Source: an uncultured Methanosarcinales archaeon (lineage in GTDB: Archaea > Nanobdellota > Nanobdellia > Woesearchaeales > GCA-2686295). Taken from it: a stretch of DNA of 64,000 nucleotides. The stretch spans positions 4,974 through 68,973 of the forward strand of contig CAYOEA010000009.1 in NCBI GenBank assembly GCA_964402995.1, read 5' to 3'. Made by a program: the position numbers and the translations under genes. Within the stretch, counting starts at the first letter, position 1, and each line of letters opens with the position of its first letter. The notes under the pieces are model-generated. The model was not told where the DNA came from and searched no databases. It saw only the letters and a program-made list of their open reading frames with translations. Shown here piece by piece: positions 1 to 64,000 of this stretch.

Positions 1-129
1 ATGTTTCAAAAGCCAATTTTCACTTTACGGTTTTCTTAACTGGTATGTTTTAACAATCATGTATCTAAAAAACTTTTTTAATGGTCTTAACCATAAAACA
101 AGATTTGCTGAGGTATTTTATCGTATAAA

Positions 130-1257
130 ATGAAATTAGTTATAGCTACTGATAATTATTTACCAAGATGGGATGGTATTGCTAGATTCTTATCCGAAAT
201 TGTTCCTCGCCTTGCTAAAGAATATGAAGTCATAGTTATTGCACCTGATTTTGGTGACGCGCCTGAAATAAAGAATGTTACTGTTGTAAAAATTCCTCTT
301 TCAAAATTTAAGGGCGGCGATTTTAAAATTGCTAAATTCAAATATAAAATAATTAAAGATATCATTGCAAAATCTGATGCCGTATTCTCTCAAACTATTG
401 GTCCTATTGGTATTTGTGCAATTCTCGCTTCTAAAGCTAAATTTAAACCTTTAATCACATTTACTCATAGTATTGAATGGGAACTTTTTCCTAAAGCTAT
501 GGTCAGACCCATTCTTAAGAAGTTTGCTTATCCTTTAACTAAAAGAGTTGTTAGATTCTTATATAATAAAGCTAGATTATTAATTGTTCCGTCAGATAAT
601 ATCGCAGATATGTTATCTTGGGAAAAAATTACCACTAAAAAAAAGATTGTTCATCTTGGTGTTAATACTAAGAAATTCTCAAAAAGTAATAAACAGGATG
701 CTAAGAAAAAACTTGGATTAAAAGCTAAAGATTTTGTTATTGGTTATCATGGCCGTCTTGGTCGTGAAAAAGATTTAAAAACTCTTCTTAGAGCATTTAT
801 TAGAGTTAGATCAAAATATGATAATGTTAAATTATTGATTGTTGGCGATGGTGCGCCTGATGTTAAAAAGATTTTTCAGAATCAAACAGATGTTATTTAT
901 CATGAAGCAAAAAATAATGTTGTTCCTTACATTCATGCAATGGATATTTATGTTATTCCTTCTTTGACTGAAACAACTTCTCTTTCCACTCTTGAAGCTA
1001 TGTCTTGTGAAACTGCAGTTATCGCAACACGTGTAGGCCATATTAAAGACTACATCATCGATGGCGAGAATGGTTTATTTTTTCAAAAACAAGATACTTT
1101 TGATTTAGTTAGAAAGATTAGAATTCTATATGAAGATTCAGCTCTTAGAAATAAACTTGGTTCTAATGCTAGAAAAACTGTTCTTGAGCAATTTCTTTGG
1201 TCTACTGCTGCAGAAAAAATTATTCGTGGAATAAAATCAGCTATTGAAAAGAAATAA
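130..1257 (+). CDS. Glycosyltransferase family 4 (GT-B, RfaB-like)
   Basis: N-terminal DNYLPRWDGIARF; C-terminal YVIPSLTETTSLSTLEAMSC with the E-x7-E motif of GT4 enzymes. Confidence 0.9.
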   Translation: MKLVIATDNYLPRWDGIARFLSEIVPRLAKEYEVIVIAPDFGDAPEIKNVTVVKIPLSKFKGGDFKIAKFKYKIIKDIIAKSDAVFSQTIGPIGICAILASKAKFKPLITFTHSIEWELFPKAMVRPILKKFAYPLTKRVVRFLYNKARLLIVPSDNIADMLSWEKITTKKKIVHLGVNTKKFSKSNKQDAKKKLGLKAKDFVIGYHGRLGREKDLKTLLRAFIRVRSKYDNVKLLIVGDGAPDVKKIFQNQTDVIYHEAKNNVVPYIHAMDIYVIPSLTETTSLSTLEAMSCETAVIATRVGHIKDYIIDGENGLFFQKQDTFDLVRKIRILYEDSALRNKLGSNARKTVLEQFLWSTAAEKIIRGIKSAIEKK

Positions 1258-1276
1258 TTCTTAGTTAAAAAATAAA

Positions 1277-2491
1277 CTATCTCATATCCGCTATCGCAGT
1301 TGCTTTTGCCTTATTATATTGCGAACCTAATGAAGCATCTCCATATCCAGTCTGAACTCCATTCGGATAAAAAATCGCTTTTCCGTAACCAATTATATCG
1401 CCTGGTTTTACATGAGTTTTACTAAACCATTTTGGTTGCCTTGAAAATGGACCTTCATAACATGGATCAACCCAACCATCTATCATATGTGTTAAAGATA
1501 AATTATCAATTGATACTGAAGTTGAATTCTGTCTAACTTGATCTAAAAATTTATCTGCAGGATTATTATAAAATTGTATTCCTACATGCTGCGATAATTC
1601 AAATTGCTCCACTGTTTCTATATCTATATGTTCAAATGGTTTTATAGTGTAACTATTAGTTATATTTAGTGGTTTGTGAAGTTTATCAGCATATTCTTTT
1701 CGTTTTGAAAATATGATACCGCCATCTATTTTATTTATACTTGAAGCATTTTTACTTGCATGAACTAAAACATAACCATCTTTAAATTTGACATTCGGTG
1801 AAATTTTCATATATCCTTCTTTTTGTAACCATTCTAATTGTTCATTTGTTGTTATTTCTATTCCCATATCTAAACTTCTAGCTTTTTCAAATATTTCTTC
1901 TAAGTTTTTACTAGTTATTGCAGGAACTTTTACTTGAATTAAATCCATTATTGTAATATCCATTCCTCTTAATATTTGATCTTTAAAAGGATCTATCCTG
2001 AAAAATGACTGTACAACTCTTTCGCCTTTATCAAAATATATATCGTTTGCAGAATAATTGTTTAGTTCTACTGTTGTTCCATCATTATGAGCATAAAACA
2101 TTGTTCCATGATTTGGAACAAAACAACCTAATCTTCTTACACTGCTTCTTCCATCTATTACTGGAAAAATAAAATCTAGATTAAATTCAGGAATTTGCCT
2201 GTCATGTTTTATTTCTTCTGTTAATAATATTTCATTCTTACTTCTTGCAACTATTTTTGTTTTATTCTGATCAAAACTAAAATCCACAGGATAACTTCCT
2301 ACTAACTCAAAACTATCTTCTACTTGAGCTAATTTTAAATCAAGTGTTGATGGTTGTAATCTTTTTTTATCCTTTTCAAAATCAATACCTGGATTAATTT
2401 TAATTAAACCATAATCTACTGCTTGAGATATCCCTCTGTCATTTAGAAATCTTAAACCTTTTAAGTTTATATTTAGAGGATCTATCTTCAT
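1277..2491 (-). CDS. dcd: Two-domain dCTP deaminase-like protein (DCD type)
   Basis: LNDRGI, LQPSTLDLKL and GRSSVRRLG in the first half; GWVDPCYEG and YG..LGSQY in the second half; 404 aa is about twice a single domain. Confidence 0.72.
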   Translation of the reverse strand: MKIDPLNINLKGLRFLNDRGISQAVDYGLIKINPGIDFEKDKKRLQPSTLDLKLAQVEDSFELVGSYPVDFSFDQNKTKIVARSKNEILLTEEIKHDRQIPEFNLDFIFPVIDGRSSVRRLGCFVPNHGTMFYAHNDGTTVELNNYSANDIYFDKGERVVQSFFRIDPFKDQILRGMDITIMDLIQVKVPAITSKNLEEIFEKARSLDMGIEITTNEQLEWLQKEGYMKISPNVKFKDGYVLVHASKNASSINKIDGGIIFSKRKEYADKLHKPLNITNSYTIKPFEHIDIETVEQFELSQHVGIQFYNNPADKFLDQVRQNSTSVSIDNLSLTHMIDGWVDPCYEGPFSRQPKWFSKTHVKPGDIIGYGKAIFYPNGVQTGYGDASLGSQYNKAKATAIADMR

Positions 2492-2543
2492 ATATTAAGA
2501 AAATCTCACATATTTATAAATCTAAGCTGAATAAAAAAAATTA

Positions 2544-5500
2544 TTATATTTTCAAGCTTGTAACTTTACTAACACCATGTGCTTGATCCATACTTACTCC
2601 AAATAAACTATCTGCAGTTGTAATAACTCCATCATTATGGCTTATCATTATATACTGTGCTCTTTTTGAATATGCAAGAACTAATTCTGCTAATTTCTCA
2701 CTATTCTTTTTATCAAGTGCTGCGTCTACTTCGTCTAATACATAGAAACTTGCTGGTTCGTGTTCTTGTACTGCAAATAAGAATGCTAATGCAGTCATTG
2801 TTTTTTCTCCACCTGATAATGATCTTATATCCATAAATTTCTTAGTTGATAATTTTACTTTAATTTCTACTCCACCTTTAAATGGATCTTTTCTATCTTC
2901 TAAGTTAATGTATGCTTTTCCTTTTGTTGATAGTGTTGCAAATATTTTTTGAAAGTTCTTATCTATTACTTCATAAGTTTTCATAAATAGCTCTCGTTTC
3001 TTACTATCTATTTCATTTATCATAACTAGTATATCTTCTCTTTCTGTTGTTAAACTTTCTTTCTTAGTGTTTAATGCTTCAAATTCTGTTTGTGCTTTTT
3101 CATATAACTCTAATGCTTTCATATTTACTGCACCTAATTCTGAAACCATTCTTTCAAACTGTTTAATTTCCAATTTTATTTCATCTTCAGGTTTATTTCT
3201 AAATAATGCCACTTCTTTGAATTGTTTATATTCTTCTTCTAGTCCTTCTAGTTCTCCAACAATTCTTGCTCTTTCTATTGATACTATATTACTCTTATTT
3301 TCTGTTAGACGAAGTTCATCCATCTTATTATTCATCTTATTTTCATTATCACTTATTTCTTTTTCAAATTTTGAACGTTTTTCAAATAAGCCTTTATATT
3401 GTGAGTAGAATATCTTTTGTTTCTTTTCTTTATCTGCTAATTCTTTTGTTTGTTCTTTGATTGTACTTTCAAGCGTTTTCTTTTCACTATCAAAGTCTGC
3501 TTTTTCTTTTCCTAATTGTTGATCTAATATTTTATTTATGTTTTCCATTTCTGGAAGTAGTATCGTATTTAATTCTGAATTAGCATTTCGAAGTTCTCCT
3601 TTTAATTCTGCAATATCTTCTTTTAGTTCTTCTCTTTTTTGATCGAAAGTATTTATTTCTGCTAATAATCTTGGATTTCTTATTGCATTTATTTTTTCTC
3701 TGAAACTTTGCTTTTCCATTTTTAACTTTGCAAGTTCCACATTTTTTTGTTGAATTAATGCAGTTGTATCATCTGTTTTTACTTCTAATTCTTTTATTTC
3801 TGTTTTGATTTTTTTCTTTTCTTCTTTATCTGCGTCTAAATCGCCTGATTCAATATGTAATGTTTTTTCTGCTTTGATTATTTCTGCTTCTAACTCTGCT
3901 TTCTGAGTTCGAAGTTGCGCAGCTAACGTTTCATGTTCACGCTGTTTTGCATCTAGCCTATCAATAACACTTTGAAAGTCTGCAATTTCTGATTCTAATA
4001 TACTGATTTTTTCTGTTGCTTCTTTTTCTGCAAAGCCAAGACCTGGTACTTTTGATCTGTATCCTCCTTGCATTGCTCCGCTTGTTTCTACTAGGTCTCC
4101 GGCTTTTGTTACCATTCTAAATCCGCCGATTCCTAATTTTCTTGCAACTTCTAAATCTTCTACTACCACTGTGTTTCCAAATACATATTGGAATACTTTT
4201 TGATATTTAGCGTCATATTTTACTAAATCTAATGCAAGACCAATTACGCCTCTTCCTTTCATTGCTCTAAGGTCAGATCTTATCATTGGAGCATGTAATC
4301 TATTTAGTGGTAAGAATGTTGCTGTTCCAAGTCTTTTTTCTCTTAGTGTTCTAATACATTCACTTGCAACACCATCTGTTTCTACTACTATACTTCTAAT
4401 TCTGTTTCCTGCAGCAATTCCTAGTGCTAAAGAATAATCACTACTCACACTTCCAAGTTGACTTACTTGCCCGTGTACTCCTGTGATTGGTGATTTTAAT
4501 ATTGCATTTGCAGCTCTATCTCCTGCTGCTTGTTCTCTATGTCCTGCTGATTGAATATTAAATCTAGAAAGTTCTTCTTTTCTTGATAATAATTTTGATC
4601 TTGCAGTATCCAACTGAACTGAAATTGATGTGTCTTCTTCACATACAGAATTTAATTCTTCAGTTGTTTTTGTGAAAGCTTTTTTATCTTCTTTTAATTT
4701 TTGTATTCCAGATTTATTTTCTTGTTCAACTGATAAAACTTTGTCAATTTTTCCATCAATGTTTTGCAAAATTATTTCATACTTGTCTTTTTCTCTAAAT
4801 AAATTCTGTTGAGTTTCTCGCAAGTCATTTATTTCTACTTGTATTTCTTCTGCTCGAGTGTCTATCTCTTCAATTCGACCATCTAATTCTTGAGCATTTC
4901 CTATATCATGTTTTGTCTTAAATTCAGTAAGTTTTAATTCTAACTTTGCAAATTCGCTTTCTTTTGTTCCAGTCATACGTACTGCATCTTTTTTATTTTT
5001 CTCTACTGCAGTAATTTTTCTTTGAAGTTCTGTTTTTCCTTCTTCTAGTTCTGTTTTTCTAATACTTATTTTGTCTAATTCTTGTTTAATAGTTTCTAAA
5101 CGTTGTTTGTTTAATGCAAATTCTACTTTTATTTTCTCTATATCTCTATTTAGTTCAACTTGTTCTTTTTCGCCTTTTGATTCTACTTCTGCATTAATCT
5201 TAGAAATTTCTTCTCTATTCTTGATAACTTTTACTTTTAATTCATCGTAAGTTGTCTGCAACTTTTCTATTTTATCTTTGCTTGTAGAAATAATTTTATC
5301 ATAATCTGATTGTTTAGTTTTCTTAGTTACTATTTGAGTATTTAGTAATGTTGCCCTATTTCTTTTTATGTTAGTATCTAGTTCTTTAAATTTCTCAGCT
5401 TGAGTTTTTTCTTTTTTTAATTCTCTAATAAATCCTTTACGTTCAGCTAAGATTATTTCTGCTTCGTTTAATTTTTCTTCTACACGATTTAGTTCTCTTA

Positions 5501-6035
5501 GAGCTTTTTCTTTTTTATTTTCATATACACTTATTCCTGCAATCTCTTCAATTATTCCTCTTCGCTCAACAGTAGACATTTCAACTAATTGAGTAATGTC
5601 TCCTTGCAGAATTATATTATATCCATTTGGATCAACGTTTGCAGCACCTAATACTTCAAGTATTTGTTGTCTTGTTCGGACTTCATCATTGATTAAGTAT
5701 TTTGATTGACCTGAAGGTCTTATTCTTCTAGATAGTTTTAGTACAGGTTCTTTTACTGGAAATATTTTTTTAGAATTGTCAAATGTGATTGATACTTCTG
5801 CATCTTTTGCAGGATTTTTTGATTTTCCACCATTATAGATTAGATTAGCAGTTTTTTCTGCACGTAGTGATTTTGCTGATGATTTTCCTAATACAAAACA
5901 AATTGCATCTAGTACATTGCTTTTTCCAGAACCATTTGGACCAAGGATAACATTAAATTTATCACCGAGCGGAATTTCGGTTTTATTTGCGAAGGATTTA
6001 AACCCCTTCATCTCAAGCTTTAATATCTTGGTCAT
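2544..6035 (-). CDS. smc: Chromosome segregation protein SMC
   Basis: Walker A GPNGSGKS, long coiled coils, central hinge (GTATFLPL), LSGGE signature, Walker B VLDEVD. Confidence 0.98.
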   Translation of the reverse strand: MTKILKLEMKGFKSFANKTEIPLGDKFNVILGPNGSGKSNVLDAICFVLGKSSAKSLRAEKTANLIYNGGKSKNPAKDAEVSITFDNSKKIFPVKEPVLKLSRRIRPSGQSKYLINDEVRTRQQILEVLGAANVDPNGYNIILQGDITQLVEMSTVERRGIIEEIAGISVYENKKEKALRELNRVEEKLNEAEIILAERKGFIRELKKEKTQAEKFKELDTNIKRNRATLLNTQIVTKKTKQSDYDKIISTSKDKIEKLQTTYDELKVKVIKNREEISKINAEVESKGEKEQVELNRDIEKIKVEFALNKQRLETIKQELDKISIRKTELEEGKTELQRKITAVEKNKKDAVRMTGTKESEFAKLELKLTEFKTKHDIGNAQELDGRIEEIDTRAEEIQVEINDLRETQQNLFREKDKYEIILQNIDGKIDKVLSVEQENKSGIQKLKEDKKAFTKTTEELNSVCEEDTSISVQLDTARSKLLSRKEELSRFNIQSAGHREQAAGDRAANAILKSPITGVHGQVSQLGSVSSDYSLALGIAAGNRIRSIVVETDGVASECIRTLREKRLGTATFLPLNRLHAPMIRSDLRAMKGRGVIGLALDLVKYDAKYQKVFQYVFGNTVVVEDLEVARKLGIGGFRMVTKAGDLVETSGAMQGGYRSKVPGLGFAEKEATEKISILESEIADFQSVIDRLDAKQREHETLAAQLRTQKAELEAEIIKAEKTLHIESGDLDADKEEKKKIKTEIKELEVKTDDTTALIQQKNVELAKLKMEKQSFREKINAIRNPRLLAEINTFDQKREELKEDIAELKGELRNANSELNTILLPEMENINKILDQQLGKEKADFDSEKKTLESTIKEQTKELADKEKKQKIFYSQYKGLFEKRSKFEKEISDNENKMNNKMDELRLTENKSNIVSIERARIVGELEGLEEEYKQFKEVALFRNKPEDEIKLEIKQFERMVSELGAVNMKALELYEKAQTEFEALNTKKESLTTEREDILVMINEIDSKKRELFMKTYEVIDKNFQKIFATLSTKGKAYINLEDRKDPFKGGVEIKVKLSTKKFMDIRSLSGGEKTMTALAFLFAVQEHEPASFYVLDEVDAALDKKNSEKLAELVLAYSKRAQYIMISHNDGVITTADSLFGVSMDQAHGVSKVTSLKI

Positions 6036-6131
6036 GTTATCTCTAAACTATCCTCTTTTTTGTAATAAATGTTCAATACGTATTTATTATATAAATATTA
6101 CTAAAATGTGAAGCTAAATTCAACAAAAATC

Positions 6132-6980
6132 TTAGCTAAAAAAGCGTTCAACATTAGAAAATCTTATTTTTACGTAATCTTTTGCTAAAAGTCCGCTATT
6201 TTTTAGAGTCTCTAAAGCCCCCATTACATGCGTACTTCCTTTTGGTATTCTAAACCCTGCGCTTCGACTTAATTCATCTAATTGTTTTAATCCTTCTGCA
6301 CGTGCTATTATTGAGGCCGCTGCAACTTCAACATAACTACTCTCTGCTTTTGTTTCAGCTATATCTCCAACTCTACATCCTGGGTATAAGTCAACTACGT
6401 GAATTGAAATCTCAGTTTTCAACTTTACATTTACTTGTCTGTGAAGCTTATCCAATAGTCGAGTCACATTATCCACTTTTGTTAGCTCATTATACTCATA
6501 AGGCTTTAAGGAAACTACATAATAATTATTCGGGAAAGTTTTAACAAGACGCTGCGCAAGTATCATAATTGATGCATCTTCAAAAGTTTTTGAATCACCA
6601 ACGCCCATATTTTCGAGCTGCTCCCTTTCAGAACTGTTTGCTCTAAATCCTGCGACGACTATTCCTCCAAATGTATCTCCTTTTAGTGTTTCATCGCTTC
6701 CAACTATTTCTTCTGCAAGTGGTTCAAGTCTTGTTTGCTCATCTGCCGATTTAGTAAATTTAGAATTAGAAGTGGATTTTGAAACTTTTTGTTTTGCTTC
6801 TAATCCAAGAAATATCCTAACATCATTTGCAATCTCTGATTTCCCTTGAACCAATATTTTTCCTGTTTGATATAGAATTACGGTACATGGTCCTTGCATT
6901 CTTGCAATTTCATATTGTTTTGGACTTACAAAATTAAAGCCTTTAGCTTCTAATTTCTTTAGATTATCAATGTCTACCAA
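6132..6980 (-). CDS. rnhC: Ribonuclease HIII
   Basis: N-terminal TBP-like segment (TVILYQTGKILVQG), GSDE..KGD motif, VAAASIIAR; TTG start with AGGTGA Shine-Dalgarno inside the rnhB 3' end. Confidence 0.85.
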   Translation of the reverse strand: MVDIDNLKKLEAKGFNFVSPKQYEIARMQGPCTVILYQTGKILVQGKSEIANDVRIFLGLEAKQKVSKSTSNSKFTKSADEQTRLEPLAEEIVGSDETLKGDTFGGIVVAGFRANSSEREQLENMGVGDSKTFEDASIMILAQRLVKTFPNNYYVVSLKPYEYNELTKVDNVTRLLDKLHRQVNVKLKTEISIHVVDLYPGCRVGDIAETKAESSYVEVAAASIIARAEGLKQLDELSRSAGFRIPKGSTHVMGALETLKNSGLLAKDYVKIRFSNVERFFS

Positions 6981-6983
6981 TTT

Positions 6984-7640
6984 TTAAAACTCACCTAAAC
7001 GTTTCTGAGCAGCTTCTTTTTTCTTATTCTGCCAAGTCTCCCATGATTTTCTAAAATATTTTGAGAATTCAGTTTTATTCCAATATTTAGCTACAAATTT
7101 TTGAGTTATTGGATCTGATGCGTATCCTGAGCCAACTTCTTTTTTAATTGCTTTACGCATTTTCTCCATTTCTCTATCTCGAATAACTTTTGCAATTATA
7201 CTTGCAGCACCAACTATTAAATAATTTAAATCAGCTTTATGTTCTACTATTATTTCAGTCTTTTTTCGACCAAGTCTTTTCTTAATATAATCAGAATAAC
7301 TCTTCAAATTTCTACTTGGACAATCAAGTATTGCCTTATCAGGTTTTGCGGTCTTTACAAGCGCAGCTGTAGTTCTAGCTTCTATCCAATTCAAATTATC
7401 GGTCTTTGAATTTAATGCATCATCAACTTCACCAGGCGTCACAATTACATAATCAACTTTACATAATTCTTTAACTATAGGAAATAATTCTTCTCGCTTT
7501 TTCTTAGAAAGTAACTTAGAATCTTTTACACCTATTGCATGTAGTTTAAATTCATCTTCTTTTTTGATGCTTGCAATAGCCATTACTAATGGACCTAAAA
7601 CAGGTCCTCTGCCAGCTTCATCTACTCCTGCAATAATCAT
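6984..7640 (-). CDS. rnhB: Ribonuclease HII
   Basis: GVDEAGRGPVLGP, DSK, EHKAD, AASIIAKV.RD, GSGY.SDP. Confidence 0.97.
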   Translation of the reverse strand: MIIAGVDEAGRGPVLGPLVMAIASIKKEDEFKLHAIGVKDSKLLSKKKREELFPIVKELCKVDYVIVTPGEVDDALNSKTDNLNWIEARTTAALVKTAKPDKAILDCPSRNLKSYSDYIKKRLGRKKTEIIVEHKADLNYLIVGAASIIAKVIRDREMEKMRKAIKKEVGSGYASDPITQKFVAKYWNKTEFSKYFRKSWETWQNKKKEAAQKRLGEF

Positions 7641-7720
7641 ATACTATTATTATTAGAAATGACATTTAAAAATCTTGCCTAAAAATAAAGAAAAATAAAA
7701 GAAAAATAAAAAAATTACAA

Positions 7721-8743
7721 CTACTTCCCTATCATATCAATAAGTTCTTCTTCACGCATTTCTAAACCTTTCTGATATAAATCATTCACAGTTGTACTCA
7801 TAAAATTTAATGCTTTTCCTTGCATATCCGAGAAAAAAATCGAACCTGAATTAATAGCCACGTTTGAAGAGGGATTCTTACCTGAAATAGAAGTCCAATC
7901 AGAACTTTCAGTGTATAAATTTCCAATTTGAAACTCATCTTTATTTGAATCTCCAATAACTCCACTGAAATCAGCATCAGTTATTTTTATTTGACGATCA
8001 TCAGCAATATTAAAAACTATATTATTCTTTTCTTGATCTTGATATAAATCATTGCCTAAGAATAATTCATCAGAAATTTGCGCATTTAAATCATCATAAT
8101 AGTTATCAAAATGATCAGATATTTTATTCAAAACTTCTTGATATTCCGCATTTTTTGATTGTAATTTCTCTTCAACAGCTTGCCAAACTTTAGGACTTGC
8201 AGTTTCTTGGAAAATTTCCACATATTCTCCACCATAATATCCATCATATCCTGTTTTATTATAAGTAGCATTAGTTATAGTTTCTCCTGTATAACTACCT
8301 TCACCCATCCCTATCCCTTCTGAATAAGAATCCCCAAGATCAACGATTGTAGAATCAATTCCAAAATCCTCAAATCTTTTCCATAACTGATTATCTAAAG
8401 AATCATTAGGGTTAAAAATCAAAATACTCAATTTTTTTGTACCATCAGGATAATAAGTTTCAGATAATCTATATTTCAAACTACTTTCGCCAATAACTAA
8501 ATCAAGAGAAAAATTCTTTGGTTCTAGTGGTTCAATTACAGGTTCAACAACTTCAAATTCAACATCTTCTACAACATCTGCAATTGTATCAATTGTTTCT
8601 TCTACAACTTGTTCTTGTCGATGAACTTTATTTTCAAGATTTGAGTGTCTTGACCCGCTATTTGAGCATGATGAGAAAACTGCAGTTGCAAGCAATGTTG
8701 TTGCTAACAATCCAATATATAATCCTTTTTTCATTTGTTTCAC
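7721..8743 (-). CDS. Hypothetical acidic lipoprotein
   Basis: 340-aa ORF with basic N-terminus, hydrophobic stretch and lipobox-like VFSSC; no recognisable domain. Confidence 0.6.
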   Translation of the reverse strand: MKQMKKGLYIGLLATTLLATAVFSSCSNSGSRHSNLENKVHRQEQVVEETIDTIADVVEDVEFEVVEPVIEPLEPKNFSLDLVIGESSLKYRLSETYYPDGTKKLSILIFNPNDSLDNQLWKRFEDFGIDSTIVDLGDSYSEGIGMGEGSYTGETITNATYNKTGYDGYYGGEYVEIFQETASPKVWQAVEEKLQSKNAEYQEVLNKISDHFDNYYDDLNAQISDELFLGNDLYQDQEKNNIVFNIADDRQIKITDADFSGVIGDSNKDEFQIGNLYTESSDWTSISGKNPSSNVAINSGSIFFSDMQGKALNFMSTTVNDLYQKGLEMREEELIDMIGK

Positions 8744-8876
8744 CTATTTTTGTTAAATTTTATGTTTGTTACTAGTTAGTAACTAACGAATAGGCTTAAT
8801 ATCTTTTTACTATTAATGATATGAAAGATATGTTTTTTAGGAAATATTTAAATAAAACAAAACAATACAAAGTAAC

Positions 8877-9737
8877 ATGAGAAGAAAACTCATCAAACAA
8901 GGAAAAACTGGACTCACAATATATTTACCTAAAAAATGGGTTGATGAGAAAGAATTAAACTCTGAAGATGAAGTAGATATTGAAATTACGAATGAAGGAT
9001 TATTAATCAATCCAACCACTACAAAAAAAAGAAGTGAGATCACAATCCAAAATCCAGGAGATTCAGAAAGCATGATTAGAACAGTTCTTGTAAATGCATA
9101 CAGATCAGGGTTTGATAAAATAATTATCGAACATAAAAATGAAAAATTAATCCATTCAATTGTTCAAAAACACCTTTTAGGATTTGAAACATTCAAACAA
9201 AAAAACAATGAATTCTCAATTGAAAGTGTAGCAGAACCTAGCTTTGAAGAATTTGATCGCCTAGTAGAAAAAATATTATTCATTCTAATTGACATCATCA
9301 AAGAATTAGGGAATAACAATATTGTAGGCATTGAACAAATTCAAAAATACGATAATTTCCTAAAAAGAGCAATTAGCAAAAATATCCTTACAATCAAAAC
9401 ACCATTTCAATCTTGGAGTTTTTTAAGCAACCTTGTTCAAATAGGAAGGCAAGCACATCACCTACACAAATTCAAAGAAAAAGAATTTAGTTCAAAAGAA
9501 AAAGAGTTAATCAGCCTCATTGACAAAATGATCCATTTAGTTCAAAAAGCATATCTAAAAAAAAACACAGACTCACTTCAAGAACTTCACGAAGTCATGA
9601 ATAAAGAAATCTACAATATAGGTTTTAATGCAATGAAAACAGAAAATCCAGTTAATGTTCATTATTTAATAACCATTGCAAGAAATATATATCTTTCAAA
9701 TAGTGCGCTAATTGCAATTATTCAGTCGAACACATAA
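8877..9737 (+). CDS. AbrB/MazE-domain + PhoU-like phosphate uptake regulator
   Basis: N-terminal RRKLIKQGKTGLTIYLPKKWV (AbrB-type) followed by R...AYRSGFDKI and helical PhoU-like repeats, typical of the archaeal family. Confidence 0.75.
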   Translation: MRRKLIKQGKTGLTIYLPKKWVDEKELNSEDEVDIEITNEGLLINPTTTKKRSEITIQNPGDSESMIRTVLVNAYRSGFDKIIIEHKNEKLIHSIVQKHLLGFETFKQKNNEFSIESVAEPSFEEFDRLVEKILFILIDIIKELGNNNIVGIEQIQKYDNFLKRAISKNILTIKTPFQSWSFLSNLVQIGRQAHHLHKFKEKEFSSKEKELISLIDKMIHLVQKAYLKKNTDSLQELHEVMNKEIYNIGFNAMKTENPVNVHYLITIARNIYLSNSALIAIIQSNT

Positions 9738-11046
9738 CTTGATAATTCGCCTTTAAATTTTTATAATCTTTCCTAGCTAAAGAAAACAATTCAAAACTTT
9801 TTTGCATATCAGATTTTTCAGGAAGAATATCCTCAACCATTTTCTGCACTAAAGAACCCATAATTTCTTTATATTGACTAGAAATAGAAGATAATACTTC
9901 ATTATCTTCAGAAGATTTCAAAATATTATTCACCCCAACGTCTGCTTGATGATATCTTGAAAGAATTTTATTAACATATTCAAAACGTTTAACGTCTGCA
10001 ATCTGTTCAACAATACCTGAAGAAAACTTTTTAGAAGAAACTGCATCTTCAATTAAATTTTTCTTGGACATTGCATTTTCATAATCATTAAACATTTGCA
10101 TAATATTTCTAAGAACTCTACCTGATTGATAAGCTAAATTTAAAGATTGTTTTTCATCATCAGTTTTTGCAGTAGATAAATATAAATCCTTTTTCTTTAT
10201 TTCAATTTCTCTAAAAACTTTCAGGTTTTCAGGTTTATTTAATTGCATCCAAAAATCATCAGACCCAATCATATAAGGTGTGTCTAAAAGCATATAATCA
10301 TCAACAAAGCCAAGCTTTAAACTATTCAAATCAATTCTAGTATCACCTATAAAATTTTCAGCATAAGAATCCAAAGTCCATTTTGTTAAATGCGAACCAT
10401 GTTTTTTTGCAGTGGATTCAAACAGTCCAATTAAGTAAACAAAGTCGGAAGGAAGTTCAAATTCAATTCCGGATGAATTTGCTTTTGAAACTAGTTTTGA
10501 GGATAAAGGAAAATCATTTTCTAAAACAGAAGGAACACTCCCACTAAGATAAGAAGTTCCGCCATCAATTAAGAAATCTTCTTCTTGCGTAGTTAAAGCA
10601 GTTGCAATGATAGAAGGTAATTTTGCGCTTATTTTATTTGACATACTAAGTCCATGTTTAATTTTGTCAACTACACCATCAATAGTTTGATTAGATGAAT
10701 ACATTAATTCCTCACCCAAAGTTAAACCATCAACAAAACTTTGTTTATTTGAAGTTGGAGATGTTTCTTCAATATCTACAAACTCAACACCCAAATCAGA
10801 ATTCTCAGATAATTCTTTTAATGCTTTAGTTAATTTTACTTCAATCCCATTCACCATTTCTGATCGATTATCTTTAGAAAAACTTCCAGATTCTATTTCA
10901 TAATTATAAGACCCATCTAATCCATGCACTGAAAATAAAGTAGGATTCTTAGTCTTAACCATTCTATAAACTAGGTCAAGATGAGTATTCTTTGCCCCTT
11001 TAAATTCAGGCGTTACTCGCGTTTCATATCTTAAGTCGTTCCACAT
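9718..11046 (-). CDS. Hypothetical protein
   Basis: 442-aa open frame, convergent with and overlapping the PhoU-like gene by 20 bp; no motif recognised. Confidence 0.55.
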   Translation of the reverse strand: MWNDLRYETRVTPEFKGAKNTHLDLVYRMVKTKNPTLFSVHGLDGSYNYEIESGSFSKDNRSEMVNGIEVKLTKALKELSENSDLGVEFVDIEETSPTSNKQSFVDGLTLGEELMYSSNQTIDGVVDKIKHGLSMSNKISAKLPSIIATALTTQEEDFLIDGGTSYLSGSVPSVLENDFPLSSKLVSKANSSGIEFELPSDFVYLIGLFESTAKKHGSHLTKWTLDSYAENFIGDTRIDLNSLKLGFVDDYMLLDTPYMIGSDDFWMQLNKPENLKVFREIEIKKKDLYLSTAKTDDEKQSLNLAYQSGRVLRNIMQMFNDYENAMSKKNLIEDAVSSKKFSSGIVEQIADVKRFEYVNKILSRYHQADVGVNNILKSSEDNEVLSSISSQYKEIMGSLVQKMVEDILPEKSDMQKSFELFSLARKDYKNLKANYQVMCSTE

Positions 11047-11154
11047 CTAATAGAATATTGATTTTATAATATATAAATGTTTCGAAAAGTTACAACTTAT
11101 CAGTGATAACATTAAGAATTCAACTTAAAAAAACAAAAAAACAAAAAAAATAAT

Positions 11155-12567
11155 TTAGTAACGATAATGATCCGACTTAAATGGACCGTTTTTAGGAACA
11201 CCTAAATATTCAGACTGGTCGTCGGATAACTCAGTCAATCTCACACCAAGCTGAGCCAAATGTAATCTTGCAACTTCCTCATCAAGTTCTTTAGGAAGCA
11301 TATAAACACCAAGTTCATAATCTTTTTGCCAAAGTTCAATTTGAGCTAATACTTGATTTGTAAATGAATTACTCATTACAAAACTTGGATGTCCTGTTGC
11401 ATTTCCTAAATTAACTAATCGTCCTCGAGAAAGTAAGATTATTCCATGTCCATCAGGGAAAATAAACCTATCAACTTGAGGTTTAATATTTTCTTCCACG
11501 ATGCCTGGAAAATTCTCTAATTGTTCAACTTGAATCTCATTATCAAAATGTCCAATATTACATACAATTGCGCCATCTTTCATTTTTTCCATGTGATCAA
11601 TTTTAAGAATATCTTTATTACCAGTTGTAGTTACAAAAATATCAACATCAGATACAACATCTTCAGTTCTAAGCACCTCAAATCCTTCCATTGCAGCTTG
11701 TAAAGCGCAGATTGGGTCGATTTCAGTTACAATTACTCGCGCACCATAAGATTTCATACTACTTGCGCAACCTTTTCCAACATCACCATAACCACAAACT
11801 AAAACTTTTTTACCTGCAATCATAACATCAGTTCCACGTTTAATTCCATCTGCAAGACTCTCACGACACCCATACAAATTATCGAATTTTGATTTTGTTA
11901 CAGAATCATTCACATTAATTGCTGGAAATAATAATTCGCCTTTTTCCATCATTTGATATAATCTATGAACTCCAGTTGTTGTTTCTTCACTTACACCTTT
12001 CATATCTTTTGCAACATTTGTCCAACAATCATTTTTCTTTTCAAATACACGTTTTATTGCATTCATTAATTCCCTATAATCTTCAGCTTCAGAGCTATAA
12101 TCAACATCAAGTAAACTTGGATCTTTTTCTACTTCGACTCCCTTGTGAATCATCATAGTTGCATCTCCACCGTCATCAACAATTAAGTTCGGACCTTTCC
12201 AATCACCAAAATCAAGTGCTTTCATAGTACACCACCAGTACTCAGATAAAGTTTCCCCTTTCCAAGCAAAAACAGGAACACCACTTTCAGCAATTGCAGC
12301 TGCTGCGTGATCTTGTGTTGAGTAAATATTACAACTACACCATCGAACATCCGCACCAAGTTTCACTAACGTTTTAATTAATACTGCAGTTTGAATTGTC
12401 ATATGAAGCGAACCAGTAATTCTAACATCTTTCAAAGGTTTTGTTTCACCAAACTTTTTCTGAAGTGCCATTAAACCCGGCATCTCTTTTTCTGCTATTG
12501 CAATTTCTTTTCTACCATAATCAGCCAACTTGATGTCAGCAATTTTGTAATTTGAAGTTTCATCCAT
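11155..12567 (-). CDS. ahcY: Adenosylhomocysteinase (SAH hydrolase), long bacterial/eukaryote-like form
   Basis: [53 protein letters not shown]. Confidence 0.98.
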
Positions 12568-12650
12568 TTATTTCACCATGTGTAATTTTTATGTATACCA
12601 AAGAAATTATGTTTTTGAATATACACTTATAATCACCTTCAATAAGCAAA

Positions 12651-12722
12651 TTGTGGACTATTTATATATTTTTACCAGTAAAAACTATAATTTGTCCATA
12701 AAAATTATGAATAGTTGGACAA
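12651..12722. promoter_or_regulatory. Candidate operator repeats in the ahcY/Lrp divergent promoter
   Basis: TTTGTCCA (12691-12698) and TGGACAAA (12715-12722) form an inverted repeat; a third TGGAC half-site at 12654-12658. Confidence 0.35.
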
Positions 12723-12853
12723 AAAGCAAAAACTTTAAATAAAAATTAGACAATAATGATTATATCGTGATTATTGACTCTCTGTAACTATTTTTGAATC
12801 CCCAAAAATTCAAATGCGATTCTTGCGGGGAGTCAATCATCCAACAACAAAAA

Positions 12854-13270
12854 ATGGATCCAAAAGCAATCAAAATAATCGAGGCTCTTAAAAAAAACAG
12901 TAGAGCAAGTGTACGTGACATAGCAAAAGCTACAAACGTAAGACCAAGCACTGTTCATCAAAAAATTTCTAAATTAAAAGAAACTGGTGTTATTGAAAAA
13001 TTCACAGTGAAACTAGATAATAAACTTGCAGAACAAAACTTTATAGTTTTCATGTTTGTATCAACAGAACAAGACTTACCACAAAATACATTCAAAGATC
13101 CTAGAATAAAAGAAGTCTTTGGAATCACAGGAGAATACGATTTAGTTTTCAAATTAAAATTTAAAGATGTTGATGATTTTAACAATTTCATTCTGGATTT
13201 TAGAAAAAAAACAGGAATAAAAAAAACAATAACAATGGTTGCAACTACAACAATAAAAGAAGAAATCTAA
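12854..13270 (+). CDS. Lrp/AsnC family transcriptional regulator
   Basis: HTH (LKKNSRASVRDIAK...STVHQKISKLKETGVI) and RAM domain (ITGEYDL); ATG at 12854 preferred over the track's TTG at 12794. Confidence 0.92.
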   Translation: MDPKAIKIIEALKKNSRASVRDIAKATNVRPSTVHQKISKLKETGVIEKFTVKLDNKLAEQNFIVFMFVSTEQDLPQNTFKDPRIKEVFGITGEYDLVFKLKFKDVDDFNNFILDFRKKTGIKKTITMVATTTIKEEI

Positions 13271-13330
13271 AAGTAAAATTACAAATTTAATTCAAAAAAT
13301 TCTAAATATTAATTAAAAATTTGAAAGAAA

Positions 13331-13405
13331 TAGCGAGGAGTGGATTTGAACCACCGACCTCCGGGTTATGAGCCCGACGGGCACTCCTGACTGCCCTACC
13401 CCGCT
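13331..13405 (-). tRNA. tRNA-Met(CAT), initiator
   Basis: AGCGGGG/CCTCGCT acceptor stem with A1:U72; three consecutive G-C pairs in the anticodon stem; CT-CAT-AA loop; TTCAAAT T-loop. Confidence 0.97.
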
Positions 13406-13515
13406 GTATTTGAGTATTTTAAAGGAAGAATAGACCATTTATAAAACTATCTACTCTTGTAGTCTATAAAACATAAAATAAAATATAAGAAAAAAAGATA
13501 AAAAAAAGTAAATTA

Positions 13516-15384
13516 TTATTCAGAATGAATTGTTCTTTTTAATTCTATAAACTCTTTATACTTTACTGCTTCTAAAATTAATTTTCCAACTTTATTTTTC
13601 TTTGCAATTTTTATTATTGCTTTTCTTGAAGATCTTGCAGTCAAAGTATATTCACCTTCTACATACACATCAACATCATCTTCTGCGTATTCTGTTGGAA
13701 GCATAAATACCACATTAGTATTGTGTATTTTCGATGTAAAGTTTATAGATTCTGCAATTGTGGATTTATTACTTGGCTCCACACCAGTTGATTCTTCATA
13801 GTCTCTTATATCAATACTCATTCGAAGTTTCTTTTCGAGTTTCTCAATATTAGATCCGCCTTTTCCAATGATTGCAGCTCTATCTTTATCAAGTACATAA
13901 ACTATACACTTATTATTTGAAACAACATCAACTTTTACTTTATCCGTATGTTTTTTGAATTCTCGAACAATAGCATCTTCTGCTAAACTATGAGCAGGTG
14001 CTTTTGCCCCATCACCAGATACGGGTATTACAACTGTTTGTTCTCCGAAAGTGTAAATTTCATATTCAAGTTTTCCTGTTAAAAAATCATTTATGACAAC
14101 AACAGGTCTTGCTAAATCTTGTTCTATCATTCCTGAGGGAACTTTAACTTCCATTGATAATGAAAAAACATTTCCTATTCCACCATCTTTTATGAAGATT
14201 ACTGTATCAACAATATGAGGTATTACTCCAAGTTCAATTCGTCCAATAAATCTTTGTATTGCATCAATAGCTTTTGTTGCGTGCATTACTCCAATCATTC
14301 CAACTCCAGATAATCTCATATCAGAGAATAATCTAAAATCTTCTGTATTTCTCATCTCATCAAAAATTGTATAATCAGGTCTTGACAATAATAAGATATC
14401 ATGTATTTCTTGACTTGATCCATGACTTAAAGAATACTGAGTTACATCAGGCGGTAAAATTAAATCTCTTGGCGCTTCAACAGTTTTTACAACTTTATTT
14501 TGCTCTACATAAGATTCTGCAAGTGCTTGTGCAAATGTTGTTTTACCATTTCCTGGCGCGCCCGCAATTAAGATTCCTTCTGCTTGTCCTCCAACTCTAA
14601 GTTTTAATTTATCAGATAAAGAATATTCTTCTATTGTTAATCTTTTTACAGGTCTTACTGCAGTTATTTCATACCCATCTGCAAATGGTGGTCTAGTAAT
14701 TACAATTCTATAATTTACTAATTGAATTATTGTAGACCCTTTTCTGTCAATTTCAATAAATCCATCACTTCTTGAAGCACATTCTTCAGTTATTTTTTTT
14801 GCAATTTGAGATACGTCCATTCCGGTTAATGGTGCGTCTCCAATTTCTTCATAAGTCCAAGCTCCAGGTTTCCCTTTCTTTGCTTTTGCAACACATCCAT
14901 CTTTTAGATGTACACTCATCGTTGTTTCATCAAAATATTGTGCTAAAACTAATTCTTCGTCAGATTCAGTTTTTCTAAAATCGTAAAATATTACCTCGAC
15001 TCCTTTTGATTCTGCAACTAATGCTTGCACTCTATCTGCAGTAATTAATGTTCCTAATTCGTCAATTGCAAGTCTTCTGATTATAGAATCAATTTCTCCG
15101 GCTTTCGCACGTCTAATTTCAAAATCTCCAGGTCTATTGCCTTTAAACTCAACAGCAAACTTGTATTTCTTTGACATTTCTCGAAGTTTTTTTACTTCTT
15201 CTAATCCTAAAAGCCCTGTTTCTCGACCTCTATTAGCTTGCGCTTCTAATTCAGCCATTACAGCCTCGTGAAATATGATAATTTTTGGCTTTAGCTCCTT
15301 TGCTACTATCTGTTTTGAAATTATTCCTTCAATAACAACACTTGTGTCCGGTACTAACTTATCGACAGTTTTCATAGATTTCAA
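13516..15384 (-). CDS. PINc/VapC-family ATPase (PINA-type: PIN + P-loop ATPase + KH)
   Basis: PIN motif VPDTSVVIEG, Walker A GAPGNGKTT, Walker B IFDEMR, KH motif AIIGKGGSNI. Confidence 0.9.
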   Translation of the reverse strand: MKSMKTVDKLVPDTSVVIEGIISKQIVAKELKPKIIIFHEAVMAELEAQANRGRETGLLGLEEVKKLREMSKKYKFAVEFKGNRPGDFEIRRAKAGEIDSIIRRLAIDELGTLITADRVQALVAESKGVEVIFYDFRKTESDEELVLAQYFDETTMSVHLKDGCVAKAKKGKPGAWTYEEIGDAPLTGMDVSQIAKKITEECASRSDGFIEIDRKGSTIIQLVNYRIVITRPPFADGYEITAVRPVKRLTIEEYSLSDKLKLRVGGQAEGILIAGAPGNGKTTFAQALAESYVEQNKVVKTVEAPRDLILPPDVTQYSLSHGSSQEIHDILLLSRPDYTIFDEMRNTEDFRLFSDMRLSGVGMIGVMHATKAIDAIQRFIGRIELGVIPHIVDTVIFIKDGGIGNVFSLSMEVKVPSGMIEQDLARPVVVINDFLTGKLEYEIYTFGEQTVVIPVSGDGAKAPAHSLAEDAIVREFKKHTDKVKVDVVSNNKCIVYVLDKDRAAIIGKGGSNIEKLEKKLRMSIDIRDYEESTGVEPSNKSTIAESINFTSKIHNTNVVFMLPTEYAEDDVDVYVEGEYTLTARSSRKAIIKIAKKNKVGKLILEAVKYKEFIELKRTIHSE

Positions 15385-15508
15385 ATTAATTCATGCGTTT
15401 TTAAATATTGCTAATTAAACGATAAAATAGAATAAAAAACAAAACCATTAAAAACGCAGGATTTTTTCCAACGCTGTTACAAACCTATGCTTGTAATATA
15501 CTCAACAT

Positions 15509-15525
15509 CTATGCCGCGGTCGCAT
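15509..15525 (+). repeat. Upstream duplicate of the tRNA-Ser 5' end
   Basis: CTATGCCGCGGTCGCAT identical to 15579-15595. Confidence 0.85.
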
Positions 15526-15582
15526 TAGTCAAAAATTAACTAATAATTTTTGGAAATTCGACCGAGACAAAGAAAAAACTAT

Positions 15583-15705
15583 GCCGCGGTCGCATAGCCT
15601 GGTATTGCGCAGGATTGCTATGTACAATTGTACGTATGAAAACCTACAATATCTCGCAGAGATCCTGTTCCTTTGGAATCATGGGTTCAAATCCCATTCG
15701 CGGCG
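15583..15705 (+). tRNA. tRNA-Ser(GCT) with a 41-nt intron at 37/38 (15621-15661)
   Basis: GCCGCGG/TCGCGGC acceptor stem, G73, CAGGA/TCCTG anticodon stem, long variable arm; BHB central helix TTGC/GCAG with TA|T and AG|A bulges (outer helix relaxed). Confidence 0.94.
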
Positions 15706-15745
15706 CCTTTTTTATTTCTAAAAAAGTCTTCTTAAAGATTTGAAC

Positions 15746-15836
15746 GGGTTCAAACACTCAAAAACAAAGTTTTTGGTGTGACCAAAAATCCCAAATTTTT
15801 GTGCATCCCATTCGCGGCGCCTTTTTTATTTCTAAA
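15746..15836 (+). pseudogene. Duplicated tRNA-Ser 3' fragment interrupted in the T-loop by a 51-nt palindromic element
   Basis: GGGTTCAAA (15746-15754) + insert 15755-15805 + TCCCATTCGCGGCGCCTTTTTTATTTCTAAA; 15805-15836 is identical to 15691-15722. Confidence 0.75.
15755..15805. repeat. Double-hairpin palindromic element, copy A
   Basis: CACTC-AAAAAC/GTTTTT-GGTGTGACC-AAAAAT/ATTTTT-GTGCA. Confidence 0.75.
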
Positions 15837-15889
15837 CAAACAAACGACTAAAAGAAGTATTCGCAACCAACGAGCGAAATCGTTAATTA

Positions 15890-15913
15890 CATTCGCGACA
15901 CTTTTTTATTTCT
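15890..15913 (+). repeat. Third, degenerate copy of the tRNA-Ser 3' end
   Basis: CATTCGCGACACTTTTTTATTTCT versus CATTCGCGGCGCCTTTTTTATTTCT. Confidence 0.65.
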
Positions 15914-15951
15914 CCAAAACATTTTAAAACAATCCAACTATTTATTTTCTT

Positions 15952-16401
15952 ATGAATGTCAACATCAAACAAAGACCCGAATTCAAAGACTTAGGAATCC
16001 CTCAATACGAAACAGAAGGTTCTGCTGCTGTTGATTTAAGAGCTGCTATTGAAAACACTAAAACTCTTAATCCTGGCGAATCCATGCTTATTCCAACTGG
16101 TTTATTCATAGAAATTCCTAAAGGCTACATGCTTCACATCACTCCTAGAAGTGGTCTTGCATTAAAAAAATCAATTAGCATTGTTAATTCTCCCGGAATC
16201 ATTGATTCTGATTATCGAGGAGAAATTGGAATTATTCTAATCAATCATGGTGACGATGCATTTTCTATAAAAAGAGGAGACCGTATCGCACAAGCATCTT
16301 TTGTTGCTTTTGGAAAAGCAACTTTCAATAAAGTTGATGAACTATCTAACCTTAACACTCAAAGAGGAGAAGGTGGTTTTGGAAGTACAGGCACAAAATA
16401 A
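15952..16401 (+). CDS. dut: dUTP diphosphatase (trimeric)
   Basis: SAAVDL, PRSGLA, GIIDSDYRGE, RIAQ, RGEGGFGSTG. Confidence 0.98.
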   Translation: MNVNIKQRPEFKDLGIPQYETEGSAAVDLRAAIENTKTLNPGESMLIPTGLFIEIPKGYMLHITPRSGLALKKSISIVNSPGIIDSDYRGEIGIILINHGDDAFSIKRGDRIAQASFVAFGKATFNKVDELSNLNTQRGEGGFGSTGTK

Positions 16402-16455
16402 TTCTAAGCTAAATTATAGAAATTTATTTAAAAGCATTAAGTCATCATTATTGTT

Positions 16456-17184
16456 ATGGAGACTTCAAAGGCTATCAGAACCAGACGATCTGTTCGTAAA
16501 TTCACTCAACAACCTGTTGAGTTTGATAAACTTGCAAAGATCATAGAGGCTGGAACTTTTGCTCCTAGCGCAGGAAATATTCAAAACTGGCGTTTTATTC
16601 TTGTAACTGATAAACCTGTTCTTCGCGAACTTTATAATCACTGTATGAATCAAGAGGTCGTCTACAATGCTCAAGCAGCAATTATTGTTGTTGGAGTTAT
16701 AGATAAGGCTGAGCGTCTTTATGGTCTTAGAGGTAAAAGATTGTATACTGTTCAAAACTGCGCTTGCGCTGTTGAAAACATGCTTCTTACAGCCCATGAC
16801 CAAGGTCTTGGTGCTTGTTGGATTGGTGCATTTAATGAAGATAAACTTAGCGTAATTTTTAGTATTCCTGATAAAGCTCGCCCTCAAGCAATTATTGCTC
16901 TTGGTTATCCTGCTGAAAAACCAAATTTTGAAAGAAAGGATCTAGAATCAGTCACTTATTTTAACCAATATGGTATGAAAATTAAAAACTTCCATTTACT
17001 TATTCGTGATTATAGTGTCGAATGGGAGCGTCAAAGTGAGAAAATTGAAGTTGAAAGCGATAAAGGTGTCGGACTTCTCAGAAAGCATTTAATGAATCTT
17101 CATGAAAAATTAAAAAATCATCCTAAAACTAAATCTCTTTTCAAGCAAAGAGGAGCTAAAGAACTTAAAGTTGAAAAGAAATAA
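16456..17184 (+). CDS. Nitroreductase family protein
   Basis: RRSVRKF, APSAGNIQNW, AVENMLLTAHDQGLGACWIG. Confidence 0.93.
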   Translation: METSKAIRTRRSVRKFTQQPVEFDKLAKIIEAGTFAPSAGNIQNWRFILVTDKPVLRELYNHCMNQEVVYNAQAAIIVVGVIDKAERLYGLRGKRLYTVQNCACAVENMLLTAHDQGLGACWIGAFNEDKLSVIFSIPDKARPQAIIALGYPAEKPNFERKDLESVTYFNQYGMKIKNFHLLIRDYSVEWERQSEKIEVESDKGVGLLRKHLMNLHEKLKNHPKTKSLFKQRGAKELKVEKK

Positions 17185-17244
17185 TTCTTATTATTCGACT
17201 CCAGTCCAACAATCTTTTTAAAACAATTCAGTATCTTATTTAGA

Positions 17245-19119
17245 ATGGATTTTAATGAAATGCTTTTTCCTCATGATAAGGTTAGAGATGTTCAAGATAA
17301 ACTTATTATTCGAGTTAATGAAGCTGTGACTAGTGGAAAAAATTTAATTGTTCATGCACCAACTGGCCTTGGTAAAACAGCAGCATCTTTAGCACCTGTA
17401 TTAAAATACGCAATTGATAATGACAAAACTGTTTTCTTTTTAACTTCTCGGCACACTCAACACCAAATTGTCCTTGATACTTTAAGAGATATTAGAAATA
17501 AACACGATAAAGATATCCTTGGAGTTAGTATCATTGGTAAAAAAGGTCTTTGTCTGCAACCAGGAGTCTCAAAACTTTATACTTCAGAATTTAATGATTA
17601 TTGTAAAGCTATGAGAGAAGATAAAAAATGTGAGTACTTTGAAAAATTTAAGAAAGGAGAATCTTTGTCTGTTGAAAGTAAAGCAGCTCTTGAGCAATTA
17701 AAAAAAATAGGTCTTGTTGATACTAAAGAAACAATGTCTGTTAGTGAAATGTATGGTATTTGTCCTTATGAACTTGCTATGGCTACATCTAAAAAAGCAA
17801 AAGTTATTATTGGAGATTATTACTATGTTTTTCATCCTGATGTTTCAAAATTATTCTTTGCTAAGATTGATACTGCATTTGAAGATTCAATCATCATAGT
17901 TGATGAAGCACACAATCTGCCTTCTAGATTAAAAGATTTATTTACTGTCAGACTTACAAACATTATGCTTAAAAGAGCTCTTACTGAAGCTAAAAAATAC
18001 AAGTATGATTCTATTCAACCAATATTAAAAGACATGGTGGATATCATTTCTGAACTTGCAGATTTTAGAGATCAAGAGCAATATATTAAGAAAGAAACTT
18101 TCATGGATAGAATTAATCTTATCACTGATTATCATCAACTTATGAATGATTTATCTTTTATTGGCGATGCTGTCAGAGAGGAACAAAAACAATCTTACAT
18201 AGGTTCAGTTGCTAGTTTTCTTGAAGCTTGGCTTGGTAGAGATGCGGGCTTTACTAGAATTATTTCTAAACAAGATGGTTCTCAAGAAAGAATTATAATG
18301 CTTAGTTATCGTTGTCTTGATCCTAGTCTTTCAACAAAAGATGTTATTAGAAATGCTCACAGTACAATCTTAATGTCTGGAACGCTATCACCTACAAGCA
18401 TGTATCGTGAACTTTTAGGTTTTAATGAATCCAATACTATTGAAGATACTTTTCCAAGTCCATTCCCTGAAGAAAATAGATTAAATATTATTCTTCCTAA
18501 AACATCCACTAAATATGAACTTAGAAATGCAGCACAATATAAGGAAATTGGTAAAATTTTATCTCAAATAGCAAATAAAGTTCCTGGAAATACTGCGATT
18601 TTCTTCCCTAGTTATTATCTAAGAGATCTTATTGCAAATGAATTTAACGAGCTATGTACAAAAACAACATTCACAGAGCTTCCCAATATGACCAAAGATG
18701 ATAAAACAGAACTTATAACTAAATTTAAAGAATACAGTAAAACAGGTGCTGTTCTTTTAGGTGCAGTTTCTGGAAGTTTTGGAGAAGGTATTGATTTACC
18801 TGGCGATCTTCTTAAATGCGTTGTTATTGTTGGCCTTCCTTTGTCCAAACCAGATCTTGAACAAAAGGCACTTATTGATTATTACGATAAACTTTTCAAA
18901 AAAGGTTGGGATTATGGTTATTTATTTCCGGCTTTCAATAAAACTCTTCAATCTGCAGGTCGTTGCATTCGTAGCGAAAATGATAAAGGAGTAATTGTTT
19001 TTCTTGATGAACGTTATACATGGTCAAATTATCGTAAATGTTTCCCTAATACTTGGAACATGAGAACTACTATGTTATATGAACGTATGATTGATGAATT
19101 TTTTATTAAAAATAAATAA
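17245..19119 (+). CDS. xpd: XPD/Rad3-family Fe-S DNA helicase
   Basis: APTGLGKT, four Fe-S cysteines (CLQ...YCK...CEY...CPY), VDEAHN, SGTL, GSFGEGID, QSAGRCIR. Confidence 0.93.
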   Translation: MDFNEMLFPHDKVRDVQDKLIIRVNEAVTSGKNLIVHAPTGLGKTAASLAPVLKYAIDNDKTVFFLTSRHTQHQIVLDTLRDIRNKHDKDILGVSIIGKKGLCLQPGVSKLYTSEFNDYCKAMREDKKCEYFEKFKKGESLSVESKAALEQLKKIGLVDTKETMSVSEMYGICPYELAMATSKKAKVIIGDYYYVFHPDVSKLFFAKIDTAFEDSIIIVDEAHNLPSRLKDLFTVRLTNIMLKRALTEAKKYKYDSIQPILKDMVDIISELADFRDQEQYIKKETFMDRINLITDYHQLMNDLSFIGDAVREEQKQSYIGSVASFLEAWLGRDAGFTRIISKQDGSQERIIMLSYRCLDPSLSTKDVIRNAHSTILMSGTLSPTSMYRELLGFNESNTIEDTFPSPFPEENRLNIILPKTSTKYELRNAAQYKEIGKILSQIANKVPGNTAIFFPSYYLRDLIANEFNELCTKTTFTELPNMTKDDKTELITKFKEYSKTGAVLLGAVSGSFGEGIDLPGDLLKCVVIVGLPLSKPDLEQKALIDYYDKLFKKGWDYGYLFPAFNKTLQSAGRCIRSENDKGVIVFLDERYTWSNYRKCFPNTWNMRTTMLYERMIDEFFIKNK

Positions 19120-19208
19120 ACTTATTATTATTTGAATAAAAATACGATTACAAAATATTTTCTTTGTTATTAATTATTTTCTTAAAAAACTAAAAATAGA
19201 CTAAACTA

Positions 19209-19226
19209 GTATACTAATTAGTATAC
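19209..19226. promoter_or_regulatory. Perfect 18-bp palindrome, candidate operator
   Basis: GTATACTAATTAGTATAC upstream of ORF 19305. Confidence 0.45.
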
Positions 19227-19304
19227 GAAACGAAATATTTATATACTAGTACCCCCATTAAAGATATAAATTAGTTGAAAAACACTAAGCAAAGGTAAAA
19301 AAAA

Positions 19305-19724
19305 ATGGTCATACTATTCGATCAATTCAATCTTCCAGACAGCATTTACGAAATTATATTTGCTACATCACAACAAGTTATGGTTGCAAAGCTTCTTGTT
19401 GAACAGATGAAATTAAAAGAAGGTGAAATAGGAAAAACAGAAATGTCCATGTTTGCAACAGCACTTCATGATGGAACAATCTTAGAAGCTGAAAGTGAAA
19501 GCCAATTCGTAGGTAAAACTAAAGTCAAACTATCATATAACAAAAGACAATTTTACGATAGAATCCTAACTCCTATGAAAACAATGGGATTAATCGATTA
19601 CGATTTATACAAGAAAACTTACAAATTAAGCGAAAAATTCAACAAAAACATGATGAGAATCGGATTAACTTGGTTACAAGAACTTCGAAAACCACCAAGA
19701 CCATTCGTACTAAAAACAAAATGA
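19305..19724 (+). CDS. Hypothetical protein, possible winged-helix DNA-binding
   Basis: 139-aa ORF; C-terminal helix then GLIDYD...YKL resembles a wing. Confidence 0.6.
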   Translation: MVILFDQFNLPDSIYEIIFATSQQVMVAKLLVEQMKLKEGEIGKTEMSMFATALHDGTILEAESESQFVGKTKVKLSYNKRQFYDRILTPMKTMGLIDYDLYKKTYKLSEKFNKNMMRIGLTWLQELRKPPRPFVLKTK

Positions 19725-19742
19725 ACAAAAAATAACAATCAC

Positions 19743-19797
19743 GAGCTCCCTACAGCCTCTTCTCTAACCACCCTCCCCTCAATTCTGTTGGGAGCTC
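19743..19797. other. GC-rich stem-loop with a polypyrimidine loop
   Basis: GAGCTCCC-T-ACAG / CTGT-T-GGGAGCTC stem enclosing a 29-nt C/T-rich loop. Confidence 0.5.
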
Positions 19798-19929
19798 AAA
19801 ACCCCTTTTTTAACTGGCGATAAACAAACAACAAACACAACAAATTAATTCTCAAAATTAAATTAAAGAAAGTATTCTTAAAAAAATTAGAAAAGAATTA
19901 TAAATAGGTCAAATAATTTATTAATTAAA

Positions 19930-20373
19930 ATGGAAGAATATGTTAAACTAGCAAAAAAACTTAATCTGCCTTCTTTTGAAGAAATGAATTCTTATTTTCA
20001 AATAGCAGATATCGAGGATAAAAACATTCTACATGAAGTTGTTAAAAAAATTCATGACCAAACAACTCACTTCACTAATATGCTTGAAGAAATCATTAAC
20101 CCAGAACATCTTAGAAGTTTAAATGAAGCAGGAATGTTTTCTGAAGAAGATAAAAAAATTATTCTTAGACTATATAGAAAACTTCAACATACAAACAGAC
20201 AAAAAGATCTTTTAGAAGTTGAATTTGAAGAAGAAGCATATATAAATTTCATTAATAATTCTTTTAACGAATACAAACTAATTAAAGATGATCTTAAAGG
20301 AATCATAAAAAAACTAAGAGATTGTTGGAATAAAAATAAAAATACTAAATTAGAATTAGGATACTTTGGTTAA
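19930..20373 (+). CDS. Hypothetical protein
   Basis: 147-aa ORF ending LGYFG; no motif recognised. Confidence 0.65.
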   Translation: MEEYVKLAKKLNLPSFEEMNSYFQIADIEDKNILHEVVKKIHDQTTHFTNMLEEIINPEHLRSLNEAGMFSEEDKKIILRLYRKLQHTNRQKDLLEVEFEEEAYINFINNSFNEYKLIKDDLKGIIKKLRDCWNKNKNTKLELGYFG

Positions 20374-20438
20374 ATATAAACAAAACAAAAAAAACAATAA
20401 CAAAAAACAACTAACAAAAAACTTGGAGGAAAATAAAC

Positions 20439-21071
20439 ATGAATTTCATTATTTTCGGACCACAAGCATCTGGTAAAGGAACACAAGCAATTAGAATTGC
20501 AGAAAAGTTTGGACTTATACACATCTCAACTGGGAAAATTTTTAGAGCCAACATAGCTAACCAAACAGAAATTGGACTAAAAATAAAAGCAATCATTAAC
20601 AAAGGAGAATTAGTTCCTGACAGTTTAACAAATAAGATTGTTCAAAACAGATTAGAAGAAGAAGATTGTAAATCTGGATTTGTTCTTGATGGTTTTCCAA
20701 GAAATAGAAATCAAGCAGATTTTTTAGATACACTGCATCATAAATTCAAATCAGTTGTTGATTTAGAAGTTCCTAAGACTACCATTATTAATAGAATTTC
20801 AACTAGAAGAGTTTGTATTAATTGTAAACAAAACTATAACACAATCTCATTAAAACCAAAAGTTGAAGGTATCTGCGATAAATGTGACGGAGAACTTATT
20901 CAAAGAAATGATGATCAGCCAGAAGCAATTGAAAACAGACTTAAAATCTATGAAGAACAAACTAAGCCATTATTAGATTTTTACGAAAAAAAAGGAATTC
21001 TACTTCCAATCGATGGAGATCAAGGAATTGATGAAGTCTTTGAAGAAATTATTAAGAAATTAGAATCTTAA
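20439..21071 (+). CDS. adk: Adenylate kinase (bacterial type, Zn-binding LID)
   Basis: GPQASGKGTQ, HISTG, GELVPD, LDGFPR, CxxC...CxxC LID, RNDD. Confidence 0.97.
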   Translation: MNFIIFGPQASGKGTQAIRIAEKFGLIHISTGKIFRANIANQTEIGLKIKAIINKGELVPDSLTNKIVQNRLEEEDCKSGFVLDGFPRNRNQADFLDTLHHKFKSVVDLEVPKTTIINRISTRRVCINCKQNYNTISLKPKVEGICDKCDGELIQRNDDQPEAIENRLKIYEEQTKPLLDFYEKKGILLPIDGDQGIDEVFEEIIKKLES

Positions 21072-22005
21072 TAACATTAGTCGCATAAGATCCTTTTGGT
21101 AAATTAAAAGTGAATTTTATTTTTTTCTTTTCTTTATTTAAGTCATCGTCTTCAAGCAAACTAACAGATAAATCTTTAATATTTACATATAGTTTTCTCA
21201 TATCACCTTCACAACTTAAATCAGGTAAAGCTTGAATAATAAAATCTCTTTGAACAATTTTATCCTTACCTAAAATTTCATCAACAATTGATTCAATCTT
21301 CTCATCTTCAAATTCAGTTCCAAAACCAACTAAAGGAACATCATAATTCACTTCAGAATCAAGCAAGGCAATAGTTTCATTAAACACTTTACTTTGATAT
21401 GAATGAATAAACAATAAAAGTATTTTTCTTGGAACTTTTCTTAAAGCACCAACATAATCATTAATTTTATCTTTCAAATAAGTTTTAACTTTTTCTTCAT
21501 ACCAACCATCAGATTCCAGTATTAATTCAACTGCTTTCTTAAAGTCCTTTCGTAGCATTGCAAGACCAATCGCCACATTATTATTTGAGAATCTTTGTTT
21601 ATCATAAGAGTTCTTTACTCGTTTATTTAAATTTACAACAACTGACGAATCTAAATCACGAACCACTATTTCAAATGAATTCGAAGCTAAATCACCAAGA
21701 TTCATTGGCCGCCCACACATCCCAATAAATTCTAATTCAATGTCTTTTAATTTAAGAGATTTAACTCGTTCTTTTGAAACATCACTTATTGAAATATGCT
21801 GATAAGTAATAGCTACTTTATCTTTAATTCCCGCATAACCTATTTGTTTTCTATCAACATGAAGATGATCTGCAATAGCTTGAATAGCACGCTCAGTAGT
21901 ATAACTAGTTTTCTTCATTAAATAAATCGCATGTCTTCCGCCACCAATATTAACACCTATATTCTCTCGAACAATAAAATCTTCAGGTATTTGTTTTAGT
22001 TTCAT
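21052..22005 (-). CDS. truD: tRNA pseudouridine(13) synthase TruD
   Basis: PEDFIVRE, YAGIKDKVAITYQ, QRFS, FNLPKGSYAT. Confidence 0.93.
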   Translation of the reverse strand: MKLKQIPEDFIVRENIGVNIGGGRHAIYLMKKTSYTTERAIQAIADHLHVDRKQIGYAGIKDKVAITYQHISISDVSKERVKSLKLKDIELEFIGMCGRPMNLGDLASNSFEIVVRDLDSSVVVNLNKRVKNSYDKQRFSNNNVAIGLAMLRKDFKKAVELILESDGWYEEKVKTYLKDKINDYVGALRKVPRKILLLFIHSYQSKVFNETIALLDSEVNYDVPLVGFGTEFEDEKIESIVDEILGKDKIVQRDFIIQALPDLSCEGDMRKLYVNIKDLSVSLLEDDDLNKEKKKIKFTFNLPKGSYATNVIKILIS

Positions 22006-22052
22006 AAACTATTAGAAGAAGAAGCTGATTTTAATACTTTATTAAAAGAGAA

Positions 22053-22088
22053 AAACAAACAAACAAACAAACAAAGAAAGAAAGAAAG
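22053..22088. repeat. Compound microsatellite (AAAC)5(AAAG)4
   Basis: Read directly from the sequence, intergenic. Confidence 0.85.
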
Positions 22089-22130
22089 AAAAAAAGAAAG
22101 ATCAAAAAAAACTTTAATTAAATAACTAAT

Positions 22131-24617
22131 CTAACCATTAATTTTATATCTTCCATGTTTTTTTAAAATTTTATCAGGTACTGTAAAATTAAACATATTC
22201 CAACAATTCAATAATTCTTCAGGATTGCCTATTTCATGTAACTTTATACTAGGAATTAATCTATCATAAGCTTTGTAAAGATTTAGAGGTCTACCACCAT
22301 TTAAGCTCATATTATTCAATAACATTCCTAAAGCACGACTTGTTTCAGCAAGGGATATATTTCCGGGAATAATTCCTAAAAATGCTTCTTGATTATTATC
22401 AAGTCTTCTAAATCCTTTTTGCGAATTCATTATATGATATATTCTTTCTGAATCAAAATATGCGAGTGATTTTAAATATTTATTTTCAGTAAATTCATAA
22501 GTCAAAACTCTATTATTATTTCCCTTATCAATATAAATTCCTAACATTTCATTTACAGATTTATCATAAAATTCAGACAGAACAATGATAGATGAAACAA
22601 TTTTGTTAGCATGAATTATTCTTGGTTCCAATCCTCCAAATGAATTAGTATGATAAGCTCCTTTTTTAGATGGATTTGAAGTTATTGGTGAGACTTTCGG
22701 ATGAAGATGATTAACTATTGATTTATCTTCACTTATCATAGTTGACGAATTATCTTGATTAAGTTTTGCTTTCATTTCTTTTTTCGAGAAAACTTTCACC
22801 CCAAAAGACTCTAAATATTTGTCATTTGTTACTCTCGTAACTTTTGGTTTTAAACCTGCAAAATGATCATTTATTGTTGAAACTATATTAACAAATCTTG
22901 AATTAGAATATATAGATAAAGAATTAAGTCCTTTTGACAATTTTAGAACTTCAGCTGAGAAATTTATTGGTTCTAAAAGTAGAAAATTCTCATCATTAAA
23001 ATCAATTCGATTAAATTCTCCATTAACATTTTCTTCTATTGAGAAAATTTTTGTTTTTTCAAAATATTTTTTATGAGTTCCTTTATAATGTATTTTTAGT
23101 TTTCCAGCCTGATCTTTTTGTATAACTAATAAACCGTTTTGTAAATTTTTTGAGGTGGCAGAACTTTGAAAACTAACTACTACTTCATCACTAGTTGCTA
23201 AAGGATATTTTATCCAATCATATTCAAGCCCTGTTTCTTGAACTAATAATTCAATTGTATTATCAATTAATTCATGATCTATTTCAGTATTAAAAATAAA
23301 AGGTAAACAATTTATCTTCTGTAATTGTTTATTTACAAACGAATAATCTTTTAATCCGAAAAAACCTAAAGTTCTTTCCCTGGTTGAAGCTACAGCTTTA
23401 GAAATAGAAGTTTCATTTAAATAATCATAAATGATTTCATGCAGAGGAAACATTCTTGGAATATTATCTGCAAGCATTCTAATTGTAATGGGAATAGAGA
23501 TAGGTTTCTCAACAGACATATTTTCTATTGGACTAATACCATTGAATAAAATATCATTTTGATCAAATCTTACTAGAACATCATTTTTATATGTACTTGA
23601 TAAAATTACTTGTTCTACGCCTACTTTATCTTTATATTCACCTTTATAACTCTGTTCAATTCTTAATCCATTTGAATCTAAAGACTTGAAAGCTAAAACT
23701 CCAACTAATTTATTTTTTGGTCCTCTTTTAGAATTAATATTATCATTTCTAGATTTAAAAAATTTTGCAACACCAGATTGATACCCTGAAGAAAAATACT
23801 TAATAGTATCAAATGCTAATTCTGATTCAGTTATGAATTTTGTTATTACTTCTTTAACTTTATCAACATTTACAGTAATATCAGTTATCTCAAAATCTAA
23901 TGATTTATCTTTTAACATGATTTGATCCAGCTTACGACTTTGTTTATTAGCATATGAAAAATCTATGGTTTCTTTCTTTTGTTGTAATTCTGCAGCGCCT
24001 TTTTCATAAAGTTCTAAAAAATCAATTTTTTTTGTTGAGGTATTCTCCTTAGCTCCAACTATTTCATCTGAAATTGATGAACCTTCATTATCTGAAGCAA
24101 ATTCAAAATTCATTTTTGAAGGTATAATTCTTGAACGATTTCTCTTTGTATTCTTTACAGTTTGTGCAACATCTTTTACAGTTAAGTTTTCTGGTTCATC
24201 AGATTCTTCATTTTGTATAGACTTTAATGGTTTAAAATATGCTCCAAGACCTAAACTTTTTGATTCAGATTCATTTAATTTAACATATTTCGTATTTGAT
24301 TCATCCCACATAAAATTAAATAGTTTCTTTTCTGGTTGGTTTTCTTTTACTAATCCTCTGTAAGAAATAAATTCTAAGAAATCAAATTCATCAAACTTCA
24401 AAACAGAAGTTCCAATTACATTATTATTTGCAACGAAGGTTAAATAATATATTTGATCTTCAATTTCGGGAGAATATAATTTAGATTTAATATCTTCATT
24501 AAAGCCAATACTATTTTTTAATTCATTTATTACTAAGACCAATTCATCAATTTTTGGATGAAATGATGGTTCAAGATGACTATTATTCAATCTTGTTATA
24601 AGGTCTTTACTTTGCAT
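22131..24617 (-). CDS. Large hypothetical protein
   Basis: 828-aa open frame just downstream of tRNA-Arg; no motif recognised. Confidence 0.65.
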   Translation of the reverse strand: MQSKDLITRLNNSHLEPSFHPKIDELVLVINELKNSIGFNEDIKSKLYSPEIEDQIYYLTFVANNNVIGTSVLKFDEFDFLEFISYRGLVKENQPEKKLFNFMWDESNTKYVKLNESESKSLGLGAYFKPLKSIQNEESDEPENLTVKDVAQTVKNTKRNRSRIIPSKMNFEFASDNEGSSISDEIVGAKENTSTKKIDFLELYEKGAAELQQKKETIDFSYANKQSRKLDQIMLKDKSLDFEITDITVNVDKVKEVITKFITESELAFDTIKYFSSGYQSGVAKFFKSRNDNINSKRGPKNKLVGVLAFKSLDSNGLRIEQSYKGEYKDKVGVEQVILSSTYKNDVLVRFDQNDILFNGISPIENMSVEKPISIPITIRMLADNIPRMFPLHEIIYDYLNETSISKAVASTRERTLGFFGLKDYSFVNKQLQKINCLPFIFNTEIDHELIDNTIELLVQETGLEYDWIKYPLATSDEVVVSFQSSATSKNLQNGLLVIQKDQAGKLKIHYKGTHKKYFEKTKIFSIEENVNGEFNRIDFNDENFLLLEPINFSAEVLKLSKGLNSLSIYSNSRFVNIVSTINDHFAGLKPKVTRVTNDKYLESFGVKVFSKKEMKAKLNQDNSSTMISEDKSIVNHLHPKVSPITSNPSKKGAYHTNSFGGLEPRIIHANKIVSSIIVLSEFYDKSVNEMLGIYIDKGNNNRVLTYEFTENKYLKSLAYFDSERIYHIMNSQKGFRRLDNNQEAFLGIIPGNISLAETSRALGMLLNNMSLNGGRPLNLYKAYDRLIPSIKLHEIGNPEELLNCWNMFNFTVPDKILKKHGRYKING

Positions 24618-24685
24618 TTTAACTTTCTTAAACTAAAGAGGTATTTAAACCTTACCTAACAATTACTATTTGAGAGTAGAAAATA

Positions 24686-24918
24686 CGAACCCAGGGGGAC
24701 TTTCATAACGAATCCACATAGTTTTCCACTAAGTAAGATTTCGCAAAGCGAATATCTTACCGACGCTAGCCGTCAACGAGTATTCATTGTTTTGAACCCC
24801 CGATCTACAGCTTACTTCTAAAATAGCAAAATAAATGCTAAATTTATAGGAGGCTGTCGCCTTATTTGCCCAAAAAAACTGCTAAAACAGTTTTGTTACC
24901 AGACTAGGCTATAGGTTC
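24686..24918 (-). tRNA. tRNA-Arg(CCT) with three introns: 24866-24898 (19/20), 24813-24846 (37/38), 24700-24790 (59/60)
   Basis: Exons join to GAACCTA TA GCCT AGTCTGGATA AGGC G ACAGC CTCCTAA GCTGT AGATC GGGGG TTCAAAT CCCCC TGGGTTC G (75 nt), with A20 and G73; BHB-like motif at each junction. Confidence 0.9.
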
Positions 24919-24998
24919 GCACAAAGAAATAGATTAGCATCTTCTTTTTAAACTTTTTTTAAACAAAGATTTATATAGCTAAAATAAATATTTATCAC

Positions 24999-26003
24999 AT
25001 GAAGAAAAAGTGGATTGTCTTAGGATCAATCTTAGCAGGAATTGCTGCACTTTGGATTATTCTTAAACAAATTCCATTTAAAGAAATAATAAACTTATTC
25101 TCCAATTCTTCACCATTAATAATTTTAGGATACATTGGAATCTCAGTATTAATTATGTTATTCTTAGCTTTAAGATGGAAAATTATTCTTAAAAGTAAAG
25201 GTTACAACGTTTCATTATTCAAACTATTTTCTTATCGTATTGCAGGCTACGGTGTTAGTTATTTAACTCCAGCTGCAAAACTCGGAGGAGAACCTGTTAG
25301 AGCAGGATTATTATCTAGAGATGGAATATCATTCTCAGAAGGATTATCTACAATTATAATTGATAAAACTATCGAAATTGCAACTAATGCACTTTTCTTT
25401 TTCATCGGAGTAATGATTGTATTATTCTCATTTGCAGTTCCTGGTCAAGCGGAAATTATGATGTTATTATTCGCACTAATTTTCTTAGGATTAATGTTAT
25501 TTATTTATCATAGACTTGTTTCAGGAAAAGGTTTTATTAAGAGTCTTGCTAATAAATTCAAACTTTCAACAACCAAGGTTTATAAAAAAAATAAAGTGAA
25601 AATATTAGAGTTTGAGAGCGCAATAATCAAATTTTTTAAACATGATAAAAAAGATTTCTACTTAAGTTGTGTAGCATCATTCTTTTCATGGGTTTGTATG
25701 TTTGTAGAGTATAAATTCGCAGGTTTAATTCTCGGTTTTGATTTCACATTTGTTCAAATATTTTTAATTGTAAGTTTTATTGGTGTTGCAATGATGATCC
25801 CAATACCAATGGGTCTTGGGTCAATGGAATTATCTCAAGTAACAGTATTCGCACTTTTCAAAATGGGCCAAACAGGCGGAGTTGCACTTGCATTCCTTGT
25901 TAGAGCAAGAGATTTATTGTGGAGTGTTGTCGGACTTATAATTCTTAGCTTCTATGGATTAAATCCTAGAAAGTTTATTGAGAAAGAATACGAAAATAAC
26001 TAA
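24999..26003 (+). CDS. Flippase-like membrane protein (lysylphosphatidylglycerol synthase TM / UPF0104)
   Basis: RWKIIL, SYLTP.AKLGGEPVRA, IPIPMGLGSME; multiple TM helices. Confidence 0.88.
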   Translation: MKKKWIVLGSILAGIAALWIILKQIPFKEIINLFSNSSPLIILGYIGISVLIMLFLALRWKIILKSKGYNVSLFKLFSYRIAGYGVSYLTPAAKLGGEPVRAGLLSRDGISFSEGLSTIIIDKTIEIATNALFFFIGVMIVLFSFAVPGQAEIMMLLFALIFLGLMLFIYHRLVSGKGFIKSLANKFKLSTTKVYKKNKVKILEFESAIIKFFKHDKKDFYLSCVASFFSWVCMFVEYKFAGLILGFDFTFVQIFLIVSFIGVAMMIPIPMGLGSMELSQVTVFALFKMGQTGGVALAFLVRARDLLWSVVGLIILSFYGLNPRKFIEKEYENN

Positions 26004-26009
26004 ATACTA

Positions 26010-26552
26010 TCAAATTTTTTCTTTATTTATTTTTAAAAGATATCCTGTATAATGTGTTGCCAAGTGTAATATTGGAGTAAATAACAATAATGCTATAATG
26101 TATTTAAATTCTAAGAGATAAATTATTGAACTTAATAGTAATGCAACCACTGTAAAGTCCAATTGATCAAATGGAATCCATGGTTTTCCTGAAGGAATTC
26201 CTATTTGTCTTTTAAGAAATGATTCTATTAAATCTCCAAAGATTGCTCCAAAACCAAGTATAAATCCAAGCCAAATAGTCATCTGAGTATAATCAAATAA
26301 ACTTATCTTAGCAAACCAAGCAAATTGATATAACCATCTTTGTAATAGAAAACTTAAAACTCCAATTAAACTTGCAAAAAACAATCCACGAAAAGTTTTA
26401 TTCTTACCAAATATTCTTTTTCCACGAAAAGTCTTACCCATATCTACTGCTTGATTTAAGAAAGGAATTTTTTTAACTAAAGTTGGAGCTACATTTCCAA
26501 AATATGCAGGTACAAAAAAATACAATGCTTGAATTAATATATCAAATATCAT
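26010..26552 (-). CDS. carS: CDP-archaeol synthase (CarS/DUF46)
   Basis: PAYFGNVAP, DMGK...RIFGKNKTFRG, GDLIESFLKRQ.G...G.P..PFDQLDF. Confidence 0.92.
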   Translation of the reverse strand: MIFDILIQALYFFVPAYFGNVAPTLVKKIPFLNQAVDMGKTFRGKRIFGKNKTFRGLFFASLIGVLSFLLQRWLYQFAWFAKISLFDYTQMTIWLGFILGFGAIFGDLIESFLKRQIGIPSGKPWIPFDQLDFTVVALLLSSIIYLLEFKYIIALLLFTPILHLATHYTGYLLKINKEKI

Positions 26553-27041
26553 TTAGATCTTTTTAAATCTTAAAGTGCTTATCATCATGAAAGTAGACAC
26601 TAATAATACAGCATAATAAATGTTCAAAGTTGCACTTGCAAAGAAAAGTATTGGAAAAATAAATCCATTTATAGTTATTGGCATGCCAACAAATCCTTTT
26701 ATTTCTTTTCTTATTGAATTAAATCTTGCAAGTCTATAAGCTCCAGACATCACAAATAATATTCCTAAAATCATTATTAAAATTTGAGGAAATTGATTGT
26801 AAACTAATATTGCAGGCGCTACACCAAAAGAAACTAAGTCTGATAAAGAATCTAATTCCGCACCTATATCAGATTCAACAGACAACATACGTGCAACTCT
26901 TCCATCTATAAAATCAAAGAATACAGCTATTAAAATCATTATTGCAGATTCTACAAACATACCTAAAGTTGAAAGGTATATCGAAGTCATTCCGGATGCT
27001 AAATTTAACAAGGTAACAATATTTGCAATATGTTTCTTCAT
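26553..27041 (-). CDS. pssA: Archaetidylserine/phosphatidylserine synthase
   Basis: DFIDGRVAR...S..GAELDSLSDLVSFG, RLARFN, FVGMP. Confidence 0.93.
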   Translation of the reverse strand: MKKHIANIVTLLNLASGMTSIYLSTLGMFVESAIMILIAVFFDFIDGRVARMLSVESDIGAELDSLSDLVSFGVAPAILVYNQFPQILIMILGILFVMSGAYRLARFNSIRKEIKGFVGMPITINGFIFPILFFASATLNIYYAVLLVSTFMMISTLRFKKI

Positions 27042-27116
27042 ATAACTAAAACATGGTTAGTAATATAAAAATGTTTAGAAAAATAAAGACAAAAAGAATA
27101 AAAGAAAAGAAAATAT

Positions 27117-27629
27117 TTATTCAGTAGAACTTGATTGAAAAACTCGTTTTCCAAGTTCTCTATTATATAAGAATAAAGCACTTTTGTCCTCGTGAATCAT
27201 CTCTAAATTTTTAACAACTTCTTCAGATGATGCTTCTTCTTCTACTTGTTCATCAACAAACCATTTTAGAAAACTTTCAGTTGCATGGTCATTTTCTTCT
27301 CTTGATAAATTAACTAAATTATTTATTTTCTTAGTTATGAGTGTTTCATGTAAGAATGCTGCTTTAAATGCTGAAAGTGGTGTTTCCCAATTAGATTTTG
27401 GTTTTGCAATTTGTTCAAGTAAAACTTTCCCCCCTCTTTGAACTATGTAATCATAAAATTTCATTGCGTGAAATTGTTCTTCTTGAAACTGCACTCTCAT
27501 CCAACTTGCAAAGCCAGTATAATTTTTATCTTCAAAATCCGCTGCCATTGATAAATACAAATATGATGAAAATAATTCTTCATTTAATTGTTTGTTTAAT
27601 GCTTGTTCTAATTTTTCTGATATAGCCAT
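27117..27629 (-). CDS. ftnA: Non-heme ferritin
   Basis: QLNEELFSSYLYLSM, QEEQFHAMK, FLKWFVDEQVEEE. Confidence 0.95.
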   Translation of the reverse strand: MAISEKLEQALNKQLNEELFSSYLYLSMAADFEDKNYTGFASWMRVQFQEEQFHAMKFYDYIVQRGGKVLLEQIAKPKSNWETPLSAFKAAFLHETLITKKINNLVNLSREENDHATESFLKWFVDEQVEEEASSEEVVKNLEMIHEDKSALFLYNRELGKRVFQSSSTE

Positions 27630-27705
27630 TTTATTCTAATACCTCAAATATTCTTAAAATTAGTACAGAATTAATGTTTATAAATCATTTGGAGTATTGT
27701 AAGAA

Positions 27706-28323
27706 TTACTTAATTTTTGCAATAATACTTTTTCCTGCAAATACTTGTTCGCCTTCTTTAATTTGCAAAATAATATTTTTTGGTAAAATCATTGTTACTT
27801 GACTTCCAAATTTAATCATCCCCACTCTTTGCCCTTTCTCTATTTTTTGGTTCTCTGTAACAAATGGAACAATTCTTCGAGCAAATTTTCCTGCAATCTG
27901 AATAATTTTTACTTTCAAATTTCCTTTTTGAATTAAAATTTGTACATTTTCATTCTCATAAGTTGAACAAGTACTTCTTGCGTGAAAAAATTTTCCTTTA
28001 CTTGGTATAACAGATTTCACAATGCCTGCAATAGGAGCTCTATTCACATGCACATCATACATACTCATAAAAATAGATATCATATATCCTTCTTTTGCTA
28101 CATCCTTAGTAAAAGTCCTTACAATTCCAAATAAACCTTTTCTAACATCAAGCTTATTATCCTTATATTCTTTAATTGCAACAACCTCTCCATCAGCAGG
28201 AGAAACAATATTATTTCCTTTAGGTATTTCTCTCTCCGGATCTCTTAAAAACCATACTTGGTAATATAGCAAAAATCCAAGTACGAGTACTGCAATTAAA
28301 ATTAAGATAACAATTAGTATCAT
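27706..28323 (-). CDS. psd: Phosphatidylserine/archaetidylserine decarboxylase proenzyme
   Basis: FLRDPER, SPADG, IFMSMYDVHVNRAPI, NENV, QIAG..ARRI, self-cleavage motif KFGS. Confidence 0.95.
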   Translation of the reverse strand: MILIVILILIAVLVLGFLLYYQVWFLRDPEREIPKGNNIVSPADGEVVAIKEYKDNKLDVRKGLFGIVRTFTKDVAKEGYMISIFMSMYDVHVNRAPIAGIVKSVIPSKGKFFHARSTCSTYENENVQILIQKGNLKVKIIQIAGKFARRIVPFVTENQKIEKGQRVGMIKFGSQVTMILPKNIILQIKEGEQVFAGKSIIAKIK

Positions 28324-28458
28324 TTTTGTAAAAAAAACGTTAATTCTTATAAAAAGTTAATTGATTTACATGAGAAAAAGAATAAACTCACCTTAAAACT
28401 TAAAAAAAAGAGCAAAAAAATAATTAAAAAAATTAAAAGAAAAAAAAGATTAATTATA

Positions 28459-29802
28459 TTAAACTATTTTTCTTGCTTCAACGTAAAATCTTTTTTCATT
28501 TGCTTCACCCATAGAAAAAGTCTTTCTTGGTAAAGCTCCTTCAAGAATTACACTTTTAAAAAAACTATTTTTATCTATTGAATCTAAAAAGAATCCACAA
28601 TTACCAGTTTTTTGTCCAAGTTCACAAACTACATCAGTTCCATGCACATAATCAATTTCTTCCGCATTTCCTAAACTAACAAATTTATCTAAAAACTTTT
28701 GAAGCGTTCCATAAGTTAAATTTGAAGTTGGTTTATTGAAAGTAATTAATTTATAATTATTTAAATTAATAAAACCAAATATTTGCTTATCACCTGAATT
28801 CTCAACAGTTGTAATCATTTCTTCTTTTGAACACTCTTTAAACTCAAGAGTTTCACCAAATTCTTCTTTCAATGCGATTTCAAAATCTTTTTTCACATTA
28901 AATAATACTCTATGAATTGGTTCAAACTCCATTGCTTCAGAATGAATATTCATTAATTCAACTAAAGCAAATCTTGATGGATGATCCATACCTTTCTCAG
29001 ATTTTGTGCTTTCCCAAATTGTTTTTGCAGTTGCTAAAGAATGATTTCCATCTCCCATTGCAAATAATAATACATCTTCTTGACCATACTTATCTTTACA
29101 AACTACAGGATCAGCAAGTTTAGCAAGTTCAGTTAACATGTTATTTGAAGTTTCTAAATCAAGTCTATAACCTTTAACATGACCACCTTCCATCATTAAT
29201 TCAAAATCATATACTTTATCTAAATCTGATTTCAAACTCGTCAATGGTTCAATAACCTTCTTTTCTCTATCATCAATTAAAACCATTATATGAGGTAATT
29301 CAATTAAAGCATTTTTTCTAACTTCAACTCTAGGAGGTAACCTATCAACGATTGTTCCTTCAGTTGCTCTAATTAAACTTTTAGAATCAACACTAAAATC
29401 ATAATACTCTAAATCTAATGCTACAACTAATCCTTGTCTAGTTTTACCATTAATAGTTCTTTCAACATAAATTATTCCTTCTTCCTCACTCAAAAGTTTT
29501 TCTTTTGGTGCACTAGCAACTTCATTGCTCTGTGCTTCTAATAATTCTTGTTCTAAATACTCACTCATAGAATCATTTATGTTTTGTATTCTTTTTTCTT
29601 TATCCTCGTCTTTCAAATAAACTTCAGGATAAACTAATTTTAATGTTGAAGGTTCATCAGCTACTAATTCAGAAACACGTTTCCAATAGTCTGGTTCACT
29701 TGTATATTGATCACAAGCTACAACTGCCCATTTAGTCATGTCCACATTCTTGTTTGGTAAAAGAATTTTTGGTATTTTTACTCCTATGTTTTTAAAATCC
29801 AT
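28459..29802 (-). CDS. DUF1015 family protein carrying an in-frame palindromic insertion
   Basis: KWAVVACDQYTS, IRATEGT, ELPHIM.LIDD, MGDGNHSLATAK, EPIHRV, LPRKTFSMGEA. Confidence 0.88.
   Translation of the reverse strand: MDFKNIGVKIPKILLPNKNVDMTKWAVVACDQYTSEPDYWKRVSELVADEPSTLKLVYPEVYLKDEDKEKRIQNINDSMSEYLEQELLEAQSNEVASAPKEKLLSEEEGIIYVERTINGKTRQGLVVALDLEYYDFSVDSKSLIRATEGTIVDRLPPRVEVRKNALIELPHIMVLIDDREKKVIEPLTSLKSDLDKVYDFELMMEGGHVKGYRLDLETSNNMLTELAKLADPVVCKDKYGQEDVLLFAMGDGNHSLATAKTIWESTKSEKGMDHPSRFALVELMNIHSEAMEFEPIHRVLFNVKKDFEIALKEEFGETLEFKECSKEEMITTVENSGDKQIFGFINLNNYKLITFNKPTSNLTYGTLQKFLDKFVSLGNAEEIDYVHGTDVVCELGQKTGNCGFFLDSIDKNSFFKSVILEGALPRKTFSMGEANEKRFYVEARKIV
29487..29535. repeat. Double-hairpin palindromic element, copy C (inside DUF1015 CDS)
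   Basis: CACTC-AAAAG/CTTTT-GGTGCACT-AGCAA/TTGCT-CTGTGC; read on the minus strand as AQSNEVASAPKEKLLS. Confidence 0.75.
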
Positions 29803-29928
29803 AATATCACCTTTTAAGAAAATATTTTCTCAGAATTATTTATATGTTTATCGAATTAATTCAAAAAACTTGTTTATTTTAAAGAAAAAAAAGAAAAAGA
29901 AAAAAAATAATTTAAAGAGTTTATTGTT

Positions 29929-29977
29929 CACTCAAAAACTAAATGTTTTTGGTGCACCAACAATTAATTGTTGAGTG
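29929..29977. repeat. Double-hairpin palindromic element, copy B (overlaps ppdK stop)
   Basis: CACTC-AAAAAC/GTTTTT-GGTGCACC-AACAA/TTGTT-GAGTG. Confidence 0.75.
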
Positions 29978-32594
29978 TCTCTCTTACTGCTGCTTGTGCT
30001 GCTGCAAGTTTTGCAATTGGAACTCTAAATGGTGAGCAGCTTACATAGTTTAATCCTACTCTATGGCAAAATTCTACTGATGATGGCTCTCCGCCGTGTT
30101 CTCCACAGATTCCAAGTTTAATTCCAGGTCTTGCTTGCTGTCCTTTCTTTACAGCCATTTCTACTAATTGACCAACACCTGTTTGATCTAATACTTGGAA
30201 TGGATCTTTTTCTAAGATTCCTTTTTCTACGTATTCTGGAACGAATTTTCCTACATCGTCTCTTGAGAATCCCATAGTCATCTGTGTTAAATCATTTGTT
30301 CCAAAGCTAAAGAACTCTGCTTCTACTGCAACTGCATCTGCAACTAATGCTGCTCTTGGAACTTCAATCATAGTTCCAACCATGTATTTTACATCTGTTC
30401 CGTCTAGTATTCTATCAGCTGCTGCAACAATAATTGCTTTTTGATTTGTAAATTCTTCAACAGTACCAATTAAAGGAACCATAACTTCAGGTTTTACTGA
30501 AATTCCTTCTGCTGCAACTTCTTTTGCTGCTTCAAAGATTGCTTCTGCTTGCATTTCTGCAATTTCAGGATATGTAACTCCTAATCTACAACCTCTGTGA
30601 CCAAGCATTGGGTTTACTTCATGTAAGCTTTCGATTTTGTGTTTTAAATCTTCTATACTTACGCCAAGTTCACCTGCAATTTCTGCAATGTCTGTTTCAG
30701 CTGTTGGTAAGAATTCATGTAATGGAGGGTCTAACAATCTAATTGTGATTGGTTTTCCTTCCATGATTTTGAATAATGCTTTGAAGTCATCTTTTTGGAA
30801 AGGTTTAATTTTCAAAAGAGCTTTTTTTCGACCTTCTAAGTTTTCACTCATTATCATTTCTCTAACAGCTTTGATTCTATCACCTTCAAAGAACATATGC
30901 TCAGTTCTGCATAGACCAATTCCTTCTGCACCAAATTTGATTGCTTGCTGTGCGTCTCTTGGTGTTTCTGCATTTGTTCTAACTCCCATTCTTCGGAATT
31001 TATCAGCAATATCCATTAACTTTCCAAAGTTTCCTGTAAGTTCTGGATCAGTTGTTGGAATTTTTCCTGCGTAAACATCTCCGCTAGTTCCATCAAGTGT
31101 AATGTAATCTCCTTCAGTGAATTTTTCTCCACCTAGTTCTAATGATTTTGCTGCTTCTGAAATTCTTGCATCCCCTAAACCTGATACACAACATTTACCC
31201 ATTCCACGAGCTACAACTGCTGCATGTGAAGTCATTCCACCTTTTGCAGTTAGAATTCCTACTGCTGCGTCCATCCCAATTAAATCTTCTGGACTTGTAT
31301 CATTTCTTACCAAGATTACTTTTTCACCAGCTTGTTTTAATTCTACTGCTGATTCATTTGTAAATGCAATTTTTCCTACAGCTCCACCTGGTGATGCTGG
31401 AAGACCTTTTCCTAAAGATGTGTGTTTTTCTTTTGCAACATGATCAAGTTGTGGATGTAATAACTGATCAAGTTGATTTGGATCTACTCTCATTACAGCT
31501 TCTTTTTCTGTAATTAATCCTTCATCAACCATTTCTACAGCCATTCTTACTGCAGCTTCAGCTGTTCTTTTTCCATTTCTTGTTTGAAGCATATAAAGTG
31601 TTTTGTCTTGGATAGTAAATTCCATATCTTGCATATCTTTGTAGTGCAATTCTAATTTTTTATAGATTGCAACAAGCTCAGCATATGCTTGTGGCATAAC
31701 ACTTTCTAACTGTGAGATTGGTTGTGGAGTTCTAATTCCTGCAACAACGTCTTCTCCTTGTGCGTTCATTAAATATTCTCCATAGAAATAGTTTTCTCCT
31801 GTTGATGGATCTCTTGAGAAACATACTCCAGTTCCACTTGTTTCGCCCATATTTCCAAAGACCATTGCTTGAATATTTACAGCTGTTCCATCTAATCCTT
31901 TGATGTCATTCATTCTTCTGTAAACAATTGCACGATCATTGTTCCATGAACCAAATACTGCTTCTATTGACATAATTAATTGTTCTTTTACATCAATTGG
32001 AAACTCTCTTCCTGCATGTTCTTTGATAGTTTCTTTGTATTTTTCTACTACTTCTTTTAAGTCATCAGCTGATAAGTCAGTATCAAATTCAACGCCTTTT
32101 GTTTCTTTGATAGTTTCTAATACTTTTTCGAAATTAGCATGCTCTACACCCATCACTACATCTCCAAACATTTGAAGAAATCTTCTGTATGAGTCATAAG
32201 CAAATCTATCATTTCCTGATTTTGCTGCAAGACCTGCAACTACTTCATCATTTAATCCTAAATTTAGAATTGTATCCATCATTCCTGGCATAGATACTGC
32301 AGCTCCACTTCTTACTGATAATAATAACGGACTTTCACTATTTCCTAGCTTGCTTTCCATTTCTGATTCAAGCGTTACTAAGTGTTGATCGATTTCTGTT
32401 AATGCTGCTTCTGAAAGTTTTTTTCCTTCTGTATAAAATTCAGCACAAGTTGCAGTTGTTATTGTAAATCCTGGCGGTACTGGCACACCAATATTTGCCA
32501 TTTCTGCTAAGTTAGCTCCTTTGCCACCTAGAATGTTTTTCATACTCTTTTCGCCTTCAGTTCCTTTTTTACCGAAGTAATATACATGTTTCAT
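29964..32594 (-). CDS. ppdK: Pyruvate, phosphate dikinase
   Basis: GGKGANLAEM, SVRSGA..SMPGMMDT, GGMTSHAAVVARG, GLCRTEHMF, SFGTNDLTQ, GICGEHGG. Confidence 0.99.
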   Translation of the reverse strand: MKHVYYFGKKGTEGEKSMKNILGGKGANLAEMANIGVPVPPGFTITTATCAEFYTEGKKLSEAALTEIDQHLVTLESEMESKLGNSESPLLLSVRSGAAVSMPGMMDTILNLGLNDEVVAGLAAKSGNDRFAYDSYRRFLQMFGDVVMGVEHANFEKVLETIKETKGVEFDTDLSADDLKEVVEKYKETIKEHAGREFPIDVKEQLIMSIEAVFGSWNNDRAIVYRRMNDIKGLDGTAVNIQAMVFGNMGETSGTGVCFSRDPSTGENYFYGEYLMNAQGEDVVAGIRTPQPISQLESVMPQAYAELVAIYKKLELHYKDMQDMEFTIQDKTLYMLQTRNGKRTAEAAVRMAVEMVDEGLITEKEAVMRVDPNQLDQLLHPQLDHVAKEKHTSLGKGLPASPGGAVGKIAFTNESAVELKQAGEKVILVRNDTSPEDLIGMDAAVGILTAKGGMTSHAAVVARGMGKCCVSGLGDARISEAAKSLELGGEKFTEGDYITLDGTSGDVYAGKIPTTDPELTGNFGKLMDIADKFRRMGVRTNAETPRDAQQAIKFGAEGIGLCRTEHMFFEGDRIKAVREMIMSENLEGRKKALLKIKPFQKDDFKALFKIMEGKPITIRLLDPPLHEFLPTAETDIAEIAGELGVSIEDLKHKIESLHEVNPMLGHRGCRLGVTYPEIAEMQAEAIFEAAKEVAAEGISVKPEVMVPLIGTVEEFTNQKAIIVAAADRILDGTDVKYMVGTMIEVPRAALVADAVAVEAEFFSFGTNDLTQMTMGFSRDDVGKFVPEYVEKGILEKDPFQVLDQTGVGQLVEMAVKKGQQARPGIKLGICGEHGGEPSSVEFCHRVGLNYVSCSPFRVPIAKLAAAQAAVRETLNN

Positions 32595-32821
32595 TTTGTG
32601 TATTCCTCACTAGTTTTTTATTGAATATGATATAAGAATTAGTACTCTCTTACACCTATAAACTAACCTAAAATCAAGTTGTTTTTAAAGATATTTATTA
32701 TGTAGAATATATGTTAAAGAAAAAAATATTTTTTCAGCAGAATACAAGGAAAAACAAATAATCACTACTGGACGATGGTGAAAATATAAACATTTATAAA
32801 TAATTTCATATTAAAACTTGT

Positions 32822-33373
32822 ATGAAGAAAACTTTAGCAGGAATAATCTTAACCTGTCTAAGTGTCACGATGTTTTCACAGACTAATACAAGCATAAATA
32901 CCAACAAAATAGAATTAAAGGCATCTAACCATTTATACGACACTATAAGAGATGCCAATTCTTTTGAAGCTAAAACATTAGAAAATAACACTTATAAAAT
33001 AAAAGAAACAGAAAATGAATTCTTTATGAAATTGGATAGCACAGATAAACAATATTTAATGGACAAAATAGACGAAATAGACGAAGAAATACCTAAAACA
33101 GTGAATAACTATACAAGTATTTTATGTGATGTCTTAAACAAAAACAATAGAAGAAACCCAATCTCAATTAATGACTTAATAGATCAAAAAGATAATAATT
33201 ATGAACTAATATATGTATCCGTAAAAAAAGTTAAAAACATGAACATCTTTGTTTTTCAATATAGCATTAATGGAGAACAAAATAGAATTACTTACGCGGA
33301 ACGAGATGTAAAAATTGCAGATACATTAATTGAAGAGTTAAAAGAAATTAGAAATAAAAAAAAGAAATATTAA
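32822..33373 (+). CDS. Hypothetical secreted protein
   Basis: Signal-peptide-like N-terminus MKKTLAGIILTCLSVTMFSQ; very low GC. Confidence 0.6.
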   Translation: MKKTLAGIILTCLSVTMFSQTNTSINTNKIELKASNHLYDTIRDANSFEAKTLENNTYKIKETENEFFMKLDSTDKQYLMDKIDEIDEEIPKTVNNYTSILCDVLNKNNRRNPISINDLIDQKDNNYELIYVSVKKVKNMNIFVFQYSINGEQNRITYAERDVKIADTLIEELKEIRNKKKKY

Positions 33374-33384
33374 TTAAAAAAGTT

Positions 33385-33696
33385 TTAACCAGTATGATAA
33401 TAACCAGCCATACAAACACCGCCTCCAGTGCAAGTAGAAGAACAAGAACCTCCCGTCCAAGAACCACACGAACCAACTTTATATGCATAACCATCATCAT
33501 CAAATTCGAAACAACCACATGATAATGACTGAGTCGCAGGTGGTCTACTTGGTCTTTGACCAGCAATATTCTCATCATTTAAATCTATTGGCACTATTTT
33601 TGTCGCTGATTTACCACCAATTAATACAACTAGTGCAACAATTGCCACCATTGCTACAATTGCAATATAAACCATTGCATTATTATTTTCAGACAT
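33385..33696 (-). CDS. Small membrane-anchored/secreted 6-Cys protein, cassette 1
   Basis: Leader MSENNNAMVYIAIVAMVAIVALVV...NIAG, then a Gly/Ser-rich core with 6 Cys; AGGTGA SD. Confidence 0.8.
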   Translation of the reverse strand: MSENNNAMVYIAIVAMVAIVALVVLIGGKSATKIVPIDLNDENIAGQRPSRPPATQSLSCGCFEFDDDGYAYKVGSCGSWTGGSCSSTCTGGGVCMAGYYHTG

Positions 33697-33777
33697 TTTA
33701 TCACCTTTTAGTTTAATTATAAACTTAATAAGAAAAATAATCAGATTAATACTATTTAAATATTTCTACAACTCTAT
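33630..33777. repeat. Constant unit of the cassette array (leader + promoter), copy 1
   Basis: Near-identical to 34751-34899; more diverged copy at about 34166-34322. Confidence 0.85.
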
Positions 33778-33939
33778 ATCAACAAAATAATAATCAGAAT
33801 ACACCTATCACATAAATTTCTAACCCCAAAAAAAACTGTGTTTTAAAAATATTTATAGTATAGAATATATGTTAAAGAAAAATTATAAAATTAAAGAAAA
33901 AAAGAAAAAAATTCAAGATTTAAATTTGAGATTATATCT

Positions 33940-34239
33940 TTATTCCCAGTTAGCTGCTGCGCCAGCATTACATCTAGTTACACAACCTGAATCATATCCT
34001 GTACAACATCTTTCACATTCTGATGCTGGAGGAGCAGTACAACCAGAGCTATACATAGTATTACCGCCAGTAGATAATTTTCCTGAAGATGCAAAAGCTA
34101 ATCCTGCTTGATTTGCGTCATCCATGCTTAATACTTTTGTTGTTGAATTTCCACTAATAACAACTACTAGTGCTACTATTGCTACCATTGCTACAATTGC
34201 AATATAAACCATTGTATTATGATCATTATTTTCTACCAT
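33940..34239 (-). CDS. Small membrane-anchored/secreted 6-Cys protein, cassette 2
   Basis: Leader MVENNDHNTMVYIAIVAMVAIVALVV...NQAG; core with C-x7-C-x2-CC-x6-C-x3-C. Confidence 0.8.
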   Translation of the reverse strand: MVENNDHNTMVYIAIVAMVAIVALVVVISGNSTTKVLSMDDANQAGLAFASSGKLSTGGNTMYSSGCTAPPASECERCCTGYDSGCVTRCNAGAAANWE

Positions 34240-34389
34240 CTTATCACCTTTTAATTTAATTTTAACTTAATAATACCTCATATTTTAGATTAATACTATT
34301 TAAATATTTCTACAACTCTATCTTGACAAAAAAATAATCTTAATTTAAAAATCAAAGAAGAAATAAATAAAAAATTAAAAAAAAATTAA

Positions 34390-34818
34390 TTAGTAAATTG
34401 ATCCTGCTGCTGCCTTAGCCGAACACCCACTACCACCGGAATAACCAGAAGGAGGATTACATTCACACTGTCCACTACCTTCCTTTGAACAAGTACCAGT
34501 TACAGTTGAACCATCAGAATCTTTTGTAGCAGTACATGTTAACCAACACCAAGTACGAGCCGCATCAGCTTCATGCCAACCACTTGCACCAGGAAGACCA
34601 TATGATCCAAATGATTCTAAAGGATTAGATGCTTGAGTTGATCTTAAAAAAATTCTTGAACTTGCTAATCCTGCTGAATTTGCATCAACATCATTCACAA
34701 TAGGTTCTAAACTTACAACTTTTGTTGCTGAATTTCCATTAATAACTACTACTAGTGCAACAATTGCCACCATTGCTACAATTGCAATGTAAACCATTGC
34801 ATTATTATTTTCTACCAT
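34390..34818 (-). CDS. Small membrane-anchored/secreted 6-Cys protein, cassette 3
   Basis: Leader MVENNNAMVYIAIVAMVAIVALVV...NSAG; longer core with 6 Cys. Confidence 0.8.
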   Translation of the reverse strand: MVENNNAMVYIAIVAMVAIVALVVVINGNSATKVVSLEPIVNDVDANSAGLASSRIFLRSTQASNPLESFGSYGLPGASGWHEADAARTWCWLTCTATKDSDGSTVTGTCSKEGSGQCECNPPSGYSGGSGCSAKAAAGSIY

Positions 34819-34887
34819 TATATCACCTTTTAGTTTAATTATAAACTTAATAAGAAAAATAATCAGATTAAATCTATTTAAATATTT

Positions 34888-35658
34888 CTACAACTCTATC
34901 TCGACAGGACAATGATCAGAGCCTAATATTTCAGGCAATATTTTTGCAGATTTTAACTTTCCAATCATTTTCTGAGAGACTAAAAAATAATCTATTCGCC
35001 AGCCAACATTTCTGCTTCGAGCACCCATTCTATAACTCCACCATGAATATGCGTCTTCTTTGTCAGGGTAGAAATGTCTAAAACTATCAACAAGTCCAGC
35101 TTCTAAATGCTTAGTCATTCCTTCTCGTTCTCTATCTGAAAACCCAGGACTTCCAAGTTTAGTTGCAGTAGTCATATTTGGCTTTGAATTTTTCAAGTCA
35201 ATTTCTTTATGCGCAGCATTTAAGTCCCCGCATATTACAACTGGTTTTTTCTTATCTAAATCCATTATAAAGTTTCTAAACGCATTATCCCATTCGACTC
35301 TATAATCAATTCTTGCTAACATATCTTTTGAATTTGGAGTATAAACATTTACTAAAAAAAAGTCTTCATATTCTAAACTTATAACTCTACCTTCTTGATC
35401 GTGTTCTTCAATACCCATATCATAAATTACCGCGTAAGGTTCAACTTTTGAGAAAACTGCTGTGCCTGAATAACCCTTTTTTTCTGCACTATTCCAATAT
35501 TTATATGGATAGTCTAGCAGCATTAAATCTACTTGTTCAGGTCTGGCTTTTGTTTCTTGTAAACATAATACATCAGGTTTCTCTGAGTTTACAAATTCGT
35601 AGAAATTTTTCTTTATTATTGCTCTTATTCCATTTACATTCCAAGAAATTAGTTTCAT
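34888..35658 (-). CDS. xth: Exodeoxyribonuclease III / AP endonuclease
   Basis: SWNVNG, LCLQETK, GYSGTA, NVYTPN, CGDLN.AH, WRIDYF, SDHCPV. Confidence 0.97.
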   Translation of the reverse strand: MKLISWNVNGIRAIIKKNFYEFVNSEKPDVLCLQETKARPEQVDLMLLDYPYKYWNSAEKKGYSGTAVFSKVEPYAVIYDMGIEEHDQEGRVISLEYEDFFLVNVYTPNSKDMLARIDYRVEWDNAFRNFIMDLDKKKPVVICGDLNAAHKEIDLKNSKPNMTTATKLGSPGFSDREREGMTKHLEAGLVDSFRHFYPDKEDAYSWWSYRMGARSRNVGWRIDYFLVSQKMIGKLKSAKILPEILGSDHCPVEIEL

Positions 35659-35699
35659 AAATTCGCTCCTAAAAAATTATGTATGCCAAAAATATTCTT

Positions 35700-35745
35700 C
35701 ATTCAAAAGCAATACTTTTGATGCGCCAAAACGTTAGTTTTGTGC
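35700..35745. repeat. Double-hairpin palindromic element, copy D (intergenic, upstream of xth)
   Basis: CATTC-AAAAG/CTTTT-GATGCGCC-AAAAC/GTTTT-GTGC; CAT/ATG is a compensatory change of CAC/GTG. Confidence 0.7.
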
Positions 35746-35762
35746 GTTTGAGCATCATCTTA

Positions 35763-36401
35763 CTAATTAAGATTATACTTGATGTTTTTATATTCTTCCT
35801 CTAATTTAAAATATTCTTGCTCATTTAAGTTTATCAAGTCTAAATCTTTCACAATAAGTCTACTTACAACTCTAAGAAATTGTTGTAAATGAGGATAGGG
35901 GATTTTCACATCAAAAATATCTTTTTTATTATGATCAATTGCTTCTTCTAAATCTTTAACAAATATTTCTTTTGCAAAATCATAAAGCATCACGATATCT
36001 AAATCATTATTTTTTATTGCAGTCTCAATCAAAAAATTTTTCTGCAATTCTCTCATAGTCTCTTTACTTTGAGCAGTATTTTTTATTTTGTTAAAAACAT
36101 GAGTAAAATTAGTTTTTCCAAGTCGCGTATCAATAATTAAATCATTTGATATTTCAACTGCATTATCCATATATTTTTCTAATTGGAAATATAGTTCCAT
36201 TATTTCTTCTTTGTTTCTTCCACCAACATTATTAGTTAAGAAATGTAATTTTTGAACCATTAAATTTAAATTAGTTGAAATCTCTTTAGTGGTAGCATCT
36301 ATACTGCTCAAATATCTCCTCTCAGCAATTACCTGCTCATCAGAATTAGTAAGAACTTTTTCCACATTAATTTTAGATAGCCAGTTGTATATGCTTACCA
36401 T
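35763..36401 (-). CDS. Hypothetical protein
   Basis: 212-aa helical ORF downstream of gatE. Confidence 0.55.
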   Translation of the reverse strand: MVSIYNWLSKINVEKVLTNSDEQVIAERRYLSSIDATTKEISTNLNLMVQKLHFLTNNVGGRNKEEIMELYFQLEKYMDNAVEISNDLIIDTRLGKTNFTHVFNKIKNTAQSKETMRELQKNFLIETAIKNNDLDIVMLYDFAKEIFVKDLEEAIDHNKKDIFDVKIPYPHLQQFLRVVSRLIVKDLDLINLNEQEYFKLEEEYKNIKYNLN

Positions 36402-36424
36402 GTCTTACTTCACCATTATCTCTT

Positions 36425-37870
36425 TTATTTTTTTAAATTTCTCTGCAGAAACATCATCACTGTCTTTCCTTCTACTTGTCCTTTAAACTTTGCCATCACT
36501 TGACCCATGAGTGCGCCAACCGGTGCATTAGGACTTTTATCCACTATCCTTTTTATTTCTTTCTCTAATTCTTCATCTGAAACTGTTTCAAATTTGCTAA
36601 AATCTAATTTTCCAGATTTTGAATACTCAACAAGAACTTCAATAGTCATTGATTTTGAAACTTTATCTTGTAAAATCGCAGTTAGCATTTCATCAGCCAC
36701 AGTTTCAAATTCAAGCGTTACTTCATATCGTTTTTTTAGTTCTTTTGGAATCGCAGTAAAACAATCCAACACATATTTTGATTCTATTTGTTTATATTTC
36801 TTAAAGTAATCTTCAAGATTTGTGCCGGTTTTATCTATATAACTTACTGCTTGTTTTGCATAATCAGAATTTAACTTATATTCTTTTTCAAATCTTACTT
36901 GTTTTTCATCTAACATTTCAACTTGTTCAAATGTAAAGTCTCCAACTATTATTGTTGGCACATCAGTTTCAGGATACATTCTTGCGCCACCTGGCATAGG
37001 TCTTAAAAATTTAGTTGTAAAATCTGGTTCTGCTCGCCTTACTTCCATTGCAACTTTTTCTCCTTTTGCAATTACTTCTTGTTGTCTTTTAATTTCATAA
37101 GCTACAACTTTTGGTATACTCTTTAAATCTTGAAATCCTTTTATCTCAGTTCGCGCACTACCCTTTATTGAAAGGTTTACGTCTTGTCTTATACTTCCAA
37201 TTCCTCGTTTGCAAGCACCTGTACTTCGAAGTATCATCCCGATTCTTGCAGCTGCTTTTTGACATTCTTCTGCATCTCTTATATCTGGCGCGGTTGCGAT
37301 TTCAAGTAATGGAATTCCTAGTCTTGATATATTATAAGTGTCATGATCAGTTGTTCGACTAATTACTTGACATGCTTCTTCTTCTAAGAAAACTCCTAAA
37401 ATTCCAACTTTATGTCCTTCAACATCAATCCAACCATTTAGTCCAATAATTGCTGTTCTTTGAAATCCTGAAACATTTGATCCATCAACAACAGTTTTTC
37501 TCATGAATTGTATTTTATTTACAATTTCACAATTCATCATTTTAGCGACTTGTAATGCTGTTTTTAATGAATCTTGATTCACATTTCGTGGAGGTTCTTC
37601 ATCCATTTCCACTAAACAATTTATATCTTCATATCCTTGATAAGTAAAGAGTTTTGCTTTTTTCTGTTCATGTGTTGCTGCAATATCTACTTTTCCACTT
37701 TCTCCTGCAGCAGCTCTAAGTCTTCTATCAAAACTAAAGTCAGCTTTGTCTTTTCTAATTTCTGTTGGACAATTACAAAATAATTTTTTACCTTCTAACT
37801 GCTGATGTATTTCAATTCCGCATTTGAATCCGATTTTTTTATATTCTGATTTATCCATCTTGTTTATCAC
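36425..37870 (-). CDS. gatE: Glu-tRNA(Gln) amidotransferase subunit E (short form)
   Basis: GIEIHQQL..KKLFC.CP, CLVEMDEEPP, DGSNVSGFQRT, RGIGSIRQDVN.SI, RPMPGGARMYPETD. Confidence 0.95.
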   Translation of the reverse strand: MINKMDKSEYKKIGFKCGIEIHQQLEGKKLFCNCPTEIRKDKADFSFDRRLRAAAGESGKVDIAATHEQKKAKLFTYQGYEDINCLVEMDEEPPRNVNQDSLKTALQVAKMMNCEIVNKIQFMRKTVVDGSNVSGFQRTAIIGLNGWIDVEGHKVGILGVFLEEEACQVISRTTDHDTYNISRLGIPLLEIATAPDIRDAEECQKAAARIGMILRSTGACKRGIGSIRQDVNLSIKGSARTEIKGFQDLKSIPKVVAYEIKRQQEVIAKGEKVAMEVRRAEPDFTTKFLRPMPGGARMYPETDVPTIIVGDFTFEQVEMLDEKQVRFEKEYKLNSDYAKQAVSYIDKTGTNLEDYFKKYKQIESKYVLDCFTAIPKELKKRYEVTLEFETVADEMLTAILQDKVSKSMTIEVLVEYSKSGKLDFSKFETVSDEELEKEIKRIVDKSPNAPVGALMGQVMAKFKGQVEGKTVMMFLQRNLKK

Positions 37871-37876
37871 ATCAAT

Positions 37877-39160
37877 TTAATTTAGAAAAGTATTCTCTTC
37901 TGTTCTATCAGTTATTTCTCCACGTAAGTTTTCAGAAATATTTTCTTTAACATCAATTCCATTTGATAATAACCATGCTAACTTTACAAAAGTTGTTTCT
38001 GGCGTCATATCGTGAAGATTGCCAAGTATTCCTAATGCAATATTAGTTCTTCCTTCCGAATAAACATTCATATTTACTCGACCGCTTATACATTGCGATG
38101 CCATTACTACTGGAATTTTTGTGGTTAATTCTTTTATAACTTTCAAAATTTTTGCACTTTCTTTTGTATAATCATCAACCACGGAATTTGGTAATTGTCC
38201 AAGGCCAGTTCCTTCTACGACTAATCCATCAAATCCTTTGTAAACTGTGAATTCTTCCGCATACATATTTGTATGTGCTTTTAATAAACCAACTTTTAAA
38301 TCTTCTTTAAATAATTTTAATTTTAATTTTGCATCTGAAATTTTCCCTGAAAAATTACTTATCAAGTCAATTTTCTTTGTTTCAAAATTTACTCTTGCAT
38401 AAGCTGAAGTATTAATTGGCAAAAATGCATTTCTTCTTGAAGTGTGCATTTTTCTAATCTTTGTTGCAGGCATAATTACACAATTATTATCATCTGTTTT
38501 TTCATGCATACAAACTCCAACTCCTGCAAAGTCAGTATTTACTATGAATTCTGCAGCGCAAGTTAAATTCATTGCAGCATCACTACTTCCTCTATCGGAT
38601 GATCTTTGCGATCCTACAATTATTACTGGTAAATTTAATCCTTCTAAAATAAATGCAAGGGCAGCTGATGTATAATGAAGTGTGTCAGTTCCATGAGTTA
38701 TGATTATTCCATCAACTCCTTTCTTTACTTCTTTTTCTACAGCTTTTGCAATGATATTATAATGTGCAAATCGCATATTCTCTGACATCATTTGCGCAAC
38801 TAATTTTGAATCTATATTTGCAATTTCTTTTAATTCTGGAAATAAATTAATTAATTCACTTGGAGAAAATTTTGCAGTTACTCCTCCTGTTTCATAATCT
38901 ACCTTTGAAGCTACAGTTCCTCCGCAGTGTAATATAGAAATTGTTTTCTTTTTTGAATCGACTTTAACATCTTTAATAGATATTTTGTTTGACTTTGCTT
39001 TTTCTAAAACTTTAATTTCTTTTACTTTCTTTTTATCAATACCAATATTGTACCCACTTGAAAGCTTTAAATCCAAATATCCAACTTTATCTTCAGGCAT
39101 TAAAATACCTTCAAACTCACCAGTTTTTAGAATAATCTTTACTTTATCTCCAAAGTTCAT
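37877..39160 (-). CDS. gatD: Glu-tRNA(Gln) amidotransferase subunit D
   Basis: N-terminal domain with LKLSSGYNIG, GGTVASKVDYETG, HGTDTL, GSQRSSDRGSSD, KMHTSRR. Confidence 0.97.
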   Translation of the reverse strand: MNFGDKVKIILKTGEFEGILMPEDKVGYLDLKLSSGYNIGIDKKKVKEIKVLEKAKSNKISIKDVKVDSKKKTISILHCGGTVASKVDYETGGVTAKFSPSELINLFPELKEIANIDSKLVAQMMSENMRFAHYNIIAKAVEKEVKKGVDGIIITHGTDTLHYTSAALAFILEGLNLPVIIVGSQRSSDRGSSDAAMNLTCAAEFIVNTDFAGVGVCMHEKTDDNNCVIMPATKIRKMHTSRRNAFLPINTSAYARVNFETKKIDLISNFSGKISDAKLKLKLFKEDLKVGLLKAHTNMYAEEFTVYKGFDGLVVEGTGLGQLPNSVVDDYTKESAKILKVIKELTTKIPVVMASQCISGRVNMNVYSEGRTNIALGILGNLHDMTPETTFVKLAWLLSNGIDVKENISENLRGEITDRTEENTFLN

Positions 39161-39220
39161 TGTTTTGATAAAGAATACCTGTTTAAAAAATTTTTGTAAA
39201 GAATTGATTTATTTCAAAAA

Positions 39221-39730
39221 TTATACTGTTTGAATTTTAGTTCTTGATTTACATATTTTAGCCCATGATTCTTGAAATAATTGACCTGCAATATGAAATT
39301 CTTTAGAAGAAGTCTTAAATTTCTCAACTAAATCAGATTTATTATTTAAACTAAGTTTTAATTCACCTTGTGCAGAAAGTTCTTTTCCTGTATAATGCAT
39401 AAAAGAAGCCAAAGCATCATAAGATAAATTTCCAACATTATATGCTAATAATGATATATTATACTCAATAGTTAATATTTTACTTCCAGTTTTAAAAACA
39501 GATAAGCTTTCTGCTGCAGAATAAATATGTTCTGAAGCTTGATAAAGTATAGATGATAATTCAAATCGTTCGTTTAACTCATCATTTTTTGCTTGTTTTG
39601 ATATATCATCAGCTAAAAATAAACTAAATTCTGCAATTTGATAAGTCGGAGTTACAAGTTTTTTAGCTAAAATAGAAATGCCTTTATTATAACCCAAAAC
39701 CTGATTTGGGTGTTCTGAAAAAATCGCCAT
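39221..39730 (-). CDS. Hypothetical protein
   Basis: 169-aa ORF between cdc48 and gatD. Confidence 0.5.
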   Translation of the reverse strand: MAIFSEHPNQVLGYNKGISILAKKLVTPTYQIAEFSLFLADDISKQAKNDELNERFELSSILYQASEHIYSAAESLSVFKTGSKILTIEYNISLLAYNVGNLSYDALASFMHYTGKELSAQGELKLSLNNKSDLVEKFKTSSKEFHIAGQLFQESWAKICKSRTKIQTV

Positions 39731-39750
39731 TTTAAAAATAAAAAATTAAA

Positions 39751-42297
39751 TTAACCGTAGTAAGCAGGTTTATCATTTTGCATTTCTTTTGCTTTCGCAC
39801 TTGAAAACTTATCTTTAAGACTTGCATATTCTGCTTCAATTTCCTTTGTCACTGAGGGTCTTACTTTATCAATGGCTTCTTCAAAATATTTCATAGAAAT
39901 TGATTTTGATTTCATGTCATTTCTTAATGCTAAAATCCCTGCTTCTCTACATATTGATTGTATATCTGCTCCAACATAATTTTCTGTTTTTGCAACTAAT
40001 GAAGAAATATCTACATCTGCTTCTAAAGGCATCTTTTTTGTATGAACTTCAAAGATTTTCTTTCTTGATGGCGCATCAGGCGCTGGAGTAAGTACAATTC
40101 TATCAAATCTTCCAGGTCTAAGAAGTGCAGTATCTAAAATATCAGGTCTATTTGTTGCAGCAATTATTACTACATCATTTAGTTCTTGTAATCCATCCAT
40201 TTCAGTTAGTAATTGATTTACAACTCGCTCATTCACTTTTGAATCTGATCCAGCATTTCTTTTACTTGCCATCGCATCTATTTCATCAAAAAATATTATT
40301 GATGGTGAAGCTTGTCTTGCTTTTTCAAAAATCTTTCGAACAGCTTTTTCTGATTCTCCAACCCATTTACTTAATAATTCTGGACCTTTAACTAAAATAA
40401 AATTTGCTTCTGATTCATTTGCAATTGCTTTTGCCATCATAGTCTTTCCAGTTCCTGGAGCACCATAAATTAAAACTCCTCTTGGTGGTTTAATTCCAAG
40501 TTGCTTAAATGCAGATGGATTTTTTAATGGCCATTCTACTGCTTCAATTAATTCTTGTTTTACAGCTTCAAGTCCACCAATATCATCCCATTTTACATTT
40601 GGAACTTCGATTAACACTTCTCTCATAGCACTTGGTCTTACTGATTTTAACGCATGTTTGAAATCATCAGCTGTTATTTTTAATTTTTCAAGTACTTCTT
40701 GAGGAATTGACTCTTCTTCTAGATTTAAGTCAGGTAAAAGTCTTCTTAGAACTATCATTGCAGCTTCTTTTGCAAGAGCTGATAAATCTGCACCTACAAA
40801 TCCATGTGTAATATTTGCAATTTCAGATAATGAATCTTCTAATAATAAAGAGTCTAGTTTTGCTTTCTCAGCATTATCTAAATGGTTCTTTTCAACACCA
40901 GTCATAATTGGTTCAAATTTCTTTGGATCAATTTCATCTAATTTTTTCAAAGCACCATTAAGAACTTCTTCTTGTTTCCCAAGATTTTTTCTCTTTGGTT
41001 CTGAAGGATTAGTTTGTGCTTCTAACTCTTTGAGATCATATTTAATTCTGTTTAAGTCTTTTTTAACTAATAATTTTGTATTATTCAAATTATATTCAGG
41101 AGTAATTGGCATATTTCTTGTATGAATTTTCATAATTGATAATCTGCCTTCTTTTTGTGGAACTCCAATTTCTAATTCTCTATCAAATCTTCCTGGTCTT
41201 CTAAGAGCAGGATCTAGTGAGTTTGGAATATTTGTTGCTGCAATTACTACTACTTTTCCTCGACTTTTTAGTCCGTCCATTAAAGCAAGCATTTGTGCTA
41301 CAACTCTTCTTTCAACTTCTCCTTTACTCTCTTCTCTCTTTGAAGCAATTGCATCAATTTCATCAATGAAAATTATACTTGGCGCATTCTTTTCTGCTTC
41401 GTCAAATTTCTTTCGAAGATTTTCTTCACTCTGACCATAATATTTACTCATAATTTCAGGTCCATTAATTACTGAGAAGTTTGCATTTGTTTCATTTGCT
41501 ACTGCTTTTGCAAGTAATGTTTTTCCTGTTCCTGGAGGTCCATGTAATAAAACTCCTTTTGGAGGTTCAATTCCAAGTCTTTCAAAAACTTCAGGATGCT
41601 TCAAAGGAAGTTCTACCATTTCTCTAACTTTTTTAATCTCAGAATCTAATCCACCAACATCTTCATAAGAAATATCTAATAATGACTCATCATCACTTGA
41701 TTCTTGTGCTTCAGGATTATATTCTATAATTGTATGTTCTGTTATTAATACAGGTTGCTTTGGTTGTGCATCAACCACTAAGAATTTTATATCTCCAAGA
41801 CCAAATCCAGCCATAGTTTCTCCAAGCATTGAAAAAACATCGTCATACATTGGATTTCCAACCATGGTATTTCTTCGTCTTTTTGTTCCACCAAGTGAAA
41901 CAATATCGCCTTTCACTATTGCTCGACCTAATAATCCTTGTTTGAATACTTCTGCGCTTGCTTTTATTACAACACCTTTTCTTGCAGGTGCAATTATGAT
42001 CTTTTTAGCTTCTTTTACATCAGCTTTTCTTATTTCGACATGTTCTCCAATAGTTGTTTTTCCATTTCGTCTAACTAAGCCATCCATTCGAATTATATTT
42101 AATCCAATATCTCCTGGTAATGATCTGTCGGTTATGGCTACAGTTGTTCGTTCACCCTTAATCTCAACAATATTTCCAGGTCTAATATCTAAATCCCTCA
42201 TAAATGAAGTATCTATTCTAACGATTCCTTTGTTGACATCTTCTTGAATTGCTTCTGCGACTTTTAATTTAACAACCAGTTTGTTCACCTCGAACAA
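39751..42297 (-). CDS. cdc48: CDC48/VAT family AAA+ ATPase
   Basis: N-domain; D1 [22 protein letters not shown]; D2 [19 protein letters not shown]; true start may be GTG at 42288. Confidence 0.98.
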
Positions 42298-42363
42298 TAT
42301 TTATATCATAATTTTAGTAATTTAAAAAAAATAATTTAGAAGAAAAAAATTAAACTAAAAGTT

Positions 42364-42780
42364 TTACTTAACTTTTGGCATAGGTATTGGTGCAGGAAGA
42401 TTTACATCTCTTGAAAGCACAACAGATTGTACATTACATCTACTTAATATTTGATTCATTAAAGAAGTTGTAAATGTGCCTGTAAGCTTTTTATCCTTAT
42501 TCCAAGTATCTATAGTTTCAGTTACAACTTTTGCATCTGCTACAAATAGAATTTCACCATCAAGGTCAATTGTTCCTACTCCAGGTTCATACTTTACTGA
42601 ATAGGTAAATTCGAATTTCATTGCAGATCTTTTTGCATCAACTGCAAGCTTTGCTTCTGAAATGTTTTTGATTAAAACATTGTTCTTCACATCAACTTTG
42701 CCTTTCATTGGCTTGTTTTTCTGAACACACATTTTTATAAAATTGAAGTTTACTATAGTCATAATACCACCTGTCAACAA
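42364..42780 (-). CDS. Hypothetical beta-rich archaeal protein
   Basis: 138-aa ORF upstream of cdc48; alternating beta pattern plus C-terminal helix and LPAPIP. Confidence 0.7.
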   Translation of the reverse strand: MLTGGIMTIVNFNFIKMCVQKNKPMKGKVDVKNNVLIKNISEAKLAVDAKRSAMKFEFTYSVKYEPGVGTIDLDGEILFVADAKVVTETIDTWNKDKKLTGTFTTSLMNQILSRCNVQSVVLSRDVNLPAPIPMPKVK

Positions 42781-42882
42781 AGATAGAGATTTTATTTATA
42801 AAGTTTTGTGTACTCTTCCACCATAAAAATTTCAAAATATTTATATAAGAAATATGCTTTCTTTTGTCTATGAACATAAAAA

Positions 42883-42962
42883 GTGATTACGCGTGGCTTT
42901 AACTTTCTTTTCTTAATAGATTTCTCTATATTAAATTTAATTGGTGATTACGCGTGGCTTTA
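42883..42962 (+). promoter_or_regulatory. Two identical 19-bp direct repeats upstream of trpB
   Basis: GTGATTACGCGTGGCTTTA at 42883-42901 and 42944-42962; first copy lies in uORF MNIKSDYAWL* (42870-42902). Confidence 0.6.
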
Positions 42963-43118
42963 GCTATATAAAATTTAATCTCATCAACTTATGTCATCTT
43001 ATATTTAGAGTTTCTAATGGATTATGGCACCTGACTTCCAAAATTCTAGTTTGTAGTCTATTAACCAAAGACTATTGATCAAAATAATTCAAAAAACTAA
43101 ATTCGGAGGTGGATTACT

Positions 43119-44360
43119 ATGTCCATTGAAACTAAAAATAAAATAAATACAATTAATAAAATTAATCAAACACAACAAACATACAACTACCCAAATTCAG
43201 AAGGTTTTTTTGGAGAGTTTGGAGGGAGTTTTATTCCGCCACAGCTCTCGCCTTTATTAGATGAACTTGCACAAGAATTCGAAGATGCAAAGAATGATGA
43301 AGATTTCATAATTGAATATGTCAGTCTTCTAAAGGATTTTATTGGTCGACCATCACCACTTTATCTTGCAAGTAATTTAAGCAAAGAAGTTGGTTGTAAA
43401 GTTTATCTTAAACGTGAGGATTTAAACCATACTGGGGCTCATAAAATCAATAACACTATTGGTCAAGCTCTTCTTGCAAAACGTATGGGAAAAAAGAAAA
43501 TCATAGCAGAAACTGGAGCAGGTCAACATGGAGTTGCAACTGCTACAGCAGCTGCTCTTCTTGGCATGGAATGTGAAATTTTCATGGGCGAGATTGATGT
43601 AAAAAAACAAGCAGTTAATCTTGCTAGAATGCAAATTCTTGGTGCAAAAGTCAACATTGTAAGTTCTGGAGGAAGATGTCTTAAAGATGCAGTTGATCAA
43701 GCCTTAAGTTTTTACATTCAAAATCCTGACGTATTTTATTTGCTTGGATCAGTTGTTGGACCAAAACCTTATCCTGAAATGGTTCGTTTTTTCCAAAAAA
43801 TAATTGGAAAAGAAGCTAGAAAACAAATTTTAGAGAAAGAAGGAAAACTCCCAACTCATCTGATTGCTTGTGTTGGTGGTGGCAGTAATGCTATTGGTTT
43901 ATTCTTTGATTTCATAAAAGACTCAAGCACTAAATTAATAGCAGTTGAACCTAGCGGTAAAAATTTTAAGCCTGGAAATCATGCAGCAACATTAACTCTT
44001 GGATCGACAGGTACAATCCATGGTTTTAGATGCACTCTTCTCCAAGACAAAGAAGGAAATCCCCTTCCTGTTCATTCGATTGCTTCAGGTTTAGATTATC
44101 CTGGTGTTGGTCCAGAGCATTGCCTTCTAAAAGAACTTGGCAGACTTGATGTTTTAACTGTCAGCGACAAAGAAGCTTTAGATGCATTTTACAAACTTAG
44201 TCAAATTGAAGGAATAACTCCTGCTCTTGAAAGTAGCCATGCTATTGCAGGACTTTTCAAGCTTGAAAATTTAGATAAAGATTCAATTATCATTCTTAAT
44301 TTGTCGGGTCGAGGAGATAAAGATGTTGAATTTGTAGCTGCATTAAACAAAACACAATAA
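43119..44360 (+). CDS. trpB: Tryptophan synthase beta chain (TrpB1 type)
   Basis: LKREDLNHTGAHKINN, AETGAGQHG, CVGGGSNAIG, SGLDYPGVGPEH, NLSGRGDKD; GGAGGT SD. Confidence 0.98.
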   Translation: MSIETKNKINTINKINQTQQTYNYPNSEGFFGEFGGSFIPPQLSPLLDELAQEFEDAKNDEDFIIEYVSLLKDFIGRPSPLYLASNLSKEVGCKVYLKREDLNHTGAHKINNTIGQALLAKRMGKKKIIAETGAGQHGVATATAAALLGMECEIFMGEIDVKKQAVNLARMQILGAKVNIVSSGGRCLKDAVDQALSFYIQNPDVFYLLGSVVGPKPYPEMVRFFQKIIGKEARKQILEKEGKLPTHLIACVGGGSNAIGLFFDFIKDSSTKLIAVEPSGKNFKPGNHAATLTLGSTGTIHGFRCTLLQDKEGNPLPVHSIASGLDYPGVGPEHCLLKELGRLDVLTVSDKEALDAFYKLSQIEGITPALESSHAIAGLFKLENLDKDSIIILNLSGRGDKDVEFVAALNKTQ

Positions 44361-44366
44361 TTTATT

Positions 44367-44389
44367 TTTTTAGGGGTTTTCCCCAAAAA
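44367..44389. terminator. Hairpin between trpB and trpS
   Basis: TTTTT-A-GGGG-TTTT-CCCC-AAAAA. Confidence 0.4.
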
Positions 44390-44420
44390 GTTTAATAAGA
44401 ATAAATATTTAGGTGATAAA

Positions 44421-45509
44421 ATGGTAAAAATTATTGATCCTTACGGATCAGAACTAGTAGAAGATTATACTAAAGTAATCAAAGATTTTGGTTTAGATAC
44501 TTTTGATAAAACAAAGTTTCCAAATCCAAACAAAGCTATGCGAAGAGGAGTTGTTTTTGCAGGTAGAGGGTTAGATGTTATTTCAAAATGTATTAAAGAA
44601 AAAAAACCCTTTTATGCTCTTAGCGGTATTATGCCAACCAATGATACTATTCATCTTGGAACTAAATTAGTTGTTGAGAATCTTAGATACTTTCAAGAAC
44701 AAGGTGCAAAAGTTTACATCTTAGTTGCAGACTTAGAAGCACTTGCAGCACGTGGAGTCTCACTTGAAGAAGGAAAACGTAGAGCTATGGAATTTCACAT
44801 CCCTGCGTATATTGCTCTTGGTCTTGATCCTAAAAAAACAATATTCTATTTTCAATCTGAAAACAAGGATGTTATTCACTTTGCTTATCAAGCTTCAAGA
44901 AAAATTACTCTTAATGAATTCAAAGCAGTTTATGGAAATGCTGATCCAGGTAGAATTATGAGCGCTGTAACTCAAGTTGGAGATATTTTATTTCCTCAAA
45001 TGATTGAGCGTATGCCTGGAATTATCCCTGTTGGTATTGATCAAGAACCTCATATCCGTCTTTCGAGAGATGTTGTTAATCGTATGAAGAAACTTAAATT
45101 TTTCCCACCATGTTCATTATATCATAAATTCACACCCTCGCTTAATGGCAATGTTAAGATGTCAAAATCTAAACCTGAGTCTTGCATCAATATTCCTGAA
45201 GATATTGCAAAAGTCAAAAAGAAAATTATGCGTGCTCTTAGCGGTGGTCGTGAAACTCTTGAAGAACATAGAAAACTTGGAGCAATTGTTGAGAATGACA
45301 TGTCTTTTGAATTATTAAAACAACATTTTTTAGGAGATGATGCCGAACTTGACAAAATCTACGAGGAATATAGTAAAGGTAGAATGCTTTCTGGCGAAAT
45401 CAAAAAATTCACTGCAGAAAAAGCTGCAGAATTCATGGAAGACTTTGATAAAAAATTAAATGAAGCTAGAAAAATTGTTCATACACTTAATTTTGTGAAA
45501 TTTAAATAA
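44421..45509 (+). CDS. trpS: Tryptophanyl-tRNA synthetase (archaeal type)
   Basis: GIMPT..IHLG (HIGH-like), PVGIDQEPHIRL.RD, KMSKS, ALSGGRETLEEHR..G, LSGEIK. Confidence 0.95.
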   Translation: MVKIIDPYGSELVEDYTKVIKDFGLDTFDKTKFPNPNKAMRRGVVFAGRGLDVISKCIKEKKPFYALSGIMPTNDTIHLGTKLVVENLRYFQEQGAKVYILVADLEALAARGVSLEEGKRRAMEFHIPAYIALGLDPKKTIFYFQSENKDVIHFAYQASRKITLNEFKAVYGNADPGRIMSAVTQVGDILFPQMIERMPGIIPVGIDQEPHIRLSRDVVNRMKKLKFFPPCSLYHKFTPSLNGNVKMSKSKPESCINIPEDIAKVKKKIMRALSGGRETLEEHRKLGAIVENDMSFELLKQHFLGDDAELDKIYEEYSKGRMLSGEIKKFTAEKAAEFMEDFDKKLNEARKIVHTLNFVKFK

Positions 45510-45574
45510 TAGTAATAATTTCAAAAATTTTTTATACTACTAAACTAAATTATAATTTATCGAGGTGATTATAT

Positions 45575-45841
45575 ATGTTTAAAGTTGCACCATTACAAAG
45601 TAATTTCATGCTTGTAGCAATGTTTGGTTTCTTAATTACGGCTTATTACACTACACATCCTATTTTCAAATCTTGGGCGTGGTCTTTTATGATAATATTC
45701 ATAATTATGTTTATTGCGAGTATGATCAGCATGTCTAATGCTCCACTTACGCCAGAACACTTAGATAATTTGGCAATTCATGACAAAGATCATTTTAAGA
45801 AACGTAAAAAAGCTAAAACCAAAACTAAAGCTAAAAAATAA
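45575..45841 (+). CDS. Small two-TM hypothetical protein
   Basis: Two hydrophobic helices and a basic tail; GAGGTG SD. Confidence 0.7.
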   Translation: MFKVAPLQSNFMLVAMFGFLITAYYTTHPIFKSWAWSFMIIFIIMFIASMISMSNAPLTPEHLDNLAIHDKDHFKKRKKAKTKTKAKK

Positions 45842-45859
45842 ATTTAAAAATTTTTTTAT

Positions 45860-46165
45860 TTATTTATTTGAATACATTTCATCAAACTTATTTTTCGCTT
45901 TTGCTTCTTTCCAATAAACAGAATGACTTGCTCTTTTTTCAAATAATGAAATTGCTAGATTAATTATATCAGATTGATATTCTTTTAGATTCTTATCAGA
46001 AAAAAGTTTTTTTGCATCATCTATACATTCTTTCATTAAAATTAAATTCTCATTTCTACACTCACTTTCAGTCTTATTTTCTTCTTCATCTGAAAGATAA
46101 ATTTCTTCCCATCGAGGATAAGTGCTGTTCTCAAGTGTTCTTGGAAATGATTTTGAAAAAGCCAT
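45860..46165 (-). CDS. Hypothetical protein
   Basis: 101-aa ORF beginning MAFSKSFPR, ending SHSVYWKE motif. Confidence 0.7.
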   Translation of the reverse strand: MAFSKSFPRTLENSTYPRWEEIYLSDEEENKTESECRNENLILMKECIDDAKKLFSDKNLKEYQSDIINLAISLFEKRASHSVYWKEAKAKNKFDEMYSNK

Positions 46166-46247
46166 AATACATTCTTATTTCCCAGATTTATAAAGCTTTT
46201 TCAAAAATTTCAATAGAATTTCTGGAAAAGTCCCATGAATATTAGAT

Positions 46248-47426
46248 TTATGATATTTTCTGCGGATGCGCGTAAATCTTATGATCCAGATAGAAAGATG
46301 CAATTATTATTCCTATCGCTATAATGATTGCGTTAACTGCAAATATACTGCTAATACCCCATATTGAAACTATTAGACCGCTAAATATGAAACTTATGAA
46401 ACTTCCAATTTTTGCAATTGACATATATGAGCCAACTATTTCTCCTTCTTTTTTTGTCTTTTCTCCAATATCAGACATTAAACTCCATGCAGAAACATTC
46501 CAAATAGCACCACCAACTCCTTGGAACAATAATAATATCAATAAAACCCAATAAGTATTTGTTGTTGATACAAAAAACATAAAGAATGCATAGATCCCAC
46601 AACCTACAAGTATCAAAGTTCCTCGATTAAATTTATCACTTAATTGTCCAAAAAAGAATTGAAACAGGTTAGTCACACCTAAGAAAAACATTGCAAGACC
46701 TATTGAGCTGTAAGTCAAACCTAATTTCTCAATTATTAAAAGTGGCATAAATACTTGTATTGCAGGTGTTGTTGCATGCATAACCATTCCAAGTATTGCC
46801 ATAGCTTTGAGCGGTCTTTCTGCTAAAAAATTCTTAATTCCAGCGTACAAATTAAAACTTTTTTTGCTTGGTTTTACTTTTAGTTTTGGTGTTCTATAAA
46901 CAAGCATAAATGATAATGCAAGTAAAATAACTGCTGAAAGTATAAATGGTGCTTTAATGAATAATTTATCAACTAATAATCCTCCAATTATTGGTGCAAC
47001 TATTGCTCCAATATGACCTATTGAAAAACTCCAACCAGCATATTTTCCTCTTTCTTTATTTGTCAATGAATCTTCTATTTTTGCAATTGCAACTAATGTT
47101 ACTGCAACAAAAGCAACTGCGCCAAATAATCTTGCACCTGCAATGAATATCCAATGATTGCCAATTAAATAAAATATTATTGCAGTGATTTGAAGAATCA
47201 TTCCTATGATTATAACCCACATCCGACCAATTTCATCAGAAAGTTTTCCCATTATAGAAGATGAAAAAATTGTAAATAATGGTGATAAAGAAAATATTAA
47301 TCCTATTTGAAAAGCATCTAGTCCTAATGATTTAACATAAGGTGCCAGTATTGGCATAAATAAATAGACTGCAAATAAATACAATACATTTATTCCTGTT
47401 GCTTGTATATATTCTTTATAGTGCAT
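46248..47426 (-). CDS. MFS transporter
   Basis: About 12 TM helices; motif A GKLSDEIGR and GQLSDKFNR. Confidence 0.93.
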   Translation of the reverse strand: MHYKEYIQATGINVLYLFAVYLFMPILAPYVKSLGLDAFQIGLIFSLSPLFTIFSSSIMGKLSDEIGRMWVIIIGMILQITAIIFYLIGNHWIFIAGARLFGAVAFVAVTLVAIAKIEDSLTNKERGKYAGWSFSIGHIGAIVAPIIGGLLVDKLFIKAPFILSAVILLALSFMLVYRTPKLKVKPSKKSFNLYAGIKNFLAERPLKAMAILGMVMHATTPAIQVFMPLLIIEKLGLTYSSIGLAMFFLGVTNLFQFFFGQLSDKFNRGTLILVGCGIYAFFMFFVSTTNTYWVLLILLLFQGVGGAIWNVSAWSLMSDIGEKTKKEGEIVGSYMSIAKIGSFISFIFSGLIVSIWGISSIFAVNAIIIAIGIIIASFYLDHKIYAHPQKIS

Positions 47427-47474
47427 TCTCTAAAACTTTAATAAAAACTTAAAATAAAAAGTTTAATCCTCTTT

Positions 47475-48800
47475 TTAATCTTCTTTTTTCTTATGAATTG
47501 CAATTGGAGATTCTCCACCATGCCATGAGAACCTTGGTCTAACTCTCATTGGATACATTTTTTCATTTGTATCATCAAATATAATTGCAGTTCCTTTTTG
47601 TCTTGGTAAATTATCTAATTGAACATCCAATCCTTCTCTCATATAAGATTGCATAAGTAATCCAAGTGCTTCTGTATCCATTTTTGCAGTTATTCTATGA
47701 GATATTACTGTATCACTTTGAGTCATAACATCTGTATGAATTTTTCCTGGCTGCTGAGTTGCCATAATTAGACTAATTCCTGGTTGTCTTCCTTCTCTAA
47801 GAATTGTAACTAAAGGATCTGTCGCTAATGTTTTTCCTTTAACTGGTAAAAATTCATGTGCTTCGTCAATAACTAACCATACAAGTGGAAAGTCTTGCTT
47901 TGTAGTATCATCATCACCAAAATAATTCACAGATTTATGTACTTCTTTATACTCTTCATCTTTTCTTGCAAGCATTCTTTGAATGAATAATTTTTGAGCT
48001 ACTAATCCAATTACTAAGTTTTTTACTTTCCATGAACCTGGCATTGTTGCATAACAAGAAACATCAAGTACTGATACTTGTCCGCCTTTTGCTAATTCTT
48101 TTAATGGTGTTCCTTCTTTATCAAAAACACCCCAATTCTTCGAATTATTAAATAAATTTTTTGCAGCATTTATAACGTGTTTTTCTGAATCTAAGTTTTT
48201 CTCTAATTCTGTTATTATATCATCAATATCAAAATTTGCTTCATTATTTTCATCATCATTTTCTTTTAAAGCAAATATTGTTTGTTCTATTAATACTCCA
48301 ACTGGTTCTTGCGGACTTACATCAAAAGTCATATTCCAATCATCACCATTCATTTCTGATGGTTTTACTGAGAATGGATAATCTGTTGGTATTCCTTTAT
48401 CTTTATATTCTTGATAATATCCTTTTGGCGTGTAAATCTTAATATCTAATCCTTTTCCTTCAAGACCCCACTCATTTAATAATGCCTTATCTTTTTGGTT
48501 TGGATACTTCATGGTCCAATATACTCCCATTGTATCAAGCATAATTATAGAAATATTTTGTTTAATTTCTCGCGGCATATCAGCCATACCTTCAGCAATT
48601 ACGCCCATAGTATAACTTTTTCCGCCACCTCTTTTACCACAAATAAATACTACATGAGATCGAATCATGTCAAGATATACTTTATTTGCAAGTGAGCTTG
48701 TTCGCCCCATTTTTACAAAATGTTTTCCTAAAAGAATAGTACCTTCTGTACCAAATTTTTCTTTGTCTTTCTCACTTCGACCAATAATTATATCATACAT
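47475..48800 (-). CDS. HerA/FtsK-like (DUF87) ATPase
   Basis: HVVFICGKRGGGKSYT, IIMLDTMG, LVIDEAH, REGRQPGISLIMATQQP. Confidence 0.88.
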   Translation of the reverse strand: MYDIIIGRSEKDKEKFGTEGTILLGKHFVKMGRTSSLANKVYLDMIRSHVVFICGKRGGGKSYTMGVIAEGMADMPREIKQNISIIMLDTMGVYWTMKYPNQKDKALLNEWGLEGKGLDIKIYTPKGYYQEYKDKGIPTDYPFSVKPSEMNGDDWNMTFDVSPQEPVGVLIEQTIFALKENDDENNEANFDIDDIITELEKNLDSEKHVINAAKNLFNNSKNWGVFDKEGTPLKELAKGGQVSVLDVSCYATMPGSWKVKNLVIGLVAQKLFIQRMLARKDEEYKEVHKSVNYFGDDDTTKQDFPLVWLVIDEAHEFLPVKGKTLATDPLVTILREGRQPGISLIMATQQPGKIHTDVMTQSDTVISHRITAKMDTEALGLLMQSYMREGLDVQLDNLPRQKGTAIIFDDTNEKMYPMRVRPRFSWHGGESPIAIHKKKED

Positions 48801-49033
48801 ATAATTTATTTTAGTCTAACTCCTATTTATATTTATTCAAACAAAACAGATAAAATTCCTTCAAATCATATTAAAATAAACAAAATATTATTTCAAAGAA
48901 GGCAATAAGCTGATTAAAACAGCCTTTCAATCATAAAACAAACGAAATTAAAACAAACAAAAGGTTTATAATACACTAAACTTTTATCAGAGAAAAATAC
49001 TTAGAAAAAAATTGTCATTGGGGTGATGATTCA

Positions 49034-50452
49034 TTGGTAGAAAAAATAGAAAAGAAAATTAAAGTCGCTTCTAAAACAAAAAAAGTACATAAGAAGCCAA
49101 CACATAAATCAGAACATAAGACTCAAACTAAATCTGGTTCAAAAGCAAATAGTAGTAAAACTACTAAAGCAAAAAAATGCGATCCTAGACATAAAAAGTT
49201 CTTTATTGCAGCAGGTGTCTTAATTATAATTGTAGCAGTTATTTTAATTGTTAATTTTATAGGCAATTCAAACACGATAATTGAAGATGATCAAGTAATA
49301 GCTTATGTTGATGGAGCTCCAATTTATCAAAGTGAGTACGCACAACTTGAAACTCAACTTCCACCTGGCTTTGAAGAAACAATTTCAAAAACAGAATTAG
49401 TTTCTCAGCTTATTGATAAAAAACTTCTTTTAACAAAAGCAAATCAAGCAGGCATTAACCTTGACGATGAAGTTCAAGAAGTTCTTGATTCTAATGGAAT
49501 GACTTTAGCTCAACTTGAATCAGTTATTCTATCTCAAGGAATTGACATGCAAGAATTCAAAGATCAACTTTTAATCTTGGTTTACTTAAATGACAGTTTA
49601 TTTTCAAAGATTACTGCTTCAGAAGAGAAAATTAATAACTTCTACCAAGCTAGTCCTGAAATGTTCATTGTTCCTGCAAGTGCTCAAACAAAACATGTTC
49701 TTGTAACAATTACTACTGAAAGAACAGATAGTAAAGCTTTTGATTTAATTAATCAAATTAAAGCAAAATATGAAGCTGACAACTCAGTTTTTTGTGATTT
49801 AGTTACAGAATATTCAGAAGATCCTGGCAGTGTAGAAAACTGTGGAGAATATGGTTCTGATGTATTTCCTAACTTTGTTCCTGAATACAAAGAACTTGCA
49901 CTTTCATTAGAAAATGGAGCACATGGAGTTGCTAAAACAGACTTTGGTTATCATTTAATTATAACTATAGAAAAAACTCCTGAAACAATAGTTTCATTAG
50001 AAGAAGCAACACCACAAATTGAAAACTTTTTAACTTTAGAAAAACAAAAAGAAGTTTTTGATGCTTACATGATCGAGCTTAGAGTTAATTCAGATATTGT
50101 AAACTGTTATGAAACACCTGAAAATGAAATGTGTTCAAATTTTAATGCAGGCACAACTACAATTGTAGTCGAAGAAACAGATTTAGCAGCACTTGCTCAG
50201 TGTATAACTGATAGTGGGGCTAAAATGTATGGTGCTAACTGGTGCAGTCATTGTAATAATCAAAAAGCAATGTTTGAAGATGCTAAATCATTACTTCCTT
50301 ACGTTGAATGTGCAATTGAAAACGATCCTCGTGGACAAACTCCTGCTTGTCAAGAAGCAGGTATTGCTGGCTACCCAACATGGGTTATTAATGGTCAAGA
50401 ATATCCTGGTGAACAAGCAATCGAGACTCTCGCTCAATTAACAGCCTGTTAA
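49034..50452 (+). CDS. Membrane-anchored SurA/PrsA-type PPIase fused to a C-terminal thioredoxin-like domain
   Basis: TM anchor; SurA-N-like helices; parvulin motifs HVLV, YSEDPGS, KTDFGYHLI; C-terminal MYGANWCSHC...GYPTW. Confidence 0.85.
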   Translation: MVEKIEKKIKVASKTKKVHKKPTHKSEHKTQTKSGSKANSSKTTKAKKCDPRHKKFFIAAGVLIIIVAVILIVNFIGNSNTIIEDDQVIAYVDGAPIYQSEYAQLETQLPPGFEETISKTELVSQLIDKKLLLTKANQAGINLDDEVQEVLDSNGMTLAQLESVILSQGIDMQEFKDQLLILVYLNDSLFSKITASEEKINNFYQASPEMFIVPASAQTKHVLVTITTERTDSKAFDLINQIKAKYEADNSVFCDLVTEYSEDPGSVENCGEYGSDVFPNFVPEYKELALSLENGAHGVAKTDFGYHLIITIEKTPETIVSLEEATPQIENFLTLEKQKEVFDAYMIELRVNSDIVNCYETPENEMCSNFNAGTTTIVVEETDLAALAQCITDSGAKMYGANWCSHCNNQKAMFEDAKSLLPYVECAIENDPRGQTPACQEAGIAGYPTWVINGQEYPGEQAIETLAQLTAC

Positions 50453-50556
50453 GAAGCATTTTCAGAACAATAAAGCACACATTTGTGCTTAATAATTTAT
50501 TTTAACTTATTTTTACAAAACGTTTATAAATAAAAAGTTCCTTCCTAAAGGAACAA

Positions 50557-50704
50557 GTGTGAACGGGTCCTTTTTCGAACTGAACGTAAAGTTCTTTGTT
50601 ATGAGACTAAGACACCCTCACGCGTGTCAGCCCGACACAGAGAGTACCTATTCGAGCCACGACGATTGTCAATGCGATGAAACTGGGAGTTAGTGACTCG
50701 GGCA
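50557..50704 (+). ncRNA. Candidate structured ncRNA of unknown family
   Basis: GC-rich island; TTTATAAA box at 50523-50530; helices GTGTGA(AC)GGGT/ACCCTCACGC and GCCCGA/TCGGGC; T-run downstream. Confidence 0.45.
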
Positions 50705-50983
50705 TTATTAATTTTTAATCATAAAATCACAAATTCACAGAACAAGTTCATTACTATCATAATCATTCATAATCATTTACAGCAGTAAACAATAGTAAAC
50801 TTGTTCTTAGCATAAACTTCAAATCAAAAAAAGTATGATGTATTAGACCTAATTTATAGTGTCTTATCGAATTGTGATTCTTGATTAACTTAACTAAAAA
50901 ATAAACTAAATTACGATTATTAAGAGGAACGAGAAACAAACAAAATTTTTTGTACCTCAAAATGTAATTTTGGAGGAAATAAA

Positions 50984-52228
50984 ATGGCGAAAATTGCACA
51001 AGTTGCAGCAAAATATATTATTCACGCAAAAATTCAAATTGAAGGTGTCGTAGACAAGCCCGATGTTATAGGGGCTATTTTTGGTCAAACAGAAGGTCTT
51101 TTAGGCGCTGATTTAGAACTTAGAGAATTACAAAGATCCGGTAGAATCGGAAGAATTGAAGTTAATGTTGAAACCAAAGGTGGAAAGACAAGTGGAGAAA
51201 TTATTATTCCTTCATCATTAGACAAAGCAGAAACAGCTATTGTTGGTGCATCATTAGAAATCATTCAAAGAATTGGTCCTTGTAACGCAAAAACTAATGT
51301 AGGATCAATTGAAGATATTAGAATCTCAAAAAGACAACAAGTTGTTGACAGAGCTAAAGAACTTTTAAAAGCACTTATGGATGGAGTCTTACCTGATAGT
51401 CAAGAACTTGCTGATGAAGTTGCATACTCGGTTAGAGTTATGGAAATTCAAGAATATGGTAAAGAAAGACTTCCTGCAGGTCCTGCAGTTGAAGAAAGTG
51501 ATGAAATTATTCTTGTTGAAGGCAGAGCAGATGTTTTAACTCTATTAAAACATGGATTCAAAAACGCAATTGCAATTAATGGTACAAGTGTTCCTGAAAC
51601 AATTCACGAATTAACTAAAAGAAAAACAACTACTGTTTTTGTTGATGGTGACCGTGGTGGAGATTTAATCATTAAAGAATTACTAGCAGTTGCAGAAATT
51701 GACTTTATCTGTAAAGCACCTGATGGAAAAGAAGTTGAAGAATTAACTCAAAAAGAACTACACAAAGCTCTTAGAGGAAAAGTTGCAGCTGAACAAGCTA
51801 AACTAGATACTACAACATCAAAACCTTCAACATCAAATCACAGTAAACCTAGTTATGAAAGAAGAGATAACAGATCTTCAAATCATAACAATGATAGACG
51901 TGAAGAAAGAAAAGAAGCACCACAACCAAAAAAGAAAGTTTCTAATGAAGAAAAAGCAAAATTCTCAGAAATGTTAGAAGATCTTATTGGTACTAGAGGC
52001 GCTTATGTCCTTGATGAAAGTTTAAACATTCTAGGTAAAGTTCCTGTATCAGAACTTCAAAGCACAATTAAAAGCTTAAGAACTGGCATTTATGCAGTTG
52101 TTCTTGATGGTGTGATTGATAAGGACTTGGTACTTACTGCAGAAAGAGCTAATATTAAATTCCTAGTTGCTATGGAATCAAAAGCTAAATCTGTAAAGAT
52201 GGAAATCATAACTGGCGACAGTCTTTAA
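50984..52228 (+). CDS. dnaG: Archaeal DnaG-like primase
   Basis: [42 protein letters not shown] and DGDRGG. Confidence 0.97.
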
Positions 52229-52242
52229 GTCGCAATTTTTTT
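52215..52242 (+). terminator. Hairpin plus T-run at dnaG end
   Basis: GCGAC/GTCGC stem followed by T7. Confidence 0.4.
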
Positions 52243-52314
52243 ATATTAAATATTTTTATTTTATATGCCAGAAAAGAAAATTTTTTCTGAGCATTTTTAC
52301 ATTATTTTTCTAAA

Positions 52315-53028
52315 ATGGCTAAAAATACCCGAGAAGAATGGAAAGTTTACAAGAATGTTTTCTCAGAATTTTCTCTAAGAAATATTTTCAAATTATCTAC
52401 TGAAGGTCATTTCAAAGAACTTGTTAGCCCAATTCAAATGGGTAAAGAAGCAAATGTGTTCACTGCTATCACAAAAGATGATAGATATGTCATTGTAAAA
52501 ATTTACCGTCTTGAAAACTGTAATTTCAATAAAATGTTTGAATACATCGCTTCAGATCCTAGATATTCTCGTTTAAAGAAACAAAAAAGAGCAATTGTGT
52601 TTGCTTGGACTCAAAGAGAATTCAAAAATTTAATGATAGCAAGAGAAGGCATCAGAGTTCCCACTCCAATCACATTTAAAGATAATATTTTAGTTATGGA
52701 AATGATTGGAGATCCTGCTCCTATGCTTAAAGACGCAAGACCTAAAGATCCAGAAAAATTTCTTAAAAAAGTTTTTGAAAACATGTATAAATTAAAAAAA
52801 ACTGGTTTAGTTCATGGTGATCTTTCCGAGTTTAATATTCTAAATCAAGAGGAAGAGCCTGTATTTATTGATTTTTCTCAAACAACTTATGCAGCCAGTT
52901 TTAACTCTACTGCACTTTTTGATCGAGATATGGGAAATATTAAACGTTTCTTTAGAAAAATGCTTTCAGAAGAAACAATTGAAACAATCTTATCAGATAT
53001 TCAATCTAAATTTAAAAAACAAATTTAA
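52315..53028 (+). CDS. rio1: RIO1 family serine/threonine kinase
   Basis: GKEANVF, VKIYR, WTQREFKNL, VHGDLSEFNIL, IDFSQ. Confidence 0.95.
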   Translation: MAKNTREEWKVYKNVFSEFSLRNIFKLSTEGHFKELVSPIQMGKEANVFTAITKDDRYVIVKIYRLENCNFNKMFEYIASDPRYSRLKKQKRAIVFAWTQREFKNLMIAREGIRVPTPITFKDNILVMEMIGDPAPMLKDARPKDPEKFLKKVFENMYKLKKTGLVHGDLSEFNILNQEEEPVFIDFSQTTYAASFNSTALFDRDMGNIKRFFRKMLSEETIETILSDIQSKFKKQI

Positions 53029-53110
53029 TCTAAAACTATCTAAATCAAAGTAATTTCTTCTCTTTTCAGTCTTTTATTAGATAAACTTTTTATACTGTCT
53101 TTTTTTCCTA

Positions 53111-53662
53111 GTGCTAATGGACACTTATATGCATGAACTTAGGATTCCAAAAACACGTATCGCAGTGGTTATTGGAACAAATGGCTCTACTAAAAAAGAA
53201 TTAGAAGAAATATCAGGCACAGATATCGATGTTGATTCAAAAGAGGGTATTGTTACCATTGAAGGTTCAGATGCTATTAAACTTTATCAAACTAAAGAAA
53301 TGATTATTGCAATTGGACGTGGTTTTAGTCCTGAGATTGCTCGAATTCTCTTAAAACATGATTATATCATGGAAGTTATTACTCTTATTGAATTTGCTGA
53401 TAAAAAAAAACAATTAGACCGTATTAGAGGTAGAATTATTGGTACAAGAGGTAAATCAAGAGAAATCATGGAAGAATTAACTGAAACTAATATTTCTGTT
53501 TATGGAAAAACCATTGCAGTTATTGGTCTTCCCGAAAATGTTGTTATGGCTAGAAATGCGATTGATACTTTAATTGATGGCGCATCACATGCAACTGTTT
53601 ACAAAAGACTTGAAGCTTTTAGAAGAAAAATGAAAGAAGCACGTATGCTTGATCTTGCTTAA
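53111..53662 (+). CDS. dim2: KH-domain rRNA-processing protein (Dim2/Pno1)
   Basis: RIAVVIGTNG, AIGRGFSPE.A, RIRGRIIG..GK, HATVYKRLE. Confidence 0.93.
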   Translation: MLMDTYMHELRIPKTRIAVVIGTNGSTKKELEEISGTDIDVDSKEGIVTIEGSDAIKLYQTKEMIIAIGRGFSPEIARILLKHDYIMEVITLIEFADKKKQLDRIRGRIIGTRGKSREIMEELTETNISVYGKTIAVIGLPENVVMARNAIDTLIDGASHATVYKRLEAFRRKMKEARMLDLA

Positions 53663-53741
53663 ATCTTCTTTTTTTTGAATTCTTAAAAATAAACTATTAT
53701 TATTTACTTATTTAATTTAGAAATTTAAACTAAAAATGTTT

Positions 53742-54251
53742 TTATGCAGAATCTAATTCTAGAATATAATAATCATGCACTCTATAACAGTAATCTCTTT
53801 CAACTTCATTTTCAATTTTATAACAATTTATGTCTTCTTCTTCAATTAAAGCCAAGTAACAATCATATTTTTCATCAGCTTCTTTATTTTCACAACCGGT
53901 TTCAGGCTCATCTAAAACTTGTTCTGCTGGAGGATTATAAATTGGTTTTACTATATCTGGTTGATCAACATGAATATCAGGACCTGGTGCAATATTTTGA
54001 TATAATGAATATCCTGCAATAACCAATAATAAAACTAAGAATACTAAACCTGTAACTACAAATTTATGAATTGAAGCATTATGTGTTGGTACATCAGTTT
54101 TCCCAGTTCCACCAAATGCTATATCAAAAGCAGAATCAACTTCTATTGAATTAACTCCTTTCTTAATTAGAAAATCTCTTATTGTTCTTACATCTCTTCC
54201 AGATGCTAATTGTTCTTTAATAAAAGAAACTATTTCTAAGTCTGAAGCCAT
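53742..54251 (-). CDS. Hypothetical single-TM protein with C-terminal Cys repeats
   Basis: N-terminal helical domain, one TM, C..x..DCY / C..x..DYCY repeats. Confidence 0.65.
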   Translation of the reverse strand: MASDLEIVSFIKEQLASGRDVRTIRDFLIKKGVNSIEVDSAFDIAFGGTGKTDVPTHNASIHKFVVTGLVFLVLLLVIAGYSLYQNIAPGPDIHVDQPDIVKPIYNPPAEQVLDEPETGCENKEADEKYDCYLALIEEEDINCYKIENEVERDYCYRVHDYYILELDSA

Positions 54252-54416
54252 CAGTTTATTTTAGTCTATCTATTATTTAAATATTTCTAACTCTAATTTA
54301 GTTAGTAAATACTAAATCAAACATACTTTTTCACCAATTAATTCAAATTAAATTCCGATTAATATTCATATTTCTTTAGAAAGTTTTATTAAGCATAAGT
54401 AGAAAACCAATCTTAT

Positions 54417-56168
54417 ATGACAGAGGTCACACTTGATTTAGATACATTCAATTCTGCCCCAGTGGAAGCGCCAGTGCAGCCTCCAAAGGAACCAGAGCAA
54501 CCAAAAAAAGAGTTAAAAGCTCATGAGATGGCAAAGAAACAACGAGATATCTCTATTGCAGAATTCTTTGAAAAGAATAGACACTTACTTGGTTTTGACA
54601 ATAAAAGAAAAGCACTTCTTACTACAATTAAAGAAGCAGTTGATAATTCACTTGACGCATGTGATGAAGCAGGAATTCTCCCGGATTTAGAAATAGTAAT
54701 TACTGATATGGGAAATGATAGATATAGAATTTCTATTGAAGATAATGGTCCTGGTATTGTTAAAGCACAAGTTCCTAAAATTTTCGCTAAGCTTCTTTAT
54801 GGTTCAAAATTCCATAGTTTAAAACAATCCAGAGGACAACAAGGTATTGGAATCTCAGCATCTGTTATGTATGGTCAATTAACTACAGGTAGACCTGCAA
54901 AAATTATTAGTAAAATAGGTCCTGGTCACCAAGCTTATTTTTGTGAGTTAAAAATTGACACTCAAAAAAATAAACCAGATATTGTTTCAGAAGGTGAAAA
55001 AGAGTGGACTAAAGATCATGGAACTAGAGTTGAAATTGACTTAGAAGGTACATATCTTAAAGGACATCAATCAGTTGATGAATATCTTAAACAAACAGCA
55101 ATTGTTAATCCTCATTCAACTATCATCTATGTTAATCCTAAAGGAGAACAAATTATTTTTCCTAGAGCAACAGAAGTTCATCCAAAAATGCCTGCTGAAA
55201 TTAAACCTCATCCTTATGGTGTAGAATTAGGTATGCTTATCAAAATGCTTACTTGGACTGCAAGTAAAACTGTTAAACATTTTCTTCAAACAGAATTTTC
55301 AAGAGTTGGAAATAAACCTGCTGATGAAATTTTAGAAAAATCATTCATTCCAGCTAAAACTAAACCAGGAAAAATTACTCGAGAGATGGCAGAAAAAATC
55401 ATTGAAGCTATTAGAACTACTAAAATCATGGCTCCACCTTCCGATTGTATTAGCCCGATTGGTTCAGAACTTTTAGAAAAAGGTTTGAAAAAGGAAATAA
55501 ATGCAGAATTTTACACAAGCATTACAAGACCTCCATCTGTTTATAGAGGAAATCCTTTTATTATTGAAGCAGCTTTAGCTTATGGCGGAACTATAAAAGC
55601 AGAAGGCTCTATTGGAATTATGCGATTTGCAAACAAAGTACCTTTATTATATCAACAAGGCTCTTGTGCAACAACTGAATCTATTGCCAAAACTTCTTGG
55701 AGATCTTATGGTCTTCAACAGTCAGGCGGTAACCTTCCACAAGGCCCATGCATTGTTTTAATTCATATTGCATCTGTTTGGGTTCCTTTCACTAGTGAAG
55801 CTAAAGAAGCATTAGCACATTATCCTGAAATCATAAAAGAGGTAAAACTCGCAATTCAAGAATTAGGTCGAAGTCTTTACAAATATGTAGCTAAGAAAAA
55901 GAAAGTCTCTGATGAACTTAAAAAAAGAAGTTACATTGAGAAATACATTCCTTCTATTGCAGAAGCATTAAAAGATTTAATTGCTTATTCAGATGTTGAA
56001 GAAAAAGAAGTTATTAAACATCTTGAAATAATGCTTGAACAAGATAGAGGTCAAATTGAAGAACTTAAATTTGATCCTACAAAGAATAAAGAATTTGATG
56101 CAGAATTTGCAAGCATTGGTAAAGAAGAAAATAACGATGAAGATGTAGAAGGTGATGATAATGAGTAG
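54417..56168 (+). CDS. top6B: DNA topoisomerase VI subunit B
   Basis: EAVDNSLDAC, EDNGPG, LLYGSKF, RGQQGIGIS, IKPHP.G, RFANKVPLLY. Confidence 0.98.
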   Translation: MTEVTLDLDTFNSAPVEAPVQPPKEPEQPKKELKAHEMAKKQRDISIAEFFEKNRHLLGFDNKRKALLTTIKEAVDNSLDACDEAGILPDLEIVITDMGNDRYRISIEDNGPGIVKAQVPKIFAKLLYGSKFHSLKQSRGQQGIGISASVMYGQLTTGRPAKIISKIGPGHQAYFCELKIDTQKNKPDIVSEGEKEWTKDHGTRVEIDLEGTYLKGHQSVDEYLKQTAIVNPHSTIIYVNPKGEQIIFPRATEVHPKMPAEIKPHPYGVELGMLIKMLTWTASKTVKHFLQTEFSRVGNKPADEILEKSFIPAKTKPGKITREMAEKIIEAIRTTKIMAPPSDCISPIGSELLEKGLKKEINAEFYTSITRPPSVYRGNPFIIEAALAYGGTIKAEGSIGIMRFANKVPLLYQQGSCATTESIAKTSWRSYGLQQSGGNLPQGPCIVLIHIASVWVPFTSEAKEALAHYPEIIKEVKLAIQELGRSLYKYVAKKKKVSDELKKRSYIEKYIPSIAEALKDLIAYSDVEEKEVIKHLEIMLEQDRGQIEELKFDPTKNKEFDAEFASIGKEENNDEDVEGDDNE

Positions 56169-57246
56169 TGAAGTTATAGATAAAATTACCGCGCATGCTA
56201 AAAATATTTATCGTGATATTAAAGTAAGAACAAAACCAATTATGAGTTCACCTATCAGAGCTTTAAGCAATGTTAGATATGATTTAGAAGAAGGTTTCTT
56301 TGACTTAAAAGGTAATATGAAAAGCAGAACTCTTTCAGCTACAACGGTTAAGACTTTTGCTCAAACTTTAAAGATGATGTCTTTATCAAAAGAAATAATT
56401 GAGACTAAAGATATTGCAACTAAAAGAGAGGCTTATTATGTTTCTAAAAACTGGGGCGATGCACGCTTTAATGAACAACCTGAATCAGATACTGTCATGG
56501 ACGACATTGAAGCTATGCTTGGAATTAACCGTGAGAAATTAGGTTTTATTCCTGAAGAAAAAGGCGGAGATATTGCAGGTAAACTTATTGTTATTGATAA
56601 AAACCCTGACAATGGTAAAGAAATCAAAATTGACTGTACAAAATTTGGTAGTGGAGCTTACTCTATTCCTTCAAGTGTTGAAGAACTAAAATTCGAAACA
56701 GATGCAGAATTCATTCTTGCTATTGAAACTGCAGGTATGTTCCAGCGTTTAGTTAAACACAATTATTGGAAAAAAGCAAATTGTATTTTAATTAGTATGG
56801 GTGGAGTTCCTACTCGTGCTTGTCGTAGATTTATCCGACGACTCTCGGATGATAAAAATCTTCCAGTTTTAGTTTTCACAGATGGAGATTTCTATGGATA
56901 CTTTAACATCTACAGAACATTAAAAGTAGGTTCAGGAAACGCAGCTCATATCAATAAATATTTCTGTGTTCCAAATGCGAAATTCATCGGAATTACCCCG
57001 CAAGATATCATTGAATATAAGCTTCCAACACATCCGCTTAAAGATATTGATATTAAACGAGGTAAAGACGCTCTTAAGAACGATCCATTTGTTCACCACC
57101 ATAAGCCTTGGCAAAAAGCAATTAAGCAGCAAACTGAGCTTAAAGCCAGAGCAGAACAGCAAGCACTTGCTAAATGGGGTTTAAATTTCGTTGTAGATAC
57201 TTATCTTCCTGAAAAGTTAAAGAAAAGAGACACTTGGCTTCCTTAA
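56152..57246 (+). CDS. top6A: DNA topoisomerase VI subunit A
   Basis: TKREAYY, ILAIET.GMF.RL, GVPTR, FTDGDFYG..I, AEQQAL. Confidence 0.97.
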   Translation: MMIMSSEVIDKITAHAKNIYRDIKVRTKPIMSSPIRALSNVRYDLEEGFFDLKGNMKSRTLSATTVKTFAQTLKMMSLSKEIIETKDIATKREAYYVSKNWGDARFNEQPESDTVMDDIEAMLGINREKLGFIPEEKGGDIAGKLIVIDKNPDNGKEIKIDCTKFGSGAYSIPSSVEELKFETDAEFILAIETAGMFQRLVKHNYWKKANCILISMGGVPTRACRRFIRRLSDDKNLPVLVFTDGDFYGYFNIYRTLKVGSGNAAHINKYFCVPNAKFIGITPQDIIEYKLPTHPLKDIDIKRGKDALKNDPFVHHHKPWQKAIKQQTELKARAEQQALAKWGLNFVVDTYLPEKLKKRDTWLP

Positions 57247-57487
57247 AAACGCGTTTTAGTTTTTAAGGTACAAAAATAATTATTATTATTTTTGAATACC
57301 TAAAACTAGCTTGCTAGTTTTACAATATAAAAAGAAATAATTTAATTTTTTATCATACTTTTTCTTTAAATTCTTTTTTAAGAATTATTTGTAGAAAACT
57401 AAATCAACTTTAAAATAATTACTTCAAAGTTAGTTTCCATAAAAAATCTAACAATCTTTTTAAATCTGAACTTCAAATATTTATTCT

Positions 57488-58156
57488 ATGCTTAAATCAG
57501 ACCTTCATCTTCATGCTGGAGAAGATAAAACTCACATTTTAAATTATAGTGCTAAAGAATTAATTGATAAAACTAAATCTCTTGGTTTTGAAGTCTTAGC
57601 ATTTACTTTTCACCAGCAAGTTTTCTTCACTAAAGAAATTCAAGATTATGCAAAGAAAAAAAACATTCTTCTAATTAGTGGTTGCGAAGCTAAAATTGAA
57701 ACAAAAGAAGTTCTTCTCTACAATGTTACTCAAAAAGATGTTGATTCTATAAAGACTTTTAAGGACTTGACTAACTTAAAAAAAAAAAAAGATATTTTAG
57801 TTATAGCACCTCATCCTTTTTTTCCAGGAGGAAAATGTCTTGGTAAAATGTTAATCAAAAACATAAAATTATTTGATGCTATAGAATATTGTCACATGTA
57901 TCTTCCATTCATTAATTTTAACAAAAAAGCAGTGAAAATCGCAAAAAAATACAATTTGCCTTTAATTGGAACTTCCGATGCACATAATTTATGGCAACTA
58001 GATTTTACTTTCACTCTTGTTGATTCAAAAAAAGACACAAAAGCATTCTTTAAAGCAATTAAAGAAAATAAGCTTAAATTAGTCACTAGACCTTTTCTTT
58101 TAACAAGATTAATTCATAGATTTATACGCAGGATTCTTAGATCTGAAGAAAGATAA
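57488..58156 (+). CDS. PHP domain metal-dependent phosphoesterase
   Basis: DLHLH, GCE, APHPF, GTSDAH. Confidence 0.9.
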   Translation: MLKSDLHLHAGEDKTHILNYSAKELIDKTKSLGFEVLAFTFHQQVFFTKEIQDYAKKKNILLISGCEAKIETKEVLLYNVTQKDVDSIKTFKDLTNLKKKKDILVIAPHPFFPGGKCLGKMLIKNIKLFDAIEYCHMYLPFINFNKKAVKIAKKYNLPLIGTSDAHNLWQLDFTFTLVDSKKDTKAFFKAIKENKLKLVTRPFLLTRLIHRFIRRILRSEER

Positions 58157-58189
58157 ATTTTATATACTATAATCACATAATTTTATTCT

Positions 58190-58786
58190 ATGAAGAATGC
58201 TGAAAGAATTCGTGATGATAGAGATATACTTACTGCAAAGTGGGAGATAGAGTTTGAAGATGTACATCATTTTAAAAATATGTACAAAATGGCTCACGAA
58301 TTTCTAGATGAACAAGAGTGGGTTGATCCTCATGATGGATCTGATAAATGGGAAACTTATTATTATGAAAATATACTTCCTAATGGATTAAAAGAATTTA
58401 GAATTTGGTGGAGAGTTGTTCATATTCCTAGAGACAATCCTTTTATTAGATATTTTATGAAAGTTGACTATTTAGGTTTAGTATTTGAAAAAACTAGCAC
58501 AGTAAAAGACGGAGTAAAATTTAGCACTTGGAAAGGTAATCCTATAATTAAATGCGAATCATACTTACAATTAGATTATCAAGATTTATTTAAAAAAAAT
58601 AAACTTCTTTCACCATTCCAACATTTCTTTTTTAATAGACTTTACAAAAACATCTACGAACAACACAAAAAAGAACTTCATAGACGTACATATCAATTTA
58701 ACCGTGCATTAAAACAATATATGGGTTTAAAAACACCTGTTGATGAAATGAAACCTTACAGAAATATCAAAGGTACACCAGTATAA
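58190..58786 (+). CDS. Hypothetical protein
   Basis: 198-aa aromatic-rich ORF in apparent operon with PHP and nurA. Confidence 0.7.
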   Translation: MKNAERIRDDRDILTAKWEIEFEDVHHFKNMYKMAHEFLDEQEWVDPHDGSDKWETYYYENILPNGLKEFRIWWRVVHIPRDNPFIRYFMKVDYLGLVFEKTSTVKDGVKFSTWKGNPIIKCESYLQLDYQDLFKKNKLLSPFQHFFFNRLYKNIYEQHKKELHRRTYQFNRALKQYMGLKTPVDEMKPYRNIKGTPV

Positions 58787-58818
58787 ATTTATAAACCTAA
58801 TTTCTTTTTTAATTTATC

Positions 58819-59790
58819 ATGGATAATCTTATCAGTAAATTAAAAGCAACGATTAATGCTAATAGCGACAAGAAAAATATTCCTTTCTTTTCTAAAAAAG
58901 GCTTTAACGGTATCGAAATAAATGATGAATCATTCACTCAAATAAATTCTAAAAAATCAAATAAGACTTTTTGTTTCATTGATGGTGGCAATGCAGAACT
59001 AATCATCGCAAATAATCTATCTTTACAATTAATTCGTGTTGGGGCTTATGCAATTAAAGATTACAAAAAGGTATTCTCAGAAAAACATGATTATCATTTG
59101 CTTATTACTTTTGAAAATAATAAATTTATTGCCAAAACTTTTCCTGACAAAATATCAATTGAAATTGACGTTAATGATGAATCTTTAAAGGTGGGCAAAT
59201 CTATTGCAAAAATTTCAACTATCGGAGGGTTTATTAGACGAGTTCTAGAATTAGATTTAGCAAACTCCATTGCAGATAAATCAGATTACATAATTATTGA
59301 TGGTTCTCTTGAAGAAAAATTCTCTTTAGAAAATGAATATCTTCAAAGTCTTTTTTCAAAAAATAAAATTATTGTTGGTCTTTGTAAAACAAATAATTTA
59401 ATGACTGAAAATGGGAAATCTGTTTCAGCAATCTTACTAGACAAAAAAGACTCATGGATCTATAATCCTATTGCAAAAATCGACCAAACTATTTTCAACG
59501 CGAAAATTTTCATGGTCAAACTTAATTCAGCTTCAAAACATTGTTTTCGAGTTGATTTTCATGGAGCTAACCCTATAGAATTCTTTGAAACTTTAATGCC
59601 TAATTGTAATGATGTAATTTTTCCTGGTTATCCTTATGGTTTAGTTGCAGTTGATAGACTTGCAAGAATTTCTAATCAAGAAAAAGAAATGGAAAAGACG
59701 AAGTTAATGGTGAAACTTGGAGCGGATTGGAGTAAAATAACTAAGATGCAAAGCACTCAAGACGCACATTCTATTCTCGATAATGTTTAA
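58819..59790 (+). CDS. nurA: NurA-domain nuclease
   Basis: FIDGG, IIIDGSL, VGLCKT, GYPYGLVAVDRLARIS. Confidence 0.82.
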   Translation: MDNLISKLKATINANSDKKNIPFFSKKGFNGIEINDESFTQINSKKSNKTFCFIDGGNAELIIANNLSLQLIRVGAYAIKDYKKVFSEKHDYHLLITFENNKFIAKTFPDKISIEIDVNDESLKVGKSIAKISTIGGFIRRVLELDLANSIADKSDYIIIDGSLEEKFSLENEYLQSLFSKNKIIVGLCKTNNLMTENGKSVSAILLDKKDSWIYNPIAKIDQTIFNAKIFMVKLNSASKHCFRVDFHGANPIEFFETLMPNCNDVIFPGYPYGLVAVDRLARISNQEKEMEKTKLMVKLGADWSKITKMQSTQDAHSILDNV

Positions 59791-59844
59791 GTTTAATTTT
59801 AGGAATATTTTTATACCTTAAGGTAAATTATATCTTTCAAAGAG

Positions 59845-60837
59845 GTGTATTTATTGACGTTTGATGTTATTTGTGTAGGATCTAATACAGTTGATGTTTT
59901 TGCAAAAACAGATTCCGAACTTATTCAAATTAAAACTAAAAATTCAACTGAAGAACTTCTTGCTTATCCTCTTGGTTCAAAAATTCTTATTAATAATTTA
60001 AATTTCTTAATTGGTGGCGGTGGAACTAATACTGCTGTTGCATTTAGAAGATTAGGATTTGATACTGCGTATCTTGGAAAAATTGGTAAAGATGAAAATG
60101 GCCTTAAAGTTTTCAAATTATTAAAAGAAGAAAATATTTCGTTTATTGGTTCTCTTGGAGAGATGGGCGGGTATTCAATTATTCTTGATTCTATCGCTGA
60201 AGACAGAACTATCCTTACTTTCAAAGGTTGTAATAATGACCTTACATTTGAAGAATTAAATAAAAAAAGTCTCAAAACAAAATGGTTTTACTTTGCTTCA
60301 ATGGTTGGTAAATCTTTCAACACTCTAAAAAAACTTGCAAAATATGCTAAAGATAATAATATCAAAGTCGCATTTAATCCTTCATCTTATTTAACAAAGC
60401 AAGGATTTTCATTTACTAAATCAATTATTGAAAAAACAAATATTCTTATTCTTAACAAGGAAGAAGCAGAAAGTCTTGTTGGAAAAGGTAATTCTAAAGA
60501 TCTTCTTAAACGTCTTTTCCTTCCAAACATGGATTATCTTGTTATTACTGACGGTCCAAAAGGCGCTTATTGTACTAATGGAAAATTTATTTGGTTTGTA
60601 AAACCTAATCCTAAACGTAAGGTTAAAGAAACTACTGGTGCAGGTGATTCATTTGCAGCAAGTTTTGTAGCGGGCATTATGAAAAAAAAATCTGTTGAAG
60701 ACTCACTTCGAATGGCAATTACAAATGCAGAATCAGTTATTAGTAATTATGGAGCTAAGAATATTCTTCTTTCAAAAACTAAAATGAATCTACTTATCAA
60801 AAAAAGCAATAGAAAAATTACTAAAAATAAATTTTAA
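59845..60837 (+). CDS. PfkB/ribokinase family carbohydrate kinase
   Basis: GGGGTNTAV, GKIGKD.NG, NKEEA, ITDGPKGA, ETTGAGDSF. Confidence 0.93.
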   Translation: MYLLTFDVICVGSNTVDVFAKTDSELIQIKTKNSTEELLAYPLGSKILINNLNFLIGGGGTNTAVAFRRLGFDTAYLGKIGKDENGLKVFKLLKEENISFIGSLGEMGGYSIILDSIAEDRTILTFKGCNNDLTFEELNKKSLKTKWFYFASMVGKSFNTLKKLAKYAKDNNIKVAFNPSSYLTKQGFSFTKSIIEKTNILILNKEEAESLVGKGNSKDLLKRLFLPNMDYLVITDGPKGAYCTNGKFIWFVKPNPKRKVKETTGAGDSFAASFVAGIMKKKSVEDSLRMAITNAESVISNYGAKNILLSKTKMNLLIKKSNRKITKNKF

Positions 60838-61481
60838 TCTATTAACTTAATTTGTTTTTTTATCTCTTCTGAAGGTTCAAATAATAAACAATTAGTTAAT
60901 TTTTTCAATTCATGATAAAAATACGTAAAATGTGTACACGAAAGTAATACTATTTCAGATCCTGAAGCAGATAATATATCAAGCAATTCAACAAGTTTAT
61001 ATTTTGATATTATCTCGTTTGGATCATATCCTTTTTCAATGTCTTTTACTATATTCAAGTTCCCATAACCTAATACAATTGCTGAATTATTATGTGATAA
61101 AATTACTTTTTCAATATTTGATACACTTTGACAATTTGCAGCAATTACTCCAAAAGTTCCATGTTTAGATGAAATAACTGAATATGCCTCCATTGGAGTT
61201 ATTATTTGAATTTTATTTTTTTGACGTAAATATACTAAATCAATAGCGCCACTTAATGAATTACAATATATGATTATGAGATCAACTTTATTTTTAACTA
61301 AATAATCAATATTTGTTTGAACTTTATTTGTTAATTCAATTTTATTTAATGTTTGTAATAAAGTTTGTTCTTCAGGTGTATCTGAAACTGAACAAGAAAT
61401 TATTTTTCCTAAAGAACTAAAAGTTTCAATTCCAAATTTAGTATCTATTCTTGTTCCGGCAATCAAACCTATTCGTTTCAT
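60834..61481 (-). CDS. Aspartate/glutamate racemase family protein
   Basis: Two-cysteine motifs YCNSLS and LSCTHF. Confidence 0.75.
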   Translation of the reverse strand: MKRIGLIAGTRIDTKFGIETFSSLGKIISCSVSDTPEEQTLLQTLNKIELTNKVQTNIDYLVKNKVDLIIIYCNSLSGAIDLVYLRQKNKIQIITPMEAYSVISSKHGTFGVIAANCQSVSNIEKVILSHNNSAIVLGYGNLNIVKDIEKGYDPNEIISKYKLVELLDILSASGSEIVLLSCTHFTYFYHELKKLTNCLLFEPSEEIKKQIKLID

Positions 61482-61645
61482 AATTAATGTTTAACAATTT
61501 AATAATTTAAATGTTCTTGAAAGAAATATTCCTATGATAATAAATTGAGCGTAAAAAAATAAAAAATAATCTTAAATTTGAATCAATAAACTATAGTAAT
61601 ATTTATATACCCTTTTGACTTTTATTAGTCTATAAATTGAGGTGA

Positions 61646-62443
61646 GTGAGTTTTATGACTATTCAAATTAAAAAGCTTCTTTCTAATGATAAGGCTTTAT
61701 TCTTAGCTTATGATCAGGGAGTTGAACATGGACCTACAGATTTTAATGTGAAAAACTGCGATCCTAATTATATTTTAGATATTGCTCTTGAAGGACGATA
61801 CAACGCAATAATTTTAGAACATGGTACTGCAGAAAAATACTATCAAGATTATTACAAGGATATTCCTTTAATAGTTAAACTTAGTGCTGCAACTTCTATG
61901 ACTAGAAATGAACCTCGTTCAAGACAAATGTGTTCTGTTGAAAGAGCAATTAAACTTGGAGCGTCTGGCGTTGGTTATGTTATGTATAATGGAAGCGAGT
62001 TTGAACAGGATATGATGGTTGAATTTTCGAAGATTGTTGACACAGCACATGATTATGGTCTTCCTGTCGTTGCATGGGCATATCCTAGAGGAAAATTTGT
62101 TGAAGATCAAAATAACACTCAAACTGTTGCTTATGCAACTAGAATTGCAGCTGAACTTGGTGCTGATATAATTAAAATCCGTTATAATGGAGATATTGAT
62201 GGTTTAAAATGGACTATCAAGAATGCTGGTCGTGCAAAAGTCGTAATTGCAGGCGGTAATCATGATGCAGGTCATGAGGGTTTCTTAAAAATGGTTAAAG
62301 AAGTTACTGATGCAGGAGCGCATGGTATTGCTGTTGGTCGAAATGTTTGGCAAGATGATAAACCTTTTTCATTAACAAAATCATTGCAAAGTATAATCTT
62401 CCATAAACATTCAATCGAAGAGGCAAAGAAGTTTCTTAAATAA
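61646..62443 (+). CDS. fbaB: Class I (DhnA-type) fructose-bisphosphate aldolase
   Basis: LAYDQGVEHGP, AIKLGASGVG, VAWAYPRG, AAELGADIIK, VIAGG, VGRNVWQ. Confidence 0.93.
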   Translation: MSFMTIQIKKLLSNDKALFLAYDQGVEHGPTDFNVKNCDPNYILDIALEGRYNAIILEHGTAEKYYQDYYKDIPLIVKLSAATSMTRNEPRSRQMCSVERAIKLGASGVGYVMYNGSEFEQDMMVEFSKIVDTAHDYGLPVVAWAYPRGKFVEDQNNTQTVAYATRIAAELGADIIKIRYNGDIDGLKWTIKNAGRAKVVIAGGNHDAGHEGFLKMVKEVTDAGAHGIAVGRNVWQDDKPFSLTKSLQSIIFHKHSIEEAKKFLK

Positions 62444-62593
62444 ACTTCTTGATTTAAAAAAAACATTTTTTTAAAGCAAAGAAATACCTAAAGTAATTTT
62501 TTAGAATAATTTTATTTTTTATTAATTATTTTTAATCAACATATTTCTTAATTAAAATCAATAGAAAAAAAAGAAAATAATAAATCAACTAAT

Positions 62594-63031
62594 TTAACAA
62601 GAAACTCCTATCCAAGAATCAACTCGAGCGTAACATGCATCACAACCTGAATCATAAGTAACCCAATCTGATCCGCATACAGGACCTCTATCATCTACAC
62701 ATTCTTTATGTTGTTTTTCTGCTTGAGTACATACATGTTCAAATGGACAAGCCATATAATATTTTATACCCACACCTGCTTTTTCTACAGCACATTCACT
62801 TGGATAAGTTACTCCGTCATTTCCACAAACTTCAAACATGACTTTGCAAGGAACTTCTTCAGGTTTAGGATCTTCAATCCCTAAATTTATATTAGCATTA
62901 ACATCTTGTCCTGCATCAGAATCATCATCTACATCATCATTTTCATCTGGCATTTCTTCGGTTGTACTACATGCAGAAAGCATTAGTAAAGTCAATATTA
63001 GAATTATAAAAATAGTTAGTTTCATTTTCAT
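62594..63031 (-). CDS. Lipoprotein with two Kazal-type protease inhibitor domains
   Basis: Lipobox LSAC; VCGNDGVTYPSEC and PVCGSDWVTYDSGC. Confidence 0.85.
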   Translation of the reverse strand: MKMKLTIFIILILTLLMLSACSTTEEMPDENDDVDDDSDAGQDVNANINLGIEDPKPEEVPCKVMFEVCGNDGVTYPSECAVEKAGVGIKYYMACPFEHVCTQAEKQHKECVDDRGPVCGSDWVTYDSGCDACYARVDSWIGVSC

Positions 63032-63144
63032 ATTTTCACCTTTTTATTTAGTTATAGATTTAATCATATAAAAATTTAATCCTCTTGCAAAAAGCATAAG
63101 CTTTAAATAATCATATTTTTACTTTTTATTGTTGGTGAAGCGTA

Positions 63145-64000
63145 ATGGATTATATATTAACATTAAATAAGATTACAAGGTCAGATAGTGACACAGTAGG
63201 TTTCAGAGCTGTCGACTTAGCTGAAGCTCACAATAATAAGATTTCTGTACCTGTTTCTTTTGTTATAAAGAACTCCATGTTTGAAAATTTCATCGATTCT
63301 AATAACTTAAAGCCACACATTAAGCAAATATACTCAAATATTAGATTTGATGATGAAAATGCATTAAATGATGCCTATTCTAAAGTCAAAGAACTAATAC
63401 ACTCCGCTGATTTTCCAGAATCTATGCAAGAAGAACTTCTTGAAGCTTATGAAACTTTAGCCATTGACATGGACCATATTGATATTACAAAACTTGTAAC
63501 TACAATTGAAAAACCTTTCTTAACTCTTATTGGAAGTGTAAATTACATTGAACCTCACGAAAATTCAGAAAATATTATTCAAAATATAAAAGGAAGAGCT
63601 ATTCTATTCAAATGTATCAAAGATTGTTGGGCTTCACTTTATTCTCCAAGCGCAGTTATATATCGAAAAAAAGCAGATATTGATACTAAACCTAAAATTG
63701 GCATTGTTGCTCAAAGAATGGTTGAATCAGAAATTTCAATTCAAACTTATAGTCAAAATGATGAAATTCTAGTTAAAACATTTTTTGGTTATCAAGATTT
63801 AAACAATTTAGTTGGAAAAGATGAACATTTGTTTAACAAAGAAACTTTAGAATTAAAAGGTAATAGAGTGATTCTTCAAGAACATCAAATTGCAAGAGAT
63901 ATGCAAAGTGGTTCACTTGCTAAAAAACAAGTTTATGATGAAGGCAATAAACAAAAACTAAATGATAGAGATTGTGAAGAAGCTGCTCGTCAAAATAAAA
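63145..64000 (+). CDS. PEP synthase N-terminal-like protein (partial, runs off window)
   Basis: Manual translation MDYILTLNKITRSDSDTVGFRAVDLAE...IKDCWASLYSPSAVIYR...VAQRMVESE; absent from the ORF track because it has no stop in the window. Confidence 0.75.
   Translation, partial: MDYILTLNKITRSDSDTVGFRAVDLAEAHNNKISVPVSFVIKNSMFENFIDSNNLKPHIKQIYSNIRFDDENALNDAYSKVKELIHSADFPESMQEELLEAYETLAIDMDHIDITKLVTTIEKPFLTLIGSVNYIEPHENSENIIQNIKGRAILFKCIKDCWASLYSPSAVIYRKKADIDTKPKIGIVAQRMVESEISIQTYSQNDEILVKTFFGYQDLNNLVGKDEHLFNKETLELKGNRVILQEHQIARDMQSGSLAKKQVYDEGNKQKLNDRDCEEAARQNK

Follow-up and report, generated by a model that had tools for sequence, protein, structure and literature searches.

The DUF1015 gene of this DPANN archaeon contains, in frame, a 48-nt copy (copy C) of a small repeat family whose members occur between genes, as well as inside other conserved genes, in several DPANN lineages. 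We consider it probable that copy C is a small non-autonomous mobile element, REPIN- or MITE-like in kind and similar in behaviour to the RPEs of Rickettsia, and that the protein accommodates it as a translated loop on its surface. The repeat copies and associated genes of the window, that is, of the whole 64-kb stretch of DNA analysed, are listed in Table 1.

Table 1. Positions of the repeat copies and of the associated genes in the window.
Feature	Coordinates	Strand	Description
tRNA gene with intron	15583..15705	+	Rfam RF00005, 40.6 bits; 3' end represents the 'empty site' for copy A
Copy A	15755..15805	+	about 51 nt; interrupts the T-loop in a duplicate of the adjacent tRNA gene's 3' part
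DUF1015 host gene	28459..29802	-	447 aa, intact; PF06245
Copy C	29487..29534	+ (motif orientation)	48 nt; CAC...GTG unit inside DUF1015
Copy B	29929..29977	+	49 nt, best preserved; between DUF1015 and PPDK
PPDK (pyruvate phosphate dikinase)	29964..32594	-	ORF list; Pfam PPDK_N / PEP-utilizers; PDB alignment
Copy D	35700..35746	+	47 nt, degenerate; intergenic between two minus-strand genes

The product of the host gene belongs to the DUF1015 family, as seen from a significant Pfam match along the entire PF06245 profile (positions 1-324 of 325; E 1.4e-57, 195.6 bits). It has 8000 homologues, the top non-self match showing 58% identity, and retains all of the invariant columns of the family in the homologue alignment. 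The preliminary description placed copy C inside the ORF, between YLEQELLE and EEEGIIYVERT, with no stop or frameshift. This was borne out: read on the minus strand, the copy provides codons for (A)QSNEVASAPKEKLLS(E), and the protein around it runs ...YLEQELLE-AQSNEVASAPKEKLLS-EEEGIIYVERT... without interruption. The interval originally given, 29487-29535, proved right within one base, the CAC...GTG unit covering 29487-29534 and the 16 insert codons 29488-29535. In an alignment of 120 DUF1015 sequences, the 16 insert columns were empty in all 119 homologues. Because no homologue has a linker at this position, copy C is, as judged from the alignment, a clean 16-residue indel, in line with the 16-17 residues anticipated from the DNA. 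Its excision yields LLE-EEE-G, with the spacing found in the homologues.

A search of the PDB by sequence returned no DUF1015 homologue. In an AlphaFold2 model of the host protein (mean pLDDT 86.9, pTM 0.86), residues 93-106, which lie within the insert, form the sole segment with pLDDT below 50, and the insert is predicted to be a coil separating strands 88-90 and 111-117. The model thus agrees with the earlier proposal of a repeat-derived loop and suggests that the segment has the loop or surface location typical of RPE-like inserts. If translated, the insert would be expected to give tryptic peptides such as ...LLEAQSNEVASAPK.

The elements of the family are 47-54 nt long and consist of two adjacent hairpins, with the general architecture [CAC-u-CAAAA..-loop-..UUUUG-GUG][CAC-stem-loop-stem-n-GUG]. 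Since each hairpin is closed by CAC...GTG, the element as a whole has dyad symmetry. To this extent the term 'palindromic' used in the preliminary description holds; however, the structure is a tandem of two hairpins rather than one long palindrome. RNAfold predicted two hairpins for nearly all copies, and a single long stem was the minimum free energy structure for copy B only. In the mRNA sense, copy C folds into two hairpins at -13.1 kcal/mol (z -3.3). Paired cells amounted to 89.1%, as opposed to 38-46% when the partners were slid; compensatory changes were found in twelve pairs, and the observed covariation was reached in none of 500 shuffles. Nearly all copies have CAC...GTG ends, which in copy B and L024 extend to CACTCAA...TTGAGTG, and CACTC and GGTG flank the element as conserved motifs. 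A core, CACUCAAAA / UUUUGGUGCAC, totalling 20 nt shared across DPANN phyla, is identical in Aenigmatarchaeota, Nanoarchaeota and other DPANN MAGs, a conservation that is partly a matter of ascertainment, the core having been required by the scan pattern. A shared 20-nt core accompanied by compensatory stem changes would suit a host-selected structural motif as well.

The motif CACTCAAAA-N5-10-TTTTGGTG occurs three times in the window, against an expectation of 0.00, and was matched in none of 100 shuffles. A covariance search run without filters identified exactly four strong copies in the 64 kb (A, B, C and D), and the model matched on both strands. Copy C scored 56.9 bits with model R1 and 40.6 bits (E 3.4e-8) with R2, an independent covariance model built solely from intergenic copies of other genomes, although copies B and C had supplied the pattern by which these training copies were themselves found. 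The R2 model recovered copy C, P0007, L007 and L033 at E values of 3e-8 to 9e-7. A generic repeat finder missed the family, its output being swamped by A/T-rich low-complexity matches, and blastn-short was just as noisy in locating it. At the gathering threshold, Rfam matched nothing in the whole window except two tRNAs; nor was there any match around the element at E values up to 1 or at three related loci at E values up to 0.1. A scan of viral contigs for the core motif gave no matches.

Copy C is 58-73% identical to the other three copies of the window. Copy A (R1 49.1 bits, R2 42.1 bits) offers a comparison with its own uninterrupted sequence: when the 3' end of the tRNA (GGGTTCAA|ATCCCATTCGCGGCGCC...) is aligned with the duplicated fragment, 51 inserted nucleotides appear, followed by 32 identical bases, the insertion point being ambiguous by 1-2 nt. 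Copy B (R1 64.2 bits, R2 59.2 bits) covers the final four codons of the PPDK gene (T-L-N-N) and its stop codon; the C-terminal alignment with the C. symbiosum enzyme stops at ...AAQAAVR, five residues short of the stop. Copy D, which was left out of the training of both models, scored 39.8 bits with R1 (E 2.8e-8) and 39.0 bits with R2 (E 8.7e-8) and folds into two hairpins at -14.7 kcal/mol (z -3.6). Like copy B, it is positioned just downstream of a gene. The 10.7 kb of contig sequence beyond the window yielded no further copy.

The same architecture is present in several DPANN archaeal MAGs. DNA scans combined with analysis of the ORF context, carried out to look for in-frame inserts, uncovered four further in-frame copies outside the window: one in a second DUF1015 gene, two in Lhr helicase genes and one, a candidate, in the tail of an FKBP-like protein. 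Thus, inserts of the [SG]APK type whose DNA matches the repeat, for which the preliminary description proposed a search, do exist in proteins of related archaea, the second DUF1015 copy occupying a different position from copy C. In this homologue (P0007), a related 48-nt copy lies 14 residues downstream of the copy C site, the two being separated by the conserved block E(E/K)EG(I/L)IYVERT; excision of the P0007 copy restores G-K-T, including K120, which is at least 90% conserved. The P0007 and copy C inserts are identical at 40 of 48 positions, and the host genes are 74% identical. The idea that the inserts are closer to each other than the host genes was rejected, as 21% of the 48-nt windows of the host genes match equally well. 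The two Lhr helicase copies lie in the same loop. Excision of one of them (P0145) restores G-K-L-R, as in the homologue P0148; in the other (L007), the segment that holds the insert measures 63 residues as against a mode of 40-44 among 120 homologues. Two independent insertions in the same loop region, seen for two different genes, suggest targeting or strong filtering, and they count against a simple picture of random selfish insertion, which does not predict them.

Copies located inside genes differ from those located between them. All four of the in-gene copies read in the (S/G)APK frame are exactly 48 nt long and open in that frame, and a fifth, which has the opposite orientation and is 54 nt long, is open as well. 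The 20 intergenic copies range from 47 to 54 nt; none is 48 nt long and in 15 the (S/G)APK frame is closed. Other genomes harbour multi-copy families at 95-100% identity, and a 150-nt MITE flanked by TA in one Aenigmatarchaeota MAG carries the doublet nested inside it as a passenger. Within the present genome the copies are diverged and nothing points to a recent burst; nor was any site seen to be polymorphic (empty or filled) between strains.

When exactly the CAC...GTG unit is excised, P0007, P0145, L007 and copy C regain the reading frame and the conserved residues. Consequently, there is no room for duplicated bases, and no target-site duplication was detectable at the five reconstructed junctions. 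These read GGTA|AA (twice), GAAA|AA, AAAA|AA and GAAG|AG and suggest, from their sequences, a preference for A-runs, though the genome is AT-rich. No gene for a transposase or other mobilising enzyme turned up in the 74.7-kb contig or in related loci totalling about 320 kb. Tblastn searches of the 320 kb with IS200 TnpA and RAYT probes gave nothing at E < 0.3, and Pfam analysis of the genes between paired copies returned housekeeping genes and no mobiliser. Insertion would be the work of a transposase. The lack of duplication, the hairpin ends and the junctions in A-runs incline us toward a single-strand mechanism in which hairpins are recognised by an HUH/RAYT- or IS200/IS605-like enzyme, though we rate this part as less likely than not.

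On the mobile-element interpretation, a 48-nt copy would have entered the DUF1015 gene without leaving a detectable target-site duplication and would be transcribed and presumably translated along with it, its length being a multiple of three and its sequence stop-free in the frame used. The protein would thereby gain 16 disordered residues, forming a loop that joins two beta-strands and that it may tolerate at little or no cost, the effect being neutral or nearly so. Alternatively, the double hairpin could primarily be a cis-element selected by the host for protein binding or for mRNA stability, processing or termination, like domesticated REPs; it would spread rarely, and the in-gene copy might itself regulate through pausing or mRNA processing. 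We regard this as unlikely. The stems covary while the core stays identical across DPANN MAGs, although the scan pattern accounts for part of that identity; the old, diverged copies of this genome still fold, and copies B and D sit just 3' of genes, B lying over a stop codon. Furthermore, runs of T5 are present in 15 of the 20 intergenic copies versus none of the four in-gene ones, where the sense strand reaches T4 at most (Fisher p 0.012), a distribution that would make sense if T5 were an archaeal termination signal. On the other hand, a regulatory role leaves unexplained why in-gene copies should be exactly 48 nt long and stop-free, and mobility is apparent from the insertions in coding loops and in the tRNA fragment, from the near-identical families and from the nesting in a MITE. 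A cis-acting function would therefore be an added layer compatible with a mobile element, not its replacement.

A different proposal, that the 48 nt are intron-like and cut out of the mRNA, for instance where the archaeal splicing endonuclease acts on a bulge-helix-bulge, would leave the mature protein without the 16 residues. It gains some appeal from the tRNA introns of DPANN archaea, one of which lies in this very window, from the location of copy A in tRNA-derived sequence, and from the compactness of a structured unit whose precise removal gives back the ancestral codons. Yet splicing would free an element from having to be stop-free and a multiple of three in length, as the in-gene copies are; the intergenic copies vary in length and mostly contain stops in the (S/G)APK frame. 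The folds are two closed hairpins with 1-nt bulges and present no pair of 3-nt bulges flanking a 4-bp helix at the junctions, and no Rfam intron family was matched. A bulge-helix-bulge intron was thus rejected, and an intron-like unit of any sort seems very improbable. There is scarcely any probability left for the loop having arisen in place, by slippage, duplication or indel drift, with a fortuitous likeness to the repeat, or for an assembly artefact. Lineage-specific loops are admittedly common, chance similarity is inflated in an AT-rich, low-complexity genome, and the resemblance between the copy C and P0007 inserts is unremarkable taken alone. However, a motif expected 0.00 times, the E value from the independent model, the preservation of the two-hairpin fold and the recurrence of the same element elsewhere in an orthologue and in unrelated genes are hard to ascribe to coincidence. 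As to an artefact, the identical DUF1015 protein is found on four contigs, the two places shown belonging to separate datasets, one being an ENA assembly and the other a Logan assembly of SRR8526173, and copies B and C have the same scores in L003. Both versions of this explanation are effectively refuted.

The genomes of DPANN archaea are very small and streamlined, and mobile DNA is regarded as scarce in them. Here, a small repeat family common to several of their lineages persists between genes and has become part of conserved proteins several times, with two cases in DUF1015, two in the Lhr helicase and probably one in the FKBP-like protein. It offers a clean case of selfish or structural DNA giving rise to new protein sequence, with 'before and after' states defined to the base. 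The double hairpin, the absent duplication and the recurrent insertions in the same loops provide a handle for seeking a new archaeal mobilisation mechanism. Such inserts also inflate apparent divergence and may mislead alignments, phylogenies and structure predictions in DPANN. One could go further and envisage the first REPIN-like system in Archaea, made of DPANN-wide doublets of about 50 nt that move as single-stranded DNA into A-runs without duplication, possibly by means of a host-domesticated enzyme, and that repeatedly give loops to essential proteins, the same loops independently in different lineages; taken as a whole, this scenario is rather improbable.

Our search of the literature found no description of such elements in DPANN archaea, and the closest parallels come from other groups. 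IS200/IS605-derived (PATE-like) elements have subterminal hairpins and no target-site duplication, insert beside a short fixed target and depend on TnpA (Y1). The hairpins and the absent duplication fit; no TnpA was found in the 320 kb searched. Classical MITEs (Correia, ERIC, RUP) are likewise non-autonomous and intergenic and have terminal inverted repeats, as do nearly all of the present copies with their CAC...GTG ends. They usually measure 100-400 bp and are accompanied by a target-site duplication, often TA, whereas the present elements are about 50 nt long and have none. In-frame fusions to ORFs are on record for ERIC and the 107-bp Correia element (PMC2229807).

The similarity to REP/REPIN sequences mobilised by RAYT (HUH Y1) extends to the imperfect palindromes, which are short and paired into inverted doublets (an arrangement supported here by the twelve compensatory pairs), the hairpin-forming single strands, the absence of target-site duplication, the conserved stem-adjacent sequence with variable loop or spacer, and the persistence of diverged copies. 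REPINs are, by description, extragenic and bacterial and so far 'not detected in archaea' (bioRxiv 10.1101/2021.07.10.451892), and the REP tag is GTAG or CGTC (PMC3733652). This tag is absent from the present elements, which have CACTC and GGTG as flanks. The cognate RAYT is a single-copy gene that REPINs typically flank, and the search of the roughly 320 kb found no RAYT-like gene. Among archaea, Suyama, Lathe and Bork reportedly described in 2005 the palindromic repeats MJRE1-3 of Methanocaldococcus jannaschii, mostly extragenic with a few non-disrupting coding copies. These repeats, too, have some copies inside intact coding regions; they belong to a euryarchaeal lineage, and the likeness drawn here is one of description. 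A core-motif scan of 185,579 species genomes gave no Methanocaldococcus match, which argues against identity with MJRE1-3 without amounting to a proper test.

As summarised in PMC2229807 and PMC10969869, the RPEs (Ogata et al. 2000) are single long stem-loops of 105-146 bp from an alphaproteobacterial lineage, and for the RPE in gmk translation and enzyme activity were shown experimentally. The present family differs in being a 47-54 nt doublet of short hairpins hosted by DPANN archaea, bears no recognisable resemblance to RPEs in sequence, and is known from sequence and predictions as opposed to the experiments on gmk. Membership in the Rickettsia families was rejected on these grounds. The likeness to the Rickettsia and M. 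jannaschii elements drawn in the preliminary description stands for behaviour and does not imply family membership. In behaviour, RPEs and the present family are alike: small, palindromic and non-autonomous, these repeats occupy intergenic sites and also lie in frame within conserved genes, where the ORF is kept and a tolerated loop results, copy C being such an in-frame copy absent from the homologues. Both also have copies in RNA genes, the tmRNA and M1 RNA for RPEs and a tRNA-derived fragment here. With the present family, the RPE phenomenon would extend to a third, very distant group.

The translation of the DUF1015 gene contains a segment of 16 codons, AQSNEVASAPKEKLLS, flanked by ...YLEQELLE and EEEGIIYVERT..., exactly as read in the preliminary description, which had proposed an in-frame palindromic element yielding a loop of 16 or 17 residues. 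Alignment showed these residues to fall in a clean gap in all 16 close homologues; in an alignment of 120 sequences the insert columns were occupied in none of the other 119, defining a clean 16-residue indel. The best non-self match (58% identity) lies in a cluster named Candidatus Woesearchaeota. In an AlphaFold2 model built from the 120-sequence alignment (mean pLDDT 86.9, pTM 0.86), the single segment with pLDDT below 50, residues 93-106, maps inside the insert and is assigned by DSSP to coil, between strands 88-90 and 111-117. No solved structure with sequence similarity to the protein was found. Fold matches of the model were SerK, a free serine kinase, and SbnI (Foldseek E 4e-5, TM up to 0.67 on target), and the gene adjoins those for phosphatidylserine decarboxylase, CDP-alcohol phosphatidyltransferase and CarS. 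Together, the predicted fold and the lipid-gene neighbourhood hint at a serine- or phosphoserine-related role in lipid head-group synthesis.

The window contains three occurrences of the motif CACTCAAAA-N5-10-TTTTGGTG, where 0.00 would be expected by chance; 0 of 100 shuffles gave a match. A full-sensitivity covariance search returned copies A to D as the only strong matches in the 64 kb; the other 10.7 kb of the 74.7-kb contig yielded no further copy. Copy D was detected by nhmmer and by covariance models that did not include it in training. The covariance model R2, trained on 16 intergenic copies, all from other genomes and gathered with a pattern from copies B and C, scored copy C at 40.6 bits (E 3.4e-8) and copies A, B and D at 42.1, 59.2 and 39.0 bits; one seed (L044) was one base off, with no material effect. 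Because the collecting pattern derived from B and C, the first hairpin is common to the training set by ascertainment. Copy D and the insert of the DUF1015 homologue P0007 (see below) are free of this bias since neither matches the pattern. The window has 30% G+C and carries ordinary archaeal chromosome genes: SMC, two RNase HII, topoisomerase VI A and B, HerA/NurA, primase, RIO kinase, GatD/E, CDC48, CarS and an intron-containing tRNA. Together with the Woesearchaeota-cluster match, this makes a DPANN archaeon the most likely host. Positions 29964-29977, in copy B, encode the final four codons (T-L-N-N) and TAA stop of the pyruvate phosphate dikinase (PPDK) gene; the alignment with C. symbiosum PPDK ends 5 residues short of this stop. 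Thus, a second copy in the window also contributes coding sequence.

Coordinates of the element copies and of other features of the window
Feature	Position	Strand	Remarks
Copy A	15755-15805	+ (best-scoring)	inside tRNA-derived fragment
Copy B	29929-29977	+ (best-scoring)	between DUF1015 and PPDK
Copy C	29487-29534	+ (best-scoring)	inside DUF1015
Copy D	35700-35746	+ (best-scoring)	intergenic, degenerate
DUF1015 ORF	28459-29802	minus	447 aa, intact; ORF list; PF06245 E 1.4e-57, full-length
16-codon insert	29488-29535		
Lipid-gene neighbours of DUF1015	26010-28323		
Intron-containing tRNA	15583-15705		Rfam 40.6 bits; missed by ARAGORN; long variable arm
Copy of tRNA 5′ end	15513-15525		13 nt; 70 nt upstream of tRNA
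Copy of tRNA 3′ end and trailer	15746-15836		114 nt downstream; 31 nt exact; interrupted by copy A
RNase HII paralogues, adjacent	6132-6899; 6984-7640		upstream paralogue with 65 additional N-terminal residues and weaker profile match
AAAC/AAAG tetranucleotide tract	22045-22123		microsatellite-like, intergenic
Tandem diverged ~230-nt units	33590-33815; 34127-34359; 34712-34937		70-89% identity

When the exact pattern was scanned against 185,579 species genomes, 21 loci came back; the JGI metagenomes gave 28. About 12 of the 21 genome loci are real, and these carry DPANN labels (Aenigmatarchaeota, Nanoarchaeota, Nanoarchaeia, 'Nanobdellati') or lie in three Methanosarcinales-labelled MAGs; the remainder are chance bacterial matches with no second hairpin and scores of only 25-32 bits. 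Two of the Methanosarcinales-labelled loci (L006, L008) have 28-29% G+C and the third (L024) 41%; a 270-kb metagenome contig (L050) includes a stretch identical to L006. Mis-binning of DPANN DNA may explain the low-G+C contigs of this group. A core-motif scan of viral contigs found no copies, and no Rfam family matches the element.

Real copies share the architecture [CAC-u-CAAAA(A)nn-loop-nnU(U)UUUG-GUG][CAC-stem-loop-stem-n-GUG], that is, two adjacent hairpins, both closed by CAC/GUG. The palindromic character initially ascribed to the element therefore holds for its overall dyad symmetry, not as one long palindrome. For pair counting, 22 distinct copies were aligned with MAFFT without reference to the structure; in this alignment 89.1% of cells were paired, against 38-46% after sliding partners by 1-3 columns. 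Compensatory double changes affected 12 of 22 pairs, and the observed covariation was reached by none of 500 shuffles. In the mRNA sense, copy C retains both hairpins (-13.1 kcal/mol, z -3.3, 68% of the ensemble).

The preliminary description suggested looking for (S/G)APK-like inserts with repeat-matching DNA in other proteins, and such inserts were found in related archaea. P0007, from an unrelated run, is 58% identical to the window's DUF1015 protein, with conserved DUF1015-PSD synteny; its insert TLSNEVAGAPKQKVLS derives from a 48-nt member (R2 39.3 bits) lying 14 residues downstream of the window's site, beyond the conserved block E(E/K)EG(I/L)IYVERT. The two inserts are identical at 40 of 48 positions, which is unexceptional given 74% DNA identity between the host genes; it is the difference in position, not this identity, that speaks for independent events. 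In an Lhr-type helicase of a 'Nanobdellati' MAG (L007), a 48-nt member encodes TYSSGATGAPKDKLLSE, within a segment of 63 residues, where the mode among 120 homologues is 40-44. In the same loop, the Lhr homologue P0145 carries a diverged member of 54 nt with reversed orientation (L057:911-962). An FKBP-like ORF (L033/L051) has a putative insert, TRSSKTTGAPKQNVLSE, in its C-terminal tail. The Lhr pair and the two DUF1015 sites suggest that the same protein loops, or a GGTA|AA-type target, are used repeatedly.

Removal of the exact CAC...GTG unit brought back conserved sequence: G-K-T-R-Q-G in P0007, whose K120 shows conservation of at least 90% across the family, G-K-L-R in P0145, the same as in the Lhr homologue P0148, and LLE-EEE-G at copy C, matching homologue spacing. 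The five reconstructed junctions (GAAG|AGGA, GGTA|AAAC, GAAA|AAGA, AAAA|AAGC, GGTA|AATT) leave no room for a target-site duplication (TSD), and four of them fall within an A-run. In the '(S/G)APK' frame, each of the four in-gene copies measures exactly 48 nt and stays open, whereas none of 20 distinct intergenic copies (47-54 nt) has this length and the frame is closed in 15, a pattern that reads as survivorship. Sense-strand T-runs do not exceed 4 in the in-gene copies and reach at least 5 in 15 of the 20 intergenic ones (Fisher p 0.012, in a small and phylogenetically non-independent sample); such a difference would be consistent with in-gene copies avoiding the oligo-T signals that terminate transcription in archaea.

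The doublet also occurs inside larger repeats. In the Aenigmatarchaeota MAG JACPRW01 (L011, L012, L014, L015, L018, L022) it lies, flanked by two further hairpins, at the centre of a TA-flanked MITE of ~150 nt with ends TA|TAGTGGACCAAC...GTTGGTTCACTA|TA and many copies 95-100% identical. Thus, the doublet can hitch-hike in a larger, TA-duplicating element. In metagenome Ga0256913 (L030, L032, L035, L038, L041, L044, L049) it belongs to a repeat of several hairpins, more than 300 nt long and with 27-30% G+C, that is present on at least 7 contigs and includes at least one other CAC...GTG-closed hairpin. Housekeeping genes lie between paired element copies, and no HUH transposase was detected in the ~320 kb examined.

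The neighbouring tRNA, probably a tRNA-Ser, has a duplicated 3′ end that is broken up by copy A: where the tRNA reads GGGTTCAA|ATCCCATTCGCGGCGCC, the fragment carries an extra 51 nt at the bar, after which 32 bases are identical. The tRNA fragments look like what integrations or duplications at this tRNA left behind. Elsewhere in the window, the ~230-nt units overlie small minus-strand ORFs of 103, 99 and 142 aa, probably a small paralogous family of membrane proteins.

On the best-supported reading, which is probable, the element is a non-autonomous mobile hairpin doublet, a 48-nt copy of which would have inserted in a permissive DUF1015 loop, to be translated with the gene as are Rickettsia palindromic elements (RPEs). 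A structural or regulatory motif selected by the host is rather unlikely, and would form an added layer to the mobile-element reading as opposed to an alternative. An intron-like element, cut from the mRNA, is very improbable: in-gene copies are constrained to 48 stop-free nt and the bulge-helix-bulge motif is absent. Coincidence or artefact can be practically dismissed. For the mobile doublet, hairpin ends, lack of duplication and A-run junctions favour mobilisation by a hairpin-recognising, single-strand mechanism (RAYT- or IS200/IS605-like), a proposal kept tentative because no enzyme was found.

In-frame palindromic repeats have precedents, MJRE2 of M. jannaschii being an established one. 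The ERIC and Correia elements are others (PMC2229807), and Rickettsia RPEs, of 105-146 bp, lie in frame in protein genes and occur in RNA genes as well; for one of the host enzymes, activity has been shown (PMC2229807, PMC10969869). We found nothing relevant in the literature on DPANN palindromic or repetitive elements; a census of prokaryotic MITEs lists some DPANN genomes as MITE-dense and does not describe coding insertions (PMC11602168). REPINs are reported to have so far escaped detection in archaea (bioRxiv 10.1101/2021.07.10.451892), and the window element, unlike REPs, has no GTAG or CGTC tag (PMC3733652). Its own traits, a tiny hairpin doublet without TSD, a core shared across phyla and the same loops hit repeatedly, could make it more than another in-frame palindromic repeat, if its mechanism is REPIN-like.

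Follow-up and report, generated by a model that had tools for sequence, protein, structure and literature searches.

A tandem array of archaeal genes in which a constant leader precedes unrelated cysteine-rich cores

Three small open reading frames lie next to each other on the minus strand of a 64-kb stretch of DNA (the window, by which we mean the whole stretch analysed). They begin almost alike and end in sequences that cannot be aligned, which raises the question of what kind of protein such genes encode and how the two parts belong together. An earlier note, based on the letters of this DNA, had described three co-oriented genes with a common promoter, Shine-Dalgarno sequence and leader, and had read them as a repertoire of hypervariable disulfide-rich peptides resembling knottins, defensins, bacteriocins or RiPP precursors. 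The gene arrangement was found as described there. The genes, here called U1, U2 and U3, are co-oriented and adjacent, and each is preceded by one copy of a 26-nt element with a TATA-like box, ATAGAGTTGTAGAAATATTTAAATAG; these three exact copies are the only ones in the 64 kb. The sequence GGTGAT precedes each of the three ATG codons by 3 nt. The individual features are as follows.

33385..33696, minus strand: U1 gene, 103 aa, leader plus six-Cys core; the core is an orphan except for P0001, a strain variant differing by 1 aa
33700..33705, minus strand: U1 Shine-Dalgarno sequence GGTGAT
33752..33777, minus strand: U1 putative promoter element, 26 nt, identical across all units, BRE/TATA-like GAAATATTTAAATA
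33940..34239, minus strand: U2 gene, 99 aa, leader plus core with six Cys arranged as C-x7-C-x2-CC-x6-C-x3-C...W
34243..34248, minus strand: U2 Shine-Dalgarno sequence GGTGAT
34296..34321, minus strand: U2 putative promoter element, same 26-mer as in U1 and U3
34390..34818, minus strand: U3 gene, 142 aa, leader plus six-Cys core for which a beta-rich structure is predicted
34822..34827, minus strand: U3 Shine-Dalgarno sequence GGTGAT
34874..34899, minus strand: U3 putative promoter element, same 26-mer as in U1 and U2, overlapping the 3' end of an ExoIII-like gene
34330..34389, minus strand: T-rich tract (T9, T6) directly 3' of the U3 stop codon
about 33880-33939 and about 33340-33384: similar T-rich tracts 3' of U2 and U1, respectively

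Judged by the archaeal TATA consensus, the 26-nt elements would serve as promoters. The T-rich tracts are likely to be archaeal oligo-T terminators, and if they act as such, each cassette would represent its own transcription unit. The array is of archaeal origin, with a DPANN affiliation being plausible, and a scan for bacterial promoters and terminators was uninformative for such an organism.

Similarity between the units is restricted to their 5' parts. The 110 nt upstream are 78-86% identical between units and the leader coding sequence (81 nt) 84-90%. U1 and U3 have a common block of 206 nt with 89% identity, so the near identity over about 150 bp that had been claimed for these two units holds. 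A leader-coding 29-mer was found in three copies in the window (allowing at most one mismatch), compared to none in 100 shuffled sequences. The core DNA, on the other hand, is only 48-52% identical between units, which is the level of the shuffled control and bears out the earlier statement that the cores cannot be aligned. In agreement with this, a repeat scan of positions 33300-35000 located repeats in the promoter and leader parts only. All three proteins contain exactly six Cys residues, all of them C-terminal and differing in their spacing, and Gly, Ser and Thr are abundant in the cores, much as the earlier note had reported. The coding regions of the cores are:

33388..33555, minus strand: U1 variable core, six Cys
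33943..34098, minus strand: U2 variable core, six Cys
34393..34665, minus strand: U3 variable core, six Cys

Searches of 5.8 and 1.8 billion proteins returned nothing besides family members that share the leader. The U2 core is common only to the proteins P0004, P0005 and P0041, and a profile search with this core family recovered leader-bearing relatives only, while the U3 core has no homologue among the 5.8 billion proteins. U1-U3 gave nothing meaningful when compared with Pfam and NCBIfam at E<=10, and no model fits either the leader or the cores. AlphaFold2 models of U2 and U3 show, at low confidence (pLDDT 53 and 59), an N-terminal helix of 25 residues that is joined by a disordered linker to a compact C-terminal part. 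With Foldseek, no PDB structure matched these models at E<1. With regard to a knottin or defensin fold, each protein has six Cys residues, with spacings that differ.

Is this architecture peculiar to one locus? The HMM search with the leader that the earlier note had proposed was performed exhaustively, using a 55-position leader profile (E<=1e-3, clusters at 50% identity). It yielded 362 cluster representatives, and the match was N-terminal in all 150 members listed. U1-U3 themselves match with E values between 1e-19 and 8e-19, all three being among the ten sequences from which the profile was built. Tandem arrays of two to five genes with the same leader are present on other archaeal contigs, most of them with their own copies of TATA box and Shine-Dalgarno sequence, so that the combination of a constant leader with unrelated Cys-rich cores is general. 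Examples of such arrays are:

L009: five genes, adjoining an archaeal 16S rRNA gene
L006/L035: two genes, adjoining a ribosomal-protein operon
L012: two genes, with a divergently oriented B12-radical SAM gene beside the array
L034: two genes

The census of arrays is small: a DNA-pattern rescan of GTDB genomes gave two loci and a pattern scan of metagenomes five. A scan of GTDB genomes based on the protein alignment gave 23 pattern matches, of which none was confirmed by tblastn, a step that is defeated by the short low-complexity leader. Viral contigs contained 12 pattern matches and no family member, one of the matches being an ordinary bacterial G↓FTLIE pilin. We found no description of the leader or the family in a full-text search of the literature. 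The nearest match there, small Cys-rich proteins from a variable region of Asgard viruses, represents Zn-binding HNH-like nucleases and is unrelated (PMC11529989).

Cores of the family are as diverse as those of the window, 132 of them falling into 92 unrelated groups, and scans of the 150 members with Pfam and NCBIfam revealed no recurrent family. What they have in common is their cysteine content, which amounts to 6.5% compared to 0.91% in 20 housekeeping proteins of the window. Beyond the conserved motif described below, the number of Cys residues is even in 120 members and odd in only three (binomial p about 6e-32), with six as the commonest count (47 members) and no Cys at all in 14. This parity points to an exported, disulfide-bonded cargo. 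A cytoplasmic zinc-binding function was considered and rejected: the N-terminal membrane helix, the commonest count of six Cys and the lack of CxxC...CxxC zinc-ribbon pairs in U1-U3 argue against it. Taken together, the leader identifies a large archaeal family, so far uncatalogued, of small proteins that are probably exported and disulfide-bonded.

The leader itself consists of a short polar start, a hydrophobic helix, a spacer and a conserved motif. The family consensus of the first two parts is M-x-E-[NK]-[NK]-N-N-[FYM]-[AV]-[YLI]-[IL]-[AS]-I-V-A-I-V-A-[IV]-V-[AG]-[LVIM]-V, followed by a spacer of 17-35 residues (median 24) and then by [ND]-[LIV]-[AGV]-G-[QE]-A. Within this motif, 137 of 152 sequences have the Gly, 102 have Gln or Glu next to it, 111 have the Ala that follows, and 131 have Asn or Asp at position -3. 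In the window, helix and motif are positioned as follows.

33619..33672, minus strand: U1 hydrophobic helix VYIAIVAMVAIVALVVLI, aa 9-26, assigned from its identity to the modelled helices of U2 and U3
34156..34209, minus strand: U2 hydrophobic helix, aa 11-28 (AlphaFold2 helix 6-30)
34741..34794, minus strand: U3 hydrophobic helix, aa 9-26 (AlphaFold2 helix 3-28)
33556..33570, minus strand: U1 post-helix motif N-I-A-G-Q, proposed processing site at which cleavage may occur
34099..34113, minus strand: U2 post-helix motif N-Q-A-G-L
34666..34680, minus strand: U3 post-helix motif N-S-A-G-L

U1-U3 all possess the helix and N-x-A-G but deviate after the Gly, which is followed by L-A in U2 and U3 and by Q-R in U1. 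With Leu (U2, U3) or Arg (U1) in the place of the consensus Q/E-A, the motifs of the window are themselves off-consensus.

We compared this leader with the signals known to direct proteins across archaeal membranes. It resembles class I, II and III signal peptides in being an N-terminal hydrophobic targeting segment on proteins that appear to be exported, but differs from them in its non-basic N-terminal region, its long h-region (18-20 residues) and the additional motif about 24 residues downstream. The mean net charge of the N-terminal region is -0.16 in 152 family members. The N-terminal regions of U1 (MSENNNAM), U2 (MVENNDHNTM) and U3 (MVENNNAM) contain no Arg at all, and a twin-arginine (Tat) motif is absent from them. 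Since the N-terminal region carries no net positive charge, an N-in topology is argued for solely by Cys parity and by the C-terminal flank of the helix, which is more acidic than the N-terminal region. Signal peptidase I sites normally lie within a few residues of an h-region of 7-15 residues that follows a basic N-terminal region. Directly after the helix, G-x-[GS] occurs in 63 of the 152 members and small residues at both positions in 93. G-[QE]-A also fits the -3/-1 rule, but at about 24 residues past the helix it is unusually far away for signal peptidase I. Three of the 152 members, and none of U1-U3, have a lipobox ([LVI][ASTVI][GAS]C) where the h-region ends. The other exported proteins of the window carry ordinary basic or lipobox signals, which indicates that the leader is a class distinct from them.

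These observations are best explained, in our opinion and with moderate confidence, by a tandem array of paralogues in which a lineage-specific pre-pro leader is attached to small secreted or surface proteins, each gene being provided with its own promoter. The first module would be the leader. From its near-neutral Asn/Glu/Lys start (M-x-E-[NK]-[NK]-N-N), the helix of 18-20 Ile, Val and Ala residues would insert into the membrane in an N-in/C-out orientation, target the precursor there and hold it. An acidic, presumably disordered spacer of about 24 residues would then present the nearly invariant motif to a protease encoded elsewhere. A cut between Gly and Gln/Glu would create an N-terminus able to cyclise to pyroglutamate; alternatively, the cut may occur after the Ala. 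The second module would be an interchangeable cargo, usually of 35-110 residues and with an even number of Cys, most often six, which would fold outside of the cell with disulfide bonds. Once cleaved, the cargo would be freed as a soluble, disulfide-rich mini-protein and act either at the surface of the cell or on its neighbours, and adhesion or antagonism, or else signalling, would be our guess for its role. Within the genome, the promoter-plus-leader module may be homogenised by recombination or gene conversion between cassettes, and the same process could re-pair leaders with cargoes, each of which would remain under ordinary purifying selection.

In its layout such a precursor resembles the conotoxin- and defensin-type prepropeptides of animals, which have a conserved signal, a pro-region that ends in a processing site, and a mature part that is unrelated or has diverged strongly and whose Cys residues, often six, are even in number. 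These too are encoded by many, often clustered paralogues, and a mature N-terminal Gln can form pyroglutamate. This is an analogy without homology, and in the archaeal family cleavage would have to occur at G-[QE]-A instead of basic residues, behind a long helix that follows a neutral N-terminal region. Moreover, the orthologous core is under purifying selection (see below) rather than accelerated evolution. Halocin C8 and other archaeocins are likewise small disulfide-rich exported archaeal peptides excised from a longer precursor. However, halocin C8 carries a Tat signal and has its immunity protein encoded in the same precursor. The Arg-free N-terminal regions of U1-U3 do not fit this pattern; they have no conserved immunity-like partner and no sequence similarity to halocin C8.

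The proteins could instead remain uncleaved and be displayed on the surface, which we regard as less likely. They would then be type II membrane proteins with the helix as anchor and the acidic spacer as stalk, G-[QE]-A would be a docking or hinge element (e.g. for the S-layer or a partner protein), and the array would encode a repertoire of surface knobs by which the cell attaches to a host or substrate. All evidence for export counts equally for this explanation, and a stretch of 18-20 strongly hydrophobic residues, which the models place in a helix of about 25 residues, is longer than usual for cleaved signals. No candidate protease for the motif was found in the window. Some cargoes are indeed large and surface-type, such as a beta-helix protein of 626 aa and a protein of 452 aa that contains 56 Cys. 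But a near-invariant [AGV]-G-[QE]-A within an otherwise freely varying disordered linker resembles a recognition site for an enzyme more than a structural element. Furthermore, only 5-10 residues follow the motif in the members P0068, P0091 and P0098. Such proteins would have nothing to display, and their short tails fit released peptides better than anchored domains.

The earlier note had also proposed RiPP or bacteriocin precursors. On this view, a modifying enzyme and an exporter, both with genes at other sites, would recognise the leader, the Cys, Ser and Thr residues of the cores would be converted to lanthionines, azoles or similar groups, and the leader would be removed at a double-glycine-like A/G-G. 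The family recalls prochlorosin/NHLP precursors, which also comprise dozens of genes with one leader and unrelated Cys-containing cores (here rich in Cys, Ser, Thr and Gly), and the leader ends in a small-residue A/G-G motif after a hydrophobic residue, as in [LIV]-[AG]-G. One of the 150 members gave a weak match to the Pfam model 'YxzE-like putative bacteriocin'. The genomic neighbourhood argues differently. A Pfam scan of all window ORFs of at least 110 aa detected no peptidase, ABC transporter, radical SAM enzyme or reverse transcriptase, in line with the statement in the note that no modifying enzyme or transporter is adjacent; a single MFS permease (46248-47426) lies 11 kb off the array. 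According to precomputed Pfam neighbour annotations, no maturase is encoded near five other loci either, the sole nearby candidate being the B12-radical SAM gene at L012. No maturase (LanM-like or other), C39 peptidase, ABC exporter or radical SAM gene is found beside L006, L008, L009 and L015. In addition, the strict parity of Cys is expected of disulfides and not of lanthionine or azole chemistry, the leader contains a membrane-spanning helix instead of being a soluble recognition sequence, and cargoes can reach hundreds of residues. This proposal is therefore unsupported by our data, and we consider it improbable.

More improbable still is a relationship to type IV pilins, in which a prepilin peptidase would expose the helix and the Cys-rich parts would be variable head domains. 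Although a short polar N-terminus, about 20 hydrophobic helix residues and a small globular domain follow each other as in pilins, whose genes often occur in tandem sets, the class III site [KRDE][GA]↓[ALIFQMVED][ILMVTAS]x3 precedes the helix in none of the 152 members. Neither U1-U3 nor the 150 members match a pilin model of Pfam or NCBIfam, the conserved motif lies C-terminal to the helix, where pilins have none, and no pilus ATPase or peptidase is encoded beside the arrays.

The cores had also been thought to be hypervariable. Comparison between samples does not bear this out: four independent contigs carry the array without a single difference (100% identity), and for related arrays the identity from one sample to another is 99.9% or more. 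For U2, the one core with orthologues, comparison with the core of P0004 gave a dN of 0.16 and a dS of 0.67, and the resulting ratio of about 0.24 shows that this core is under purifying selection; it is also more conserved across orthologues than the leader. Together with the conservation of the family and the presence of a ribosome-binding site and a candidate promoter at each gene, a dN/dS below 1 in the orthologous core argues against U1-U3 being spurious open reading frames. A possible trace of exchange between cassettes was found on the contig L005. Its ends overlap by 141 nt, so that it closes to a circle of 1,122 bp, a length equal to the leader spacing between U1 and U3. It joins the promoter and start of U1 to the core of U3 within an identical stretch of 36 nt and is otherwise identical to the window. 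This hybrid is consistent with, and hints at, recombination at the leader; being a single short metagenome contig, it could also be an assembly artefact. Active diversification of the cores within a population, by DGR-like targeted hypermutation or by cassette switching as in antigenic variation, is the least probable explanation, since the constant 5' module with unrelated 3' parts and the one hybrid contig are outweighed by the identity between samples, the selection on the U2 core and the absence of a reverse transcriptase, template repeat or silent cassette store from the window. From the overall interpretation given in the earlier note, the constant leader with unrelated Cys-rich cores stands, the even Cys parity agrees with domains that are exported and disulfide-bonded, and L005 would fit recombination at the leader, whereas hypervariability and the RiPP/bacteriocin reading are not supported.

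To our knowledge, little is known of how small-genome archaea contact their hosts. These organisms encode many lineage-specific membrane and extracellular proteins without an assigned function (PMC8204110). Returning to the pre-pro leader, we tentatively suggest, at rather less than even chances, that it is part of an undescribed archaeal export-and-processing signal, in which a bipartite leader would act together with a dedicated protease or sorting enzyme. It would define a superfamily with hundreds of members, both disulfide-rich mini-proteins and short peptides, encoded by arrays of self-promoted cassettes that recombine at the leader. Such a superfamily would be a prokaryotic counterpart of those of venoms and defensins, by which small-genome archaea could attach to, signal to or attack hosts and neighbours. 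The invariant motif predicts a processing or sorting enzyme that should be findable by phylogenetic profiling. The locus also offers a clean example of concerted evolution, with a promoter-plus-leader module next to unrelated cargoes, none of which matches any curated family. Because the leader tags a class of exported disulfide-rich cargo, its HMM can be used to list, for any genome of this kind, candidate effectors that are secreted or located at the surface. Should the cargoes be released, they would make up a large and so far untapped collection of small archaeal folds stabilised by disulfides, some of which may be antimicrobial or adhesive.

The region 33385-34899 contains three co-oriented small genes on the minus strand:

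33385-33696, minus strand: U1 gene, 103 aa
33940-34239, minus strand: U2 gene, 99 aa
34390-34818, minus strand: U3 gene, 142 aa

Each of these genes is preceded by the 26-nt element ATAGAGTTGTAGAAATATTTAAATAG, which occurs only in these three copies in the 64-kb window and includes a BRE/TATA-like box ∼55 nt before the ATG. A Shine-Dalgarno sequence (GGTGAT) is located 3 nt ahead of each ATG and a T-rich tract behind each stop codon. Since every ORF has its own set of these archaeal consensus signals, each cassette looks like a separate transcription unit. A leader-coding 29-mer is present in three copies with at most one mismatch in the window, compared to none in 100 shuffles. The identity between the units declines from the upstream 110 nt (78-86%) and 81 nt of leader coding sequence (84-90%) towards the cores, where it is at the level of the shuffled control (48-52%); U1 and U3 have a common block of 206 nt with 89% identity. 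Each of the three proteins contains exactly six cysteines, which are confined to the C-terminal part and spaced differently in each. The observation of the earlier note, a shared promoter, Shine-Dalgarno sequence and leader combined with six-Cys cores that cannot be aligned, is thereby confirmed in every particular.

A word-indexed search retrieved only ten relatives, in which the common region does not end with the hydrophobic stretch but includes a second motif. We then used a leader profile of 55 positions, derived from the aligned first 50-60 residues of the ten sequences (alignment A6), to search 1.84 billion cluster representatives. This identified 362 proteins at E≤1e-3 (22 at E≤1e-10), and the match was N-terminal in 150 of 150 proteins among the matches listed. 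The 152 sequences aligned to the profile start with M-x-E-[NK]-[NK]-N-N-[FYM]-[AV]-[YLI]-[IL]-[AS]-I-V-A-I-V-A-[IV]-V-[AG]-[LVIM]-V-[VMI]-[LM], then x-x-G. The second motif, [ND]-[LIV]-[AGV]-G-[QE]-A, follows the helix at a variable distance of 17-35 residues (median 24). Its G is found in 137/152 sequences, Q or E next to it in 102/152, the following Ala in 111/152, and N or D at position -3 in 131/152. U1-U3 possess the helix and N-x-A-G, followed by off-consensus residues (L-A in U2 and U3, Q-R in U1). Neither Pfam nor NCBIfam has a model that matches the leader, be it in U1-U3 or in 150 members, and full-text literature searching found no description of the leader or the family. According to the literature, numerous protein families specific to DPANN reside in the membrane or outside the cell and have no known function (PMC8204110). 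Beside a family member on the related contig L007, two genes (3187-4143 and 4145-4498, both minus strand) encode a more divergent helix followed by Q-A-G-L-A or S-A-G-E-A, so the class of helix-plus-A-G-x-A leaders may be broader than our profile can detect.

A class III (prepilin) site ahead of the helix is present in none of the 152 members and a lipobox in three, and the three window leaders contain no Arg, as would be needed for a twin-arginine signal. With a mean net charge of -0.16, the N-terminal region is almost neutral, and the hydrophobic stretch comprises 18-20 residues (modelled as a helix of ∼25 residues); both are atypical for cleaved Sec signals. The leader appears to fit none of the signal classes tested (class III, lipobox, twin-arginine, Sec). 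The 25 residues that follow the helix carry a more acidic charge (mean -1.1), and this favors an N-in/C-out orientation. The second motif is located in a disordered and otherwise freely varying linker (pLDDT <50 in both models), and its near-invariant small residues are best explained as an enzyme recognition site. G-x-A satisfies the -3/-1 rule. N-terminal Gln and Glu can both cyclize to pyroglutamate; as an alternative to a -3/-1 cut, cleavage between G and Q/E would create an N-terminus able to do so.

The cargo after the motif has a median length of 64 residues (10th-90th percentile, 34-167) and contains much Gly, Ser, Thr, and Cys; its Cys share is 6.5%, versus 0.91% in 20 housekeeping proteins encoded in the window. 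A few cargo proteins are large (a beta-helix protein of 626 aa and one of 452 aa with 56 Cys, for example), and some members end just 5-10 residues past the motif. The Cys number after the motif is even in 120 proteins (most commonly six, in 47), odd in three, and zero in 14 (odd versus even, binomial p = 6e-32). Intramolecular disulfides require an even Cys number, and lanthionine, azole chemistry, and metal binding do not. Together with the N-terminal membrane helix, this parity is the main argument that the cargo would be folded and disulfide-bonded outside the cell. An all-against-all BLASTP comparison of 132 cores resulted in 92 components, including 79 singletons; the cargoes are mutually unrelated, with a module C-x-D-[ST]-D-G-G ... 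C-x-x-G-C-x-x-G-x-C recurring in a few of them. Among 5.8 billion proteins, none is homologous to the U3 core, and the sole relative of the U1 core is a strain variant differing by 1 aa. The U2-type core (U2, P0004, P0005, P0041) has the fixed pattern C-x7-C-x2-CC-x6-C-x3-C...W and is always found behind this leader. The 249-aa family protein P0017 contains three full leader-plus-core units in one ORF (5, 4, and 4 Cys) with no stops between them, which could reflect a fused array or else read-through in gene calling.

The explanation that we favor, with only moderate confidence, is a lineage-specific pre-pro leader that would export small disulfide-bonded proteins, which would then be freed by cleavage at the motif; the cassettes, each with its own promoter, would form arrays whose 5' modules recombine. 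The observation itself is solid and generalizes strikingly; the steps beyond export we infer. According to the main rival explanation, the same exported proteins would stay anchored by their helix as surface knobs instead of being released at the motif, which we regard as possible but doubtful.

Tandem arrays with the same leader recur on related contigs:

L009/L010: five co-oriented same-leader genes with 6, 8, 12, 6, and 6 Cys
L006/L035: two same-leader genes upstream of a ribosomal-protein operon (archaeal in L006)
L012: two same-leader genes, one cargo without Cys
L034: two same-leader genes
L008: the U2 orthologue P0004 near GatD/GatE, as in the window
L015: P0041 between transposase genes

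At least four of the five L009/L010 genes have their own conserved copy of TATA and Shine-Dalgarno sequence. This array directly precedes an archaeal 16S rRNA gene; in L009, the SSU rRNA gene (9140-10039, plus strand; 877 bits, first 913 model positions) starts ∼540 nt past the last cassette. In L015, the U2-like P0041 is bordered by a DDE_Tnp_1 transposase gene and an IS66-family fragment (543-1451, minus strand, and 2208-2753, plus strand), suggesting that at least one cassette lies within a mobile or rearranged region. The neighboring genes differ from one locus to the next (glycogen genes, ribosomal proteins, UDG, NMD3, B12-radical SAM in L012 only), and hence there is no conserved partner gene. 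In L012, a 491-aa B12-binding radical SAM gene (4299-5774, minus strand) is divergent to the array gene 6052-6387 (plus strand), and the second array gene (6596-6850) encodes the Cys-free cargo, an acidic repeat. This is the only enzyme-like neighbor at any locus and may be coincidental; L013, L014, and L031, which cover all or part of this stretch, derive from the same population (≥99.9% identical where compared).

The window has a G+C content of 30% and carries archaeal housekeeping genes (CDP-archaeol synthase, GatD/GatE, topoisomerase VI A and B, CDC48, HerA/NurA, RIO1, SMC, PPDK). The source organism is an archaeon, and its placement in DPANN is plausible from low G+C and gene content. 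The array is flanked by genes for an ExoIII-like nuclease, a 212-aa protein without Pfam match, GatE, and GatD on one side and by a convergent gene for a 183-aa signal-peptide protein, then PPDK, on the other. Peptidases, ABC transporters, radical SAM enzymes, and reverse transcriptases are all missing from the Pfam results for the window ORFs ≥110 aa, in agreement with the earlier statement that no modifying enzyme or transporter is adjacent. A single MFS permease is encoded 11 kb from the array. Further features of the window are:

6132-6980 and 6984-7640, minus strand: adjacent RNase HII-family genes, the first with an extra N-terminal region of ∼90 residues
7721-8743, minus strand: 340-aa ORF, lipobox signal FSSC, no Pfam match
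8877-9737, plus strand (286 aa), 9718-11046, minus strand (442 aa), and 22131-24617, minus strand (828 aa): no Pfam match
15583-15705, plus strand: 123-nt tRNA match (Rfam, 40.6 bits; missed by ARAGORN), presumably an intron-containing archaeal tRNA
49034-50452, plus strand: 472 aa, very basic N-terminus, one membrane anchor, SurA_N and PPIC rotamase domains
62594-63031, minus strand: 145-aa lipoprotein-like protein, LSAC lipobox, 11 Cys, two Kazal-type serine protease inhibitor domains (PF00050, 3.7e-10; PF07648, 6.9e-10)

The protein encoded at 49034-50452 looks like an extracytoplasmic foldase of the PrsA/SurA type that could serve exported proteins. The Kazal protein is another disulfide-rich exported protein of the same genome; to our knowledge, such domains are unusual in archaea. 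Other exported proteins of the window bear ordinary signals (two lipoboxes, one basic-anchor PPIase, and the standard signal of the 183-aa neighbor), which sets the leader apart as a separate class in the same cell.

The comparison with RiPP or bacteriocin precursors drawn in the earlier note is not supported. Prochlorosin-type precursors (one leader, many cores) are the closest prokaryotic parallel, although not homologous, but neither a maturase nor an exporter was found among the Pfam-scanned window ORFs or as a conserved partner at other loci, and the even Cys parity, the membrane helix in the leader, and the large cargoes also make such precursors quite unlikely. Pilin-like proteins, which would share an N-terminal helix, are very improbable, given the failed class III site test. 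The leader family does not show the defining features that were tested for the RiPP (a nearby modifying enzyme), pilin, lipoprotein, and Tat classes.

Diversification of the cores, as previously suggested, was seen neither among strains nor among orthologues. The array is 100% identical to the window in four independent contigs, and related arrays are ≥99.9% identical between samples. In the comparison of U2 with P0004, conservation is highest in the core (32/41 residues identical, dN 0.16, dS 0.67), compared to 16/30 for N-terminus and helix and a barely alignable spacer. The pattern is therefore one of many different cargoes, each conserved, with the leader alike among the paralogues of one genome. 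Since promoter and leader synonymous sites are 80-90% identical next to unalignable cores, either the 5' module was homogenized or copied, or cargoes were exchanged. Contig L005 from a different sample (ENA ERZ27316115 k141_133832, 1,263 bp) matches window positions 33598-34920 and has a 141-nt terminal overlap, so that in the k=141 assembly graph it corresponds to a circular path. The unit of 1,122 bp matches the U1-U3 leader spacing exactly and runs from U2 through a fusion of the U1 promoter and start with the U3 core back to U2. The crossover lies within a 36-nt stretch identical in both leaders, with zero differences from the window outside the hybrid zone. L005 could be the product expected of homologous recombination between two leaders (an excised circle or a tandem duplication), but it could also be an assembly artefact or chimera. 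Active hypermutation or cassette switching, which would explain variable cores behind a constant leader, is the least credible reading, as neither a reverse transcriptase nor a donor store was found in the window and the arrays are invariant between samples.

The closest parallel in logic to the favored pre-pro leader is the animal prepropeptide superfamily of conotoxins and defensins, with conserved signal and pro-region, processing site, six-Cys mature part, and clustered paralogues, but these are not homologous to the leader family. A shared pre-pro leader on exported Cys-rich mini-proteins is a known kind of system, which would be represented here by an archaeal leader family without a curated model or a description that we could find. 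For an archaeon with a small genome, adhesion to or antagonism of neighboring cells would be our guess as to the function of the exported proteins.

Follow-up and report, generated by a model that had tools for sequence, protein, structure and literature searches.

The plus-strand segment 50555–50707 of the window, i.e. of the whole stretch of 64,000 nucleotides of DNA analysed here, very probably represents a two-hairpin box H/ACA guide sRNA of approximately 153 nt, encoded upstream of the gene dnaG. The RNA is of a known kind—an H/ACA guide—and what is new is a member of that kind without an entry among the existing RNA families. The most likely job of this dnaG-linked sRNA, as predicted from its complementarity to rRNA, is to guide the formation of pseudouridine in both helix 69 and the A-loop of the 23S rRNA. 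It should be mentioned that an earlier note on the same DNA had described the segment as a novel or highly divergent non-coding RNA; its structured nature, its own promoter, the lack of an Rfam match and the linkage to dnaG have all been borne out, whereas the view of the RNA as novel and unassignable has to be abandoned in the light of the H/ACA evidence provided by the homologues. The features of the RNA and its surroundings are summarized in Table 1.

Genomic context and transcription signals

The element coincides with an island of about 50% GC embedded in DNA of about 25–30% GC, the values being 0.48–0.51 within 50550–50699 vs 0.22–0.30 in the flanks, in agreement with the GC-rich island described previously. 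Folding of the plus strand resulted in −52.1 kcal/mol with z = −2.47, the corresponding z for the minus strand being −1.49. The TATA box proposed in the earlier note, TTTATAAA, is present in its place, and a BRE-like CGATATG/AACG stretch precedes it in close relatives; in the two-hairpin members of the family, a TATA-like box is positioned 27–39 nt ahead of the start of the model. This promoter would drive the transcription of the sRNA independently. The hairpin at 50537–50554, downstream of the TATA box but ahead of the RNA start, lacks conservation in the homologues.

On the opposite side of the element, the T-run noticed previously (TTTTT) is also found, and many homologues exhibit an oligo-T or AT-rich tail following the ACA triplet. 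The T-run is read as a likely terminator because the H/ACA sRNA from Nanoarchaeum equitans shows the same promoter/terminator pattern (PMC3491384); the 3' end of the sRNA would probably be located at, or trimmed back to, the tail following hairpin 2. With regard to expression, a metatranscriptome contig of 212 nt from a relative (~93% identical) spans 50564–50769 and begins ~35 nt past the TATA box, this being the sole RNA evidence and consisting of a single contig of low depth for which a carry-over of DNA is possible.

The element occurs as a single copy on the same strand 150–450 nt upstream of dnaG in 77 of the 80 loci from Woesearchaeota and Nanoarchaeota, the upstream DNA being too short in the remaining three; in the window it is found ~280 nt from the dnaG start. 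The gene dnaG codes for a subunit of the archaeal RNA exosome. In the interval separating it from the sRNA there is still another conserved stem-loop, which has been recognized in 48 of 78 loci with the arms spaced by 36–129 nt and which may belong either to the transcript of the sRNA or to the leader of dnaG. In the window, it folds with z = −4.14 and its pattern occurs once (0.00 expected); its ninth pair, seen as UA, CG, UG and AU, is paired in 40 of the 48 loci vs 20 of 48 in the control.

Table 1 Features of the dnaG-linked sRNA and its neighbourhood (window coordinates)
Feature	Position	Strand	Evidence and remarks
TATA box (box A) of the sRNA gene	50523..50530	+	Sequence; GTTTATAAA kept at the same place in close homologues
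Whole two-hairpin box H/ACA-type sRNA (very probable), ~153 nt	50555..50707	+	Match of model R1, covariation, metatranscriptome contig
Hairpin 1, lower stem, 5' strand (P1a)	50555..50562	+	Pairs with 50618–50625
Hairpin 1, pocket, 5' side (PS1), ACGGGUC	50563..50569	+	GUC invariant (columns G13, T14, C15)
Hairpin 1, upper stem, 5' strand (P2a), 7 layers	50570..50576	+	Pairs with 50605–50611
Hairpin 1, K-turn and apical hairpin	50577..50604	+	Motif conserved in both hairpins; 5' GA 50577–78; C-stem AC/GU, 50579–80 with 50598–99; apical GAAC-loop-GUUC; 3-nt bulge UAU 50600–02; 3' GA 50603–04
Hairpin 1, upper stem, 3' strand (P2b)	50605..50611	+	As P2a
Hairpin 1, pocket, 3' side (PS2), ACACCC	50612..50617	+	ACAC nearly invariant
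Hairpin 1, lower stem, 3' strand (P1b)	50618..50625	+	Covariation
Hinge, GUCA	50626..50629	+	UCA (50627–29) in the ANA position, abutting hairpin 2
Hairpin 2, lower stem, 5' strand (GCCCGA + CAC)	50630..50638	+	Pairs with 50693–50703, 2-nt bulge on the 3' strand
Hairpin 2, pocket, 5' side (PS1), AGAGAGUA	50639..50646	+	GAGAGU in 66 of 78 sequences (pattern search)
Hairpin 2, upper stem, 5' strand, 7 layers	50647..50653	+	Pairs with 50681–50687
Hairpin 2, K-turn and apical hairpin	50654..50680	+	GA, GC and UGA invariant; 5' GA 50654–55; C-stem GC/GC; apical GAC-loop-GUC; bulge GAU 50676–78; 3' GA 50679–80
Hairpin 2, pocket, 3' side (PS2), AGUUA	50688..50692	+	GUU invariant
3' tail, A + UUA	50704..50707	+	A/G + ACA in relatives
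T-run, likely archaeal terminator	50712..50716	+	Sequence
Separate stem-loop between sRNA and dnaG	50739..50808	+	AGAACAAGUU (50739–48) pairs with AACUUGUUCU (50799–808); AT-rich loop
dnaG (archaeal DnaG primase/exosome-associated protein)	50984..52228	+	Translation; 80 homologous loci, 62–81% identity

Conservation and architecture of the two hairpins

The covariance model R1 matched the stretch 50555–50711 with 126 bits as its only match in the window. The comparison with Rfam suggested in the earlier note revealed no plus-strand match at the gathering score or at E ≤ 10, a weak match to sn2429 (E = 6.9) being on the opposite strand and outside the element. The collection of homologues, likewise suggested there, not only uncovered the linkage to dnaG described above but also exhibited a strong covariation of the helices. 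Among the 35 pairs tested, 91.3% of the cells were found paired vs 29–41% with slid partners, compensatory changes were identified in 21 of the pairs, and the values observed were reached by 0 of 500 shuffles. The G·U and U·G alternatives present in the homologues are compatible with the plus strand only.

Each of the two hairpins follows the same plan: a lower stem leads via an internal loop, invariant in sequence, to an upper stem of seven layers and finally to a K-turn and an apical hairpin, the last of which varies. The K-turn motif (..GA-GC...GC-NNU-GA), read from the sequence, has been kept in both hairpins in the form of 5' ..N-GA-GC.. and 3' ..GC-NNU-GA-N.., with the GA dinucleotides invariant and the C-stem covarying. 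The lower stems of hairpins 1 and 2 contain 8 and 9 bp, respectively, and the strands of the pockets 5–8 nt, and the distal G:A pair is situated 9 layers above the base of P2 (seven layers plus two G:A pairs). [quoted passage not shown] 2008, PMC2377435), the published position of the distal G:A pair being 9–10 layers above the P2 base with helix H2 of 5–6 bp (PMC7075261, PMC2377435).

The 5' hairpin (hairpin 1), carried by only ~35 of the loci, corresponds to domain 1 of the earlier note, the stem GTGTGA..GGGT/ACCC..TCACGC (50557–50568 with 50614–50623) and the apical GAAC-GTAAA-GTTC being both recovered. Its lower stem comprises 8 bp, the strands of its loop measure 7 and 6 nt, and its upper stem has the seven layers. 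In the homologues, all 8 pairs of P1a/P1b have been changed on both sides and 93.7% of the cells are paired; of the P2 pairs, 16-61, 17-60, 18-59 and 21-56 are kept, with compensatory changes in the latter two. The C-stem AC/GU of the window vs GC/GC elsewhere is a compensatory change, too, and the apical helix is variable in sequence with its complementarity maintained.

The 3' hairpin (hairpin 2) is closed by GCCCGA/TCGGGC (50630–50635 with 50698–50703), precisely as proposed previously for domain 2, and exhibits a lower stem of 6+3 bp interrupted by a bulge of 2 nt; the strands of its loop measure 8 and 5 nt, and its upper stem again has seven layers. Its pair 86-216 is seen as AU, GU, CG, UA, UG and GC, compensatory changes occur in the pairs 84-218 and 87-211 as well as in four of the five pairs of the upper stem, and the apical pairs 118-183 and 119-182 covary. 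The relative present in run X14 differs from the window in the upper stem at positions 50682, 50683 and 50685; two pairs are thereby kept or created, 49-85 (U·G to U-A) and 51-83 (U·C to U-A), and one, 52-82 (U-A to U·C), is broken. As far as the alternative pairing GACAC/GTGTC/GACAC is concerned, which had been considered a possible switch, it is not conserved and has been rejected because the sequence of the hinge varies among the homologues.

Predicted targets in the 23S rRNA

In the mechanism proposed here, L7Ae would bind the K-turn of each hairpin, and the pseudouridine synthase module Cbf5-Nop10-Gar1 would bind the lower stem together with the tail and internal loop. Both strands of the internal loop would pair with the 23S rRNA on the two sides of one uridine, which would itself stay unpaired and subsequently be isomerised to pseudouridine.

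With regard to hairpin 2, the GUUA of PS2 is complementary to UAAC (23S rRNA positions 1911–1914, E. coli numbering) and PS1 to ACUCUC(U) (1919–1925) of the DPANN-type helix 69. Pairing of the 3' hairpin at these two sites, the latter via (A)GAGAGU, would leave the U1915-A-U1917-R of the helix 69 loop unpaired—an atypical ‘UVUN’ arrangement—so that U1915 and U1917 are the predicted targets. The two target uridines of the unpaired UAUR are 17 and 19 nt away from the box, i.e. outside the typical rule of 14–16 nt. According to Majumder et al. (2020, PMC7075261), the conservation of the pseudouridines of helix 69 extends all the way from bacteria to humans.

Concerning hairpin 1, its PS2 is complementary to GGGUGU (2549–2554) and its PS1 to ACCCGU(U) (2557–2563), which together would give 14 bp with helix 92 of the DPANN-like 23S rRNAs. 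ACACCC would pair with the former and ACGGGU with ACCCGU (2557–2562), whereupon U2555-C2556, located in the A-loop (helix 92), would stay unpaired at a height of 15 nt over the hinge box; the distance from the first base of PS2 to the NCA box is likewise 15 nt and within the rule of 14–16 nt (‘n+15’). A pseudouridine at U2555 of the A-loop is thus the predicted product. [quoted passage not shown]

Both fits emerged only once hairpin 2 was permitted four unpaired nucleotides (UVUN) and hairpin 1 a single unpaired guide base. Under the rule for hairpin 2 with Watson–Crick pairs only, all 7 matches obtained in 0.69 Mb of archaeal rRNA loci are located on helix 69, with 4+6(7) bp around UAUR in seven loci, shuffles giving 0.13 matches. 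Under the rule for hairpin 1 requiring 7+7 bp, all 3 matches are on helix 92 of loci L166, L232 and L237, around UC, shuffles giving 0.2. It should be pointed out that these target rRNAs are metagenome contigs of the DPANN type and not the 23S rRNA of this genome itself; those bearing the targets belong to one clade, the same loci have both types of target, and the exact A-loop target sequence was found in the salt-lake runs that contain the genome of the window. The short rule for helix 69 with G·U allowed has a high background (42 matches vs ~24 in shuffles). Canonical U-N scans of the E. coli 16S, 23S and 5S rRNAs offered no convincing target, and canonical scans with fixed pocket boundaries did not reveal a recurrent site in 120 archaeal rRNA loci. 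The unconstrained bipartite search gave noise only, and viral contigs scanned for archaeal rRNA contained fragments or nothing. A near-perfect match of hairpin 1 ~90 nt upstream of the 16S rRNA in locus L161 is single and non-recurrent and was treated as chance.

Comparison with known H/ACA RNAs

The closest relative among the published RNAs is the single box H/ACA sRNA from N. equitans, 159 nt in length and encoded between NEQ389 and NEQ392 (Randau 2012, PMC3491384), which is discrete and abundant and has its own promoter and T-stretch in a position between tyrS and a hypothetical gene (PMC3491384). Both RNAs share the overall size (~155 nt there), two extended hairpins whose K-turn bulges are identical and between which there is only a three-base box (ACA in N. 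equitans), the lack of an H box, an own box A promoter and a T-stretch. Stem 2 from N. equitans is homologous to the 3' hairpin, the alignment A3 covering P1 as well as the common CAGCCCGNCAC-GAGAGU, the K-turn ..GA../..GAUGA.., GUUAGUG, CGGGC and AACA, and this near-identity to a published H/ACA sRNA speaks against an unassignable RNA. The pocket of stem 1, by contrast, is not alignable, consists of other sequences and presumably recognizes another target; in addition, the neighbour is tyrS there vs dnaG here, and the copy in the window is without both ACA boxes. The targets published for stem 2 from N. equitans on the basis of RNAsnoop are U614 of the 23S and U796 of the 16S rRNA (PMC3491384), which differ from the assignment to helix 69 made here; the prediction for N. 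equitans should probably be replaced by helix 69.

A probable functional counterpart is found in sR-h45 from Haloferax volcanii, the stem-loop 2 of which guides Ψ1940 and Ψ1942 in helix 69, both demonstrated to be made experimentally (Majumder et al. 2020, PMC7075261). Similarly to hairpin 2, it occupies the 3' position in an H/ACA RNA made of two hairpins and contains a K-turn in the upper stem, it keeps four bases of the helix 69 target (U-V-U-N) out of the pairing, and it has the same atypical spacing of 17/19 nt, this likeness being one of anatomy and spacing taken from the published description and not of aligned sequences. sR-h45 differs in its length of ~200 nt and in possessing a linker of 56 nt as well as an H box of the sequence AUAGCU; moreover, its 5' hairpin targets the third U of GGGUUUAG in the peptidyl transferase centre, whereas the 5' hairpin here fits the A-loop. 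That U was also tried as the target of hairpin 1 and was rejected, since it does not fit the 3' pocket strand and is replaced by C in the rRNAs of the DPANN type (GGGUUCAG). The H/ACA sRNAs from Pyrococcus, i.e. Pab21, Pab35, Pab40, Pab91, Pab105, Pab160 and Pab19 (Muller et al. 2008, PMC2377435), as well as the related Rfam H/ACA families, share the same plan and rules; their sequences are unrelated beyond the motifs, and no Rfam model matches the element.

ANA boxes and alternative interpretations

A feature of the window copy that disagrees with an H/ACA guide is the lack of an ANA/ACA box at both sites, hairpin 1 being followed by UCA and hairpin 2 by UUA (50705–07). Both triplets were confirmed in DNA runs, the tail sequence being identical in three of them. 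The earlier note, having found no clean H/ACA boxes, dismissed the H/ACA class because of these two triplets; the homologues, however, show the ACA tail in 60 of 77 copies, together with the two K-turns and the pocket geometry of H/ACA RNAs. NCA is present in 74 of the 77 tails and UUA in the window copy only. In the hinge of 31 two-hairpin homologues, the triplet is ACA in 18, UCA in 10, and CCA, GCA and AAA in one each. For H. volcanii, the ACA box has been reported as needed for the atypical reaction on helix 69, and the hinge ANA as needed in the two-hairpin RNA (PMC7075261). It is conceivable, albeit rather unlikely, that the H/ACA guide of this lineage works without any ANA box and that the sRNA may share the transcript of dnaG, the invariant AGAACAAG/CUUGUUCU stem serving as a processing or regulatory signal.

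An H/ACA-like sRNA that binds L7Ae but guides no pseudouridylation at the sites proposed seems quite improbable, be it an orphan, a guide for another site, a chaperone of rRNA folding or processing like the eukaryotic snR30/U17, or, in the lineage of the window, a guide decaying after the loss of its ANA boxes. The UCA and UUA replacing ANA in the window, a hinge box that in the family is only NCA, the other targets given by RNAsnoop for the homologue from N. equitans, and the frequency of short bipartite matches once G·U is allowed would all agree with such an RNA. The pockets are, however, invariant across lineages with much-changed stems, as predicted for a conserved rRNA partner, both of them match the sense strand of the 23S rRNA in two functional loops of one rRNA clade far above shuffles, and hairpin 2 has the same unusual 17/19 spacing as the guide for helix 69 that has been proven by experiment. 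The K-turns, stems and pockets are, moreover, all intact in the copy of the window.

A cis-acting leader of the dnaG mRNA, i.e. a structured 5' UTR co-transcribed with dnaG and acting, for example, as a regulator binding L7Ae or another protein, is very unlikely. The strict same-strand linkage, the second conserved stem in front of dnaG, and the metatranscriptome contig continuing beyond the T-run as far as 50769 are in its favour, but the homologue from N. equitans is a discrete RNA encoded away from dnaG, the element lies ~280 nt from the dnaG start with the T-run behind it, and it looks like a guide RNA in its features; a transcript shared with dnaG and processed afterwards would, in addition, suit a guide equally well.

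A small protein gene can practically be dismissed: ORFs of 30–45 codons do overlap the island (a 44-codon GTG ORF at 50559–50693 and a 32-codon one on the minus strand), as the earlier note had cautioned, but they have no conserved frame or strand, the longest stop-free frame switching both between homologues, close relatives have indels of 1–2 nt and insertions of 25–55 nt limited to apical loops (in L007, L008 and L003 to that of hairpin 2), the helix substitutions are compensatory, and a GC-rich stretch in an AT-rich genome is poor in stops by composition alone. Other RNA classes were rejected as well. A tRNA, including a multi-intron or split one, shows no T-arm/acceptor pairing by eye, and the covarying helices do not form a cloverleaf; neither ARAGORN nor Rfam found a tRNA at the island, in accordance with the earlier note. 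A box C/D sRNA would have C (RUGAUGA) and D (CUGA) boxes at its ends and C'/D' boxes inside, spaced by guides of 12 nt; here, only internal K-turns of the D'/C' topology are present, a C/D pair at the termini is lacking, and the bulged strands are not followed by CUGA. RNase P RNA and SRP RNA were rejected after comparing their motifs by eye.

Significance of the probable dnaG-linked guide

Based on the reading of the element as an H/ACA guide sRNA, the understanding of H/ACA RNPs does not change, the outcome being a solid annotation and not a new system. The DPANN genomes, i.e. those of Woesearchaeota and their relatives, gain an annotated H/ACA guide overlooked by the Rfam-based pipelines, and this guide becomes tied to the sole H/ACA sRNA known from N. 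equitans. The copy in the window, devoid of ANA boxes, offers a natural test case for the stringency of the ACA box requirement. If the guide indeed worked box-free, this would imply a relaxed or altered recognition of guides by the PUA domain of Cbf5 in DPANN archaea, and a transcript shared with dnaG, if true, would account for a guide for rRNA modification staying at dnaG across the whole order. It is predicted that the reduced archaea retain the RNA-guided pseudouridylation of helix 69, to which a guide for the A-loop has been added in one subclade.

Identity of the element

The earlier note had described a GC-rich island, and this was borne out by the composition (GC 0.48-0.51 at 50550-50699 vs 0.22-0.30 on either flank). 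The sequence likewise contains the other features ascribed to it: the putative TATA box TTTATAAA, the first hairpin closed by GUGUGA..GGGU / ACCC..UCACGC, the closing stem GCCCGA/UCGGGC of the second hairpin and the T-run TTTTT. The plus strand gives a two-domain fold (-52.1 kcal/mol, z = -2.47), that of the minus strand being weaker (z = -1.49). The search of Rfam 15 over the element, a check proposed in the note, gave no match at the gathering score and none on the plus strand at E <= 10; ARAGORN called no tRNA there. Elsewhere in the window, a stretch of 123 nt matching the Rfam tRNA model, with no ARAGORN call, is probably an intron-containing tRNA gene.

Coordinates of the features discussed, in window positions
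Feature	Position	Strand
Match to the Rfam tRNA model	15583-15705	+
Putative TATA box	50523-50530	
H/ACA element, whole	50555-50707	+
Hairpin 1	50555-50625	+
Hinge triplet	50627-50629	+
Hairpin 2	50630-50703	+
Tail triplet	50705-50707	+
T-run	50712-50716	
Second RNA-like stem	50739-50808	+
dnaG	50984-52228	+

The structure was assessed with 35 named pairs on an alignment of 34 sequences, the controls being versions with the 3' partners slid by 1-3 columns and 500 shuffles. Standard pairs occupy 91.3% of the cells vs 29-41% in the slid controls, the covariation score is 0.373 vs 0.06-0.11, and changes on both sides are seen in 21 of the 35 pairs. None of the 500 shuffles reached any of the observed measures. 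Changes occur at all eight pairs of the lower stem of hairpin 1, while the apical helices vary freely, with insertions of 25-55 nt in three dnaG loci (L003, L007 and L008). The G.U and U.G alternatives are frequent and compatible with the plus strand only. There is no conserved reading frame: the longest stop-free frame shifts both strand and frame between homologues, which argues against coding by the overlapping short ORFs.

From base to tip, both hairpins have the same build, i.e. a lower stem that covaries, an internal loop with two strands almost invariant in sequence, an upper stem of seven layers, the kink-turn motif 5'-GA-GC...GC-NNU-GA-3' (comprising two G:A pairs in tandem, a bulge of 3 nt and a distal stem closed by G-C) and a variable apical hairpin. 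By published rules, an archaeal H/ACA motif has at least 7 bp in its lower helix and 5-6 bp in its upper helix as far as the K-turn, its loop strands measure 5-11 nt, and its ANA box, in most cases ACA, is separated from the target U by 14-15 nt (PMC2377435). In the element, the distal G:A of the K-turn lies nine layers up in both hairpins, and the hinge triplet, which abuts hairpin 2, is 15 nt from the top of the hairpin 1 pocket. Of the 31 two-hairpin copies, 18 have ACA as this triplet and 10 have UCA. At the 3' end, 60 of the 77 copies carry (A/G)ACA and 74 carry NCA. By structure, motifs, spacing and homology, the element is a genuine conserved ncRNA gene for a box H/ACA guide sRNA. The view of a novel or highly divergent ncRNA thus gives way to a known class, in keeping with its homologue in Nanoarchaeum equitans.

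Conservation and counterpart in Nanoarchaeum equitans

The window's DNA was found in salt-lake metagenomes. The gene downstream of the element being archaeal dnaG, 80 dnaG loci were surveyed, one genome per species, with 62-81% identity at the protein level; almost all of them carry the label Woesearchaeota or Nanoarchaeota or come from a mislabelled relative. The element was recovered by blastn in most of them and by an nhmmer profile in 75, always on the dnaG strand and 150-450 nt upstream of that gene. A covariance model derived from 34 complete copies had a single match in the window and one apiece in 77 of the 80 loci, confirming the homologs that the earlier note had proposed to seek; the other three have just 5-285 nt of upstream DNA present.

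N. equitans possesses a single 159-nt H/ACA sRNA (Randau 2012, PMC3491384) with two extended hairpins, identical K-turn bulges, ACA as the sole joint, no H box, and its own box A promoter and T-stretch (PMC3491384). Its sequence was taken from the supplementary table of that paper (339411-339574). Stem 2 is alignable with hairpin 2, having in common CAGCCCGNCAC-GAGAGU, the K-turn strands, GUUAGUG, CGGGC and AACA, whereas the stem 1 pockets are unlike. Because hairpin 2 and stem 2 align, the element is, as judged from sequence, the Woesearchaeal counterpart (orthologue) of this described DPANN sRNA.

Predicted targets in 23S rRNA

The search for targets covered 120 metagenome loci with an archaeal 16S gene, at least part of the 23S being present as well in about 60; the numbering is that of E. 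coli, from the rrnH operon. Concerning hairpin 2, the pocket strands GUUA and (A)GAGAGU are complementary to UAAC (1911-1914) and ACUCUC(U) (1919-1925), leaving the helix 69 loop U1915-A-U1917-R unpaired. Most archaeal 23S genes of the set have ACCCUC in the 3' strand of helix 69, and seven have ACUCUC (L129, L161, L166, L195, L232, L233 and L237). With Watson-Crick pairs only, over both strands of 0.69 Mb, all seven matches were ACUCUC helix 69 sites (0.13 expected from shuffles). In Haloferax volcanii, the unpaired UVUN at stem-loop 2 of sR-h45 was shown experimentally to yield two pseudouridines, their distances to the ACA box being 17 and 19 nt (PMC7075261). The box spacing of hairpin 2 is identical, and it departs from the n+15 rule because of this arrangement. 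Its most likely target, predicted from rRNAs of metagenome contigs, would be U1915/U1917 of helix 69.

In N. equitans, the stem 2 pocket (GAGAGU / GUUA, with ACA 17 and 19 nt off) is at odds with the targets published from RNAsnoop, 23S U614 and 16S U796 (PMC3491384); by analogy with sR-h45 stem-loop 2, helix 69 would be likelier.

As for hairpin 1, ACAC(C/U)C(U) is complementary to (G)GGGUGU (2548-2554) and (AA)NGGGU to ACCC(G/A)UU (2557-2563), U2555-C2556 of the A-loop being left unpaired. A 7+7-bp rule gave three matches (0.2 expected), all at the A-loop site, in L166, L232 and L237; L161 has a weaker version. The 23S genes of these four loci form a distinct clade of low GC, having GGGUUCAGAACGCUGUGAGGCAG in the peptidyl transferase centre region (~2581-2605), where other archaea have GGGUUUAGACCGUCGUGAGACAG, as well as GGGUGUUCACCC in helix 92. 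Since its helix 69 is moreover of the ACUCUC type, both guides suit one rRNA lineage. Stem-loop 1 of sR-h45 modifies the third U of GGGUUUAG (PMC7075261); this position (E. coli U2586) is C in the clade, consistent with hairpin 1 guiding another site. The salt-lake runs with the window's genome at 100% identity also contain 23S contigs that match the A-loop target sequence exactly, and window position 50564, U in most relatives, is C, the Watson-Crick partner of G2561 in that rRNA type. In the window's subclade, U2555 of the A-loop is most likely the target of hairpin 1, the modification being likewise predicted from metagenome-derived rRNAs.

A near-perfect complement of the hairpin 1 pocket, GAGUGU-UU-AACCCAU, also lies at ~8548 (+) of L161, a DPANN-like contig; the site precedes the 16S gene by about 90 nt and presumably belongs to the pre-16S leader. 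Being single and absent from related loci, it is probably a chance match.

Expression, box triplets and distribution of the hairpins

The sole RNA run found, a sediment metatranscriptome stored as assembled contigs, contains a 212-nt contig ~93% identical to window 50564-50769, starting ~35 nt past the TATA box and ending beyond the T-run. Its 14 differences fall in the apical loops, upper stem or tail and none in the pockets; of the three in the upper stem, two preserve or add a pair and the third disrupts one. This weakly suggests that the copy of a relative is transcribed, although the contig could also derive from carried-over DNA.

In the ANA box positions, the window copy has UCA at the hinge and UUA at the tail, the latter unique among the 77 copies; the same letters are present in three DNA runs. 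[quoted passage not shown] Every other feature of the window copy is intact. Either box recognition is relaxed in the lineage or this copy is less effective.

Between the sRNA and dnaG there is a second conserved RNA-like stem, AGAACAAGUU paired with AACUUGUUCU, with an AT-rich loop of ATCA/TCAT repeats (folding z = -4.14). Its 8-bp core is nearly invariant and present in 48 of 78 loci, the arms being spaced by 36-129 nt, and a ninth pair covaries (UA, CG, UG, AU). It may serve dnaG as a leader element or the sRNA precursor as a stem for processing or termination.

About 35 loci, the ones closest to the window, have a hairpin 1 complete with pocket; in the remainder, its place 5' of hairpin 2 is taken by just a short plain hairpin. 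This stem-loop, e.g. UUAUGCA-loop-UGCAUAA, has neither pocket nor K-turn and directly precedes the helix 69 guide hairpin (L073, L064, L077, L060, L079, L026 and others). Hairpin 2 is found in every locus, which makes the helix 69 guide the conserved core; the A-loop guide either arose in a single subclade or disappeared from the remainder.
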